This document shows, in pieces, positions 1-64,000 of a stretch of 64,000 bases of DNA (positions are counted from its first letter, which is position 1; every line of letters starts with the position of its first letter). Source of the stretch: a virus. Both the position numbers and the translations under genes were made by a program. Where the stretch lies: IMG/VR virus record IMGVR_UViG_3300031555_005516; one strand, 5' to 3'. The notes under the pieces are model-generated. The model did no database searches, was not told where the DNA came from, and worked only from the letters and a program-made list of their open reading frames with translations.

Positions 1-232
1 TACTCTATGCAACGATGGACGTAATATGGAATTAAATCATGAAAGGGTTGATGCAGAAGAATGATGATACAAAAAAACTATACAGAAGAGACTTATGAAA
101 ATGAGTTTATGTATCATATTTTAGTAGGAACAGATAGCAGTATTGAACGAGATATTATTTTAAAATATCTCGTTCAAGCTCAAGAAGAATATAAAGCTTG
201 GATAAGAAAATTTACAAAAGGAGAAAATAAAA

Positions 233-901
233 ATGGAAAATAAATATCAAGTAGTCGCGCTCATTGGAAAAGCGGGCGCAGGTAAAGATTCAATTCAAAA
301 GGCAACTTGCGAATTACACCCTCTCATGTTTCACCCTATTGTTAGCTGCACGACACGTCCAGCGCGAGAGGGGGAAGTAGAAGGAGTAGATTACCACTTT
401 ATTTCACTTAATGAGTTTACACGCAAGGTACTTAATGGAGATATGCTTGAAGCAACAGAGTTTAGAGATTGGTTTTATGGAACCACTCTTGATTCTCTTG
501 CAAAAGATAAAATCAATATTGGAGTATTTAATCCTGCAGGGGTTGAAGCTCTACTTGAAGATCCTCGCCTTAATGTTAAAGTATTTGAAATAGTGGCGCC
601 TGATAAGCAGCGATTAATGCGATATCTTAATAGAGAAGAATATCCCGATTGTGCAGAAATGTGCAGGCGCTACTTTACTGATGAAAAAGATTTTGCAGAC
701 CTTGATTTTGATAGATATAATATTGAAAATTATGATGGCACAAGTCTTGACCTTTTAGAAGACTGCAATAGTTGCATTGAAGAATTTGAAACAATGTGGC
801 AGACACTCGATGTAGATACTCAGTTCGAGACCATTAAGCGCTGGGAGAGCTCAATGTCGAAAAAAGCTGAATCAACTGATATTGAGGGCAGTGCTGAATA
901 A
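233..901 (+). CDS. P-loop nucleotide/nucleoside kinase-like protein (dNMP kinase-like)
   Basis: Intact 222-aa ORF with Walker A 'GKAGAGKDS' near the N-terminus. First gene of the nucleotide-metabolism module. TAA stop. Confidence 0.55.
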   Translation: MENKYQVVALIGKAGAGKDSIQKATCELHPLMFHPIVSCTTRPAREGEVEGVDYHFISLNEFTRKVLNGDMLEATEFRDWFYGTTLDSLAKDKINIGVFNPAGVEALLEDPRLNVKVFEIVAPDKQRLMRYLNREEYPDCAEMCRRYFTDEKDFADLDFDRYNIENYDGTSLDLLEDCNSCIEEFETMWQTLDVDTQFETIKRWESSMSKKAESTDIEGSAE

Positions 902-954
902 TTTATTTATAATAATTTTTATATATAAACGCAAAATCAAATGATAAGGAGAAA

Positions 955-1188
955 ATGACAATGAAATTTACTTTCTACTCAAAGCCTGGGTGTCCTCAAT
1001 GCAAAGTTCTTAAAATGAAGATGGACGCAGCAGGAATTCAATATACTCATATTGAGGATATAGATGCTATTATAGCACTTGGATATCAAGGAGCTCCTGT
1101 TTTAGTTACAGAAGTTGGAGCCTTTGTTGGACCAAACGCTATTAAATGGATAAATAACTGGATAAAGGAGCACCCAAATGGACATTAA
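955..1188 (+). CDS. nrdH: NrdH/glutaredoxin-like redoxin
   Basis: 77-aa ORF with a CPQC redox motif in a thioredoxin-fold context ('FYSKPGCPQCKVLK'). RBS 'aaggagaaaATG'. Lies immediately upstream of nrdD. Confidence 0.7.
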   Translation: MTMKFTFYSKPGCPQCKVLKMKMDAAGIQYTHIEDIDAIIALGYQGAPVLVTEVGAFVGPNAIKWINNWIKEHPNGH

Positions 1189-1285
1189 TGTTAGACTAAA
1201 AAAGAATTTTACCACAGCCTATAATAAGCTTTAGGCTGAATATGGAACAGATATTGCTAGACTCAATGGCTTTGACGATAATCAA

Positions 1286-4252
1286 TTGAGCTATGTTGAT
1301 TTTATTGATAATTTTATTGATACCAAAGTAGTTGCGGATGCGAGTATTGATGGCAATAGTAACGTCAGTAAAAAAGATATAGTAACACTTCTTAATGAAA
1401 TGCCAAAACCACATAGAAAATTATTGGCATATAATAAAATTCATTATGAAATGCAAAAAGAGTTTGGATTTAAAACAGCCAATGAATGGTTAAAATCTGA
1501 ATGGGTAGGACAGCTTTACATGCATGATGCTGATACTAGCACTTTTAAACACTACTGTTATAAAGGTGAAGAGCTTGTAACAGTAAGAGATAGAATACAC
1601 CGTGAATATACTTTTGCTTTAAAAGAGTTATATGACAATATTCTTGCAATGGATACCGAAGCAGAAGAGCGTTATGATGTATCTATTGAGCAAAAAGCAT
1701 TATTTCCAAAAAATATTGAGGTACTTGATATTAATGAAGAAACTGGAGAAAAATGTTGGACTAAGGTTACTCGCGCAGTTAAACACACAAATAATAAGTC
1801 TATGCGTTTTATTAAGTTAGCAAATGGTTTATCGCAAATTGTAACTGAAGACCATCCTATTATTACAGATTGTGGCGACATTCCTGCAAAAGATGTAAAT
1901 GATGAATATCGTGTCTTTACCATTCAACCCTCTTGCTCATTCAATTGCGAATTGCCTTTTAAACAAAATCAATTAAAAGATTTAGGATGGGTCACTGGCA
2001 TGGCCTTATCTGAAGGCAATGTTATAAATAATAGACAATTTGTTATAGCACAAAAATTAAATTCTATTCAAGCAGAGAAAATGAGACAAATTTTAAATAC
2101 TCATGAAATTCCTTTTGCAGAAAGTGGAGATAGAAAATTTTATCTGCACAACAGTGAATTCCAAAAATGGTTAATTTCTTTATTCAATAAACAAACTTCT
2201 GTTAATAAATGTTTGCCTTCTTATTTTATGCAATTACCATCAGATTTTATGGATGGGGTTATTGCAGGAATGATTGATGGAGATGGTACTATTGATGGAT
2301 ATAAGAATAGACATTGTCATATCCGTATTGCTTCAGAAGTTCTTTGTCGCCAGTTAAGCATGTATTTGCACTCAAAAGGAATCTTTGTAGGAGATAGAAC
2401 ACCATTTAGATATAATAGAATTGGAAGCTTTGAACAAAAGCTACCAATGTTCGGTATCGGCTTTACTCTTACAAATGAGGAATATTTTTTAAACATTGGA
2501 AGCGTTAAAATTCAAGAAAAATATACGCCTTTAACTCGAAAAGGCAATTTTAAAAATAAACAATATGAATACAACTATGGATGGGTTTCAATTATTGATA
2601 ACTCAGAGTATATTGATGAATGCCCTGAGGTATATGACTTAACAACAGAAACAGGTCATTTTATTTGTAATAATATTCTATCTCATAACTGTTTTGCTTA
2701 TGATCTAAAAGATTTAGCCGAAAAAGGACTTTATTTTATAGGAGCTCCATTTAATCCCGAACCTGCAAAACATTTAACAACTTTTGTAGACTTCGTTAAA
2801 GAATATATTAGTTATGCATCTAATCGTTCATCAGGCGCCGTCGGTTTGCCTAACCTTATTCCTTATATGTGGTATTTTTGGCATAAAGACGTTGAGTCTG
2901 ATTACCTTGGCTTAGCTTCAAGTGGCAATGCTGAAAAATATGCGCGCCAGAACTTTCAGCGTTTTGTCTACGCCGTAAATCAGCCTTATGTTCGTGATGG
3001 TTCGCAAAGCGCTTTTACTAACACAAGTGTATTTGATCGCCCCTATTATGAAGCATTATTTGGCGGTAGCGAATTTCCCGATGGCAGCTTTATGATTGAC
3101 TATGAAGAGGATATTATTGAGTTTCAAAAATGGTACATGGAAGAAGTTGCAGAAATTAGATCTCATAATATGTTTACTTTCCCAGTGCTTTCAATCTCTT
3201 TGCTAAAACAAGATGGAGAGTTCCAAGATGAGGAATTTGCGCGCTGGGCCGTAAAGCATAACATGCGTTGGTCAGATAGTAACTTGTTTATTGATGACTC
3301 TGTGACTTCACTTTCCAACTGTTGCCGTTTAAAGAGCGATATTAAGGATCTGGGTTATTTTAATAGTATCGGAGGTACTGCGCTTAAAGTTGGTTCTGTA
3401 AAAGTATCTACTATTAATCTTGCGCGCCTGGCGCTTGATACGAATAGTGAATTTGAATATCTAATGGAATTAAGAAAGCGCACTTTACTTAATCTTCAGG
3501 CTCTTCATTGTGTTAGAAATATTATTCGTCGTAATGTTGAAAAAGGACTTCTCCCCAATTTCTCTATGGGGCTTGTAGATTTTGAACATCTCTATAACAC
3601 TATTGGCTTTATTGGCGTTTATGAAACAATGAAGCGCTTTGGCTATACTCGCACAGATGATTTTGGAAATGTATACTATACAGAAGAAGCGTCTTCGCTT
3701 GGTCAGAGAATTTTCCAAACGATGCGTGAGGTTGCTGATCAGTTTATTGAAGATATGAGTGCCGACTATCATATTAACACAGAGCAGATCCCTGGAGAGT
3801 CAGCCGCCGCCAAACTAATGCGTAAAGATAAATTCTTCTATCCAGATTCTGATATCTTTGATCTTCCTTTATATGGCAATCAATTTATTCCTCTTGGTAT
3901 TCAAACTACTCTTGCGGAACGTGTTAGAATTGCCGCGGAGTTTGATGGCTACTGCAATGGAGGTTCAATTCTTCACGCCAATATTGATGCTCCATTTGAC
4001 AATTTTGATAAAGCTTGGGAAATGGTTAACTATATTTCTGATGCTGGAGTAACATATTTTGCTTTTAATACTAAAATCCAAGCTTGCGATAATAATCATG
4101 CGTTTTATGGTCACGAATGCCCCGTTTGTGGTCGTCCAGTTGAAACCGAATATACAAGAATTGTAGGCTTTTATACACCGATTAAAACTTGGTCAAAAGA
4201 GCGCACAAATGAATATAAAATGAGAAAATGGGAGCCAGTAAATAAAAAATGA
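1286..4252 (+). CDS. nrdD: Anaerobic (class III) ribonucleoside-triphosphate reductase NrdD, interrupted by an intein
   Basis: 988-aa ORF. The N-terminal 'LYMHDADT' matches the T4/E. coli NrdD 'IHVHDIDY' region. The C-terminal 'CPVCGRPV...TRIVGFYTP' is the zinc-ribbon plus glycyl-radical motif. The two exteins total about 610 aa, normal NrdD length. The stop overlaps the nrdG start (ATGA). Confidence 0.85.
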   Translation: MSYVDFIDNFIDTKVVADASIDGNSNVSKKDIVTLLNEMPKPHRKLLAYNKIHYEMQKEFGFKTANEWLKSEWVGQLYMHDADTSTFKHYCYKGEELVTVRDRIHREYTFALKELYDNILAMDTEAEERYDVSIEQKALFPKNIEVLDINEETGEKCWTKVTRAVKHTNNKSMRFIKLANGLSQIVTEDHPIITDCGDIPAKDVNDEYRVFTIQPSCSFNCELPFKQNQLKDLGWVTGMALSEGNVINNRQFVIAQKLNSIQAEKMRQILNTHEIPFAESGDRKFYLHNSEFQKWLISLFNKQTSVNKCLPSYFMQLPSDFMDGVIAGMIDGDGTIDGYKNRHCHIRIASEVLCRQLSMYLHSKGIFVGDRTPFRYNRIGSFEQKLPMFGIGFTLTNEEYFLNIGSVKIQEKYTPLTRKGNFKNKQYEYNYGWVSIIDNSEYIDECPEVYDLTTETGHFICNNILSHNCFAYDLKDLAEKGLYFIGAPFNPEPAKHLTTFVDFVKEYISYASNRSSGAVGLPNLIPYMWYFWHKDVESDYLGLASSGNAEKYARQNFQRFVYAVNQPYVRDGSQSAFTNTSVFDRPYYEALFGGSEFPDGSFMIDYEEDIIEFQKWYMEEVAEIRSHNMFTFPVLSISLLKQDGEFQDEEFARWAVKHNMRWSDSNLFIDDSVTSLSNCCRLKSDIKDLGYFNSIGGTALKVGSVKVSTINLARLALDTNSEFEYLMELRKRTLLNLQALHCVRNIIRRNVEKGLLPNFSMGLVDFEHLYNTIGFIGVYETMKRFGYTRTDDFGNVYYTEEASSLGQRIFQTMREVADQFIEDMSADYHINTEQIPGESAAAKLMRKDKFFYPDSDIFDLPLYGNQFIPLGIQTTLAERVRIAAEFDGYCNGGSILHANIDAPFDNFDKAWEMVNYISDAGVTYFAFNTKIQACDNNHAFYGHECPVCGRPVETEYTRIVGFYTPIKTWSKERTNEYKMRKWEPVNKK
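1556..2689 (+). mobile_element. Intein (~378 aa) with a LAGLIDADG homing-endonuclease core, inserted in nrdD
   Basis: Begins with Cys ('HY|CYKGEELV') and ends 'ILSHN' followed by a +1 Cys ('CFAYDL'). Two LAGLIDADG-type blocks ('LGWVTGMALSEGNV', 'DGVIAGMIDGDGTIDG'). Inserted directly before the conserved active-site Cys of NrdD (T4 'NCCLVDLKG'). Confidence 0.75.
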
Positions 4253-4731
4253 AAGTCAAAGGAATTATAACAGAAGATTTCGTTAATTATAAAATTCCTT
4301 CTTTAACAATAGAAACTCCTTATTGCAAAGGTTTTAAATGTGATCGAGAATGCGGCATGCCAGTGTGTCAAAATAGTACATTGGCAAATATGCCAACTCT
4401 TGATTATTCAATAGACTCTATTATTGAGCTATATCAAAAGACTCCGTTTACACATGCAATAGTATTTCAAGGATTGGAGCCTTTTGATACCTTTGAAGAC
4501 TTATATGACTTTCTCTTTGTTTTTAGAGAATGTTATTTAATAGAAGATGATGTTGTTATTTACACAGGATATTATGATGATGAGATTGAAGATCAATTAA
4601 ATCAATTAAAACATTTTTCAAATATTATTGTAAAATTTGGACGCTATATTCCAGATATGGAATCTCACTTTGATGATATACTTGGAGTAAAACTTGCTAG
4701 TCCAAATCAATATGCAGAAAGGATTAGCTAA
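4249..4731 (+). CDS. nrdG: Anaerobic RNR activating enzyme NrdG-like (radical SAM)
   Basis: 160 aa, Cys cluster 'CKGFKCDRECGMPVC' near the N-terminus. 'AIVFQGLEPFD...VVIYTGYYDDEIEDQL' parallels E. coli NrdG 'ISLSGGDPL...IWVWTGYKLDEL'. Translationally coupled to nrdD. The Cys spacing is atypical (C-x4-C-x3-C). Confidence 0.6.
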   Translation: MKVKGIITEDFVNYKIPSLTIETPYCKGFKCDRECGMPVCQNSTLANMPTLDYSIDSIIELYQKTPFTHAIVFQGLEPFDTFEDLYDFLFVFRECYLIEDDVVIYTGYYDDEIEDQLNQLKHFSNIIVKFGRYIPDMESHFDDILGVKLASPNQYAERIS

Positions 4732-4925
4732 TGAAAATTCAAAAATATGCAAGCGAAGAACTTGCGCAGGAAATACGCGCATCAATTCGTGCATCTCAAG
4801 GTCATTGCCCTTGTGTATTGGAGCCTTTTAGAAATCAAGATACTTTATGTATGTGTAAAGAATTTCGTGAAGCGCCAAAAGGAACGATATGTAACTGTGG
4901 CTTATATATTAAAGTAGAAGATTGA
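4731..4925 (+). CDS. Small Cys-rich protein resembling the ferredoxin:thioredoxin reductase catalytic subunit (FTR/FDR-like)
   Basis: 64 aa with 'HCPC...(12)...CMC...(11)...CNC' spacing, like FtrC 'CPC...CPC...CHC'. Overlaps the nrdG stop (taATGa). Confidence 0.4.
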   Translation: MKIQKYASEELAQEIRASIRASQGHCPCVLEPFRNQDTLCMCKEFREAPKGTICNCGLYIKVED

Positions 4926-4983
4926 ATTTTATAAAAAATTAAGTTATAATTATTTTATAAAGTGATAAGGAGAAGAAAAGTTA

Positions 4984-5415
4984 ATGAAAGCCAATTATGA
5001 AGATAAAATTCCAAAGAAAACTTCTGAAGTTGCTCTTGGAAATCTCTATGATATGAATAAGCAACTTATGGAAAAAGAAATTGCTTTAACAGATAATGAA
5101 ATTATGAATACTGAAACCGCTCTTAAAAACTGGCTCATAGAATTATTTGCACAAAAATATTTTATGCTACTCTGTCACGAGCGCAGAGATTATACTCTAT
5201 TTAATCTTGATAAAACCAATTCTTGGAAAATACCACAAGATAAAATGGTAATGGACGCAGCCTTTGATATTATAGAATGTTTAACAAACCGCGGAACTTT
5301 ACTTTCAGCCGAATTACAGCCAGACGGAGTATGGGAGTTTTGGATTAAAGATCTTGTTGAAGGATGTTTTGCTTATTACCTTTTCCCATATGGTGAAGCA
5401 GTGCTTGAGTATTGA
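4984..5415 (+). CDS. Hypothetical protein
   Basis: Intact 143-aa ORF, RBS 'aaggagaag' upstream, TGA stop. No recognisable motif. Confidence 0.4.
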   Translation: MKANYEDKIPKKTSEVALGNLYDMNKQLMEKEIALTDNEIMNTETALKNWLIELFAQKYFMLLCHERRDYTLFNLDKTNSWKIPQDKMVMDAAFDIIECLTNRGTLLSAELQPDGVWEFWIKDLVEGCFAYYLFPYGEAVLEY

Positions 5416-5425
5416 GGAGGATAAT

Positions 5426-5686
5426 ATGAATAAACTTATAATTCGTGGAGAGCCTGTTGGACCCTTTCAATATGTTTACGCTTATGTAGATGGGAAGAAA
5501 GTAGAGTCAATAGGAATACAAATAGAAAATTTAGAAGATGTCGTTTTTGCATTGCTAAAAAATTATAATATTAATCATATTGATTTATCAGGTTCTCGCC
5601 TTTATATGGAAGGAATAGAGCATATGTTAAAAAACGCACAGATAAATGATTATGAAAAAACGGAACTTATTTTTAAATATGTTTAA
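5426..5686 (+). CDS. Hypothetical protein
   Basis: The track ORF 5354..5686 has an internal ATG at 5426 preceded by 'gaggagga'. Likely true start 'MNKLIIRGEPVG'. TAA stop. Confidence 0.4.
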   Translation: MNKLIIRGEPVGPFQYVYAYVDGKKVESIGIQIENLEDVVFALLKNYNINHIDLSGSRLYMEGIEHMLKNAQINDYEKTELIFKYV

Positions 5687-5697
5687 GGAGAAGGTGT

Positions 5698-5949
5698 ATG
5701 GGAAAATATCTAATAAAAACAACAGAAGAACATCGTGCAGATACTGAGCATGAAGCGGCAGAGCTTATCAATGCAGCAAAAGCAGATGGACGCTATATTC
5801 TTGTAAAATATTCCTCTGTAAAAAAAGAAAGAAAGCAAAAAGGTGAAATAGTAGACGAATATTATATAGTCACCTTGGTGAAAGGATTTGATGATCCTAA
5901 GCAACCCTGTGGTGAAGCCTCAGTAGAATATAAGATAGGAGCGTTTTAA
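5698..5949 (+). CDS. Hypothetical protein
   Basis: 83-aa ORF, RBS 'aaggagaagg'. Charged, no motif recognised. Confidence 0.4.
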   Translation: MGKYLIKTTEEHRADTEHEAAELINAAKADGRYILVKYSSVKKERKQKGEIVDEYYIVTLVKGFDDPKQPCGEASVEYKIGAF

Positions 5950-5951
5950 TT

Positions 5952-6437
5952 ATGAATATAAAAAATGGATATATAGTTACTCCGAAGCCCGCTAATGAAA
6001 TCGATTTTGTAAAGCTTACATCTACTGCACAGGCGCCGGTGAGAGGAAGTGAACAGGCAGCTGGTTGGGATCTTCATGCTGACCTAGAAGGATTAGATAA
6101 GATTGTAATTCCACCTCACACCTATAAAAAAATTTCTACAGGCATTGCTATTGCGCTGCCTCGGGGCACCTTTGGCGCAATCTATCCACGAAGCGGAATG
6201 GCAACAAAAAGAGGTCTTGTATTAGCAAACACTGTTGGCATCATTGATGCAGACTATAGAGGCGCCGTCATAGTGGCTCTTAAAAATGATTCTGATGAAA
6301 TGCAAGTAATAGAACATGGTGAACGTATTGCGCAACTAATTGTTCAACCTTTCTTACGTGTTGAATTTAACGAAGTAAAATCAATTGGAACTACTGCTCG
6401 AGCAGATGGTGGCTTTGGGTCAAGTGGAAATAAATAA
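5952..6437 (+). CDS. dut: dUTP diphosphatase (dUTPase)
   Basis: All five dUTPase motifs are visible: 'AAGWDL', 'PRSGMA', 'GIIDADYRG', 'GERIAQL', 'RADGGFGSSG'. Confidence 0.9.
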   Translation: MNIKNGYIVTPKPANEIDFVKLTSTAQAPVRGSEQAAGWDLHADLEGLDKIVIPPHTYKKISTGIAIALPRGTFGAIYPRSGMATKRGLVLANTVGIIDADYRGAVIVALKNDSDEMQVIEHGERIAQLIVQPFLRVEFNEVKSIGTTARADGGFGSSGNK

Positions 6438-6442
6438 TTTAA

Positions 6443-6477
6443 AGAGCGAGATTAAATCTCGCTCTTTTTGATTTTTT
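6443..6477 (+). terminator. Rho-independent terminator after dut
   Basis: Hairpin 'agagcgagat-taa-atctcgctct' followed by a T-run. Confidence 0.6.
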
Positions 6478-6519
6478 AAAAAATTTAAAATATAATATAT
6501 CCAGAATGGAGGTGCATTT

Positions 6520-7029
6520 ATGTACTTATTGGCATTAGATGCTTCAACTAAAGCAACAGGAATTGCAATTTTTAAAGATAAAGAATTAATTGGATAGGCT
6601 TGTATTACCTCTTCATCTACAGATCTATATAAAAGAATACATAAAATGGTGGACAATATTCTAGCTGTCGTAGATTAGCTAGGAATTAATTAGATTGTAA
6701 TGGAAGAAGTTATTCCAGATCATAGTAAAAACACAAATACATTTCGTGCATTAATGTATTTATAGGCATTAATTCATATTGAAATGCACGATAAACATCC
6801 AGAGGTATAGATTGAAATGATTTATCCTAGCTCTTGGCGCTCAGTATGTGGCATAGAAGATGGACGCAGCTCTAAACGAGAATAGAAAAAGCAAAAAGAT
6901 ATTGATTTCGCAAATAAAACATATAATCTATCTTTAACCAATGATGATATAGCAGATGCCGTATGCATAGGCCATGCCTATCTTAATCCTAAAAAAGAAA
7001 AAGATTATACCGCAGCTTTGGAATGGTAA
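6520..7029 (+). CDS. RuvC-like Holliday-junction resolvase containing 5 in-frame TAG codons (recoded)
   Basis: RBS 'ggaggtg' then ATG. 'MYLLALDASTKATGIAIF' matches RuvC 'ILGIDPGSRVTGYGV', and the C-terminal 'DADAVCIGHAY' matches RuvC 'DAADALAIAI'. Five in-frame TAGs (first at 6595-6597) and no TAA/TGA until 7027-7029. One TAG aligns with Gln in the RuvC 'KLGQARG' block ('MYL*ALI'). Confidence 0.7.
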
Positions 7030-7047
7030 ACAAAAGAGGAAGATATA

Positions 7048-7371
7048 TTATCTATATCTTCCTCTTTTTATTCTTTCAAACATCATATCAGTAATGTCTA
7101 TAATCTCCTCTCCAAACACAGAAATAATTTCTGCAATTAACTCCTCTTCATCGTGCTCTAACAGGACATTATACGCAAACATTGAGGCATGTACTAATTC
7201 ATGACACAATACCTGCTCAAACATCTCACTATGAAGCGCATTACTGATATAGATAGTTTTAGTAGTATCATTACACGCTCCTAAAGCATATCTACCATTT
7301 GGCATTAAAAGTGCAACGTCGTATGGATAAACTAAAACTATCTACCAATATTCTCCATTAATAGTAAACAT
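7048..7371 (-). CDS. Small HExxH metallopeptidase-like protein (1 in-frame TAG)
   Basis: Track ORF 7048..7305 carries 'CHELVH'. It extends upstream through a TAG at 7342-7344 to an ATG at 7369-7371 ('MFTINGEYW*IVLVYPYDVALLMPNG...'). A TAA lies immediately upstream. Confidence 0.45.
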
Positions 7372-8108
7372 TATTTTACTTTAGATGCTAACATAGAGAT
7401 CTTCTATTGAAGAAGTTGTTTCTCTTCTGGAGATGCATCTTGAATCATTTCAGTCATATCATTTGCAAGCTCTTGCATATAAGATTCAAGTTCCTGCATT
7501 TGTTTGGACTTGTCATGATGTCCTTTTCCTTCCATATACATCTTGCGGCGCTCACCGCTTCTTCCTTCTTTAGGGTCGCGCATCATTGCATGTCTTGGGT
7601 CCTGCATCATACCGTCTCTATAAATATAGGGCATAGGTTCATGATACATAGAATATGAAGAAGCTCCTCCATCATTATACATAGAGTAGGATGTTTGTCC
7701 GTCATCATAGCGTCTGATCATTCCATCCATATATCCTCTAGTGCCGCCTCCGCGAGCATTGTTTCCACCAGAAGAACGACCGCCGTTACCACCATTTGAT
7801 GAAGAGCCTCTGCCACCACTATTGCCGCCTTGCGCATACATAGTGCCAGGATAATATCTCTCATCATAACGAGGATCATACATTTCTGCTGGGTATGGAG
7901 AATAATACATAGGCATACTGCCTTTTTCTTCATTAGCTTGCTTTTCCATTGATTCTGTTATAGTGCAATAGTAAACAGCTTCAGAAAGGTCTTTAATCAT
8001 ATCCATTACTTCGCCAAGCTCTTCAGCATTGACTTTTTCAAGGTTTCCATAAACTTGTCCTTCAGCAACGCCAATAAGACATTCTTTCATTTTCTTTAAA
8101 TTTTCCAT
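7371..8108 (-). CDS. Low-complexity Gly/Asn/Met/Tyr-rich hypothetical protein
   Basis: The 234-aa track ORF 7404..8108 ends on TAG. Read-through adds 10 codons to a TAA at 7371-7373, overlapping the next start (TAATG). The middle is low-complexity 'GGNSGGRGSSSNGGNGGRSSGGNN'. Confidence 0.4.
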
Positions 8109-8109
8109 A

Positions 8110-8529
8110 TTATGCCACCCTTTCTATGATTAAATTTGCGTTTTGTACATCGATATCTTGTGTACTTGTGTTTCTTGCTGCAACAGAAATGCAGCAACCT
8201 GCTGGAACATCAATATAAGCTGCGCTAGCCACATTTGCAAATTCCTCTACCGCAGCAGGAGTTTGAATCATAGTTGTTGAAGCAATAGCCTCTCCATTTA
8301 CCGAGATGGCAATTGAAATGGCTTCTACGGTTCCATCTGCAGGAATAGCAATATTTCCGCTAAAGAAAACCTTGAATCTTGCGCGACACTGATTGGTAAT
8401 GCCGCGCAAGGTAATTAAGCCACTTCCTGCTCGATGGAGAATCGAGTTACATCCACTAACAACTTCATCTGTAAACTGAACATTTTCGCCAGCACCAACT
8501 GTTTGTAAAGCATTAGCAATTAATTCCAT
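8110..8529 (-). CDS. Hypothetical protein (possible beta-rich/jelly-roll domain)
   Basis: Intact 139-aa ORF, hydrophobic/Ala-rich. No motif identified. Confidence 0.4.
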   Translation of the reverse strand: MELIANALQTVGAGENVQFTDEVVSGCNSILHRAGSGLITLRGITNQCRARFKVFFSGNIAIPADGTVEAISIAISVNGEAIASTTMIQTPAAVEEFANVASAAYIDVPAGCCISVAARNTSTQDIDVQNANLIIERVA

Positions 8530-8554
8530 TCTTTTTCAAGCCTCCATTCTTAGA

Positions 8555-9325
8555 TTAGAAGCAACCGCAGCCGCAGTTAGAAGATGCGATCTGAACCTGA
8601 GGGGTATAGCAGCAATTAGGATTTGGAACTACATACGCAGGAATTGGGCAATCTCTGCCAAGTCTACGAATAAGTTCTGCTGTTTGAGCCTCTTGGTTAG
8701 CAGTGATAAATGCATTCTGATTTGCTTGAGATGCCGCAAACTTAAGAGATTGATTCTCCGCAGTAAGAGAAGCGATCTTATCTTGCGTCATGAAGTCAAT
8801 GATTCTATCACCAAGTTTGTCAATAGCCTGAAGCGTGTTGCAATTATAGGTTTGAGCAGCAAAACGGTTTTCCATATTAGCCTTCTCAATGTCACAGCAG
8901 CAAGCCGCTAACTGGCTAGATAGGGCATTAGTGTTAATTACACCCTGAGTTTTTACGTCTGCGATAGCGGCACGAGTGTCGCAGCAGCATTGTGCAAGTT
9001 GATTACCAAGTGCGGTAAAGCCTGCCTGATTTTGGTATCCAAGAGTACAGATTGCATTATCTACTCCATGGAATCCAGATGTGATAGCATTACTTAATGA
9101 ATAAGTGCTATCAGCGAGACCGTAGGTTTGGTTATCAAGTTTAGAAATAAGGGTTTGCTGATCAACAGCCGCGCGAACGTCGTCTTTAGTTGCACAAGCG
9201 CCCGAACTAGAGCCAAATCCATAGAAGTAGGGATTAAGAACGTATCCACTTCCTCCTTCGGAACCTCCATTGCCCCAGCCGTTTCTTCCCCATCCAGTGA
9301 ATAGGAAAAGAAGAATGATCCCTTC
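8555..9325 (-). CDS. Gly-rich and Cys-rich secreted-type protein; start and frame ambiguous
   Basis: Track ORF 8555..8875 continues upstream without a stop through repeated '...LAQCCCDTRAAIADVKTQ...LAACCCDIEKAN...' and a Gly-rich N-region 'GWGRNGWGNGGSEGGSGY'. It ends 'NCGCGCF'. The only ATG with an RBS ('aggataacATG', 9325-9327) is in the -1 frame. Confidence 0.3.
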   Translation of the reverse strand, partial: EGIILLFLFTGWGRNGWGNGGSEGGSGYVLNPYFYGFGSSSGACATKDDVRAAVDQQTLISKLDNQTYGLADSTYSLSNAITSGFHGVDNAICTLGYQNQAGFTALGNQLAQCCCDTRAAIADVKTQGVINTNALSSQLAACCCDIEKANMENRFAAQTYNCNTLQAIDKLGDRIIDFMTQDKIASLTAENQSLKFAASQANQNAFITANQEAQTAELIRRLGRDCPIPAYVVPNPNCCYTPQVQIASSNCGCGCF

Positions 9326-9561
9326 ATGTTATCCTATAAGCTTTTTATCTTATAGTTCTATTACTTGTTATTTGTAATAGGTCAGCATATCTTTTCTATT
9401 AATTTTTCCAAAAAATTTTAATAGTCGCGGCCTCGTGGCGGGATTATATCTTTTCACCCGCTATGCGTTGCCCCTGACTATACTTAGTATAGCCTTCGGT
9501 TCTGATTCCCATTTCAGGGTTCCAGCTTAATTCCGCGATTTAAAGATGGCAGATCGGTTTA

Positions 9562-9666
9562 CCATCCATTCTCTCCAAAGCCGTCTCCGAATCCTCCGTT
9601 TCCTCTGTTGCCACCTGTTACAGCAGCGATGTCGGATAATGAATATCCGTTTGAAGTGTTGAACAT
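9562..9666 (-). CDS. Small Gly-rich peptide (~35 aa)
   Basis: Strong RBS 'aaggaggacataatATG'. Encodes 'MFNTSNGYSLSDIAAVTGGNRGNGGFGDGFGENGW', TAA stop. Confidence 0.3.
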
Positions 9667-9706
9667 ATTATGTCCTCCTTTATAAAAAAATATTTATTTA
9701 GAATCA

Positions 9707-9952
9707 GAGTCCAAAATACTGCTTTTTGAATCTACTGAATTCTTTATCGAAATCAATACCCTACTCCTTAGCAAGATTACGCGCAAATTTTTCTATATCT
9801 GCCGTACGATTATCTTTTGCCATAGTTAATAGGTTGCCAATGATTGGGTTCTGTGAAGCTTCTCCTTCAAGAATATCAATCATAAGTTGCTCAGGATTTT
9901 TACCCTGACGCATTTGCATTAATAAGTATGCAGGATCTACATTATAAGCCAT
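9707..9952 (-). CDS. Hypothetical protein (1 in-frame TAG)
   Basis: Track ORF 9761..9952 ends on TAG. Read-through runs 17 codons further to a TGA near 9704-9706. Confidence 0.35.
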
Positions 9953-9969
9953 TATATACCTCCTTATAG

Positions 9970-10428
9970 ATTAAATGTTTTTACAGTTTGTGGCTTAGGC
10001 GCGGGACCAGCTTCAGTATTCTTTTCCTAGACTAAGCTTTCTTTAAATCTGGCTAATATTTCATCAAGCTCATCTTTAGTAACGTATACTGGAGTCGAGG
10101 CGCTCTAATCGGCTCCGGCGCCGCTTAATTCAAAAATATTAAAAGCCGCAGTTCCATCCATATTTATCTGTTTGGTATAAATTTTCTTATTTCCCAGATC
10201 TGGAAAAACATAGAGCGAGCCATCTAAATCAATCTAACTAGCTCTTGCTTCATCGATTGAAACTACTGGGCGACCTTTAATATAATTTGGTTGCATCATC
10301 AAAGGCTGCGTGTAGGTTGGCTAAACTGGAGCAGTCATCTCTGCCACCTAAGAAGCTTGTCTTTGATAAGTTTGTGGCGCATAATAATACGCTGGCGCCT
10401 ACTGAGGTAGATTATTGAACATATTCAT
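9970..10428 (-). CDS. Hypothetical Gln/Tyr/Pro-rich protein with several in-frame TAGs
   Basis: RBS 'aaaggagaataaaaaATG' near 10428. Encodes 'MNMFNNLPQ*APAYYYAPQTYQRQAS*VAEMTAPV*PTYTQ...'. No TAA/TGA until about 9970. Confidence 0.35.
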
Positions 10429-10525
10429 TTTTTATTCTCCTTTCACTCTTGTTCAAGATTATATGAAAATTTAAATAGTGCTTTTATTAAATTTTGATAT
10501 AAATTTTGAAATTTAGCAGGTAATA

Positions 10526-10563
10526 AAAAAAGTTCTCATCAATATGATGAGAACTTCATTTTT
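10526..10563. terminator. Intergenic hairpin terminator
   Basis: 'gttctcatca-atatg-atgagaac' flanked by A/T runs on both sides. Confidence 0.5.
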
Positions 10564-10605
10564 TCTATTTTTATTCAAAATTTTAATATTTTATTTCTTT
10601 CAATA

Positions 10606-10645
10606 AAAAAAGAACTCATCGCTGAGTTCTTTTTATTTTTTATAT
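10606..10645 (-). terminator. Terminator downstream of the 622-aa gene
   Basis: 'agaactcatcgctgagttct' hairpin flanked by T-runs. Confidence 0.5.
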
Positions 10646-12508
10646 TCGTTCATCTGCTTTAGAAGCACTAATATTCATCATACCACTTGCATCAAGAGGA
10701 ATGGTAATAGAGTTTATCATAAACTCTCCATCTATATCACTATTATCGTCTTTAATGTAAATTCTTGAATTTGGTTTTAAGTGATAAACGGGAATTGTCT
10801 ATAAAGAAACTGTATTTGCATAACTTGTATAAGTATGAAGCGCCGAGCGCACAGTTTCATAAGCAGAAACCTAAGCTACTCCTATTGAAACATAATTCTT
10901 AATATCGTCTGTTAAAACAATATATTTTTTACCAACTGGAGCAGCATCATCTTCATTAATAAACAATACTTCATCAAACTTAGGTTCAAAAACACAATTT
11001 ACAGCATTATCGTTTATAACTGTATTTCTCTATCCTATCTTTTCAGCAGACATATCCTTAATCATATTGTCTCCAACTAAAGATTTAGGATCTAGCATAT
11101 CTAAGAAATATTTTATAGAACTAGAACTAAGAGTATATTTCCATCCTGTTTTTCCATTTGCCGTCGCGCCATTAAAGCCAATATCAAATATCTTAGGGAA
11201 CTCTTCTTTAAACTCTTTAGCAAGATTGGTTTGAATACTATCTGCAATAATGCTTAAATAATATTGCTATTGCCAGTTAGATGCTTTAATTGCATTTTCA
11301 GGTTTATCATTGGCAGAATATCTAGTCACTTTTTTTGCTTTGATATTGCCAAGATAGTCAATCTCTACATCATCAATAGTAAACCAGTCTCGCTCCTCTG
11401 GAGGAGTATCTATAATCAAATGATATCTCACTGGCGCCTATTTATCTTCAGCCTTTCCCCAAATAATAATATCATTTTTAATATTTGTATATTGAGGTGA
11501 GTTATTGTAAGACGTAATTAAAGCATTGTTTTCAAAAGAATATTCCACTTTACCATTAGATAAATTCTTTAAATACTTTTCATTAATAGCTTCATTTAAA
11601 TCGTCAATAGAACTACCTTCATTCAAATAGTTTTTGATTTCTTTAAAATGAAATATACCATTTTCATCAAAGTAATATTCATAATTACCTAGAGCGTTTT
11701 TAATCTTGTCTAATACTGAAGTTACTGTTTCTCCAGCTTTAGATTCAAGAGTTCCAGGATAAGTAAACTTTTCTTTTTTATATCCTAAATTCTCTTGGTT
11801 TTTAAACAGTAAAGCTCCTTCTTGAGGAATAGAAGTTAATTTATATCTATCATTTTCGATAGGAATCATAAAAATATTTCCTAAACCAGTCCATCTTACA
11901 ACAGCTTTAAATTCATCTTCAATATCTTCTATCATTATTTTATCTTCTGGTATACCACCCATTTCACTTACCAATTCATGAATTAAAGTAGTAAATAAAA
12001 CAGGCTCTTCATCACCGTTTTCAACAGCAATAGGCGAGTGTATGAGTGCACTTGTGAAGCGTCCGCCGCAATCTCCATTAAGCAACGACATTTTATCACT
12101 TATAGAAACTGAAATAGAAATATTCTAAGCGTTGTTTGATACCGATGCGCTTTTAATTACAAAAACACCTTGATTAAACCAAAAGTAATCATAATCTAAA
12201 TATTGATTATCTGTATTGCGCAAACCAATCTCTATCTTCACCCTTTTATTAATTGATATAAGATTCTCAATATCGGTCACGTGCGCAATTGCATCATCTG
12301 GATCATTAGCAATAGAAATAAGTGAAACGGAACCAGTTCGTCTAACCACTGATTTTGCATTAACATTGATACTTCCTCCTGTCGCCAATCCAGAGATACT
12401 TTTTAAAGGAATATCTTTATCATTTAAAATAGTAAGTCTTACATACTATTCTTTAATTAATAAAGAGTCTATATAGTTTAAAATATCTTTATTATAATAA
12501 TATCTCAT
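10640..12508 (-). CDS. Hypothetical structural protein (~622 aa), TAG-recoded
   Basis: RBS 'aaaggagggtattATG' at 12508. Track fragments 12125..12388 and 11438..12091 are in one frame and joined through TAGs. I scanned 12061-12180 and found no TAA/TGA. True stop TAA at 10640-10642. Confidence 0.45.
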
Positions 12509-12520
12509 AATACCCTCCTT

Positions 12521-14208
12521 TATTAAGAGAAGTATTTTTGATAAGATACACCGTTTGCTTCTGCTACTTCAGTAGCTAAAGCTGAAAATGAATAAATCAT
12601 TCTACCTAACTCTTCTTTTGGTGTTAAAGAAATATTTGTTAAATAAACAAAAATATTTCCTTCTGGGGCAGATTTGAAAAGTTTTACATCAGGAGAATAT
12701 AAGAATTCTAATACATTGTCTCTAAAATTCTTTTCAAGTGCAAAATCAAGCGCCTTAGGGTCAAGGTTAGCCGCCTAATATTGCTCTTTCAACCCAGTAG
12801 AAATAAAGTCTTCATTTCCTTCATCATTAAATCCAAGTGTTATTAAACCATTTATAGTAAAACTTCTATAATCCTAAATACCATTTCTCATTACCTTGGG
12901 ATAACGTGCGCCTAAAGTTGGAGTTAACTTATCTATACTATTTCTCTTTAACCCAGATACTTTTGGATCATACTAAATACGCAATGATTTATCTTTAGTA
13001 CAAAGAACCATATGATCATAATCAATACATATTAATTCTTTAGTAGTAATGCCATTTTCTTTATAGTAATACTCATAAGGAACACCTATTTCAAGTGTTT
13101 TATCTATATAGTCATTAACGTTTTTTGCAACTCTCTCAATTTTATTTGTAAGTATATTTTTTCTTACTAAAGAAAATTTATTCGTATAAGTATTTTCTTT
13201 AATCCATTGAGTTAACTCTTCATTATCTGAAGGGATAATAATTTCAATAGATTTAAAAGTATCATCAATCCAATATTCCTCAATTTCTCCAGTTGTCCCA
13301 AACGCATTATGATAATAATAAACCATTGTATTATCATAATATAGCTCTTTGATTAAATCTGATCCACCTTCATTCCATGTAAATCTCATAGATGAAAATT
13401 TAATATTATTAGATATAAAGCTTATTATCCCAGAAATATCGCCGTATTGACCAGACCCATAGGGAGAGCTATAAAATTTTTGTATTTTACTAATAAAGCT
13501 AAGAGTATCTAATTCTTGTTCTGCTTTTTTTGCTACTTCACTCTCTGGTGACCATTCTCCGGGATATTCCGACCATGTTGTTGTATTTGATAAAGTAAAG
13601 CCTGATTTTGCCACATATTTTCTCATTATCTTAAAGAGATATTCCATTTTATCAATTGGAGTAGTATCTAAAACATGTGTCCAGACTTCTGCTTCATAGT
13701 ATCGAGTTTCTGGTTCAATTAGATACTTGTCTTCTGCATATGAATATAATGAAATCTCTTGATAGAGCACATCAGTTAATCCTTCCACCTAATTTGATAA
13801 ATAAGAAGATATATCAAGAGTTGAATCAGCTGGCATATAATTTTCTCCAGCAAGATATATTCCGTCGATAATAATCTTTTCTATAGTATCACTCCATACT
13901 GAATGATATTGCTTGTTATTGGAATCTTCAAGCCATTGCTATACATCTGAAATATCCTAGTTTTTCGCAATAGTTATTGCCTAAATTCTTATTTTACCAT
14001 CTTGCAAGGTTATACTATTATTAGATACGTTCTATAACGCAATATTGGTTTCCCATTTGTTTTCGTCTTTATTCCACGTCTATAATTTTACTATTATTCG
14101 ACCTGTGTCGACATTAACAGTATGCAAAAATTCAATAGGAACGATACTGCTAGTGCAAGAATATGTTTCATCTATTATTGGAGGATACAAAATTTTTGTA
14201 TCTATCAT
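12521..14208 (-). CDS. Hypothetical structural protein (~562 aa), TAG-recoded
   Basis: RBS 'aggagtgattatATG' near 14208. Track fragment 12973..13788 is in the same frame. Multiple in-frame TAGs. Ends '...GVSYQKYFS*' with TAA near 12521. Confidence 0.4.
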
Positions 14209-14245
14209 ATAATCACTCCTTTTATCTCTTTATAAATTCTTTATA

Positions 14246-14740
14246 TCAGTCTTTATGAACTGGGATTACAGTAATAGTAGGAAGTGCACTAATCTCTTCT
14301 ACCATTTTTTTCGCCCATCCATTGCCGCCTTCTTTATTATATATTTTATAGCGCTGTAAAATCAGGTCTAAACTCTAGCTGTCAATGCATTGAAGCGCAA
14401 TCCACTTTTCATGTTGCTCTTTTATCCAAGCTTTAGTATTAAGCATATCTGACTCTGTCAATTGCTCAATTAATTCTTTCTATTGAGAAACAATTACCTT
14501 TAAATCAACGATATCAGATTCCATTTTTTTAACTCTTTCTTCAAGTTTACTTTTTTCAAATTGCTCTTCTTCAGCTTCAACACCTTCCTGATATCCCCTT
14601 TGTTCATTCTCTTGTGCAAAAGCCTATCTTTGTTTCCAAAGCTTTTTACACCAAGAGATAAAATTAACTATGGATGGAATAGCTATAAGTAAAATAACAA
14701 TGATGCCAGTCACACCATAGGTTGTTAATAATTCGACCAT
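14246..14740 (-). CDS. N-terminally membrane-anchored coiled-coil protein (2 in-frame TAGs)
   Basis: RBS 'aaaggaggatttgacaacaATG'. Encodes 'MVELLTTYGVTGIIVILLIAIPSIVNFISWCKK...' then heptad-like charged repeats. TGA stop at 14246-14248. About 165 aa. Confidence 0.4.
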
Positions 14741-14815
14741 TGTTGTCAAATCCTCCTTTGCATAAATGTTTTCTATTTATATATAAAAAATGTTATAAAT
14801 AAATTAAATAAAATA

Positions 14816-14844
14816 GATAGCAGGCGGCTAAGGCCTGCTATCTG
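14816..14844 (-). terminator. Terminator after the small Cys-rich peptide gene
   Basis: 'atagcaggc-cttagcc-gcctgctat' hairpin followed by a T/A-rich run on the minus strand. Confidence 0.5.
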
Positions 14845-14858
14845 AAACATAGCTTGAT

Positions 14859-14978
14859 TATACTTTGTTTTTCTTCTTCAAATGCTTATAGCACGCACAT
14901 AAGGCGCCCATAGTCATAGTAGAAACTGCTGTAATAATCGCACAAGCGATACATATAGGACAGGTAAAACACATCATA
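14859..14978 (-). CDS. Small hydrophobic Cys-rich peptide (39 aa)
   Basis: RBS 'ggaggattagattATGATG'. Encodes 'MMCFTCPICIACAIITAVSTMTMGALCACYKHLKKKNKV', TAA stop. Confidence 0.4.
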
Positions 14979-15007
14979 ATCTAATCCTCCAATATAGAAT
15001 TTTTATT

Positions 15008-15322
15008 TTAGAAGAAAAATACTCCCGCTCGTATTAACATATAAAAATTATTTATAATAACTATAAGATACAATATTGTCACAAGCCAAGCCTCCCAAGA
15101 CAGCCTCTTATCAGCTTTAATAATAAGGCCAAGAGCTAACAATAAAATTGGCATAATAATTAATTTTAGCCATCCACAATCGGCTGCAAACATAAGGCGC
15201 CCTATTGGATTGAGCTCAACGCCAAGTCCAAAAAGTCCTATGGCGTATGCTGTTTGGCAATAATCAATTATGTTAAAAATGGACGTTATTATCAATAATA
15301 TAATAGTTGTAGTCATTATCAT
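15008..15322 (-). CDS. Small polytopic membrane protein (holin-like or GtrA/flippase-like)
   Basis: Intact 104-aa ORF with about three hydrophobic segments. Lies directly downstream of the GT2 gene. Confidence 0.45.
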   Translation of the reverse strand: MIMTTTIILLIITSIFNIIDYCQTAYAIGLFGLGVELNPIGRLMFAADCGWLKLIIMPILLLALGLIIKADKRLSWEAWLVTILYLIVIINNFYMLIRAGVFFF

Positions 15323-15363
15323 CCCTCCATTGTAAAAAATTGGGGTTCTGTTAAATCTTGTTT

Positions 15364-16344
15364 TTACACCATTGCTTCAACTTGCTTAATCCACTCGTTA
15401 AAAGTAAGCGTTTCAAGTACCATACCTTCAGCATACATCCGATTCTTAATTCCCATAATAATCTGAGCTTTTATATCTTGAGGAATTTCATCATGCAACT
15501 TTTTATACTTTAGCCAATACTCCTTAAAGCGTCTCTCCGTTGCATAACGATAATTTTTATTCTCTTGATTTAGCCACTCGTCTTTATTCATTGTGAAATA
15601 TGCATCATAAATCATGCCTACTACATAGAATTGAGCATCCTCTTTTCTCTTGCGATTTAAGAATTGAGTTACAAGAGCATCATTACTATCAAGCATATTG
15701 TTATAGGTTTTTAAAATATACTTTGGATCATGGCGGCAAACCGAAGCATCGCGCCAACGCCACAAATAGAATGAAGTCTGAGAATACTTCAACTCTTTTG
15801 CAAGTCTCTGACATAGACAATTAAAATAACTATCCTCGTGAATCGTCAACTTATCATTCCAACGAATATTATTATCAATAAGGTATTGTCTACGATGCAC
15901 TTTTCCATGCACAAAAGTAGAATCCATATCGTGATTGATATAAAGCGGTTCTTTAGTATCTGGAATATGAGACTCTTCAATGAATGCAGATACTAAACTA
16001 TCAAAGCCACCATTCTCTATTTCACGGAAGATGATGTATAAGCCGCAAGCATTGTAGAACATATCATCTGCATCACAGAACATTACATAATCTGCAGTTG
16101 CTTTATCAAGACAAGCATTACGAGTTGCAGAAACACCTTTATGTTCATTGAGATGATACTCAATTGGGAAAGAATATCTCTTAAAGAAGTCTTCTGATAG
16201 ATGGACATCAGTGCCATCATTTACTATAATGACACCAACATCTTCTTTTAGGTTTACATTTTGTTGAACCTCAATACTATCAAGTAATGGTTTAATAATA
16301 TCTTCCGTTTCTTTATACTGAGGTACTAAAATTTGTAATTTCAT
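15364..16344 (-). CDS. Family 2 glycosyltransferase
   Basis: Intact 326-aa ORF. 'ILVPQYKETEDI...VIIVNDGTD' plus the DxD-like 'MFCDADDMF' are typical of GT-A/GT2. Confidence 0.65.
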   Translation of the reverse strand: MKLQILVPQYKETEDIIKPLLDSIEVQQNVNLKEDVGVIIVNDGTDVHLSEDFFKRYSFPIEYHLNEHKGVSATRNACLDKATADYVMFCDADDMFYNACGLYIIFREIENGGFDSLVSAFIEESHIPDTKEPLYINHDMDSTFVHGKVHRRQYLIDNNIRWNDKLTIHEDSYFNCLCQRLAKELKYSQTSFYLWRWRDASVCRHDPKYILKTYNNMLDSNDALVTQFLNRKRKEDAQFYVVGMIYDAYFTMNKDEWLNQENKNYRYATERRFKEYWLKYKKLHDEIPQDIKAQIIMGIKNRMYAEGMVLETLTFNEWIKQVEAMV

Positions 16345-16376
16345 TTCCTTTTATCTCCTTTTATCTCTTTTAAATA

Positions 16377-17432
16377 TTATGTGAAGTTATATGAAAAAAT
16401 TCTATTTGAAAAGAAAACCCAGTTAGTTGCAGCTTTATAAGAAGCAAGTAAGGAGGCCGGAACGAAGATTGAGCCTTTGTTTGACCAGATACTAGTTTGT
16501 GAAAAAGCGTCTGAGCCTTCTAAAAAACATACTGTAGATGCAGCAAGATAAATAGAAGCAAGTTTTGAACAACGTAGGAATGCGTAAGAACTAATATTTG
16601 TAATTTTTGGAAAACTTACAGTCGTAAGGTTTGAACAGTTTTGGAATGCAGCGAGGTTAATAGCTGTAACTGCTGGAAAGCTCACTCCCGCAAGTTTTAA
16701 ACAACCTACAAAGGCAGAAGCACCAATAGTTGTAACCGCTGGAAAATTTACAGTTGTAAGGCTTGAGCAATATCGAAACGCATAGTCTCCAATAGTTGTA
16801 CATTGTGGAAAACTTACGCTTGTAAGGCTTGAGCAAGAATAAAACGCATAATTTCCAATAGTTGTTACTCTATCATTTGTATAAGTCGTCAAAGTTCTAG
16901 TTACTAGTCCATCTTCTGCACTTGTATCTCCGCCACTACTTCCACCTCCACTATTAGCAGTACCAACCACTCCAAAAATACTCTTGCCACTTACGATATT
17001 GCTCGCTACTAAATTAGCATCGCCTTTAATAGTTTGCACCCCAGTTAAATACTGTCCAGATGCAATTGTCTGATTAGTTGTACCAGGGATAATGGTTTGC
17101 GCAGCTTGAAATGCTAACTGTTTAGTTGCAGATTTAGTACCTGCCGCCACATAACCAGCAGTCTGAGTTGCAGTTGCAGTAATCAGTCCACTTGAATTAA
17201 CAGTAATACTCGGTGTTGCCTGTGTAGCCGTAGGCATTGCATTAACAGTTACCGTATCTAATCCATCATATCCGCTATCTGCAGTTACCGTTTGCTGACT
17301 CGTTGAAGGAGTTACTGTTTTATCTTGAAGAATAGGGTCGGTACCTCCCACATCGGGCAACTCATTAAGCTGTGTTATAATTTCCTCCAAAGAGGAATTG
17401 TTTGCTTGTAATTGCGTATTATAATTTGACAT
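16377..17432 (-). CDS. Tail fibre/receptor-binding protein with C-terminal BspA-type leucine-rich repeats
   Basis: Intact 351-aa ORF. The C-terminus has tandem ~22-aa repeats 'TTIGNYAFYSCSSLTSVSFPQC / TTIGDYAFRYCSSLTTVNFPAV / TTIGASAFVGCLKLAGVSFPAV'. The N-terminus 'MSNYNTQLQANNSSLEEIITQLNELPDVGG' is shared with the next two genes. Confidence 0.55.
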   Translation of the reverse strand: MSNYNTQLQANNSSLEEIITQLNELPDVGGTDPILQDKTVTPSTSQQTVTADSGYDGLDTVTVNAMPTATQATPSITVNSSGLITATATQTAGYVAAGTKSATKQLAFQAAQTIIPGTTNQTIASGQYLTGVQTIKGDANLVASNIVSGKSIFGVVGTANSGGGSSGGDTSAEDGLVTRTLTTYTNDRVTTIGNYAFYSCSSLTSVSFPQCTTIGDYAFRYCSSLTTVNFPAVTTIGASAFVGCLKLAGVSFPAVTAINLAAFQNCSNLTTVSFPKITNISSYAFLRCSKLASIYLAASTVCFLEGSDAFSQTSIWSNKGSIFVPASLLASYKAATNWVFFSNRIFSYNFT

Positions 17433-17451
17433 TTGTTAATCCCCCTTTACA

Positions 17452-17820
17452 TTATCCTTTCGATAAAGTTGCATCACCCGAAATAAAAAATCCTTGATGA
17501 CTTGTACCAGTACCAATTGAAGCGATGCTTCCAGAGATCTCAGACGCATATTCAACAAAAATTATACTATTTTTCATAACGATTACAGATTTACTCTGTC
17601 TAAAGGCGGGAAAACTAGATTGTTGAAGCGTTAAAGTGTCATCTATATAATAAACTATTTCGTCGCCCGTGGGTACGCCCATACTGGATAATGTAAGAGT
17701 ACAAGTTTCCAAGTCTCCTCCTCCGCCAGAACCTCCGCCAGCATCAGGAAGTGCGTTTGCCTTATCTATAAGTGCTTGGAGGTTGGTGTTATTTGTTTGT
17801 AATCTTGTTTTATTTGACAT
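17452..17820 (-). CDS. Short tail-fibre paralog (shared N-terminal module)
   Basis: Intact 122-aa ORF. 'MSNKTRLQTNNTNLQALIDKANALPDAGGGSGGGGD' parallels the N-termini of 16377..17432 and 17839..18945. Confidence 0.4.
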   Translation of the reverse strand: MSNKTRLQTNNTNLQALIDKANALPDAGGGSGGGGDLETCTLTLSSMGVPTGDEIVYYIDDTLTLQQSSFPAFRQSKSVIVMKNSIIFVEYASEISGSIASIGTGTSHQGFFISGDATLSKG

Positions 17821-17838
17821 TATTTATTTACCTCCTTA

Positions 17839-18945
17839 TTAACTACAGGTTATAGTACAATCGTTTTCATTTGGTAGTTGGATTACAAGACCGACATTTA
17901 CAATATTTACAGAATCTTGCATCACATGTAACAAATTGCCTCCATTGGAAACACTACAATTACTCATACCATAGTCGTTAAAAACCCCTATGTCGAAAGC
18001 AACTATGGTAATTACAGAGCCTTGTAGCGCATTAACAGTTATTGTAGATGTAGAATTAAGAAGGAAGTCACTTTTTTTTCCTATAATGGAATTATTTTCT
18101 AAAGAATTATAAAATATAATCCAAATACCATTAAATGATGAATTGCTGCTTATAGTTACAGTGCAAGTCTCTATGCTCCCTCCACCAGAGCCTCCGCTTG
18201 CTTTACTATCTAAGATAGTGCTTAACTCTGAAATTAAACTTTCTTGTTCAGTTAATTCAGTATCAAGATTTTCACTTCCGCTATGAGTTCCAGCTACTCC
18301 AAAAATGCTAACTCCAGAAGCAATATTTTCAGCTTTAAGATTTGCATCGCCTTTAATAGTCTGAGTGCCAGTTAAATAAATTCCACTTGATATTGTTTGA
18401 TTCGAAGTAGTAGGAGTATAAGTGGTCGCTGTTTTAGTGGTCAATTGTTTAGTTCCACTCTTAGTTCCTGAAGCTACATATCCCGCGCTCTGTGTGGCAC
18501 TTGCTGTAATTAAACCACTGGCGCTAACCGACACTGTAGGAGTTGCTTGAGTAACAGTAGCTACAGACTTACTTGCGTTACTTGCATAATATCCTGCGGG
18601 AACCGTAACCGTAGAACCGCTTGCAGTTAAATCACTTGATGTTTTAGTAGCAATTGAACCAGTAATCTTATTACCTTCACCATCAATAGCTTCTTTTCCA
18701 CTAAGAATGTCTGTAGCACTTGCAGGATTATCAAGAGTAGGAAGAACTGTTCCTCCTGAGCCGCCAGCCTTACCATCAAGCGCAGTCATAATCTGTTCAA
18801 TTAACTCGGTCTGCGCATCAACCTCACTATTAGCCGCAGTAGTATCAGATATTAAATCATCAAGACTCTTTTCCTCAGTAGCGCCACTTAGCGTTCTCAC
18901 TTCATCTGCTAATGTAGTCATTTTTTCATTAAATCCCATTACCAA
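17839..18945 (-). CDS. Tail-fibre paralog
   Basis: Intact 368-aa ORF. An internal ~95-aa block 'VTQATPTVSVSASGLITASATQSAGYVASGTKSGTKQL...LTGTQTIKGDANLKAENIASGVSIFGVAGT' is closely similar to 'ATQATPSITVNSSGLITATATQTAGYVAAGTKSATKQL...LTGVQTIKGDANLVASNIVSGKSIFGVVGT' in 16377..17432. Confidence 0.5.
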   Translation of the reverse strand: MVMGFNEKMTTLADEVRTLSGATEEKSLDDLISDTTAANSEVDAQTELIEQIMTALDGKAGGSGGTVLPTLDNPASATDILSGKEAIDGEGNKITGSIATKTSSDLTASGSTVTVPAGYYASNASKSVATVTQATPTVSVSASGLITASATQSAGYVASGTKSGTKQLTTKTATTYTPTTSNQTISSGIYLTGTQTIKGDANLKAENIASGVSIFGVAGTHSGSENLDTELTEQESLISELSTILDSKASGGSGGGSIETCTVTISSNSSFNGIWIIFYNSLENNSIIGKKSDFLLNSTSTITVNALQGSVITIVAFDIGVFNDYGMSNCSVSNGGNLLHVMQDSVNIVNVGLVIQLPNENDCTITCS

Positions 18946-19727
18946 GTCGCCTCCTCTGCTACTGTCGTGTCAAGATAGTTCTGCGCAATAGGTTCAACTA
19001 CTGCAGGATCACCGCTTGCTAAACCATCAATGTACGCAATTAATTGACTAAGTTTTGTTTCGGTAAGAACTGTATTACCTACCTTAATAGCTGGAACATC
19101 ATTTGATCCATCCCATGCTGTCGTAACACTAAATCTATCGGATGTTTCTCTTAGCGCCCTACCTGCGCCTACCGTTGTTAATTCTTCATCCATTAAAAAG
19201 GTAATTATACCATTAGAATCATTATTAATCGTCCAATTTCCTCTATTAAAAGTTATACTAACAGTATAAGTAGTCGTATCTTCCATTCCTCCAGAATAAT
19301 TACTAACGGTAAAGGTCTCTGAGTAAAAGGTTCCTTCCATAGTGTATGCGGGTACTTCTAAAGTTCTATCAAAATACTGGTAATAAGGAAGATTTCCAGT
19401 ACCGCTATAATTAATAGTATTGTTTTTAACCCTAATTTTTAATGGAACAATACAAGCTTGGTCATAAGTTTGCTCATCTAAAAGAGGAAGATTTGGAGCG
19501 TCTCCATATATTTCTGTAGTTTCACTAGAACCATTATTAGCAAAAGGCAATGCATTTACATTACTAGTGCCATCACCTATTTTAAAACGCTCATAATTGT
19601 AATTCGCGTCAATATCATAAATAATTATTTCTCCCTGCTTAGGGATAAAGTTTGTGGCTTTAAGCCAATTCTCTTCGGTATCGTGCTTATGCACAATACG
19701 AAATTTTAATGCTTCAGTTGTAGCCAT
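18939..19727 (-). CDS. Tail-fibre protein with HylP-like N-terminal domain
   Basis: Intact 262-aa ORF. The N-terminus 'LKFRIVHKHDTEENW...PKQGEIIIYDIDANYNYERFKIGDGTSNVNALPF' matches the conserved N-terminal module of Gram-positive phage fibres/HylP ('R..DT..NW....L..GE.G.E.DTG..KIGDG....L.Y'). Confidence 0.5.
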   Translation of the reverse strand: MATTEALKFRIVHKHDTEENWLKATNFIPKQGEIIIYDIDANYNYERFKIGDGTSNVNALPFANNGSSETTEIYGDAPNLPLLDEQTYDQACIVPLKIRVKNNTINYSGTGNLPYYQYFDRTLEVPAYTMEGTFYSETFTVSNYSGGMEDTTTYTVSITFNRGNWTINNDSNGIITFLMDEELTTVGAGRALRETSDRFSVTTAWDGSNDVPAIKVGNTVLTETKLSQLIAYIDGLASGDPAVVEPIAQNYLDTTVAEEATW

Positions 19728-19834
19728 AATATACTATCTCCTTTTCAAGTATTAAATTCTTGAGTTATCACTTTCAAACTCAAGTGGCTTTTAAAAGAGG
19801 GTGGGTAGAATTACCCACCCTTATGTGTATTTAA

Positions 19835-21733
19835 TTATATAACCTCTGTAGAAGAACCACAGTTAATTGTTGTAATTGCGCCAAGTGCTGCCTCGATAAG
19901 AGCATTAACCTGAGCCTCTGTCTGACGAGCAGTAATTGCCGCATTAAGAGTTGTTGTATCTGTTCCAGACATCTTAAGAGTTTCACCATTAAGAACAAAC
20001 TGTCTAGATGTAGCATAATCACCAGCACTAAAGTTTTCAAGAATTGTTTCACCATTAATCGTTGTTTTAGCAATTGCCTCAAGAGAGTCATAAACTGTAA
20101 CGCCTCTATCCATAACTGAATCAGACTCAACATGAATATTTTCTGCATAAATATTTATGCTCTCAGAAAGTGCCTTACCGTTTACAGTAGTTGTCTTATC
20201 AACCTTGTTGCTTTCAAGAGTAGTAACTCTGTCAAGAGCATTGTTAAGGCCGCTAGCAACAGTTACACCCTCATTAGTTCCGCCTATGTTAGTGTTGTTG
20301 ACGGCATTTTCAAAATCAGTTACTTTTTCAGAAGTAATTGTATCAAGAGTTGCAAGATCACCAAGATCAGCAGTCTTAGCATAACCTGCATTGGCATGGT
20401 TACCCCAGCCATGAGCAGTTACACCTTTGGCGATATCTGTATTAATAGCATCGGCGAGTTTATCAGCGGTTACTGCATCATTTGCAATCTTAACAGTAGT
20501 TACACCGCTATCCGCAATTTTTAAAGTTCTATTTTCAGTAAGATTACCTCCGCCTTCAAGACCATCTGTTCCAGTGATAGTGATGGTATTCAAAGCATGA
20601 CTACTTTCATCTCCAAGTTCAATCCACTTAGAGCCATCATAAACATATTCCTTATTACCATCAAGAACTACATCACCTGCGACAGGGTTTGAAGGATAAG
20701 ATGTGCCAACAAAGTGAAGAGCATTGGATAAGCCAAGGTCTGCTGCAGTAATTGAAATTGCTTCAGAACCATTATAAGTTTTACTACCTACAGTTAAAGA
20801 GTTGGCAACTTTATCTGCCGTTTCTGCAACTTTAGCTTTAACTGTTCCATTTTCAACACCAGTTTGAACTGCCGCTGCTGCACCGTATGCATCAAACTTA
20901 TTCGCTGTTACCACAATAGTGGGATTAGCAGCTGTACCACCAATAGTGATTGTATCATTACCTTCAGCAACAGACATAACGCCAAGTTCGGTAGGAATCT
21001 TAGCTTCAACTGCATCAGCATATCCCTTAGCTGTTGCATTAAGCGCAGATACTGTGGTATAAGCAGCGTCCTGGAGACCCTTAACTGCAACATCAGCACC
21101 TTCAACAGCGATTGTACCATTAGCACTACCGGTTGTAATATCTGCTTTTACAAGATAATTAAGAGCTTCAATTTCTGCTTGCGTTAAGAAAGCAAAAGAA
21201 ATTGTAGAACCATTACCTTCAGAAGGAGTAATTGTAATTCCCTTGCCATCTGCAGATTTAGCAAAAGTATAAGTTGTATTATCATCCTTTGCCCAAGCTG
21301 CGCGATTATCAGAAATATCTTTTTCAATTGCAGCGATATCATTTTGAACTTCTTCTAATCCTTCAGAGGTTGCAACAGAAGCAGTCGTAAATTTAATACC
21401 ACCCTTGTTTCCATTAAGAGTAGCGTCCCATTCGATGCCAGAAACAACATTACCTGTGCCTGCTTTAGAGAACTTAAGTTCGTTCTCCTTAGCCCATCCA
21501 TAAACATCAGCTGCAAGAGCGCTTGTGAAAGGAAGACTGTTAAAGTTACCAGGACCAACCTTCATTAATACTGCTTCAGAAGTAGCAGCAGGAGCTTCTC
21601 CATTGCCCTTAGGAGGAAGATATGCAATCGCAACCTCACCGGCTTTAAGAAGGGGATTTTCTCTTGCCCAATTTTCAAGAGAGTCATACTTAAGTTGAAG
21701 TCTTACATTAAGAATATTATCAGCAAATGCCAT
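19835..21733 (-). CDS. Large tail-fibre/structural protein (632 aa), HylP-like N-terminus
   Basis: Intact ORF. 'NVRLQLKYDSLENWARENPLLKAGEVAIAYL...MKVGPGNFNSLPF'. Ala/Thr/Gly-rich beta-repeat body. No in-frame TAG. Confidence 0.55.
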   Translation of the reverse strand: MAFADNILNVRLQLKYDSLENWARENPLLKAGEVAIAYLPPKGNGEAPAATSEAVLMKVGPGNFNSLPFTSALAADVYGWAKENELKFSKAGTGNVVSGIEWDATLNGNKGGIKFTTASVATSEGLEEVQNDIAAIEKDISDNRAAWAKDDNTTYTFAKSADGKGITITPSEGNGSTISFAFLTQAEIEALNYLVKADITTGSANGTIAVEGADVAVKGLQDAAYTTVSALNATAKGYADAVEAKIPTELGVMSVAEGNDTITIGGTAANPTIVVTANKFDAYGAAAAVQTGVENGTVKAKVAETADKVANSLTVGSKTYNGSEAISITAADLGLSNALHFVGTSYPSNPVAGDVVLDGNKEYVYDGSKWIELGDESSHALNTITITGTDGLEGGGNLTENRTLKIADSGVTTVKIANDAVTADKLADAINTDIAKGVTAHGWGNHANAGYAKTADLGDLATLDTITSEKVTDFENAVNNTNIGGTNEGVTVASGLNNALDRVTTLESNKVDKTTTVNGKALSESINIYAENIHVESDSVMDRGVTVYDSLEAIAKTTINGETILENFSAGDYATSRQFVLNGETLKMSGTDTTTLNAAITARQTEAQVNALIEAALGAITTINCGSSTEVI

Positions 21734-21842
21734 AATAATTTTCTCCTTTTCGTAATTAAAATTTTTTAATTTATGGTTATCAGGCGCCCAGGGTTGCCCA
21801 AAGGCGCCTGTTATTGTTTATATTAGGTGTTTACAATCAAGC

Positions 21843-24728
21843 TGTTGCGCCTGCTGCATTACCACCATTAAGGACGAGTTCAGCCTCGCCGTTAACAAGA
21901 ATATCAGTACTAATTGCCTTAACATCTGCCTTACCGTCGTTAGCTACATAAACCGTATTAACAACTGCTACGCCATCAACATCAGCCGCAGACTTGATAC
22001 CACCAAGTGCTTCAGCTGTTGCTACGGGAAGAGTGTACTCAGCAGCTCTAATGGCATCGAGTACGGTAGCAGGCTAATCTTCTCCGCCGATACCAACGAG
22101 CTTATCCTCATTAGCCTTAATACGGTTATCCATATTAACTGCATCTGTGCTATGAGTGCCGAGCCATTCCGCCATTTCAAGTAGAGTATCGAATGCTTCA
22201 GGTGCTGTTGCAAGTTGAGAAGCAATCTCTTCTTGAGCAATTGTTCTTACTGATTTTGCTTGATCGGCGCCAACAAGCGTAGTAATATTTGCACTATTTT
22301 GTTTAATATCGTCAATAGCAGTTGCAAGAAGACCTTCATCTTGAGTTCCAAGCTCTTCATTTCCAGCCTTATAGATATGATCTATTGCTAATTGAAGCTT
22401 ATTTTCTTCTCCCTTAGCACGGTTTTCTTCAGCTGTAATTAAACCTCTAACTGCAGTATCATCATACGCGTCAGCTTTTGCAAGGAACTTATCATCTGCG
22501 TCAGTCTTGCTATATACATTTGCCGCAAGTGCAAGAGGAACAAGTTTAGCATCAACTTCACCCTTTGTATAAACATTATCTGCAAGAGCTCTCTTACCAA
22601 TGTCCTCACTATTTTGATTTACCTTACCAGAAAGAAGATTAAATTCTGCAGTATGAGCTTGATCGTGTGCCTCAAGGGCGCCAATCTTTCCTGCGAGAGT
22701 GGTATCTTTTCCGTCTCCAATTGCACCGACAAGTGCCTGAAGATTTTCAATATTGGACTTATTTGTTGCAACCTGACCTTCAGCAAGTTGAGTTACTGCT
22801 TGGTTAGCAGCTTGCGCATTATTAAGCGCTGTATCAGCCTGAGCGCGCGCCTGATCTACTTCAAGGAAGAGTCCTGTTGCAGGAGTTTCACCATTTACAT
22901 CATGACCAACCTGGTTTTCAATATTCGAAACGCGTTCATTATTAGATGTCTTATATTCATCCAATTGTCTCTTAACAGATGCGGCAGTTTCAGAAGATCC
23001 TCCGCTTACTGCATCAAGCAATGCATTAACTTCTGCTTTAGAGTACGCAGAAGCAAAGATACCTGTACCATCTACAGCTTCTTGAGTAGTATTGCCTTCA
23101 CCATCTTTAAGCTCAGGAACTCCAGGAGTACCGATCTTATTATCAATTTCAGTTTTAGTATAAGCATCTGTTATACCATAACCAGCCAGAGTAGTCGCTT
23201 TCTTGGCATAGTCTCTTTCAACATTTGTTGCTAAAGTTTCAACGGCTCCTTCTGCATCTTCGATAGCTTTTGCAATAGTACGAGTATCATTGTTTTCGTC
23301 AACTGTAATATCCGTTCCGTAAAGAATTACTCCATTAGTCTAATCTTCACTCCAAATGGAGCCGATACCAAGATTATCGTTAAATGTTTTTCCATTAATA
23401 GTAGAATTTTTTAATGCAACAATCGCATCTTTTATAGTTCCATTAGACTCAGTCTCAACAATAATATCTTCAGCAGTTTTGCTATTTGCCGTATTGGCAG
23501 TCTCAGAAAGAGAATTAAGAGCTTGTGTAAGTGTCTAGCCTTCAAATGCATTTGGAGTTTCAGCATTTTCTGAAACGTTAATATCATCAGATTCAAGTGT
23601 AATATCACTTTCAAGCGCCTTACCATTAATCTTAGTAGTCTTAGTAACATATCCGCTTAAATCTGTAGTTGTGTCGCCAGTTTGAACAAGCTCTCCGCCA
23701 ATAACCATGTATTCCTTATACATGTCGCCAGTAGCAGATTCAACCTTAAGCATATAGATAATATGCTCAATAGGGTCAGTTGTCTCTCCATCAATTACTA
23801 CCTTGCCATCTTCAGTAACAGAATCAATAATAATCTTTGTTAATTTACCGACTTCTGCATTTGCAATTTGCTCAGCAACATAAACACTAACTTTCTTATC
23901 GCCAGTATCTACTTTTCCTTCAAGTGCGCCAACGCGTCCTGCAAGCGCCTCATCATTATAAGCATCAGGAACTACAATTGCAACATCAACATTGGTACCG
24001 TCTTTTGTTAAGTGATAAGTAGTTTCAGTCGCGCCTTCAGCTCTTTCATCTGCTTTTACAGCATACTCAGGGACATCAGGAATAATAACCTCTGCATAAA
24101 GTCCGTCTTCTTTTTCCTTAAGGATATTGCCTTCTTCGGCAGAAAGGTTAAGAGAAATTTCATATTTATGACCTTCAAAATCTTCCTCTGCCTTATCTTC
24201 AACGTTAATGCAAGGGCAACCAGCAGCAACCTCAGTTACGCTATTACCATCACCTTCAACGATCGCGGAAACAGGCGCCCATTCAATTTCAAGATGAAAT
24301 ACCTCTTCAACATCCTCAGCCGCAGCTACATCTACAACTTTCTTTACACGAGGAAGGTATCCAACGTGAGAAGCGGTTAAATCGCCAAAACCATGAAGAG
24401 AAATTTCTCCACCCTCAGCAACATCAATAGATTTACCATCGCCAGTAGGAATAATTCCAACGGGTTGAATAGCAAGATTTTGGTCTAAGTAATAAATAGT
24501 AGTAGCGTCTGCTCCTACAACTGCGCAAATCTGACCAGGATAAGCAACAGGATTATCGGTTACATATTCAAGTAATGAACCAGCGTAATCTGCTCCGCCT
24601 ACTGTTCCGTAAGCCTTGAATACCGAATTCGCATCAAGAGGAAGCGGATTACCTCTCTTTATCGAGACGGCTACGTCCCATAAAGAAGCCTTAGCTTGAG
24701 CCGCAAAAAAATCATCTCTAATCGACAT
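21843..24728 (-). CDS. Large tail-fibre-like protein (~960 aa), TAG-recoded
   Basis: Track fragments 23535..24728 and 22074..23021 share a frame, and both end on TAG. The Ala/Asp/Gly-rich sequence continues across the TAGs. The end near 21843 is estimated. Confidence 0.35.
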
Positions 24729-24741
24729 TATTTATTCCTCC

Positions 24742-26094
24742 TTAAGCCTTTGTTATATTAAGCGTAGCGCTACCAGAAGCAGCAGCTGCGTTGTTTACAT
24801 ACCACATATCATAAGCCATACCGCCATTAGTGGTCTCATCACCTGCAGCTACATAGTTATTAGCACCCTTTACATATACTGTAACAGGTCCTTCAACTGT
24901 CTGAGGCGCGTCTGTCTTAGAGTCTTTAATAGCAGGTTTATAACCCTTACCAGCAGGCGCCAAGAAGAACATCTGTTTCATTTGTGATACATTCATTGAG
25001 CTCTCCCAAGAGCCATTTTTCTTAGTAAGTGCACGAACTTGATCACTTGTAATAGCAGTAGGATCAGCAAGTGCGTTTGTTCCATTCTTCCAGCCGCAGA
25101 ACCATCCACGGAATCCAGTAACTTTAACAGTGCTTTCCTTATCAACAGTCTTGCCACTAAGCTTACCATCGACAACTTCATTTATATTATTAATAGGCCA
25201 ATATTTAGCATCACTAATAACACAATGAGTTGTAATCTTACCAACAGTAGCTTCTGAAGTAGAAGTTATCTAGAAAGGAGTTGTAAGAGTCCAAGTTCCA
25301 TCTACTGTAGCAGGGGTTGATGTAGTTCCAGCTTGATCACATTCCATTGAATAAGTTGCAGTACATCCTGCACCTTTTGTTGTAGAAACATTGCCAGCGC
25401 CACCATCTGCAGTAGAAGATCTACCATAGCTATAGCTACCATCTGTAAATGTACCATCCCACTTAAGAGCAGTGATTTTACTACCAACCTCAGTGCCATT
25501 ATCTGCAGTGTAGCTTGCGCTCATTCCATAGGAAGCCTGGGTAATTGTAGGCGCAATAGTCTCTGCCATAATACGTCTAATAACTTCCTCTAAAGATTTA
25601 CCCTTAGCCGCATAAGTATCAGAGTTCTTTCCGCTTGCAAGTTTAAGCGCACCTACGGAAGTAGTATAAGTTAAATCTTGGTCAAAATAAACATTAGCTG
25701 CATTGTAGTTTCCATCCATTGCCGCCCATGCTTCGCCATTCCATACATAAGCTGTGTAGGTATAAGTTGTAGCTCCTTCATAAAGAGGAGTTTTAACAAT
25801 ACCCATATCTCCAACAACCTTGCCAGCAACAAGATTGTCAATAGTGCCTTCAACGACTTGAACATCGTTGGTTACGTCAGAAAGATCAATCTCAGGAATA
25901 TCATTTGCATACTCAAGTTCTGCCCAAGTGCAAAGAACCCCTTCAGACTTTTCTTTACCGATTTTGAATAAACCAGTATCGGTCTCAACACCAAACTCAC
26001 CAGGTTTAAGAGTAGCAGTATCTTTGACTGCTTCCCAATTCGCCTTGGTATCATTTCTTAATACAATTCTAGTATTAATCTGTGACATTTGCAT
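24742..26094 (-). CDS. Tail-fibre protein with HylP-like N-terminus (451 aa, 1 in-frame TAG)
   Basis: Fragment 25270..26094 ends on TAG at 25270-25272 and continues in frame into fragment 24742..24996. TAA stop at 24742-24744. N-terminus 'TRIVLRNDTKANWEAV...KPGEFGVETDTGLFKIGKE'. Confidence 0.5.
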
Positions 26095-26620
26095 TTCCTC
26101 CGTAAATAATTTTTATATCCAATTCAGGCGCGCTACCCTATCCGCCAAAAGCTAAATAAGATTGTGTAGCTTCGTTCCATCTTTGGATACTTAAGTTTTC
26201 TTTAACATAATAAGTAGTATCGCTATCTCCAATTTTAGGAAGATCATCCATTGTATCTACTTCAATAGATACACTACCTTCTCCAGAGATTTCAATATTC
26301 TTAATCTGTTCTTGTAATTCTTTAATAGCAGCATCAAGCGCGGCAATACTACTATCATCTGACATCTTTCGCCAAGATGACTCTTCTTCAAAGCGCGCGC
26401 TATTTAATAGCATATAAATGCCATTATTTTCGCTATTTTCATCATTCGCAACAGCTACGATCATGCCTGAGTAAACCCAGACATCTCCATTACTCTATTG
26501 CCAAATGCTCCTATCTGTTAGATCTGCTTTCGCATCAACTAACATTCTTGCATCAAAAGGTGCAGCAATCTATGGCTCGTAGTTTGCGGCAGCCTTAAAA
26601 ATACCTTTATATCTAGCCAT
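26075..26620 (-). CDS. Hypothetical protein (~180 aa), TAG-recoded
   Basis: RBS 'taaggaggtaaaatATGgct' at 26620. Contains fragment 26138..26464, which ends on TAG. Read-through runs 21 codons to a TAA near 26075, overlapping the next start. Confidence 0.35.
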
Positions 26621-26631
26621 ATTTTACCTCC

Positions 26632-27846
26632 TTAAGCTACATAAATTCGTAATTCTCTTTCTCCAACTGTAAAATAGTTATGAGTATAGATTTTACGATT
26701 TTTTTCTTTGTCTTCTGCAATATCAAAGAAAGATAGTGAAACTTCTGGTCCTTCTCCGCCTAACCAAATCCATTCTTTCGTAATAGGATCAATAGCTTTA
26801 AAGCCTATAACAGAAACACTTGAATCGAGCGCGAAAGCTTGCTTTGTTCCGCTTCCTTCAGATAAGAAAATCGATTGATATCCTTCTCCATCAGTATCTT
26901 CAAACCAATTAAAACTCATTGGGACGTGGTCGGCCGAATAAAGCTAATAAACCCCATCAACAGAAATTGATCCAGATACCATTCCTGCAGGCAATGGCGC
27001 CTCAAAAGGCTAACCAATACTATTAAGAGGCTATTCTCCGGCGTTATAAAATACTGCGTAAGAAAGAATATTCTCTCCAGGAACGGGAATTATATCAATA
27101 GAAAAAGAAAGTGATAAATCATTTGATGAATAAGCACTTTCATTTACCTGATAAGAAGTAGGAAGACCTGCGCGCTTGCCAGATGTGCCATAAGCTGGTT
27201 CAATCGATCCTCGATCAAACTAAACAACTCCATTAATAGTCTTCTTTTCTCCAACTATTAAATAAGAAATTTCTTCATTTAATACGAGGCGCACGCTAGG
27301 CGCCTTAAGCGCAGGCGTTACGATACCAAAGAGCATCATTAATAAAATTTCCTCTGAGGTTTTACCAGCAACTAAATTAGGATCTGTTAACTTACCTATC
27401 GAAGTGAATCCAGTAGTATCTGTAATTTCAACTTTAGGCATTTTATTTGCGGCAATTCTGCCGTCTGGCCCATAAATAGAAGTGGCTAAGCCTCTTGCAA
27501 TCGTATCTATCGCCATATCAAGTTTCCTCCGAGCTGATTATCTAACCATGAACAGAGACATTGTCTTGAACAGCCTCAACACGCGCGCGAAGTTGTCTAA
27601 TGCCAATGACGCCTATCTCATAAAGTCCAGGTTTAGTGAATCCATCTTTAGACACTGAAAAATCACTTAAATTGATTCCCGCAATTGAGAACCAATCTGA
27701 GTCATCCTATAGGCGCCCATCAATGTAAATAACTCCATTACCCTTTATCTCTAAAGATAATACGTCTCCTGAAGCATTAATAAATGTCTTTGATAAAACA
27801 GGAATTGTAGTATTTGAAACAAAGTTCAGGTTTTTTTGAATTACCA
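26632..27846 (-). CDS. Hypothetical tail protein (~404 aa), TAG-recoded
   Basis: RBS 'gacaggaggatatataATG'. Track fragments 27220..27516 and 26632..26919 share a frame. TAA stop at 26632-26634. Confidence 0.4.
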
Positions 27847-27865
27847 TTATATATCCTCCTGTCTT

Positions 27866-27905
27866 CCAATACTAGGAGTTAAGAAATATAGCACTTCTTA
27901 ACTCC
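27866..27905 (-). terminator. Terminator after the 1649-aa gene
   Basis: Hairpin 'aggagttaaga-agtgctatatt-tcttaactcct'. Confidence 0.5.
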
Positions 27906-27935
27906 TATAATTATATTATTTTTATTTAAAATCAA

Positions 27936-30900
27936 TTAATTAGAATTGATAATAATTTTTTCAAGTGCAGCAATACGTTCTTCCAATTTGCTGTTTTGAG
28001 TTTCTAATTCAGAAACCTATTTCTTAAGTTTCTAAATTTCATAGGTATTAAGTGCAATGAATTCAGTATACACTAAACCATTTATATCGTTTGAACATTG
28101 CACAATAGCAAAGTCCTATGAATTTAAGTTAGCTTTTGAGAAAGCCTATTGTGTTTTCTATACTGTAAAACCAAAATGAGTCTACTATGATTCATCTTTA
28201 TTATATTTATAACTAACTGGCTGTAGCTAATCAAATAAAATAGAATATTTTTCTAAATTAGCAGAAATAGAATTTTTATATTTTTCATCAGAACTTGTTA
28301 CAGCATATTCTTCTAATAATAGATATTTTAAAAATGCAGTTCCGTCGTTTAAAATATAATATCCTTTTGATTGATCGCTTGGCGCCGGTCCAAGCCCAAA
28401 TGCATCAATAGAGCTAGACTAATTTGCATAAGTTTGATTATATACATCTTTAGTCTAAAAACCCTATCCAGTAAAATACCATCCTCCAACAATGCCTTTA
28501 TCTGTTGTGTCAACTGCAAAAGAGGCAGTCATACCAGAGGATCCACTTCCAACTGAAATTCCGTTAGTTCCAAAATATGCGCCCTCTGCTTGAGTATCCC
28601 ATACACTGGTGCGTTCTCCTGAATATAAATAGGTCTCTGCAACTTTAAAACCACCTATTTTTACTTCTGGATCAATCGCTGTTTTATCTGCATTAGCATA
28701 GAATTTATCTCCAATCTTTATTGCTCCTGCACTAATCAGGTCTGCATTAAGAATTCCAGTTTTAATCATACTTGCATTAATAAAAAGCTCAACAGAATCT
28801 GCATTATAAAGAATACCTATTCCTCCAATATCATTTGGAATGGTAGAGAATTTATTAGACCCGTCAAAATCTTCAAAAATAGGACGAGGGTATACTTGAA
28901 CATATCGATACTTTGATCCATTCATATCTTCAATATCATAATCTCCCCCATCTGTTACAAGATTTTTAGCTAAATAAATGATACCAGTATTTTCTCCATT
29001 ATTGGTCAAAGTATTAAAAGCCTTATAAGTAGTTAGTTCTGATCCATTAAAAATACTTCTTAATGTTTTTGATAAAATTATTAAATTTCCATAAGAAGTA
29101 TCTAATTTTTTAAAATTAAATATTACTGTATCTGTTAATCCTAGTTCTACAGAAAATTCTTCATTTCCTGTAAAAATAACTTCTTCTTCATTATTTTTTA
29201 GGTAAGATAACTAATACCCACTTGGTAATGAATCGGGAGTAGTGTAAACCTGCTATATGTTTTCATCATCTTTAAAACTTATAGATATGGTTTCTAAAAA
29301 GATATCAGTTGCTTTTGAATTTGTTGTATCAATAATACCATTAGGGTGTTCATTAAAAAGTATCTAATACTAAAAATCTTTCTACGCTACTCTTAAAGTA
29401 AACATTCCTCTTACTGGATTTCCAGTTTCAGGGGTATATATTATATTAAACAACTATTCCGCACCGTTATATTTTGGAAAATCTAACAATGTGAAAATTA
29501 CTTGATCATTGCCCAGCTTTTTATATTCATAAGCCCAGGTATCATTAGATTTGGGAGAAATTGACAACCTTTCAATATCTATTATTTGCTTTTCTTCATT
29601 GATATAATAATTAAAATAATTAACAAAACTATTAATAGGATTAAAGCTTTCATCAATCATTATTGTTTCATTAGAAGAGCTTAGTTCTAAATAAGGAATA
29701 GAATTTTCCCCTTTTGTATTATAATAGATATAAATCCACTAAATATTCTCTCCAATTTGTTTTCCATCAAGATAAATCATAAAATTTAATTTAATCTTAT
29801 AAATGGTATATTCTAACTCTAGCCCTAATCCCCAAGGATTCTCTATTTGATAATAGGCTCCTTCTTGCTTTGTTAGGATATTCTAAATAAAGGTCTCATC
29901 CTTTACTTCCTCTCCATCTTTTGTAATATAACCTTCTTGAAAAAACTAAAATTCATAGCCAACATTTGTTAAAATTGTGCCTGTCCTATCTACTACTGTT
30001 GCAAGACCTTGCTAAACAGCAATCTCTAAAGGAACTGATTTTTTTTCTGCATTCTAAAAAGAGTAGTTTTCACTATAAATATTAATTCGAAGACCATTAT
30101 CGATAACCAAACAATTAATACTAGAGTCCAAGATTATTTCTGGGACAGATCCTTCGTTTGCTACAATTGTGTTATCATATATCTCAATTTGCAAATAATA
30201 TTTACCTGACTCGCCTGGGTTAGAAATCATTGCTGTCAACTTTTCTTCTTCTGGCGCTGATTTCTAAAATACTAAATTCTAAATTAAAGCATTGTCAGGT
30301 TTATTTAAACTTTCTTTTTGATATTTGTTTGATACTACTGCGACATAGCGCTTAGAAGAATCGTTTGTTATAGGCTTAGTGTCATAGCATTCAATTTTTT
30401 CTTTCCCTTGGTATACTTCAATATCTGCAACTTCTATTGCAGTATTATTAATTTTATCAAAAATAATATTCGGATTAGAAATAATAACATTAAAACCAGC
30501 TTCTCCATCTTCAATTCGAGTAAGTGTAACAACATCAACCGCTTCTTTGGAGGTTAATTCTGCAGTGCAGCGAATTTCAGAATATAATGATGAAATATGC
30601 TCTAATGTTAAAATTTTAGAATCTGGATTTAAAACTATTCCAAAACCCAAATCATTTACAGATGTCCAAATGCTATCCTTAAGAACTTCCGCTTTAATTT
30701 CCCATTCAGAAGTTTCATATCCGCTTATTTCTATTGAAAAAGCAATATATTCTGGAGAAGATTTTTTATAAATTAAAGCATCCGTTTTTAATCGAAAGCT
30801 TTTAGCGGCTTTACCGGGCTCTCCTGGCGCGCCGGGCGCTCCTGGAAGACCATCTACTGAATAGTTACCATCTAAAACGAAATTACTCCAATCTTTAGTA

Positions 30901-32885
30901 TTTTCGTTATAGTGTAGCTTACCAAGCTAGTTATAAGGACATTCAGTTCTATATCTATTTTTATATTCATTATCAATTTCTAAAGCCTCTGTCGTCCATA
31001 CGTCATATTCTTTATCAGGCTTCCCAAAATAAACCTTGCTATTTTCAACTCCTACATAAGGATAATTATTACCAATCCAATAGAAGGTTAATGAAGGAAT
31101 TCCAGTATAGTCAGCGGTTCCTAGTTTTGCTAATACCATCCTTGTTTCAGTATTTGTTTTTTCATAACAGAGATATGGATAATCAGTATTTATATCCGAT
31201 TCTAAAGTTGCTTCTTTTTTCTTATCAATATCAATCAACCCATCTTTCTCTCCATAGAGAATATACTAGTATCCATCATCCTATTCTGAAATTAACATAT
31301 CATTATATTCAATAAAACCATTAGTATAATATACTCTCCAAATACGATAAAGATCTTGTTGTTTAGTCTCTATATAAGCAATATTTCTTTCTTTACACGA
31401 ACTTATTACTATTGTATTTTTACCTTCTTCTATATTTTTAGTAACTCGCTTCCAAAGTATTGGTTTATCAATATTACTTATTTCTCCTATACGAGGTGCC
31501 CAAGGTCCATCAAAAGGTGCATGATCTTCATTATCGCTAAAAGCGAATTCCACAGTCTATTCAGGCAAGTATAATAAATCATCATTATTAATAACTATAG
31601 AAGCATATCCAATATACTTGTCACCATCTCTGTAATGGCATTTCCAAAGATTATAATTACTATCTAAGAACACTGATATCTATTGTTCAGTAGAATAGGA
31701 TGTGTCTTTTTGACCATAAACATCTATGTGTTCCCATTTATATTGACACTCTTTTTCATTTTCATTCATTGCAATAAGAACTTTTTCATAAGAGTCTACT
31801 GTTTGCTATGAGATATATAAACCAGAATAAGAAGGGGTTAAATTCTTTAAAATAGTATTAGCTTCAAAAATCATTTCTCCATAAGTAATTTCTACCTTAT
31901 ATTTCATTGGAGAATAATATATATCTTCTGAAGTAAGCTATACAATAGGTCTCTACCAGCGCGCCGTTTCCAATTTTTTCCAGCCGCTCTCTTCCCAAGG
32001 ATCCTCAATATACCACTAAAAACCACATAAATCAGGATCTATAAAAGTGGCGCCCTACATCATTCTTGCCTCAATCGTAATCTGCTCTACTTTATCGTGA
32101 AGAGTATCTCCTTCATATCCATGGATAACCGCCTACATACGATTGGCACTTTCGTTTTCTTTTATAATATTAAAGGTTATATTTTTAATTTTTAATACTT
32201 CTGAATTAGATAATTCATTTATTTTTTCCAAATAAATAGATTCAATAGTATCAAATTCATAATCTTTAAAATAACTTTGATAAGATTTAAAATCAAAGCT
32301 ATTTTGAGTAATTTCTATTTTTACAGCAGATTTAACAAGCTATCCTTTGTAACTTAATTCAAAAACTAAATCTATACTTCCAGAACTTAGTTCAGCTAAA
32401 ACTTCTGCGCCAATAGAAAACATCATAGACTCTTTAAGATGCTTTTCTAATAAAGTCTCATTCACTTTCAAAAGGTTATTAGACTCGCCTTTTTCATAAA
32501 GTATTGTTTTAGAATCAGAAAGAGTATATTCAACAATATCATCCTCTTCATTATCCTCTACAATAGAAGAGCCTAAAGAGGTATATAAAGAGCTCTCTTT
32601 TAAAGTGGTTAAATCACTAACTGAGGTGCGCCCAACAATCACTTTAAGTGACTCATCTTCAACATTGGTGGTAAGTATCTTAACTTTCTCATCTTTACCA
32701 TATTCTCCAGTCGGCGCCTAAGCTTCAAATATAGTATCTTGATAGTTTATCTTATAAATACGCTATTCTGGGTCAATGCATCCAATGACAGTTCCTATTA
32801 TGGTGCGCGTATAGTCCGTTTGGCGCAATTTACTATCAATTTGAATATCAACCGCTGAAAATAAATTTTCAACTATATTACTCAT
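27936..32885 (-). CDS. Giant tail/host-interaction protein (~1649 aa), heavily TAG-recoded
   Basis: ATG at 32883-32885 with RBS 'aaaaggagagataatATG'. Eight track fragments (32340..32642 down to 28464..29009) all lie in one frame. I translated 32643-32885 and 27936-28464 and found only TAG interruptions. Contains a collagen-like 'DGLPGAPGAPGEPGKA' and ends in a coiled coil '...KQVSELETQNSKLEERIAALEKIIINSN', then TAA near 27936. Confidence 0.5.
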
Positions 32886-32907
32886 ATTATCTCTCCTTTT
32901 CTCTCTT

Positions 32908-32937
32908 TAAGAGGGTGGGTGAAACCCACCCTCTTAT
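32908..32937 (-). terminator. Terminator after the tape-measure gene
   Basis: 'agagggtggg-tgaaa-cccaccctct' perfect 10-bp stem directly after the TAA. Confidence 0.6.
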
Positions 32938-32939
32938 TA

Positions 32940-35900
32940 TTAAAATTTATCATCCTAATGCACATACTAAGTAGCTAGATTAATAAGGTCATTAAACGCC
33001 TCTTTAATCTCATCTTTGTCTGTCGCATTCGGGAACTCTGCTTGAATTGTAACATTTTGCTCAATTGGTTGAGAAGCTAATTGCTATAAGATAGAATTTT
33101 GTGAATTGCTAAATGGCATTCCAAAGCGGCCGATTTGCGCCATCATTGAAAGGTTAAGCTCACGAAGAATTGAAAGTGCGTCTAAGAAATTCTCAGTATC
33201 TTTTTTATTAAGAACCAATTCCTTTTCATGAAGCATTGCCATACGACCATCTGTGCCCCATTCACCAGTGTATCCACCAGTATCATATTTTTCTAGACCA
33301 TCAAATAATCCAGAATTTAATACTGCCCAATGGCCGTTCTCTGAATTCTTATTCTCATTTTTTAAAAATTCAATTGGAAGATAAAAAATTTCTCCATCTT
33401 TATCTCGCACTTGCACATATCCCCAACCTTCTGCATCTGTCCATATATCTGAACTTATAACCGTATATTTAGTGTTCTTCATATCTTTACCAGTATGATC
33501 AGAAACAGTAATAATATCTAATTCACCAGAACTATTATAGGTATGAATATTTCCTGTTCTCCAGCTTGCTACTCTATTTCCCTCTTCATCGAATCGGCTT
33601 CTTTCTGAATACAAATAAACTTCTTGATTAAATAAACTAGCAACCTCACTACTTGTTTTATTAGTTTTTCGTAGTCCACCAGTTCTAGTATTGTCAGGAC
33701 CAGGTCCAGAAATCTCTTCTTCCTCTTCTTTATTGCTTAATTTTCTTGCGTTTGCAATTGCAATATACATATCCCTAACTCGCTCAAGAGAAGCTTTAAG
33801 GATATCATATTGTCCAGCAAGAATAGATACCTCTGAATATTCAGTCTAATATTGTTTAATAACCGCATCCTATTTTTCTGATAATGTCTAATAAGAGCCG
33901 ATTAATCCAGAACTTGGATCAGCAGAACCAATTACAGTGGCCAATTCTTCTGCTCCAGTTTTCTATTTATCTAAATATTTATTAGAAATAGTAAGCATTG
34001 TATCCATTAAACTTTGATAACTATTATCAATACCATTTTTTGCTACCTCATTAATAATAGCATCGATATCTTTAGTCATCTAAAGAACAGTTCCTTGGGT
34101 CAGCTCAGAAAGATCTTTACCAAAAGTTGAAGCCGCTAACTCAGCAGATTCAAAAACATTGGTTCTAATTCTTATGCTTCTCTCTGCTAAATTCTAAATT
34201 TCTTTTTTACGCTTCTCAATCAATGCTAATTCTTCTGTGGTGTAAATACCATCTTCTCCGAATTTGCGAATTACATCCGCTAAATCCTACATTGCGCCCT
34301 AAAATTCATCAATAGAAGAAGTGTATTCATCTAGTTCCATATTATATAAAGCATCTTGAGCTTCTGTTAGTTTATTCTAAGCTTCAACAATTGCCGCCTA
34401 ATCAGCAACATATTGATAACTATAAGAGCCATCTGCGCCCCTCATTAAGCGCATTTGAGTTTTATTCTCTTGAGCTTCACGAAGCGCAATTTCGGCCTAA
34501 AGGATATCAAGCTTCTTTTGTGCATGTTGCACATCATACTCACTTAATTTCTCAATTTCTTCAAGTTGCGCCAATTCTTCTCTCTTAAGTTTATTAATCT
34601 GCTCTTGTGCACGAAGTGAAGTAGCTTCATTAGCCGCAGTATCAAATTGAACAGCAAGTTTATCTTTTTCGAACAAGCTCTATACAGAATCATAGTATTT
34701 ATCCATTTGAGATTTAGTCCAATCCCATTCACTGGTAAATAGCTCTGTATCTAAACTACCATAAACACTCTTATTAAAATTCTTTATAGCAATCTCTGTA
34801 TCATTCAGATATTTATCACGGCGCGCTTCCATTACCGAATACATCGCTTCTGCGCTTGCCTGTCCTGCTGCAGTATATTCTTCAATAATAGCTTCGCGTT
34901 CTTCGTCACTCATTGTAGTATCGTTAATTCTGCTATAGTTTGAAGCAGCTGCTGCAAATCTCTATTGAGTGCTTTCTTGAATAGCTAATGCATTATCAAG
35001 AGAAGAACTATAATAAGAATTTAACATCTCATACGCATCTTCGCCATAAATAAGCTCTATCATGCTTCTTTGAGTATCTAAAAGACCATTAATTTCTTCA
35101 AGATAAGAAATTTGTTTTTCATATCCCTCAGAAATTTTATTTAAAGCTGCAAGTCTCTATTGATCAATAGATTCTTCAATCTACTAAATCTCTTTTAACT
35201 TTTCTCCGTATTGAGAAGTTAATTCTTTTCTTTTCTCAAGCTTTGCTTCTGCAGAAATGTTTAAACTATCAATTTCTTTAAGAGCATCTTCAATAGTTGT
35301 AAGATCACTAATTGCGGTTTGATAATCTGTAATATAAGATTTAGTTATTTCTGAAAAATCTTCTTCATCAATAAATACTTCTCGTTTTAGTGCCTCAAAC
35401 TCTCTTTTTAATTCACCTTCATCTAAAGTAAATTCAATTTTATGTTCAAAACTAACAAGATTATTAGCTAACTCTTGAGCTTTCTTTTCATCTATAGCAT
35501 ACTTTGTTTTTCCAGAAGTAACTGGCTCCAAAATAGTTTCTAGATTACCAATCGCTGCAAGGTATAACTTATTAAGATTTTCATCAGCAGCTATTCCACG
35601 CTGAGCAAACATTTCTCTTATATTTAAAAGAGAATTCTAAGCACCTTCTTGAGTTGTTACATCTGTAATACCGAGTGCGTTCCAAAGCTCAGCTTCACTC
35701 ATAATATCAGCATTTGCATAGCCTGCTAATCGAGCAAGATCTTTTAACGCAGCCTCATAAGTAGTGTTGTTTTCTCCAGGGGTAAACGTTCTTTGCCTAT
35801 TGAGTTCTAGCTACTCAATCTTAGCTTGACGTTCAAGAAGCTTTATCTATTGTTGAATAACCTTATTCTATTCCTCAATATAATCTAGTCTATCTTGTCC

Positions 35901-38900
35901 ATACAAGGAATCTGCCACAGATGATAAGTGTGATAGTTTACTATCTAAATTAGAAATTAAATTAGAGATTTGATCCATCTCAGTTTTGAAGTTTTCAAGC
36001 GCCTTAGTTTCGAGTTTTACTCCTAATGAAATTTGTAATTCTTTTACCGTATCTTTAAAGGCTTTTTCATCAAACTCGTCTCCTAAAACTGTTGAAGCTA
36101 GTCCTTGAGCTTCTGCTACTCGTTCATCAAACTCTTCTTGAGAATCTGCGCTTCTAATCCACTGATCAATATATTCGTTTAATTTTTCAGTATCTGGTTT
36201 AACATCACTTGATTCAAGGTCTTTTTTAACATCAGCAACAAAAGCGCAATCTCCACCATCTTCTGGCACTTTTAATGATTCCGACTCTGGGGGAAGTCCG
36301 TCTAATTCTTGTGAATATTTGGTATAAAGCTCACTATTTAACGCGCCAATAGCAGATAACTAATATAACCATTGAGCAATATCAGATTTTTTTACATATT
36401 TATTATCGACTCCAAGAGCTTCATTTCGTTCTTTGGCTGCTTGATTAGCGATTGCGTTAGTAAGCTGTGCATAGTTAGCTTCAACATTATTTGCATAATA
36501 TCCTCCAGATGATGTCGTATTTTTAAACCATTTTTTTATTTCTTCTTCTGTAAATTCCTATTGTAATTCATCATAAGTAAATGATGTTGAATCTCCAGCG
36601 GGGTCTAAATCAATGATAAAATTCTTTCCGCCAACCTATTCCGTCATATCATTCCAAGCATCACCATTATCTCGCCAGTTATCGCCATATGTTTTAGTAT
36701 AAACAAAATCTATTACTTTATTTAATCCTTTATATTCATCAAGAGTAAGTGCTCCCTATAACACCGCATGAGTTTGTGATTCAGAAAAACCTTCAGTTTT
36801 ATTAAGATCTTTTCCTGTTAAACTAGCATTTTCATATCCTTTTACCTTAATTATTTCATCAAGCGTTTTAATTTTAGAAGCAGAAATTCCATCGTCGGAA
36901 TCAGGTATCGTATTAAAAACAAAATCATTTAAAATTTTATCATACTCTTCGTCAAAAGTCCTAATAGACTCAATTTCAGTCTTAATAGCTGCTTCTATTT
37001 TTCTTTCTTCCAAGTCATCAATAGTCTTAGCAAAATCAGTAGAGGCAGTTATCAATCTATAAGTGCCATCTTCCATTTGAGTAAAATACTTAGAGATAGC
37101 TGTTCCATACATCTCAATAAGATGCTAATAATTATCCATATCTAACGATGCTTGCTCTTCATTTAATGACTCAAGAATGCTTGCAGTTTCTTTCCACGCT
37201 TCCTTGGAAATCACCATCTAATCATTAGCACGAGATAAAGCATACGCAATCGCAAAACCTTCTCCACTAGTATAATCTAAAACTTTACCAACTTTTTCCA
37301 TTTCTGCAGAAAAGTCTGCAAGTAAAGTCTCTGATTCCCAGTTCATATTAGTAAGCACAGATTCTGCATCTGCATCAGTCATCTTACTAAATATAGACTC
37401 TGCTGCTTTAGCTGCTTGTTTTCCACCGAATAATTCGATTTTAGTTAATGCTTTACCAAAAGCTCTAATCTAAGAGGCACTAAAATTATTCCAAATGTTA
37501 GACCATTCGCCATTATCATTGAAAATCTTATTAATAGCATCATAAGTGCTTTCACCCCAGTTTTCTACTGTGGCAATATTTTCCTAATATATTTTAGCTT
37601 CCTCAATAGTTTTTCCAAGCGCTTTTTTTGCCTCACTTGATAAATTTAATTCATCAGCCCTTTCCCATATCTTTTGTAGTTCATCAATAGTGGCATTATT
37701 AAACTCTTCAATATTTTCAGCTAAAATTTCTTTATTAGAAGCCAAAAGTGATTTTAAAATATCTGTTCCTTCTAAAGAAATACCTTTTACAATTGCGTTA
37801 AGCTATTTCTTGTATTCTAATGCATTTACTTCACTAGAGGCAGTATTTTTTACTTCTGTGGTGGCCTATTGGCGAGCTATTGTTTCATAGCTCATTGATA
37901 CCCATTCGCCATTAGCGTTTTTATATTTAAAATTAGCTCCGCCTGTTTCTTTAATATCGTCCTTGGTTAAAGTAATTCCCTAAGATTCTGCCCACTAGAT
38001 AATGAGATCTTTATTATTCCCCTTCTTTTTCATTATCTATTCGGCGCGTTTACTTATCGCCTCTTCTTCTGCAGCATAATCGGTAGCTGATGCAGTCATA
38101 CCTCCCATTGCAGCCGCATCTTCTACAGAATATCCTTGAGACAAATATCTTTGACGATAAAACTCAGTATCTTGCATGAGCTTTAACTCATTTGCTTTTC
38201 TTATCTCCTAAGCTAAAGCATTTATTTCACTGGTATTACTCAATAAGGCTCTTTCTGCATTTGTTAACTCTTCAACATTCTTGTCTAACAATTCTGCGAG
38301 ATGCTTAGAGCTATTCTGTAAATATCCATTTAAGTCTTTCTCTTCTGACTCTGCTAATTTGTTTACTACTTTTATTAAAGCCTCTTCTGTATCATTTTCT
38401 TCTTCTTCTTCAAGGTATGTAGAAAATCCTCCTCCAAAGGCTCCAAGTCCTAATCCAGCAATAATTGGAACTGCTAATCCACCAGTTGCTAACCCAAAAA
38501 TACCACCCAGCGCAAGAGAAATTGCTACTGTTGCCCCAGTCCCCAATTCTGAAAGTTCATTCAAATAATTAAGCTCGCCTGCAAGACTTTCTTGTTTTGC
38601 AGCAATTTCTGCTGCCTATTTAGTCTCATCTGCTACTATTTTAGAGTTTTGAGCTTTATATCTTTGGTTTAACAATTCTCTTTCAACTTTTAACTAACTT
38701 TCTGAGTCTAGGGTTAATACTCCATTTTCATAATAGCCATTTTTAGCTATTTCTGGGTATGTTTCAATAAGCTACCTAGTTTCAGCATTAATATCAGCAA
38801 CCGCTTTTTCCCATTCAACACTACCTTCTGTTAAATCCTTTAAAGAATCCTTTAAAGAAGAAATATTAGAAAGTGAATTTGATAAATTGTCATAGGCTTC

Positions 38901-41900
38901 GGTTACTTTGTTTAAATTAGACTCGGCCTATTTTGCTGCTTCTGAAGCCGCTTTAAAATTGGCTTCTTGCTAATCATACAAAGAGGTAACAAGCTTAGAA
39001 GTTAAAGTTGCTCCTATATATGCTGCGGCGGCCGCCGCTAAGGCGCCTCCACCAACATTTAAAACTTTACCTGCTGCTGTTGTTGGAGCTTTTTTTGATT
39101 TAAAGAGATTAAAAGATTTTTTATTATCGTTTATATTTTGCTCAGTATCTTTAAGCAAAGCTTCTTTAGCAAGCTCTTCATTATTCTTTTTTCTTGCCGC
39201 AGCTTCCTTCAATGTGTTTGCAATTGCTTTTCTCTGTTCATCATTAAGATCGTTCTAAAGACTTTTTAGTGATTTTAACCAAAATGCCTAGTCAGTCATT
39301 TCTTCGGTAACTTCGTCCTGTGTTTTAGCATAAAACATATCAGTTATCGCAGAAGCGGCTGTAGCGCCTGTTGAAGCAGTAGTTGCAGCAGTTTTCTTAG
39401 AAATTGCAGCTGTTATCATTGTAATGGTAGGAAGAAGCATACTTAAAGAGGAGCCTACATTGGTTATTGTCTAAAATATTTTTTCCCCTAGTTCTAAATC
39501 TTGATTATTCCAAATGTCTCCTAAATTAATTAAATTTCGAAGTGCATTACCAGCCATTGCAATATTGGAAGTTAAATTAACAAACTATTTTATCTTTAAC
39601 TCTAGCTAAGCTTTTGAAAGAGCATTTCTTAAAGCCTCTCCAAGACCTTCTGCTTGAGCCTTTGCTTTTCCAACTCCATCAGTTATACCCTTATCTATAT
39701 CAGTAGATAAATTTTTAACTTCTTTTCTACCTTCTGCTATTGCTTTTTGCAGTGTCGCCTCATATTCTTCATATAAATGTGATAATTTTTCTGGATCTTT
39801 TAAGAGCTCTCCTCTTTTACTAGTGTCATCAAGTAAATTTCTAATGCTATTAGCTCTTTTAGTTAAATCTCCTCTGCTTGCTCCGCCAAGTAAATTTGCA
39901 TCTTCTAATTTTTTAGCTTCTTTATCAAGTTCTTCAAACTTCGACTTAATTTTTTCAATCTAATCTTCTTGATTACTATGAGCTTTATTTATATCTTCAA
40001 TAGACTGTTTAAACTTATTTGATGAAGCAGTTAATTCTTTAATTTTAATATCAATAGATTCTAGTTCCTCTTTACTGCCTAAAGACGACACTTCTTGTAA
40101 ATGACTGTTAATAAAACTACTATATTCATTTTGCAATTTTTGCAATATCGCCATTTCTTCAGAGTCAAGATGTTCTTTTGATAATAATTTAGAAATTCTA
40201 GCTTCATAATTTTCAAATTTTTTTCCTTCAGTCGTATCAGTGTAAAAAGTTTTTAAAGATTCTGTTTTTTCCACAAGTTTCTCAAACTATCGCTTAGAAT
40301 CTATAATGGTTCTACTATATTTTTCCTAATTAGCAATAGTGGTCTAAATACCCTTAGTAAATTCTTTATTTTTATTATCAATATCATCTATATTATTTTT
40401 AATTGAAATCAATGCGTCATTAATTTCTTTATAAGCATTTGCTGCACCACTCTTTGCAAGAGCTGCGTTTTTATCTCCGATAGAAGATTTAATGGCTTCT
40501 TCCGATAATCCTTTGGAGCTTAACTCATCTCCAAAAGTATAGACTCTGTCGAAATATTTTTCTCTTTTCGCTTTATCTTTAGCTATATTATGATTACCTT
40601 TTTCTGCTAAGCCTGCATCTGTTAAAACTCCTAATCTATCTTTAGTTTTTTCTCTATTTTCTTTTTTTCTTTCAATTTCTGAAATCGCATCTCCATACTC
40701 TGTAACACTTGCAGACATTGAATTAAATTCTTCTATTGTTATAACACCTTGTTGTCGCAAAAGCACCAAAGTGCGTCTTAAATCATTAATTTTTTTATCA
40801 GCTTCGGTCAAACTGTCTAAGGATCCTATTTCATTTATCCCCTAGAGCACCGATTTTAATGTTGTTGCTTCTTGGCCTGCATTTTTAAGGTTTGTTACAA
40901 AAGTTGTTAAGCCTGTTGCAATAGAACCTGAAAATACTCTAGTTAAAATAGGAATAAGCGACATCAATAAATTACCACCGCCGCCAATAGACTCTATAAA
41001 GCTACCAAATTTATCAACTATTTCAGTTAATACATCAAGTAAGTCATTGGCACTATCAGGATCTAACAATGCTTGATAAACGCGCTCGCCGGCAGTTCTA
41101 AGTTGCTCCATATGCGCTTCAATAGATTCCATATAAGTGTCCTATTGTTTCTGCAATGTTCCAGCTGCATTTACAGAGGTTTTCATTGCTTGCTCATACA
41201 TATTCCAGTTATCAAACAGCGCTAAAAGATTATTATATTGTCTGGTACCAGCCATAGTCTGAGAAAGAGCAATTTGTTGCTCACGAGACATTTGATTCCA
41301 TTTATTACCAATTTCCTCAATTACGTCTCCTTGATCACGAAGTTTGCCATTTGTATCAAGGACATTTATACCCATTGATTGCATCTATTTCGTATACTCA
41401 CCAAGAGTAGCTTCATCGCTTATGCCAGCTTCAATATCGCCAATACGCGCAAATACAGTTTTAAATGCAGTACCAACTGACTCAGGCGCCTGACGCGTTA
41501 CAGAAACAGCAGTTGCTAACATTGCATTTAACTGGTCAATATCTACTCCCATTGTATTAGCTGCAGAAGCAACTTTTGACATACCAGTTGAAAGTTCTTC
41601 AAGGTCGGCCGCCGTAGTTGCAGCAACGGCCGCAAGTTTATCTACATATAACTCAGCTTCTTGCGCCTATACCTTGTAACCATTCCAAACGGCAGTTAAC
41701 TATTCAGATACAACATCTGCAGACTAACCCGTTACGTTTGCCGCCTTTAATGTCGTTTCGGTTCTAGATTTTACCTATGCATCATCAAGACCCTATTGAT
41801 AGTAAATAAGAGAAGCATCCGTATAATCTCTAGTGCTTTTACCTAACTCTTTTGCGGCTTTATTTGCCTAGCGCGCAAACTATGCCATCGAATCCGCGCT

Positions 41901-42443
41901 TTTATCGGTTACTATCATTATATTATTTAATGATTCATCAAGCTACTTTGTATAGCTCCAAGCTTTTTGAACAGAACCTGTTACAGTATTAATTGCATTT
42001 GATGCAATACTCCATTTTACAGTGTTCATTAAGGTGGTGCCCATTGCCTTAAGTAAATCATGAGATTCTCTTAAAGGTAATTTCGTTGAAGAAATTGCAG
42101 TAGCTAAATTTCTAAACGCTATTGTACCTTCAGCGCCAGCCTCTGCCATTTTTGCTTTTACCTAAGATAAAGTTCCTACATTTTCATTTAATTTCTTTTT
42201 AAAAGTATCAATATTATAGGTGTTTAATGCAGGGTTAAAACTTTGCTAAAGAGCAGCTTCTACTTGGCCAGCCATTTCTTTAATTTCACGTAATTTAGCC
42301 TATGCTTTCCCTTTAGAATCTACATTTACTAAATCTCTAGTTTGCATATTCTATAAACTTGCTAAAGAAGCCTTAAGCTAATTTAAACCAGACTAATCTA
42401 CATTAAAACCAATGCCAAAAGTAATTCTTCCCTAATTAGCCAT
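32940..42443 (-). CDS. Tail tape measure protein (~3167 aa), heavily TAG-recoded
   Basis: ATG at 42441-42443 with RBS 'caaggaggaatatttaaATG'. Fourteen track fragments from 41943..42149 down to 33084..33770 share a frame. I translated 33771-34200 and 32940-33084: 9 in-frame TAGs, no TAA/TGA, continuous sense. The TP901-type TMP core is recognisable ('MGVDIDQLNAMLATAVSVTRQAPESVGTAFKTVFARIGD', 'INVLDTNGKLRDQGDVIEEIGNKWNQMSREQQIALSQTMAGTRQYNNLLALF'), as are Gly-zipper TM segments and long coiled coils. TAA at 32940-32942. Confidence 0.75.
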
Positions 42444-42546
42444 TTAAATATTCCTCCTTGTTTCTCTTTTGTATTTCCATACCTATAGAAATACCCTTAT
42501 TATTAATATAATAATAAGGGTAAATATATTTTCTTATTTAGTCCAA

Positions 42547-43080
42547 TTAATTAATAGGTCTATTTCCATTCGCCGCTTGAACAAATTCCATTATTTTTTG
42601 AAATTGTGCAGGATCAAAGTTCTCTATAATACCCTTAGCAGTCTCCGCATTAACTGGCAAATTCTCAATAAAATTATTGATAACGGAAGCCAAGGTATTC
42701 TTGTGATTCATTTTATTCCACATTGTTTGATCAAGAGTTGACTCAAGATAAGTAAGCTCGCTTTCAGGAATAGCATTTCTAACTGCATCAATAATGCCAG
42801 CACTCTTAAGAATATTATAAACTTCATCCATATTATTTTCAAGCATTTCATTATCAAATTCAATATCTGTATAAAGTATAGTTAAATACATATTAAAATA
42901 CATATGTAATTTAATTAAATTATATACTCCATTCTCTTCGCTATTCTAAAGAGCTATTGAAATAAGGTCATTCTTATCTTTAATTGGTAAATAATTTAAT
43001 ACATTAATAATAATATTATCATTAAAATTAATAGTATTAACATTATTATTAATAGATAAATTCATTTCTGTAAAATTCAT
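42547..43080 (-). CDS. Acidic tail-assembly-chaperone-like protein (~177 aa, TAG-recoded)
   Basis: RBS 'aaaaggagataataatATG' at 43080. Contains fragment 42547..42903. Acidic C-terminus. TAA at 42547-42549. Sits in the chaperone position between the major tail protein and the TMP. Confidence 0.4.
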
Positions 43081-43104
43081 ATTATTATCTCCTTTTATCT
43101 CGAC

Positions 43105-44826
43105 TTAGTTTTCTTAATTATATTATAATAAAAAATTTTTAAGAAGTCAAGTAATTTTATTATTAATTAAACTTCTTATATGATCATTAGTTAAAGCTAT
43201 ACTTAAAATTGTTAATCTAGCTTCTCCTAAGACTTTTGTATGACGAGCAGAAATTGCTGCGCCAATCTTACTCTTCTCTTCTAACTCCCAGTCTTTTGGA
43301 TCTACTTCTTCGTTTGCTTTTTGTAATTCCTAAGATATACTTTGCAAAGACGGAGAAAATAATACCACATCTTCTGGATTTTCATTTTTTAATAATGACT
43401 ATATAATTGAACCAATGCTAAAAAAATGAACCCTATTACTACCATCAGGTAATTTATTACTGGTATCATAAATATATAGTAATCCAGCATTGCCTTCTTT
43501 TTTTAGAATATCTCCTGTTAATGCAGTATAGACCAAGAAGATAGTTAAGGCCTTGTCTGCTTCATCGGTTAAGGATCCTGTCGCATAAGCATTTAAAAAA
43601 TGGGTTCCAGTTTTATCTATAATTTCTTGGGCTTTTAATAAGTAAGCCAATAAATTAGTTCCACTTTGTAAAGTTACCTATGCGGGAATATACTCTCCTT
43701 TTTTATTAGTGTATCCTGTTTTACTTAAATCAATAGCTTTTGAACTTACCCCTATATTATTGCCATCTACACTTATAGAAAAGTCAGCTTTGTTTTTAGT
43801 ATCATAATTTAACTCCAATGTAAGAGTGCCATCAGCAAGTTTTGTAACATAATTTTTATATTTATCTTTTTGTAATTCGTATTTATTAAAAACAATATCA
43901 TCTATTTTAAAGTTCATAGATGAAGTGGACTAGCCTTTAGTAATATTCTAATTATTCAATATATATTTTATATTGTTTAAAAACCCATCCATTGTTTCAT
44001 TTGCTATATCCTATAAAAGCGGTGCGCCAATTGTTCCCAGAACTTCTTCTGTTGCTCCCAAGATATTACTCATAACAGAACTTAGTCTTGCGGTTTTAGA
44101 AATTGAAATAATTTCATTATTAATAATTCTATTCATAGGTGCGCTTATTGCTACTTTACCTTTGTCTAAAAAAACTTGTCCTTCTCCTAATAAACCAGTA
44201 ATTTTATTATCGTTAATTGAATAAAAAGATCGTAAACTATTTCCTTCTTTTAAAGCCTGCTATTTTATACGATATAAAGAAGCAGCTAAAAAATTTAATC
44301 TATCTCTTAAAAGATTTTTTGTATTCTAATCTTGTAGCATTTTTATCATTTGATGACCAATCTTTATATGAGATAAAAGAGTATCGATATAAGAAAAATT
44401 AATTTTACTAGAAATATTAGGAATTGTAATTCTTTGTGTTGTATCTGCTTTTTCAAAAATTTCATTTAATTTTAAAGTATTATTGTTTTCATTTACTGTG
44501 AGCCATTTTGCTATATCATTTGGATTAAATTTTTTTAGCTCTGCTGCTTTTAAAACAGCTTCAATAAACTTAGTATAGTCTGCAGGAGTTTTAGCTAAAA
44601 TTTTTAAAGCTTCTATTTTTCTTTTTCTTTCTTCATTAAAAGTTTCTTCAAGCTAACGCAATCTTGTTTCATCATTTAAATAATGAGTTGCACGATTCTA
44701 AATTTGATTAGCAAACCTCTAAAAAGCTTCTTTTCCATCATTACTATTATTATCGGTATTTCTAAAAGTACCATGCTCTAAATAGTTTTCTCTATGTAAA
44801 TGAATGTAATCACTTAATGCACTCAT
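43105..44826 (-). CDS. Hypothetical protein (~573 aa), TAG-recoded
   Basis: ATG at 44824-44826 after RBS 'aaggaggtaaaaATG'. Codon-by-codon scan of 43918-44826 gave 7 in-frame TAGs and no TAA/TGA. Joins fragments 43678..43917 and 43399..43650. First true stop is TAA at 43105-43107. Confidence 0.4.
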
Positions 44827-44848
44827 TTTTACCTCCTTAAATAAAAGG

Positions 44849-44876
44849 CGGCACCGATTGGCGCCGCCTTCCTACC
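44849..44876 (-). terminator. Terminator after the major tail protein gene
   Basis: 'aaggcggcgcc-aatc-ggtgccgcctt' followed by a T-run on the minus strand. Confidence 0.55.
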
Positions 44877-44892
44877 ATTAATTATTTAATAA

Positions 44893-45795
44893 TTATACTA
44901 TTGAGTTATCGTCTGCAAAGTTATCTTCACTATTAACAGGGAATACTGTCTTAATATCCTCGATATCAGAAGTATCTTCAACGATCTGAATTGCGCAAAG
45001 AACTTTACGAGTAGGTTCAAAATAGGTATATCCAGGCATTGCATCCATTGTGAATGTAAATGTTGAAGGATCTCCCGTAGAAGCCATAGAGAATGTAAAG
45101 TTAGACTGAATCTTAACATTAGGGAATGTAATTTCAGCAGGCATATCCTTACCATTGTCTTGACGTCTAAAGAGCGTACTAGCCTCTACGTAGTAGTAAC
45201 CAGCAAAGTTTTCCGCATCTATTTGAAGCTCAGAAACCTTATCGCTTGTCTTCTCAATATAATAATCTACAAAACAAGCTCCCTTTACGCCAGTAGCAGT
45301 AACAGTTTTAGCATCTGCTTCCTCTCCTTTAACACCAAGAACAGGTTTACCATTTAAAGATCCATCTGCTGCAACAGGAAGAACATAAATCTTCGCATCT
45401 GGATCAGAACTAAAGCTATCTGCGCCAAGAGCATCAGCAAGATCAATCTTACCATCATCATCTGCATAAGCCATAGTTGTGGTATGAACATTTACCTTCT
45501 CTGCATCTGTTCCTTTTAAAAGACCAGCTCCAGAAAGAATTGCAAATCCCATAGGAGAAAGAAGTGCATCTTCAACAGTAAATGTAAGAGTTTTTTCGCC
45601 TTCCCAAGCAATTAAACGAGTATTTCCGCGGCCACCCTGAGCATATACTGTAGTAGCTGCGCCCTCAATTGTAGATGTCTTAGCAGAGTCAATATAAAGA
45701 ACAGGTTGTCCAGGTTGGAACTCAATTCCACCAATTTTGACTTTTGCTTTAGCCTTAAATACGACATCGCATATTTCGCGTACACCAAACTTCAT
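44893..45795 (-). CDS. Major tail (tube) protein
   Basis: Intact 300-aa ORF, beta-rich/Ig-like with high predicted expression. Its own terminator follows, and it sits immediately upstream of the chaperone-TMP block. Confidence 0.5.
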   Translation of the reverse strand: MKFGVREICDVVFKAKAKVKIGGIEFQPGQPVLYIDSAKTSTIEGAATTVYAQGGRGNTRLIAWEGEKTLTFTVEDALLSPMGFAILSGAGLLKGTDAEKVNVHTTTMAYADDDGKIDLADALGADSFSSDPDAKIYVLPVAADGSLNGKPVLGVKGEEADAKTVTATGVKGACFVDYYIEKTSDKVSELQIDAENFAGYYYVEASTLFRRQDNGKDMPAEITFPNVKIQSNFTFSMASTGDPSTFTFTMDAMPGYTYFEPTRKVLCAIQIVEDTSDIEDIKTVFPVNSEDNFADDNSIV

Positions 45796-46595
45796 ATGTT
45801 TGTGTCCTCCTTAAAGTTATTTTTTAAGTAAAATACTATAAACCTTATTCATGGATGTCTTTCATCCAATCTTCAGGCTCTTTCATATCTTTTGCCCCAG
45901 CCATTCGCGCTTTAAAATAAATATCATAACCCATTTTAAGCTAAAAACGCTAGAACTCGTCAAAAAGTTGATAAACAGTGTACTTCATAAAAGAATTCAT
46001 ATCTTTATGCTCTCCAACTGTTAGTATAGAAATATATCTACTAAAGATTGAGATTTTTTTATCAGACTTTGGAGATAACTCGGCAAGCTATTGTTGTCTG
46101 CGTTTAAACTTTTCTGCAATCTTTTTCGCTAATTCTCCCTACACATTATAATCTTGTGTAGAAGAAGTCTATTTCAAACAAAATATCTCTGAAATGACTT
46201 CTTTAAACTAAAGAAAATTAATATCATTAATTTGTCCACATAGCGTAAATTTATCATTTACATCAAGTAGTAAAATTTCTTTTTGATTAATCACTACTTC
46301 ATATTGCGGAAAAATTAACTATAATACTTGTTTTGCATCAGATACATTAGATTTAACTGAGGCACTGTTATCATTCATTATTGACATTAATATATTAAAA
46401 TCTGTATAATTAGATAATCTAGTTTTGTCCTCAGTTGATAATATATCTTTTGAAAACCGTAATAATTCACAGCCTGAAAATAATGCTTCTTCTCCAATTA
46501 ATGAAATTTCATAAATAGTGGGCTAATGAATTGTTGCGGTACCTTCGATAAAAGGGATATCTGCTCCAGAGAGTAAAAGTAAATTATTTTTCATT

Positions 46596-47169
46596 TATTA
46601 TCTAGTCATCTGATCCATGAATAGCCCTATATGATAATAAATATCCAGAAAAGTCTTGATTAATAACTAATTCTTTACATCCTAGAAAATTAAACTCTCC
46701 TATTCCAGAAAGCTTGCTTCTATTTAAAATACCATCTATATAGCCAGCTATCTTTAAAGGACGCATTTGAAAATTTCCTAAATCCCAATGCTTGGTATGA
46801 CATATAATATCAAAATTTACAGTACAATCTCTAAATTCAGGATTGTTTGCGTTAGGTGTAAAATGATCAAAACTTAATATAATATAAGACTTTATTTCTT
46901 CATGTTCGTAAAAAGGTAGACGAGGTTCAAGAACTATATATCCATCTTCTCTTAGCTTTGCTACGGACATAGAATCAATTTTTTGCTTATATTCAATATT
47001 TTCAAAATTACTAATACAATCTTTAACCGGTAGCACTAATAATCTTTTTAAAATATCGCTATAAGGTCTGCTTTCAACAAAAAGTTTTCGCAATATCAAT
47101 TCAGTGTCTTTTTCACAAGATAAAAATGAAGATGTAATAGGCTATGTTAAAACTAAATCTCTCTTCATA
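46596..47169 (-). CDS. Hypothetical head-tail joining/tail completion protein (TAG-recoded)
   Basis: RBS 'aaaaggagcgtattATG'. Contains fragment 46602..47099. Confidence 0.3.
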
Positions 47170-47189
47170 ATACGCTCCTTTTATCTCAC

Positions 47190-48129
47190 AATGATAGTAT
47201 TTTAATATTTTTTACAATATCTTCAATACCGTCTTTTTTATATATTAAACTAAAATCTCCACTTTTTCCAGTGATGATTTCAATTTTTACAAAAGAACCA
47301 TCCTATTCAATAATTGACGCTCGTTTATTACTAATCGACCAAGTTCCATCACTCTAATCTTGAATAGAATATGAAACTATATCAAAAGGATAAACTTCTT
47401 TAGGACCAATAATTAAAGAATCATCTGGCTCTTCAATAATATCTGTTTGCTCCCAATTATTGCCAAAATCTTCTTTTAAGTAAATTGTTAAAATACCTTC
47501 TGTAGTAAGTCTATCTACTGCCTATACTTCATAAGGTTTTCCTTTTATATTACATTTTTTAAATCTTTGAAAGAACTAATTTGTTATCTAATCATTAGAA
47601 ATATAAATTTCTATATTATAATTAAGTTCATTAAAAACAAAATGCTTAGTTTTTTGCCAATCGATACCTTTTTCATCAGGTCCTTTAAGATAATAGTAAT
47701 AATCTTTACCATTAATAGTTAATGGCTCATTCTCACATTCTCTCATTAGTCCTCTGAAATATGCTACTTCTTGTAAATACTATGAATACACGATCCAATG
47801 TGTATTATTTTCTTTCCAAGTAATAACATCTCCACATTTTACTCCTATATCTTCTTTGGCAACTGAAGTTTTACCATCGGCGCCCGGCGCCTTATTTAAA
47901 CATATATCTTTAAATGGAATAGACAACATTTTATCATCTAGTTCCATGCTAAGTTTATTTGGATTTATTAAACATCTAAACTCTCTACCATCTTGTAATA
48001 CTGCAGTGGCTGATTGATAAGCGCGCCATAGAGAATTTCTAAAACTACGCTCTTTATCCTCAATCATTCGATCTACCTACTACTTGCCGCCATAATAATT
48101 AAGTCTAGCTTTCAAATTATTCAAAGACA
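47190..48129 (-). CDS. Hypothetical neck/tail protein (~310 aa, TAG-recoded)
   Basis: RBS 'aataggagaattatagaaATG'. Contains fragment 47780..48067. Confidence 0.3.
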
Positions 48130-48444
48130 TTTCTATAATTCTCCTATTATTCCCAAGCATTCAAAAATAACTCCGCGATATAGCATAAAATCACTTTTTG
48201 CTTCAAGGGAAAACAATCCTTCTAACTTACAGGTTAATTTATAAAGATTAGACTATTGATCGAGAAATAACCTATCCATTCCTGCAAGCTCTTCCATTAT
48301 CGTTTCAAGAGGTTTTTGCCAATCATGTCCCTCTTCGCGTAATGGCAATAACTTATATATCTAATTAGTAAGACGAGCAAGATTGGCTTTAATCGCCTCT
48401 AATTCTATATCAAATCCATATTTTAGTATCATTAATTAGTCCCC

Positions 48445-48912
48445 CTTAAAAGAAGACTCCATAATACTACCAAAAGTAGATCTCATAATACCTTTACTAT
48501 CTGCTTTTCTCCGCTTGTATAATCTTTGTAAATGAAATCCTTTTCTTTCATATTCTTTTTGCAAATCTTTAAGCTTATGCATATGATTTGCCTAAGATGT
48601 AAACTTAAAATCACTACCGCTATATTTCATTCGAATTAATTCAATAGTTGCTAACTATTGACCCATCCATTCAACAATCATATAAGTAGCAATAATATTC
48701 AGCTCTTCTTCTGATAGCTAAACTAAAAATTCAGTATCAGTTCTAGCACTCAAATCTACACGTGGAAACTCAAACCAAGGTAATGCACTTTGAAGCAACT
48801 CAAAAAGAAGATTGTTAGTTTCTTCAACAGTAAGCTCCATATACATATCATCAGTTACTTTTGATAAAAATTTATCATATACTGCGGAAAAAGGTGTTGA
48901 TGCTATTGGCAT
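48445..48912 (-). CDS. Putative head-tail connector/adaptor protein (TAG-recoded)
   Basis: RBS 'aaaataggaggtgttattATG'. Fragment 48718..48912 ('MPIASTPFSAVYDKFLSKVTDDMYMELTVEETNNLLFELLQSALPWFEF') ends on TAG and continues about 90 codons. Confidence 0.3.
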
Positions 48913-48929
48913 AATAACACCTCCTATTT

Positions 48930-49505
48930 TTATTTTATAACGGTATATTTAGGTGCGGCAGCGCGTCTAACCGGCATCTCAGGCTCGTTATTTTGAGCCT
49001 CTTCTGTCAAAGGCGCAGCACGTCTTGTTCTAGTTTCTGTTTTTATTTCTGTTTCACTTAGATGTTGAATTTCTATTGCTTTTGTTACATCGAAATTAGT
49101 TTGCTCAAGAATAATTTCTCTTTTACGAACGTCATTAAGTTTAGTTTTTACAGCTCTTTCCTTAATAAGTTCAACAACGCCTTCAGGCGCAAAATCAAGA
49201 GCATCTCTTAATTGATCAAGGGTTGCGCGCTCAAGTAGATAATCTACATCTTTTGCATTATAAAAATACTCAGGCTCTACTCCAGGAAGAAGTTCATCAG
49301 CCGCTTCCTTACTGTGAATAATTAAATTGCTTTCAATTAAACGATAAATTCCAGGTATTTGAACAGCTTGGCGCAATTCATTCATAGTAATCTCTTTAGT
49401 TTCTCCTGGAACAAAACGTCTAATTATATTAGACTCTGGAACTACATATGCAACAATTGCATTAGCCCTATTTTCAACTCTAATTTTATCTGTGTTAGCT
49501 ATCAT
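48930..49505 (-). CDS. Hypothetical protein downstream of the MCP
   Basis: Intact 191-aa ORF, RBS 'aaaaggagattattatATG'. Confidence 0.4.
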   Translation of the reverse strand: MIANTDKIRVENRANAIVAYVVPESNIIRRFVPGETKEITMNELRQAVQIPGIYRLIESNLIIHSKEAADELLPGVEPEYFYNAKDVDYLLERATLDQLRDALDFAPEGVVELIKERAVKTKLNDVRKREIILEQTNFDVTKAIEIQHLSETEIKTETRTRRAAPLTEEAQNNEPEMPVRRAAAPKYTVIK

Positions 49506-49588
49506 ATAATAATCTCCTTTTATCTCCTTTTGAAATTAAGAGGGAAGGAAGTTTCCTTCACTTCCCTCGTTAAAGTTCAGTTTATTAA

Positions 49589-50641
49589 TTATCTATCAAT
49601 AGTGAGAGATGTGTTCTTATAAACACAAATATCATTATTAATCATTGTGGCAACTCCGACTTTCTTATAGAAATGGATGCTCTTAGACCAGTCGTCATTG
49701 TCCTCTTCTTTAATCATTGTATCGCCTTCAAAGGCAATCTTAATAGGCTTCTCAGCTCCGCCAGGAATAATCCATGCGTATGCAGGATCAATAACTTTCT
49801 TCGAGTTGGTCTCGTCAACATAAGACTGGCGAAGAACAATTACTTGGTGACCCTTATAACCTGCAAGTCTACCATTTGCCCAGTACTCGTCCTTCATAGA
49901 GTCAGACATCTTGCCCTTTTCCCAAGCATTATCAGGAAGCATTTGCGAAGCAAACTCAAAAGTGCAATAAATTGTAGATCTACCATTTCCATAAGAGTCA
50001 GCTACGGCAAGAAGAGAATCCATTTCAGCTTCGATGAAACTTGCGCCTTCAAACTTGTTTGCAGGCTGAATTGTATCAACAGCAGCAATTAGACAACTTG
50101 CTATCTCAGCATAGATTCTATCATCCATACCTTCCATAACGATGTCGATAAGAGTAGCCATGTCAACACGTCCATCAAGATATTCCTCGATAGCGATCTG
50201 ACAAGCAGCAGCCATAGCAGAAGTCTTAACTTCGTAGCTACGTCCATCAAGTTTGAATACTTCGTAACGACCAGCAAGTCCTGCAGGCATTGCAATAAAC
50301 TGCTTTGCACGTCTGCGAGAAGCTTCTGTGATCTTCTGTGTAAAGATTGGTTTTTCGCCTTGTCTATATGTTTTAACTTCAGCAAATGCGCCATATTGCT
50401 GCATTACCTTAGCAGGAAGCTTATCTGTGATAATTTCCTCCATAAGTGCGAATACAATATTGTGATTCTCTCTCCAAAGAGCATACGTTCCAATAAGACT
50501 ATTAAGCTCTTCACGAAGAGTGTTATCAAGATCTGCATAACTATAGTTCTTATTCTCGAAAGAATAAGCAACGGGAGCAGAAGGATTAGCGTCAGCAACT
50601 TTGTGTGCTAATGTAAATAAACTATTTCTATTTAATGCCAT
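49589..50641 (-). CDS. Major capsid protein (HK97-fold type)
   Basis: Intact 350-aa ORF, RBS 'aagggagggaataataATG'. Position (after protease/scaffold, before connector genes) and size fit an MCP. Confidence 0.55.
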   Translation of the reverse strand: MALNRNSLFTLAHKVADANPSAPVAYSFENKNYSYADLDNTLREELNSLIGTYALWRENHNIVFALMEEIITDKLPAKVMQQYGAFAEVKTYRQGEKPIFTQKITEASRRRAKQFIAMPAGLAGRYEVFKLDGRSYEVKTSAMAAACQIAIEEYLDGRVDMATLIDIVMEGMDDRIYAEIASCLIAAVDTIQPANKFEGASFIEAEMDSLLAVADSYGNGRSTIYCTFEFASQMLPDNAWEKGKMSDSMKDEYWANGRLAGYKGHQVIVLRQSYVDETNSKKVIDPAYAWIIPGGAEKPIKIAFEGDTMIKEEDNDDWSKSIHFYKKVGVATMINNDICVYKNTSLTIDR

Positions 50642-50658
50642 TATTATTCCCTCCCTTA

Positions 50659-51189
50659 TTATTTAATACGCATTACCTTAACGCCCTGTTGACCGTCAGG
50701 CATTGTGTAAACTTTAACAACTTGGAATACGATATCGCTAGTTCCTGCAGTAGAAAGGAATCCTTCATCATTGATCTTAAGCTCAGTACCAACGTCGATT
50801 TCCTCAGTACCTTCAAAAACAGCCTTGCCAGAGGTATTTGCGCCCTCAAGGCAGTTTGTAGTATAAATGTCACCAGGCATAGTCTTAAGAACTCTTGGCG
50901 CCATTACACCACCATTAAAATTATCAGCTTGAAGAGCAAAATCCTTGTAAGACTCTCTCCAAGAATCATCATAAAGCTTTACTTCATTCATAACGAGCAT
51001 CCACTCGCCCTTGCCAGTAAAGTTAATTTCGCCACCGTTTGTAGCATAGTCATATTTTACGAACTGACCATTCTCAAGGATCTTAATATCCTTGTTACAA
51101 GGGAGAGATGCGTAAACCTGACCGTTTCTTTGAGCGGATAGATGGTTAGGCTCTACCTGACCAAATCCAATACGCTTAATAGTAGCCAT
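50659..51189 (-). CDS. Hypothetical capsid-associated protein (possible decoration protein)
   Basis: Intact 176-aa ORF, RBS 'aaggaggacatatagcATG'. Between scaffold and MCP. Confidence 0.35.
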   Translation of the reverse strand: MATIKRIGFGQVEPNHLSAQRNGQVYASLPCNKDIKILENGQFVKYDYATNGGEINFTGKGEWMLVMNEVKLYDDSWRESYKDFALQADNFNGGVMAPRVLKTMPGDIYTTNCLEGANTSGKAVFEGTEEIDVGTELKINDEGFLSTAGTSDIVFQVVKVYTMPDGQQGVKVMRIK

Positions 51190-51213
51190 GCTATATGTCC
51201 TCCTTAATTAAAC

Positions 51214-52620
51214 TTAAATATTTTTAGCCATTACATTTTCAACTGCAATAAGCCACTCAGGTTTTGAAGCACCAGGATCAGACACATTAAATGTCACAGC
51301 TGGCTGCTCTATTTTATTATTATTTTTAGAGGAATCCTCTAAATCAAAATTGACCTTTTTTCTGAAACAAATTACAGAAAGTTTTTCTTCAATATCTTCT
51401 ACAGTGTAATTAGCTTTGTTAGAAATGACTTCTGCCTTATCTTCATCGCTAAGCATATAGAATTTATTAATCATTTCATCTTTCTTTGCATCGTCACTTT
51501 GTCTTTTAAATTCAACAAGTTCTGCATGTGCAGTTTCAAGCTCTGTGTATCTAGATTGAAGCTCACTATACTGAGACTCAAGAGCAGAATATTCAGCTCT
51601 TACTGTTTCAAGAGTTTCTTGCAATGCCGTATACTGTTCTTCAATAGAAGGCGCGGGAGTTGGTTCAGGATCTATTGGAGTAGGTTCTACAATAGGCTCT
51701 GGCTCAACCGCTGGTTCAGCTACAGGCTCCTCAGCAACAGGCTCAGCTACCGGTTCTTCAACAGCGATAGGCGCTTCTTCAACAACAGGCTCTTCAGATG
51801 CAGCAGATGAAGGTTCTGCGCCATCAATGGGCTCAGTTACTGACTCAACTACAGGTTCTGCAGCAGGCTCAACAACCGGCTCTTCGACAACAACAGGATC
51901 GACGATTGTGTCTATCATTTGCTGACCTCCTTCTAATGCAGTTTTTAAATCCTGCATCATCGTAAATAATGTTTGTCTAAAGTTATCATCAACTTTAGTA
52001 AAAGACGCACTAACATTTAGTGCTGTTACACTAGCTCCCTCAAAACAAGGCTTAATGTCATCACCTAAAATGCAAAGTTTTGAAAAAATTGCGTCATTTA
52101 TAATAAAGAAATCCATGCCACGAGTATTTGTTTCCCAGTGTCCTTGTAAAGAATCTTCATCTAATTCCATTGATTGCGGCTTGCCATCACTCTCAACGGC
52201 AGACTTACATTCTTCAAATTGACCAGTCCACAAATATCCAGTAGTCATTAGATATTCTCTCAAAATATTTTCTCCAAAATCATTGGTATCTTGGAACTCT
52301 TGGAACCATACCTTTGCATCTGGAGCTACAAAACCGTAAGGAACAGTTTTGCAATTAAACTTGATACCCTCATCATCAATGATGACTTCTTTTCCATGAT
52401 CTCGAAAATCTTCTTTTTCTTCTTTATAATAGCCAACAATTGGCGCGCCTCTAAGCGTTTTCGCCATATCTGTGGCTACTTCTTTGGTAATATAGGATCT
52501 ATTCCTATTTTCACCAATATAAAGAACCTTGATTTCGCAAGCGCTCATAAGAGGATTGATATCAAGTGGGGTTAAGTTGATAAACTCAGGAGAGTTTATC
52601 GTTGCAACAGATTTGTGCAT
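51214..52620 (-). CDS. Prohead protease/scaffold-like protein with Pro/Glu/Val-rich repeat linker
   Basis: Intact 468-aa ORF. N-terminal globular domain, then 'EPVVEPAAEPVVESVTEP...EPVAEPVAEEPVAEPAVEPEP' repeats, then coiled coil 'YTALQETLETVRAEYSALESQYSELQSRYTELE'. Between portal and MCP. Confidence 0.4.
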   Translation of the reverse strand: MHKSVATINSPEFINLTPLDINPLMSACEIKVLYIGENRNRSYITKEVATDMAKTLRGAPIVGYYKEEKEDFRDHGKEVIIDDEGIKFNCKTVPYGFVAPDAKVWFQEFQDTNDFGENILREYLMTTGYLWTGQFEECKSAVESDGKPQSMELDEDSLQGHWETNTRGMDFFIINDAIFSKLCILGDDIKPCFEGASVTALNVSASFTKVDDNFRQTLFTMMQDLKTALEGGQQMIDTIVDPVVVEEPVVEPAAEPVVESVTEPIDGAEPSSAASEEPVVEEAPIAVEEPVAEPVAEEPVAEPAVEPEPIVEPTPIDPEPTPAPSIEEQYTALQETLETVRAEYSALESQYSELQSRYTELETAHAELVEFKRQSDDAKKDEMINKFYMLSDEDKAEVISNKANYTVEDIEEKLSVICFRKKVNFDLEDSSKNNNKIEQPAVTFNVSDPGASKPEWLIAVENVMAKNI

Positions 52621-52636
52621 AATGTTTCTCCTCTCC

Positions 52637-54229
52637 TCAGCTCATAGCTTCTCTGTTTTGAATAGTCTTTTCAGACTTTTGATCATCCGCTTTTTCTGGA
52701 CGACCGGTTTTCTTTTTTTCAACAGGTTTATCCTATTGTGCGCCTGAAGGCTAGGTGTTAGCAGGCTATATCTTAGCCTTATGTTCTTCTTGCGCCTATT
52801 TAGAAGTGAATAATCCAGTTACATCAAGAACTTCATTTTCAAACTTAGCAGTTGCAATTACACCAGCTTGAGACTGCCCTAAAGCAACACTTGAAAGTAG
52901 TTTTGAGCCACCAGTTGCGCTAAGTTCTTTATAAAGTTTTGACATATCTTTATAATTATAAATAGTTGTAGGAAGTATATTTACTTTATAATACAACTTT
53001 TTTGGATTTTTATTAAAAGGTTTAATAAGATAATTTAAAAATGTTTCAAATTGAAGAATGAGTCCATAAATATTTGCCTCATCATCAAGAATACTTTTTT
53101 CTAACGCAATATTGCCATCAGTATTAAATAAATTTTGTGCAGTACCAGATTCATTGTAAACAGATCTTTCAACTTTTTCCAATTCATCCATACTTGCTGC
53201 GGCTTGAGTATCTGCCATATCTGCAACTTCAACATCTGCAAAAGTTGTAAGTACGTCAATACCAATTGCTTTGCCCAGCATCTTAACTGCATTATTATGA
53301 AGTTCTTGCGCTTCATCCACATCAAATATCAATTCACCATTTTTATCTAATGGCATTTTTTGAATGATAATTTTTAATAGTTTCTACGCCATTCTTTTTC
53401 TATCTAACTCTTGTGCAGCATCCAAATCTATAATATGTGGAATTACCGAAACAAAAGGCGGATAATCTTCATTATTAATATTAAATTTAAAAGTATGCTC
53501 AATATCAAGCAAATACCATCCCGCTGTATCCCCAGGAAAATCGGGTATCAATTTTCCCTCTTTAAAAGCAATATAACCTTTCTAAAAGTCTTTTGGCCAC
53601 ATTGCCAAGACTCTCATTCGATAATCAACATTTTTAAATTCATCATCAAAGAATTTCATATTGAATTCTACTGCAGGTCTACCTTTAATGCTATATCTTA
53701 CTCTACAGTATTTAGGCAATAGCTCCTAAATTTGCGCCGTATCGCCATCTTGAATAATATATCCATAATAGCATCCTCTGCGCATTACTTTTAAAGCTAC
53801 TTCACTAAAAAATTCTTTTACTCCAAATTCATTTAAATAATAACTACTTTTATTAAAGCCGTCAATTATTTTATCTGGTGTAACTTTATCTGATGGAGTA
53901 AAAGGAGTAATTGTCCAGTCATATCTATAAAAATTAGCTAAATGTTTACAAAGTCTAGAATAAATACCACTAATTTTAAAGTAAAACTCTGAGGCGCTTC
54001 GCATAGTTTCAATATCTCCGCGCGCTATCGCCTGCAGAATATTTTCTTTAGTCATTTGTGGATTAATTTTCTTATATGCGCCTAAATTCATAACCGCATC
54101 ATTAAGAGATTTAATTCCAACTTTCATTTTAGCATATTCCATTTCTGGGATAACATTTCCTTCGACTGGGATACTTCTTGGGGTGCTCATGTCAAAACCT
54201 TTTTTACGAATTTCTTCCATTCTGTCCAA
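52637..54229 (-). CDS. Putative portal protein (~530 aa, TAG-recoded)
   Basis: Fragments 53726..54229 and 52796..53356 share a frame and are joined through TAGs. Read-through of the TAG at 52796 continues to a TGA near 52637-52639, overlapping the next start. Placement between TerL and protease/scaffold fits a portal. Confidence 0.45.
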
Positions 54230-54289
54230 GTTTAAGCACCTCTTCTTTCTTCTAATATTATATTTTAAATTTTAAACTTTGTCAATAAC

Positions 54290-54647
54290 CCGCGGCAGTA
54301 AAGATATAATCATAGGTTATAATACTTTCATCTGTATAAGGAATTATAACTAAGGGAATACGGTGTTTTTTACAGTATTCCCTCTTAAGCATATCATAAT
54401 ACTGCTAAGTGCGTAATCCAGCGATTCCACCAAATTTAGACTTGGGTTCATAATGTTGAATTCCTTGAAACTCAATTAAAAAATCAACCTCACCCTCATC
54501 GTCGAGCACTGCAAAGTCAAAACGAAGTGGTGTTTTAGAATGACTGACAAGATCGGGAAAAGAATATTCTTCTTTAAAAGAAACTCCTTCAGCTGTTAAA
54601 ATATCATATATTTTAATTTCTCCTCGACTTGCTTTCATACTTCTCAC
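54290..54647 (-). CDS. Small PD-(D/E)xK (DUF559/Vsr-like) endonuclease, 1 in-frame TAG
   Basis: 'DFAVLDDEGEVDFLIEFQGIQHYEP' has the E-x-(Q/D)-G-x-x-H core of DUF559-type nucleases. Fragment 54405..54647 ends on TAG and continues about 38 codons. Inserted between terL and the portal. Confidence 0.4.
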
Positions 54648-54712
54648 TCCTTTACTATTGTTATATAAAAATTGTAATAACGATTTTATTAAAAAATGTC
54701 CTAAAATTTTAG

Positions 54713-56458
54713 TTATGAGTAGAACATCATTTGAGATATATTTCTCTTTTTTCTCTTTTTAGATCGCTCTTCTTCTTGTTTAATATAATACAAACCATAC
54801 TCAAAAGCAGAAAACTTATCCTTAGGAATACTACGAGAAGATTGTTTTAGAATAATATTAGTTCCTTCGTTGTCTTCTACAAGGTTTAAAAGCTGCTCAC
54901 GCAAAATAGTGGTTAAAGTAAATGGCTTTAAATATTCTGCACGCTTATCAGCATCCATCTCCTGTCCCACCTTGGTTGTCATAAGCTTGTTCTTAGCCGT
55001 AACTTCATCAATTAGGAACTAAATTTTACCACCAACAAGCTAGGTTTGTACATAGGTATGAGCTTCTGTGTTAATAGGTGCATTAGCCTTAATTAAATAC
55101 ATAGCATCCTCTTCCACTCCTGCGCCTTTAATCTTCTTATATTGCTCATTGAATTCATCTGAAGTTCCTCCAGCCACTCCAAAAGGAGGTAAGTACTCAC
55201 CTGATTCAGGATCCTCTTGCGCCTTGGTCATAAAGTCTATTAATCCTGCGCCAAGACCATTGGCGTCGATTGCCGCTACTCGCGCGCGATATTTGTAAAA
55301 TAATTTTTTAATCTTAATCGCTTGTGCTTCAAAGTCCTCTGCTTCATAAGAGTAGAGATTAACAAGTGACTTAATAGCGGCGCCTTGCGCCTGGGGCGAG
55401 ACCTTAAATACACAAACCTCGGTTGTACATTTAAATCTACCTACGTCGACACCTAAGACATAGTATCCATTCTTTGAGATTTTGCCTGAATACTCATACT
55501 CGGGCAATAGGCGCGACCTGTGCTTATCAAATTTTTCAGCTGAGAAAAATGCATTCTCAGCATCGCCGCTCCACTCAGACTCATACTCTCTTGAGAACGA
55601 TGCATCATTATATGTTCCGTCAAGCTTTAGCTCATCAATAAAACTCTTTTTCAGTAGCTTTTCCATAACTGGAATACGCCAGGTTCCGCCCATAACAACG
55701 GCTTCATCAGGGTATATAATCTAACGGATAAGAAGCTCTATAAGTTTTTCATATGCGAAGCTGTTTTTCCAACCCGCTGTTGTTACGTAGATCTAGCTCT
55801 TATTTACAGTTTCCGATTCTATACGACTACCATCTGCCAATCGCCTGTCGACATTAAGGGTGGGAATTATTACTTCATTCAGTAGCGTCTAGTCAATTAA
55901 GATACACTCCTCCATAAGTCCGCCAGTAGCACGCTTACCTCTCGAAGACTGGCGCGCTGCCATAATATCAAGTTTTGAACCATTTTTAAATATTAATTCA
56001 ATGTTATCTTTACTTGTTTTAGTCTTACCTCTTGTCATATCTAACTCGTTTCGCAAGCCTGGAATTAGCTTGCAAAGTTCATCACTTTTCTCTTTAGCAA
56101 TTCCTGCTGCTTGCTCTTTTCCGCCCGTAGTGACGAATAAATGACTACCTGGATATAAAATACATCTAAGCATCAATACAAGAACTGATAAAAAGCTCTT
56201 TGAATAGGCTCTTGGAAACGTCGCATAGGCATATCTATGACGCATCACTGCTCTAAGGAAAAGACGCTAATAAAAGAAAAGCTAAAAATTTTCTGGGTTA
56301 GGACCACAAAGAAACTCTACAAACATATCTGGATATTCACGCCAATAGGCAACATACTGGCGGACTATAGGTAATTGCGCCCTAACGCGTTCTTCTGATA
56401 AGCCTATTTTTTGTTGACCTCTATCAAGAGTAAGGTCTAATAAATCTTGTAGCGCCAT
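54713..56458 (-). CDS. terL: Terminase large subunit (TAG-recoded, ~581 aa)
   Basis: RBS 'gaggtataagatATG'. N-terminus 'MALQDLLDLTLDRGQQKIGLSEERVRAQ'. ATPase region 'HLFVTTGGKEQAAG...IELIFKNGSKLDIMAARQSSRGKRATGGLMEECILIDE' (Walker B/coupling). Nuclease domain 'YVLGVDVGRFKCTTEVCVF'. Fragments 55889..56248, 55040..55693 and 54713..54982 share a frame and are joined through TAGs. TAA at 54713-54715. Confidence 0.8.
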
Positions 56459-56461
56459 ATC

Positions 56462-57682
56462 TTATACCTCAGTATAAATATTTTTATCTTGTATTTTTTG
56501 ACTCATAATTTCATCATAATAATCAATTAAATCTTCATCAGCCAATTCATTTGGCGCATATGGATCATAATCGTCGCCCTCTTCCATTTGACGCTCTTCC
56601 GCCTCTTTATTCATTTCATTTTGAAGCATAATCTTTTTTAAAGAATCTTCTATTTGCTGTCCGAAACCAAGGTCTTGAGTAACCAATTTGCGCACATATT
56701 CATTCATATCTTTTAAAGTCATATCTACTTTATCTTGAGGAATATCTGTAGCGAATCTAGGAATAAAACCATCTCTTTCGCATAACGCTATTAATTCACC
56801 AACAGAGTCAACAAAATCTCCTTTTTCCTCTTTATTCTATTGAGCGGTAAATTTTGCGCTTTTACGCAAAGATTCTGCCACTTTCGCAAGTTTTTGATAA
56901 CCTTCAATATCTCCACAGTCAATAGCTTGATTAGCTTTTAAATTAGTTTTACAAAGAAGGATTAAGGTATTTTCAGAGTCCGCATCTTGAATATCAAATG
57001 ATTTTTTCATTTTAGTATAATCTGTTTCAAGAATAACCCATTCATTTGGTTTGTATAGCTTTCCCCATTTTACAGCCATTGCTATTTTATCTTCCTATGT
57101 TAAAGACGCGGCGGGGTCTGGGATCTCAGAATCATCTAAGAATTGATTTTCATCAAAAAAGTTGGTATCAGGCGCAATCGGCTAAGCTATAGATGGCGCC
57201 TTTGAATAAAAATTAGCATTTCGCGCAGTGGTGCTTACTAATGTTCTATACTAAGCTTCTGAAATTTCCCCTTTATCATACTGCTCTTGATACATTGCGT
57301 CCAATTCTGCTAGTTCTGCATCAGATGCAGCTTTTTTCTGCGCAGCCTCTGCCTATAGGCGCTCACTATCCGCCCAGCGCGCATCTTTAAATTGTTTCAG
57401 TTTCATTTTAGATAAATATTTTCCAAAGACAGACATGCCATTTAATTTACGAGGATCATCATTCGCTTTTGCCATTGCGTTGTCTCGTAATCTATTCCAT
57501 TCACCAGGAACGTAAGGAACATCCATTTTTTCTAAAAGCCAAACAAAAGTAGACTCATCAAAATTATTAATATGAAGTGTCATACATTTTTTACAAAGTT
57601 CAGTTTTAGTTCCATCATGATAGGTATAAAACTATCCTTCATCCATTGTCTTTTGACACTTATCACAAAAACAAGTTGCCAT
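56462..57682 (-). CDS. Zinc-ribbon N-terminal protein upstream of terL (possible small terminase), TAG-recoded (~406 aa)
   Basis: RBS 'aaaggagaataaaattgaATG'. N-terminus 'MATCFCDKCQKTMDEG*FYTYHDGTKTELCKKC'. I translated 56720-57682 and found 5 TAGs and no TAA/TGA. Fragments 57353..57583, 56837..57079 and 56462..56722 are one gene. TAA at 56462-56464. Confidence 0.35.
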
Positions 57683-57769
57683 TCAATTTTATTCTCCTTT
57701 CTAATTAAATAATTTATTCTATAGAGAATTAAAAATATTATTATAATAATTTTTATAATATGTTTAAAT

Positions 57770-58956
57770 TATTTTTTATTCTTTGCATTACGACATTTTT
57801 TACACATACTATACCATCCATCTTTAGAACTGCTATTTTTAGAATAGAAATAAGTATGAGCGGGTTTAGTTACCCCACAACAAGAACATTTTTTCCAACG
57901 GGCGCCTTTATGTGACTAATAGTATTTTATAACATAATCGATTTGCGCCTGTTGTGCTATTAATTTAGGTATTTTATTGCGCCATAGGTTTGAAATATAT
58001 TCTACGGTGTAGGTTTTATTATATGTTTTTAATAAATATTTTTGTATATCAATATTCTGAATCCCATCAAACTTCATATTGACAATATCGCGAAATATAG
58101 GTTCATTGTTAAGCGCCTTGTCCAATAGCTCATCAAAATCCAGCATAAGAAAATAAAAATCGCTAGAAAATTTATCTTTAACAGCAAGTTTTAATCCATT
58201 ATAATTGCACATAATTGCAGAAATATGCTTAGGATCAAAAAAAGATATTACACCTTTACTTTGTGGAATTCTATTTTCATCTAACCAATATTCTACGTGC
58301 AAATCAATTTTATTTACTCCTTTGGCGCAGGGTGCCGCAACCACAGGCTGGCGCACCGAACTTCGTAATATATATTGATCTTTACGCATTTCAATTAATT
58401 GTTTTTTTAACAGATATTTTCTCTTGCCACGGGCGCTTTTACATGCCGCCTCTACTTTTTCAATCTCTTCGCGCAGCTCTTTTAATCCAGGAATTTCTTC
58501 AATATCCCGCTCTGAAATAGGATCTTTTAATTGAAAAAACATATTTTTATTATCAGTGATTAAATTATAAATACCATCTTCACCATTTTCAAGTTTTTCT
58601 GCTAATCCTTCGTATGAGGTTTCGCGCTTATTAATGGTTATAAGGCGGTTTGTAGTAAGGTATTGGCGCCCCTTCTTTTCTTCTTTTGTAATGCCGCCCA
58701 TTATATAATCGCCTAATATTTCTAAATAACGATTTGTAAGATTCTGCGCCGGAGTTTGCTCTACGATCTTATTAACAAGACCGGCGCGCTCTTCGCAAGT
58801 TTTTAAAGTATAGTCTAAATGCAGAGTTTGTTCAATATCCTCTGCCGCAATCTAGTCTTCAATTATATCTGCCTCTTGGTTAGGAGCCGAGTCTTCGTCT
58901 TCTATGTCCAAAAGGTCTTGAGTATTATCGTAATCCAAGTTATTGGCTCCTTTCAT
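57770..58956 (-). CDS. First gene of the leftward operon: acidic N-terminus and C-terminal Cys4 zinc ribbon (putative regulator), TAG-recoded
   Basis: ATG at 58954-58956 ('ATGAAAGGAGCC'). Contains fragment 57916..58701, which reads through a TAG into '...SHKGARWKKCSCCGVTKPAHTYFYSKNSSSKDGWYSMCKKCRNAKNKK'. At least 2 in-frame TAGs. Confidence 0.3.
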
Positions 58957-58968
58957 CTATCTTTAAAT

Positions 58969-58997
58969 AAATTATACCAAAATTTTTTGCGCCTGTC
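58969..58997 (-). promoter_or_regulatory. Sigma-70/SigA-type promoter for the leftward morphogenesis operon
   Basis: Minus strand reads 'TTGACAggcgcaaaaaattttgGTATAAT' (-35 TTGACA, 17-nt spacer, extended -10 TGgTATAAT), about 15 nt upstream of the 58956 start. Confidence 0.6.
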
Positions 58998-59020
58998 AAG
59001 AAAGTGTGGTATTTTAGATT

Positions 59021-59049
59021 GACTTTAAGAAAAAATAATGTTATAATAA
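59021..59049 (+). promoter_or_regulatory. Divergent rightward promoter for early ORF 59071
   Basis: 'TTGACTttaagaaaaaataatgtTATAAT', then RBS 'aaaaggagatttaaaaATG'. Confidence 0.55.
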
Positions 59050-59070
59050 AAATAAAAAGGAGATTTAAAA

Positions 59071-59382
59071 ATGTATAGTATTTGGAAATATAATGTTGAG
59101 CCTAATATTATTAATCAGGAATATTATTTGCCAGAGGGCGCGCAGATTGTTAGCTTTGGATTGGATCCTGCAGATAATATGTGTTTTTGGGCAAGAGTAA
59201 ACACTAATGCGCCAAAGGTCGCGCGCATGGTTGCTTGTGTAGGAACAGGGTGGCCGCTTGATAACGTGTATAGTAAAAGCAATGGGCGCCAAGTGGAGTT
59301 TATAGGAAGTTTAACACATGGGCCTTATGTTTGGCATCTATTTGATTTGGGAGAGTGCGTAAACGATCGAATTGGCGGTTAA
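59071..59382 (+). CDS. Early hypothetical protein (103 aa)
   Basis: Intact ORF with RBS, followed by a terminator at 59426-59451. Confidence 0.45.
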   Translation: MYSIWKYNVEPNIINQEYYLPEGAQIVSFGLDPADNMCFWARVNTNAPKVARMVACVGTGWPLDNVYSKSNGRQVEFIGSLTHGPYVWHLFDLGECVNDRIGG

Positions 59383-59425
59383 TATACGCATGGGTAAAAA
59401 ATAGAGTGAATATGAGAAAAGAGAA

Positions 59426-59451
59426 AGAGGGATTTAAAATCCCTCTTTTTT
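59426..59451 (+). terminator. Rho-independent terminator
   Basis: 'agaggg-atttaaaat-ccctct' plus a T-run. Confidence 0.6.
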
Positions 59452-59665
59452 GATGAAATGGGGATGATTTTCGTTTTTTAGAATAAAAAGAATTTTCTAG
59501 GAGAGAGTTTTCGTGAGCAAAGGGGTATTGGCAATTTCTGGAAAATTTATCCTGAAAGCCTCCCATTTTTTACCATTTCCAAATGTTACCAATATCTCTG
59601 TGTAGTCTTGGCAAAACGCACAAAAAAATACCTAAAAAAATTTTAAACTTTGTGCATTTTACCTC

Positions 59666-59693
59666 TTGCAATTATTTTTAAAAGTGGTATAAT
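59666..59693 (+). promoter_or_regulatory. Early promoter
   Basis: 'TTGCAAttatttttaaaagtgGTATAAT' (extended -10). Confidence 0.5.
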
Positions 59694-59751
59694 ATTTACA
59701 GAGCTTGAGAGAGTCAAGCAAAAAACAAAAAAAGAAAAGAGAGGTAAAAAA

Positions 59752-59901
59752 ATGATGAACACAAACAACAATCTTTTAACTTTCAGAATTGCAAACAAGT
59801 ACAATGGAACAGTAAAACACATTAAAGGTATTAATGTATGGGAAGCAATGAAAAACAATGGTTGCGACTGTAAAGAATGGATATTGGTTGCAATAAATTA
59901 A
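59752..59901 (+). CDS. Early small hypothetical protein (~49 aa)
   Basis: RBS 'agaggtaaaaaaATGATG'. Lies inside track ORF 59650..59901. Confidence 0.35.
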   Translation: MMNTNNNLLTFRIANKYNGTVKHIKGINVWEAMKNNGCDCKEWILVAIN

Positions 59902-59961
59902 CAATATCTAAAAATGGTCACTTTAACAAAAAAAAGAAAAAATAAAAAGGGGATAAAAAAA

Positions 59962-60216
59962 ATGGCTAACACAATATGCTACAAACTTAAAAAGCCCGTC
60001 GTTTATAACAAAGGCACAAGCTGGGAACAAGAACACTATACTTTTTTAGCTTGTTACGGTTCTGATAATATAGAAAACCATAACGCAAGACTCCACAAGC
60101 TAAACACCGACGAACAAGCAAGAAAAGAGTTTTGTGAGTATTACAGAATTGACGTCAATAATGTTGAATACTTTTTTAATAATGTTCAAGATGAGTTTGA
60201 TACAAGGGGGGATTAA
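59962..60216 (+). CDS. Early small hypothetical protein (~84 aa)
   Basis: RBS 'aaaaggggataaaaaaaATG'. Lies inside track ORF 59914..60216. Confidence 0.4.
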   Translation: MANTICYKLKKPVVYNKGTSWEQEHYTFLACYGSDNIENHNARLHKLNTDEQARKEFCEYYRIDVNNVEYFFNNVQDEFDTRGD

Positions 60217-60219
60217 ATA

Positions 60220-60402
60220 ATGGTAGTTATTGACAGATACATAGACAATAAAAGAGAGCTTGAGTTTGAGATAGCGTTGCAAGAGTTAGAAAACGAATTA
60301 AAGCCACATATTCCAACAGATGAGGAGCTTGATGAAATGGCGCTATACTTTGAATATAAAGCGAATATCGGTAACACTCAAAAGTTAATAGGGGCGCAAT
60401 AA
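60220..60402 (+). CDS. Early small hypothetical protein (60 aa)
   Basis: ATG 3 nt after the preceding stop ('ggattaaataATG'). A terminator follows at 60391-60409. Confidence 0.4.
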   Translation: MVVIDRYIDNKRELEFEIALQELENELKPHIPTDEELDEMALYFEYKANIGNTQKLIGAQ

Positions 60403-60433
60403 GCGCCCCGCTATATAAAAGGGGGATTTAAAA

Positions 60434-60739
60434 ATGAAAAAAACAGTAAAAATCTTTAACAATGAATATTTTTGCACTTATAACACAACAGCAGTTTTAG
60501 TATCTGAAAAATATGCGTATGGTATTTCTTATGATAATACCTTAACTGTTTACTCATATAAAAATACGTTGCTTGACCTCTTAACAAGCAATGAATATCT
60601 TACCGAGCTTATGAATGAACACGGCTATGAAATAACAAAAGACTGGAATAGGGGAGACATTATAATAATTAAAATATATATGCACTCATTCGACAAACCT
60701 GTGGAATTAAGTGTTGACGCATTTACAAATACATTTTAA
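60434..60739 (+). CDS. Early hypothetical protein (101 aa)
   Basis: RBS 'aaagggggatttaaaaATG'. Confidence 0.45.
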   Translation: MKKTVKIFNNEYFCTYNTTAVLVSEKYAYGISYDNTLTVYSYKNTLLDLLTSNEYLTELMNEHGYEITKDWNRGDIIIIKIYMHSFDKPVELSVDAFTNTF

Positions 60740-60853
60740 AAGAAGGGAGTATATAACAATGTTAGGTGAAATGTTGGGTTTTATATTGGTTATAGGCATT
60801 GCAAGTATTCCGACAATAGTAATATCCATATATCAAGAATACAAATATCATAA

Positions 60854-60871
60854 GGGGCTCAAATGAGCCCC
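60854..60871 (+). terminator. Hairpin (terminator/attenuator) overlapping the start of ORF 60863
   Basis: 'ggggctc-aaat-gagcccc'. Confidence 0.35.
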
Positions 60872-61108
60872 TACTCAAGAGGTAGGATTATGTTATATGC
60901 AAGAATAATATTATTAAGCGATAAGGGGCGCCAACCCCTTACCCGCAGAGTAGAGATACAAAGCATAGAGGATTATATTGCAAATAAGAAGTATTATCAA
61001 GAGCGCGCCATACTGTCATTATGCAAGAGTAGGGCGCTAACCCCTCGACACTTAGAGCAATACGGTTATACAAAGGTAACAGTTAAATTTGAGTATAAGG
61101 AGAATTAA
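60863..61108 (+). CDS. Early hypothetical protein (81 aa)
   Basis: Intact ORF, Arg/Lys-rich. Confidence 0.35.
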   Translation: MSPYSRGRIMLYARIILLSDKGRQPLTRRVEIQSIEDYIANKKYYQERAILSLCKSRALTPRHLEQYGYTKVTVKFEYKEN

Positions 61109-61112
61109 ACAA

Positions 61113-61409
61113 ATGAAAAGAATACATATCGAAAATGAGTTTACACAGTGGGCAGAATACCTTGCAAGATACTTTGGTGACGTCCTCGCCATATACGATA
61201 AAGAAGGGCGCAGAATGTGGGGAGACAGCGACAGTGAGCCATATATTGAGGTTAATAAATATCTGCCCCCAAGTGTATATCCTATCTATAAGGATATTGG
61301 GGAAGTGATAGCCTACTATGATATTATAGGGTTGACCGCCAAAGAGGTTGAGATACTTAAAACTATTATACCATTCATAGAGTCACAGCTTGATGACGAG
61401 GGCGCCTGA
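61113..61409 (+). CDS. Early hypothetical protein (~98 aa)
   Basis: RBS 'taaggagaattaaacaaATG'. Internal start of track ORF 61089..61409. A terminator hairpin 'gagggcgcctgagtgcgccctt' follows at about 61399-61420. Confidence 0.45.
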   Translation: MKRIHIENEFTQWAEYLARYFGDVLAIYDKEGRRMWGDSDSEPYIEVNKYLPPSVYPIYKDIGEVIAYYDIIGLTAKEVEILKTIIPFIESQLDDEGA

Positions 61410-61437
61410 GTGCGCCCTTATCCGCTTAATATTGACT

Positions 61438-61510
61438 GCGCGGCGCGTCATCCCCCGCGACGCGCCGCTAAAGCAATTTGTGAACGATTTGTAAATTATT
61501 TGTTTCCAAA
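61438..61510 (+). repeat. Conserved early-region intergenic element, copy 1 (GC hairpin with ATCCCCC loop plus GCAATTTGTGAACGATTTGTAAA box)
   Basis: 'gcggcgcgtc-atccccc-gcgacgcgccgc' then 'taaagcaatttgtgaacgatttgtaaattatttgtttccaaattgtaaat'. Homologous copies are at 62026-62100, 62763-62880 and 63567-63650. Confidence 0.5.
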
Positions 61511-61592
61511 TTGTAAATATTTTATGAACAAAACTTATCCCAATATTCATATACTGTTTACAAAAAATTCATAAAGAAATTTATAAAACCTA

Positions 61593-61621
61593 TTGACATT
61601 TAGTATCCATTGTGGTATAAT
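61593..61621 (+). promoter_or_regulatory. Strong consensus promoter driving the GC-rich non-coding transcript
   Basis: 'TTGACAtttagtatccattgtgGTATAAT': perfect -35, 17-nt spacer, extended -10 TGnTATAAT. Confidence 0.65.
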
Positions 61622-61627
61622 ATAAGT

Positions 61628-62020
61628 GTCAAAGGGAGAGCGGAGCGACAGACCTCGACAATCGCACCCAATCCACACGAGAGTAACGGCTGACCGCCCC
61701 TTGACCGACAGTTGGGATAGTCGATAACACCGTCCAGCTTGGCAACTGCAAAGTAGCCGCCCCCTATTGGTAGCGAAGGGGCGAACAACGACTACCCTAC
61801 CCCACTCCGAGGGCTTGTGTTCAATATCGGAGCGGAGCGTGGCTCTCCATAAACCACGACCAATAACCCGAGCCTACGGCATATAGTCGGGAGCGTTTTG
61901 GTAGGTAGCGTATAACCACCCTCATTCGAGCATATGACCAACCTCTTGCAGATGGCTTACCTCCTGTCCTCCTGCAAGAGGTAGACTATAAAGCGCCTTG
62001 CAGCATCAAGGCGCTTTTCC
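61628..62020 (+). ncRNA. Candidate structured non-coding RNA (~390 nt, class unidentified)
   Basis: Sharp GC jump (about 55% against 30% background). All three + frames are closed within 40 codons and there is no RBS. Long-range complementarity 'gggagagc' (61633-61640) with 'gctctcc' (61842-61848); local hairpins 'cgcccc...ggggcg' and 'cctcttgcag...ctgcaagagg'. Ends in terminator 'gcgccttg-cagcatc-aaggcgc' plus T-run (61993-62020). Confidence 0.5.
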
Positions 62021-62025
62021 TTTCG

Positions 62026-62100
62026 CCGTCGCGCCGGCGGTCGTGGCGCGACGTTTTACGCGATTTGTATAGGTTACACAAATATTTGATTGAAAGTTTG
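62026..62100 (+). repeat. Conserved early-region intergenic element, copy 2
   Basis: 'cgccgtcgcgcc-ggcggtcgt-ggcgcgacg' hairpin, then 'ttttacgcgatttgtataggttacacaaatatttgattgaaagtttgtgc'. Confidence 0.45.
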
Positions 62101-62112
62101 TGCATTCTGCCT

Positions 62113-62141
62113 ATTGACTTCTATCCCGATATGTGATATAA
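62113..62141 (+). promoter_or_regulatory. Early promoter
   Basis: 'TTGACTtctatcccgatatgtgaTATAAT' (extended -10 'tgtgatataat'). Confidence 0.55.
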
Positions 62142-62248
62142 TAATGGTACAGTAAGAGAGAGGAGATAAGGGTTGAAAAAGCACCCTCGCAATATGCACT
62201 CCTACCTTGCAAGGCTCTTTTACTGAATACATAATCAAGAGGTACACT

Positions 62249-62524
62249 ATGGACTACACCAAACTTACTCTTCATAACTGTCAGAACTTGGCGGTTCAGG
62301 AATTCGGCTTTGAGGATATTCACACTATCGCAATCGCGCAACTTGTTGACCTTGTTGCAGACGATATGCTCGACAAAGAGCGCGCAACCGCTATGGCGCA
62401 AATCATCTATGACCACGGCGCCAATAGCCTCATCTATAATGATGCGTGGGACGATGATTTCGTCGATGAAGCTGATGAGAGCGGCTTTGACCCCTATATG
62501 GGTTGCTACACGGGGGATTGCTAA
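62249..62524 (+). CDS. Early hypothetical protein (~91 aa)
   Basis: RBS 'aagaggtacactATG' inside track ORF 62207..62524. Acidic C-terminus. Confidence 0.4.
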   Translation: MDYTKLTLHNCQNLAVQEFGFEDIHTIAIAQLVDLVADDMLDKERATAMAQIIYDHGANSLIYNDAWDDDFVDEADESGFDPYMGCYTGDC

Positions 62525-62553
62525 GGCAATCCCCATAAGGAAAGGAGATACAT

Positions 62554-62730
62554 ATGACAGTAAGAGAACTTATAAAGAAACTTGAAGAAATGCCTCAAGA
62601 CGCACCTATTATGCTTGAGGTTATGAGTGGCTATGTCGGATATGTAGAGGTCAAGACTTCAACAGACAATCCTGACGTTGAAATATACGAAACATCAGAT
62701 GATGTAGTTTGTATTCAAGCGATAAACTAA
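62554..62730 (+). CDS. Early small hypothetical protein (58 aa)
   Basis: RBS 'aaaggagatacatATG'. Below the 60-aa cut-off of the ORF track. A terminator follows. Confidence 0.4.
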   Translation: MTVRELIKKLEEMPQDAPIMLEVMSGYVGYVEVKTSTDNPDVEIYETSDDVVCIQAIN

Positions 62731-62733
62731 TAT

Positions 62734-62759
62734 AGAGGGCTTTGCGCCCTCTTCTTTTC
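62734..62759 (+). terminator. Rho-independent terminator
   Basis: 'agagggc-tttgc-gccctct' plus T-run. Confidence 0.6.
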
Positions 62760-62762
62760 TTT

Positions 62763-62880
62763 GCCGGCTCGCACACAATCGCGCGCGAGCCGCTTTGCGC
62801 AATTGTGAACAGTTTGTAAACTTTTTTACACAAAATTATGAACCATTCATTTCAAATTTGTTACCCGTAAAGGCAATAGT
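62763..62880 (+). repeat. Conserved early-region intergenic element, copy 3
   Basis: 'cggctcgc-acacaatcgcgc-gcgagccg' then 'ctttgcgcaattgtgaacagtttgtaaac...ttatgaaccattcatttcaaatttgtt'. A further 'ttatgaaccttttgtaaacttgttcg' copy at 62896-62925. Confidence 0.45.
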
Positions 62881-62953
62881 TTAACACCTACTATTAAATT
62901 ATGAACCTTTTGTAAACTTGTTCGATATTTCAAAAAAACTTTTGCAAAAACAC

Positions 62954-62982
62954 TTGACAAATAGATTTATTTATGATATAAT
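62954..62982 (+). promoter_or_regulatory. Early promoter
   Basis: 'TTGACAaatagatttatttatgaTATAAT'. Confidence 0.55.
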
Positions 62983-63125
62983 ATGTATGTAATCAAGAGC
63001 AAGGCTCGGAAACGATGAACGAAAACTCGGAGAACGCACGGTTGAGATACCCGAAACCATTGAGTAGTTTAGAGCAGACAGACAACTTGCTCTTGATACA
63101 AATACATAAAAGAGAGGTAAAAACA

Positions 63126-63368
63126 ATGTTAGACACAAACAAAGCAATATGGGATATCACAGAGGTTGGCGAGTGGCTTGATAGCAACTTTGTAGACGAA
63201 GAAAGCGGAGAAGTCTTCTTTGTAGAACTCAAGAAAGAAGACGGAGAAGAAATGGAAGACTTTATAGCAAAATGTCAAGAGATTGCTGATGACAACTTTG
63301 ACAATGCAATATTTCTTGGTCTTGTAGACGGAGAAACCGCTGAGATACTTGGCTATGACACTTATTGA
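63126..63368 (+). CDS. Early small acidic hypothetical protein (~80 aa)
   Basis: RBS 'agagaggtaaaaacaATG' inside track ORF 63015..63368. Terminator 'gagagggcgcaaagccctctctc' at 63367-63389. Confidence 0.4.
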   Translation: MLDTNKAIWDITEVGEWLDSNFVDEESGEVFFVELKKEDGEEMEDFIAKCQEIADDNFDNAIFLGLVDGETAEILGYDTY

Positions 63369-63414
63369 GAGGGCGCAAAGCCCTCTCTCATAAAAAATAT
63401 AAGGAGAAGAAAAA

Positions 63415-63546
63415 ATGAAAGTCTATGTAGTATGTGAAGATTATACTTGCGCTTTTGAGGATTTGTTTACCAATAAAAAAGAGGCGGAAAAAAGAGCCAA
63501 AGAGATTGGCGGTTATGTAATTCCATATGACTTAAAGGACTGCTAA
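63415..63546 (+). CDS. Early small hypothetical protein (43 aa)
   Basis: RBS 'aaggagaagaaaaaATG'. Encodes 'MKVYVVCEDYTCAFEDLFTNKKEAEKRAKEIGGYVIPYDLKDC'. Confidence 0.35.
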   Translation: MKVYVVCEDYTCAFEDLFTNKKEAEKRAKEIGGYVIPYDLKDC

Positions 63547-63566
63547 CACAGCAGTCTTTTTTCACT

Positions 63567-63650
63567 CGCCGTGCCGCAATCCCCCGCCGCGGCACGTTTT
63601 ATGCAATCTGCACAAATCATCGTCTTTTTTTCTTCAAAACTTTGTTACAT
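63567..63650 (+). repeat. Conserved early-region intergenic element, copy 4
   Basis: 'cgtgccgc-aatccccc-gccgcggcacg' then 'ttttatgcaatctgcacaaatcatcg...'. Confidence 0.45.
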
Positions 63651-63657
63651 TTGACTA

Positions 63658-63686
63658 TTGACAAAATCCCGCATTTGTGATATAAT
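63658..63686 (+). promoter_or_regulatory. Early promoter
   Basis: 'TTGACAaaatcccgcatttgtgaTATAAT'. Confidence 0.55.
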
Positions 63687-63720
63687 ATAAGTGTAATAAA
63701 GGAAAGGGGTAATACATACT

Positions 63721-64000
63721 ATGATTAACATTCGTTCAATTCTCAAGCTGAAGGATAATGACGGTTTAACACTCAAGAAGGGCGCGCCTATCATATATAA
63801 GACAGGTTATCAAGTCGCAACAGAGGGTATAGAATGTCGCACAGCAAGAGAAGCAATCAATGCTGTTAAGGCATATGGCGGTAACTGCGGTGTATGGTTT
63901 AGCAATGGCATATACTACATTGATAAATCACATCGTGAGAGCACTCTCAAAAAGGCGCTTGAGGTTGGGCGCGCTTGTGAGCAAATCTCCATACTGAGAT
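63721..64000 (+). CDS. Early hypothetical protein (partial, continues beyond the window)
   Basis: RBS 'aaaggaaaggggtaatacatactATG'. Open to the window end. Confidence 0.35.
   Translation, partial: MINIRSILKLKDNDGLTLKKGAPIIYKTGYQVATEGIECRTAREAINAVKAYGGNCGVWFSNGIYYIDKSHRESTLKKALEVGRACEQISILR

Follow-up and report, generated by a model that had tools for sequence, protein, structure and literature searches.

A family of G/C hairpins in front of the early promoters of TAG-recoding gut phages, a variant of a known phage design

Why do the early transcription units of this phage have, beyond an ordinary terminator, a second hairpin made entirely of G and C pairs? The window (the whole 64,000-nt stretch of DNA analysed) is from an uncultivated gut phage, a ~135-kb siphovirus in which TAG is read as glutamine. 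The phage is a phAss-1 relative placed in the "code 15" clade, and is not T4-like. Promoters, terminators and repeats are unmentioned in the sole paper on this TAG-recoding group (PMC10607447). An earlier note described four composite elements between early units, and took them for sites of a phage regulator or an RNA-level module.

We identified four perfect all-G/C hairpins in the window, all on the + strand (Table 1), compared with a mean of 0.004 in dinucleotide shuffles of positions 61001-64000. A covariance model built from relatives (R1), with two of the four window copies in its training set, matches the 64 kb strongly at exactly these four places and only on the + strand (E 3e-11 to 4e-6). 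The scores for copies 1 to 4 are 28.3 (E 4e-6), 45.5, 30.9 and 36.1 bits. The composite elements described earlier are thus confirmed. All stems are perfect Watson-Crick pairs, RNA fold z-scores range from -3.6 to -4.8, and the loops of copies 1 to 4 are 9, 9, 12 and 11 nt long. Two copies do share the loop sequence ATCCCCC, although at 61450-61456 and 63579-63585, 2-3 positions away from where it had been placed. The TTT said to follow each hairpin is present after copies 2-4 but not after copy 1. The four hairpin-promoter cassettes of the early region occupy 2.3 kb, and the spacer at 59383-59700 has no G/C hairpin. No family of Rfam 15, including the CRISPR repeat families, matches the window at its gathering score, and nothing matches at the hairpins even with E up to 5; the possibility of a CRISPR-repeat mimic was ruled out because of this lack of an Rfam match. 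An outer helix around the hairpin (UCGC...GCGA, UUGC...GCAA), seen in folds, was rejected since it is not kept in orthologues.

Table 1. Coordinates of hairpins, upstream terminators (T1), promoters and operator-like boxes in the early region of the window.
Feature	Position	Strand	Description
T1 hairpin	61398-61419	+	RNA fold; ends unit 59666-61409; weak U-tract; not conserved in relatives
Hairpin copy 1 (T2)	61440-61468	+	stem 10 bp, GCGGCGCGTC-ATCCCCCGC-GACGCGCCGC; then TAAAGC, no T-run
Five 11-bp phased boxes	61476-61530	+	ATTTGTGAACG, ATTTGTAAATT, ATTTGTTTCCA, AATTGTAAATA, TTTTATGAACA; conserved in L081, L084
Inverted composite box	61556-61574		spacer after copy 1
Sigma-70 promoter	61593-61621	+	TTGACA-17-TATAAT with TG; 12/12
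T1 terminator	61990-62017	+	RNA fold; ends non-coding unit 61629-62022
Hairpin copy 2 (T2)	62027-62053	+	stem 9 bp, CGTCGCGCC-GGCGGTCGT-GGCGCGACG; then TTTTAC
Degenerate palindromic box	62065-62081	+	TTGTATAGGTTACACAA; family D4
Box AAAGTTTGTGCATTCTGCC	within 62065-62113	+	adjoins -35 at 62114; family D4
Sigma-70 promoter	62114-62142	+	TTGACT-17-TATAAT with TG
T1 terminator	62734-62752	+	AGAGGGCTTTGCGCCCTCT plus T-run
Hairpin copy 3 (T2)	62765-62792	+	stem 8 bp, CGGCTCGC-ACACAATCGCGC-GCGAGCCG; then CTTTGC
Phased boxes	62801-62917	+	TTGTGAAC/TTGTAAAC/TTATGAAC; composite 19-bp boxes at 62803, 62899
Sigma-70 promoter	62954-62982	+	12/12, with TG
T1 terminator	63538-63562 (including T-run)	+	RNA fold; GACTGCT-AACAC-AGCAGTC plus TTTTTT
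Hairpin copy 4 (T2)	63570-63596	+	stem 8 bp, CGTGCCGC-AATCCCCCGCC-GCGGCACG; then TTTTAT
Palindromic operator-like box	63599-63615	+	TTATGCAATCTGCACAA; exact match to TTRTGCA-N3-TGCAYAA; includes GCAATCTG of the earlier note
Sigma-70 promoter	63658-63686	+	12/12; box AAACTTTGTTACATTTGAC adjoins -35 (box and promoter 63637-63686)

As had been observed previously, an ordinary terminator-like hairpin (T1) precedes each of the four window copies, which lie 10-20 nt past it. Across the family, 26 of 68 hairpins have a canonical terminator whose end is 7-30 nt upstream, compared with 3% of random positions. On the other side, each hairpin precedes a near-perfect sigma-70 promoter (11-12 of 12 matches, with an extended -10). 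Measured to the -35, the distances for copies 1-4 are 124, 60, 161 and 61 nt, rather than the 40-120 bp first proposed.

The spacers between hairpin and promoter contain boxes of two types. A 17-bp palindrome, TTRTGCA-N3-TGCAYAA, is present in two of the window spacers, and 11-bp phased direct repeats of TTGTRAAC are present in the remaining two. The 19-bp box TTRTGAACNNTTTGTAAAC is significant: it occurs in four copies with at most one mismatch, all within 61478-61574 and 62803-62917 (0.9 copies are expected even at up to three mismatches). A role of this composite box as a late promoter for a phage sigma factor was rejected, as its good copies are confined to spacers B and D. The palindrome is not enriched in the window at up to three mismatches (21 versus 15.9 expected), and its support is limited to position and comparison; exact copies of the form found after hairpin copy 4 directly follow hairpins in L081, L082 and L084. 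Similarly, the GC(A/G)AT(T/C)TG box reported after each hairpin does have a fixed position (5-8 nt after the hairpin), but GCRATYTG is not enriched in the window (10 versus 9.2 expected) and the copy 3 box, GCAATTGTG, is one base shorter. The boxes are located in spacer DNA that is 83-95% identical between relatives, versus 70-76% for coding sequence. Judged from their sequence, they are probably operators: the palindrome, the phased repeats and the conserved spacers have the look of protein-binding sites, in line with the regulator proposed earlier. However, the HTH/Cro-like early protein that was suggested as its source was not found, as none of ten early ORFs has a DNA-binding domain in Pfam or PHROGs.

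The element is real and family-wide. In 80 related loci, 86 of 86 model matches are on the early-gene strand and all are upstream of the terminase gene, so that conservation in related genomes, a point raised by the earlier note, is borne out and recurrence is confined to the early region. The L093 matches are likewise on the ORF strand. The hairpin is exactly 27 nt long in 42 of 68 family copies. In all 42 of these, C1, G2, C6 and G7 (CG at stem positions 1-2 and 6-7) are invariant, whereas positions 3-5 and 8-9 flip freely. Loops are 7-13 nt, up to 21 nt, with C16 and G17 kept in ~80% of copies. T is found at +2, +3 and +4 in 29, 35 and 38 of the 42 27-nt copies, respectively (a tract of 4-6 nt), and positions -1 to -5 of these 42 are not A-rich, i.e., there is no mirrored upstream A-run. 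Only about half of the loops in the family, and one of the four in the window, contain a T7-type primase site (GGGTC or TGGTC). Among 2.9 million viral contigs the strict pattern is matched 63 times, with a family-like context for ~50 of the matches. In phAss-1 there are only two weak model matches, both directly downstream of same-strand promoters. Most matches of a metagenome scan with TTGTGAACAGTTTGTAAAC were unrelated; a relationship is suggested only for L101/L121, L105 and perhaps L124, and the scan added no orthologues.

Pairing is kept while sequence changes. Copy 2 orthologues have three pairs changed on both sides with 100% pairing, and copy 4 orthologues have three compensatory pairs; in the orthologous alignments of these two spacers, 93-100% of cells are paired. 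The stem of copy 3 is replaced in L081 and has one compensatory change in L084. The 27-nt core of copy 1 is identical in L081, and both copy 1 and its L084 orthologue keep a perfect stem without a T-run. The copy 2 loop varies between orthologues (GGCGGTCGT, ACCGCCCGC, AAGGGCCGC). Inner-loop mismatches are of G:T type in 19 cases and of A:C type in 18, with no strand bias, and thus give no positive indication that one RNA strand is under selection. Transitions alone would yield both types. Template-switch repair at the DNA level is another way in which the perfect arms could be maintained.

Comparison of the window with L081 and L084 places a boundary at the hairpin. In 12 of 12 pairwise comparisons over the four spacers, the stretch from -120 to -21 is 40-55% identical and that from +21 to +60 is 64-95% identical. 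In close relatives, homology begins at the hairpin and continues through boxes and promoter (e.g., 90-95% identity of spacer 62801-62917 to L081 and L084), and the upstream terminator and gene are unrelated. The hairpin is thus part of the promoter module. The three phages carry different genes in the slot from hairpin B to C and in that from C to D, and a 91-aa gene is in a different slot in L084. The same stems also recur in non-orthologous spacers: CGTGCCGC is shared by spacer E of the window and spacer C of L084, and CGGCTCGCG by spacer B of L084 and spacer E of L081.

We consider it somewhat probable (roughly 55%) that the hairpin forms the 5' edge of a mobile early-promoter cassette and insulates it as a second terminator. 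Such a cassette would be the analogue of the PeSL (promoter-early stem-loop) elements known from T4-like myoviruses (Arbiol et al. 2010, PMC2839356; Comeau et al. 2014, PMC4122927). Each element would be a reusable early-promoter cassette, the 5' edge of which is formed by a very stable G/C hairpin and a short U-tract. In RNA from the upstream early unit, the hairpin would serve as a back-up intrinsic terminator for RNA polymerase leaking past T1, so that read-through would be kept off the operator-like boxes and the strong sigma-70 promoter downstream. A putative regulator bound to the boxes would probably tune or shut off early transcription. Because the cassette is multi-copy and well conserved, it may also provide homology for swaps of early-gene cassettes between related phages.

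Strict early-gene polarity and the T at +4 without a mirrored A-run constitute terminator anatomy. The stems are G/C-rich and within the ~5-14 bp of intrinsic terminators, and the hairpins are located downstream of a gene and in its orientation. Terminator loops are usually 3-8 nt, compared with 9-12 nt in the window; these loops, and U-tracts limited to 4-5 T, are outside the usual consensus, and a consensus scan made no call at the hairpins. The invariant C1/G2/C6/G7 and the fixed 27-nt length count against a terminator, as termination needs neither, and the 7-13-nt loops also go beyond what one needs. The earlier statement that these are not simple terminators therefore holds for length, CG pairs and loops, but the hairpin is polar and, in most copies, followed by a short T-tract. 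Also counted against termination are the missing T-run of copy 1 and its L084 orthologue, and the consensus promoter that in some relatives is located 7-9 nt from the hairpin and fires into it. The -10 of this convergent promoter abuts the hairpin T-run, as would be expected of a terminator directly before regulatory DNA.

The PeSL design combines a stem-loop with a sigma-70 early promoter at shuffling points (PMC4122927). The likeness is close: here too a stem-loop is found just upstream of a sigma-70-like early promoter, in multiple copies between small variable early ORFs, and the copies are better conserved than genes and located at insertions, deletions and replacements between close relatives. 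However, PeSL phages are T4-like, whereas the phage studied here is a siphovirus of Bacillota with TAG recoded. The stems described for PeSLs are short (GN-loop-CN or A3-4G3-loop-C3T3-4), unlike the all-G/C 27-nt unit with invariant CG and a 7-13-nt loop. Furthermore, the hairpin described here is additional to the upstream gene's own terminator, and 60-160 nt of operator-like boxes separate stem and promoter. We conclude that the element is PeSL-like in its presumed working, and is not a PeSL member by descent.

Other known systems are similar in part. In tandem intrinsic terminators or terminator insulators, a G/C stem and U-tract after a first terminator shield a downstream promoter from read-through. 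The same arrangement, in the sense of the upstream gene, is found here, with the differences of a long loop and of a U-tract that is short or, in one copy, absent. To our knowledge, terminators normally have neither a fixed length nor invariant bases across a phage family. The host-takeover early regions of SPO1-like phages and Kayvirus, in which numerous small ORFs are arranged in units that each have their own strong sigma-A promoter and terminator, resemble this array of short early units with consensus host promoters and terminators; we know of no conserved second G/C hairpin family reported in them. The lambda nut site (boxA plus boxB hairpin) and HK022 put are located downstream of a promoter, inside the transcript that they modify. 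They share with this element a hairpin and an adjacent short conserved box in a phage early region. The anti-terminator role suggested in the earlier note does not fit, because the hairpins are upstream of promoters rather than downstream; in addition, they follow a terminator and are present in many copies, and no N-like protein was found. An N4-type hairpin promoter (5-7-bp stem, 3-nt loop) was rejected given stems of 8-10 bp and loops of 9-12 nt. Such promoters go together with a virion RNA polymerase, whereas the context of the 3167-aa ORF identifies it as a tape measure protein and the promoters of the early units are of sigma-70 type.

Three other explanations were weighed against termination. 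The hairpin, as RNA or as DNA that is extruded or single-stranded, could be a structure specifically recognised by a protein of the phage or its host (e.g., a processing endonuclease, a factor for antitermination or termination, or a structure-specific recombinase), with termination secondary. This would account for CG pairs that never change next to positions that flip, for the 27-nt length and the kept C16 and G17, for the stem of copy 1 retained without a T-run, and for a strict pattern nearly confined to this phage group; the invariant CG pairs may hint at a reader more specific than termination. We nevertheless regard it as unlikely, because no candidate protein was found, no Rfam family matches, loops are otherwise highly variable, even among orthologues, and a strong T-run with strict polarity suits a terminator. 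A site that functions primarily in DNA, as a recombination hotspot marking cassette boundaries with the T-run incidental, seems very unlikely. It could resemble integron attC or act by replication stalling and template switching at palindromes, and would explain the breakpoints at the hairpin, the shuffled cassettes, identical stems in non-orthologous spacers and perfect arms without G:T pairs. Ordinary homologous recombination in a conserved spacer explains the breakpoints equally well, however, no recombinase was found, and a symmetric DNA site leaves strict polarity and the T-run unaccounted for. An integron attC site, defined by a conserved core and imperfect arms with extrahelical bases, was itself rejected: the arms are perfect, all-G/C and start with CG, and there is no R''/R' core (RYYYAAC ... 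GTTRRRY).

The convergent promoters raise the further possibility that a short minus-strand antisense RNA begins with the hairpin as its 5' stem-loop; this RNA would overlap the upstream early mRNA at its 3' end and control the stability of that mRNA. Such an opposite-strand promoter (11-12/12) ends 7-9 nt from the hairpin in seven relatives (L093, L020, L025, L030, L034, L060 and L074), and in L093 would yield ~95-nt RNAs ending at a bidirectional T1. The minus strand also folds better in three of the four window hairpins, by 1.8-7.0 kcal/mol. Yet in the window clade there is no such promoter (best scores 6-7/12), and an abutting promoter is found at only 11 of 68 family hairpins. Where present, the promoter-sense strand is not better folded (mean +0.8 kcal/mol), and the element is conserved in the orientation of the early genes rather than in that of those promoters. 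This makes the antisense RNA highly improbable. It is also decidedly unlikely that the 27-nt hairpin is the site of a dedicated phage factor bounding mobile early-gene cassettes, with hairpin-led antisense RNAs in some lineages. If true, the host-takeover genes of TAG-recoded gut phages would in effect be organised in a cassette system that is integron-like or factor-gated.

The preferred reading, a back-up terminator of a promoter cassette, would carry the PeSL idea, that of terminator-promoter cassettes as points where accessory genes are shuffled, beyond the T4-like phages of Gram-negative hosts and into large siphoviruses of Bacillota. With the covariance model and the strict pattern, early regions can be located, and cassette boundaries recognised, in phage contigs from metagenomes. 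The elements also provide a first regulatory map for the early region of the poorly understood, abundant TAG-recoding phages of the gut and rumen.

The window derives from a large tailed phage, in which we assigned genes for portal, terminase and anaerobic ribonucleotide reductase (NrdD). The terminase shares 43-45% identity with terminases of ~140-kb Enterococcus and Geobacillus siphoviruses and 42% with that of phAss-1, a phage assigned to the 'Caudoviricetes code 15 clade'. Hosts predicted for the code 15 group are Clostridia (PMC10607447). Minus-strand ORFs at 7-59 kb are long only with TAG as a sense codon, which doubles their summed length. In-frame TAG codons number 69 in the tape measure gene (3167 aa, 32940-42443, minus strand), 38 in the minus-strand ORF 27936-32906 and seven in the terminase gene; they are absent from all 12 early plus-strand ORFs checked, which stop at TAA or TGA. 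No tRNA genes were identified across the 64 kb, thus a suppressor tRNA must be encoded elsewhere in the genome. The NrdD gene (1166-4252, plus strand; Pfam E 5e-86) has an intein-like insert at residues ~177-504, with an intein splicing domain below the Pfam threshold and a LAGLIDADG-like GMIDGDGTI motif.

A divergent promoter pair was identified at ~59.0 kb. Rightward, on the plus strand, lies the early region, made of short units with a consensus sigma-70 promoter with extended -10, strong Shine-Dalgarno sites, tiny ORFs and a terminator. The first gene behind the minus-strand promoter 58999-58971 (sigma-70 type, 12/12) is at 57769-58962 (minus strand). It matches PHROG 5767 'sigma factor' (E 1e-38) and has three in-frame TAG codons and a C-terminal zinc-ribbon/HNH-like tail. 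Late-gene timing could depend on a phage sigma factor that requires TAG suppression for its translation.

Four early intergenic regions (spacers B to E) encode a perfect G/C hairpin that starts 10-20 nt after the ordinary terminator hairpin (T1) ending the unit. Four were observed versus 0.004 expected from shuffles of 61-64 kb, and the element recurs in related genomes. The four-copy element of the earlier note, which had named non-recurrence and a failed shuffle test as grounds for rejection, is thus real. Its ATCCCCC loop is present in two of the four copies. The T-tract reported after every hairpin follows three, but not copy 1, and the early spacer 59383-59700, also named for a motif check, has no G/C hairpin.

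Hairpins and associated repeats in the early spacers of the window
Feature	Position	Strand	Details
Perfect G/C hairpin, copy 1 (spacer B)	61440-61468	+	followed by TAAAGC, no T-run; 124 nt to next -35
Perfect G/C hairpin, copy 2 (spacer C)	62027-62053	+	followed by T-run; 60 nt to next -35
Perfect G/C hairpin, copy 3 (spacer D)	62765-62792	+	followed by T-run; 161 nt to next -35
Perfect G/C hairpin, copy 4 (spacer E)	63570-63596	+	followed by T-run; 61 nt to next -35
TTGTRAAC repeats	from 61476		spacer B; five units
Palindrome TTRTGCA-N3-TGCAYAA, degenerate	62065-62081		spacer C
TTGTRAAC repeats	from 62801		spacer D; about six units
Palindrome TTRTGCA-N3-TGCAYAA, exact	63599-63615		spacer E

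Related loci (80 from IMG/VR via terminase, and four informative ones added by an early protein query) were oriented by early-gene direction before hairpins were read. They carry the same kind of hairpin, in the early region only. After trimming of outer A:T pairs, 42 of 68 distinct hairpins are exactly 27 nt long. All 42 have CG at positions 1-2 and 6-7 and at the partner positions 21-22 and 26-27, whereas stem positions 3-5 and 8-9 differ between copies, with compensating changes in the opposite arm. Loop C16 and G17 are retained in ~80%. Downstream, T occurs at +2 in 29, +3 in 35 and +4 in 38 of the 42; the upstream flank shows no A-richness. We built a covariance model on the 27-nt unit plus short flanks; in the window it identified four sites and no more, all with the better score on the plus strand. 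All 86 matches in 1.13 Mb of related loci are on the early-gene strand, upstream of the terminase gene. The strict hairpin pattern has only 63 matches among 2.9 million viral contigs (~50 in an A/T-rich, family-like context). We therefore regard the element as real, of fixed polarity, conserved, and almost exclusive to this phage group.

Spacers were aligned by their flanks in the three or four closest genomes, which are small samples. Stems in spacer C are GTCGCGCC, GTGCCGCG and GTCACGCC; positions 3-5 in spacer E are TGC, GCT and GCC, and the right arms are complementary. Each spacer has three both-sided pair changes, with 100% (C) and 93% (E) of cells paired in these few genomes; slid controls gave none. 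Template-switch repair of quasi-palindromes at the DNA level could also keep arms perfect, so covariation is no proof of selection on RNA. Inner-stem mismatches on the early-gene strand show no strand preference (19 G:T type versus 18 A:C type).

Identity profiles for the four spacers in the window and two close relatives (L081 and L084; 12 comparisons) are at random level (40-55%) from -120 to -21 and climb near the hairpin to 64-95% at +21 to +60, in all 12. Thus, homology covers neither T1 nor the last upstream gene, and the hairpin is part of a single conserved module with the boxes and the promoter. Spacer D is 90-95% identical among phages whose coding DNA is at 70-76%. The slot between hairpins B and C holds a 394-nt unit without an ORF in the window, three ORFs in L081, and in L084 a gene homologous to the 91-aa gene of the window; in the window and L081 this gene lies in the next slot. 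The same pattern, a conserved module with differing slot genes, was described for the promoter-early stem-loop (PeSL) cassettes of T4-like phages (PMC4122927). The 394-nt unit (61629-62022, plus strand, promoter to terminator) has 55% G+C versus ~33% for the genome and a fold z-score of -3.05. Rfam gave no match, and neither L081, L084 nor any other locus retrieved has a counterpart. We regard the unit as a candidate non-coding RNA of the phage.

In spacers C and E, a 17-bp palindrome is centred on GCAATYTG. As GCRATYTG, this short box is not enriched as such, but is sited 5-8 nt after the hairpin. Exact palindromes occur 3-13 nt past hairpins in L081, L082 and L084, and TGTGCAAT-like motifs follow hairpins in more distant relatives and phAss-1. 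Spacers B and D have direct repeats of a related half-site with a period of 11 bp. A significant 19-bp box, TTRTGAACNNTTTGTAAAC, occurs in two spacers only. The boxes could plausibly serve as operators for a DNA-binding protein that is dimeric or forms arrays. The earlier proposal of regulator sites is sustained to that extent, but none of ten early ORFs searched has a DNA-binding domain. A further conserved box, AAASTTTGTKNCATT, adjoins the -35 of three early promoters (59645-59668, 62093-62116 and 63637-63660, plus strand), one in a spacer without a G/C hairpin. Another locus (L104, Ga0123355_10113258) repeats a 23-bp unit, CAAATTTGTTTACAAATTGTTCA, 14.8 times in tandem at 2711-3050; this unit, reverse-complemented, gives the TTGTGAAC/TTTGTAAAC composite box of the window, possibly by coincidence. 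Long-range stems occur at predicted transcript starts in the plus-strand leaders 62150-62245 (CAGTAAGAGAG...CTCTTTTACTG) and 62990-63110 (ATCAAGAGCAAG...CTTGCTCTTGAT). The latter stretch may be coding rather than a leader stem; a 117-aa ORF starting at 63015 shares, along its whole length, 80% identity with an L084 ORF.

Polarity, T-run, stability and location between the first terminator and regulatory DNA fit a back-up terminator behind T1, which would insulate the promoter module. A canonical terminator lies within 30 nt before 26 of the 68 family hairpins, versus 3% of random positions. Four features are left over by this reading: CG pairs that never vary, a length fixed at 27 nt, loops that are long, and one copy that lacks a T-run. 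For this reason we give the terminator-insulator cassette a probability of about 0.55. The view that these are not simple terminators is supported in part: fixed length, invariant CG pairs and loop size go beyond the needs of a terminator, but polarity and the downstream T match terminator anatomy.

Recognition of the hairpin by a factor and a role as a recombination site are retained as rivals, as is a hairpin-led antisense RNA. In some lineages an opposite-strand consensus promoter ends 7-9 nt from the hairpin, its -10 abutting the hairpin T-run. Such a promoter would yield a short hairpin-led RNA (~95 nt in locus L093), but the window clade lacks it; the abutting T-run again matches a terminator set directly before what it protects. 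L093 (1-12039, IMGVR_UViG_3300021387_000299) has 82 consensus promoters on both strands versus 32 expected, 19 of them perfect. At least six on the minus strand are directed straight into a G/C hairpin (stem 12-15 bp), with an A-rich linker and then a shared bidirectional terminator behind it. From this layout one expects a family of short antisense RNAs against the 3' ends of ORF units, ~95 nt long where the shared terminator has a U-tract. In phAss-1, two weak minus-strand model matches (L191 39060-39125 and 42940-43005; ~129.1 and ~132.9 kb) lie directly downstream of same-strand TTGACA-17-TAAAAT promoters. The predicted transcript start is therefore inside or at the left arm, and RNAs begun at the adjacent promoter could evade a terminator that acts on those arriving from upstream.

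The finding is real and is best placed, as a variant, with promoter-terminator cassettes of the PeSL kind. The paper on the code 15 group does not mention promoters, terminators or repeats (PMC10607447). No regulatory elements had been reported for this phage group before.
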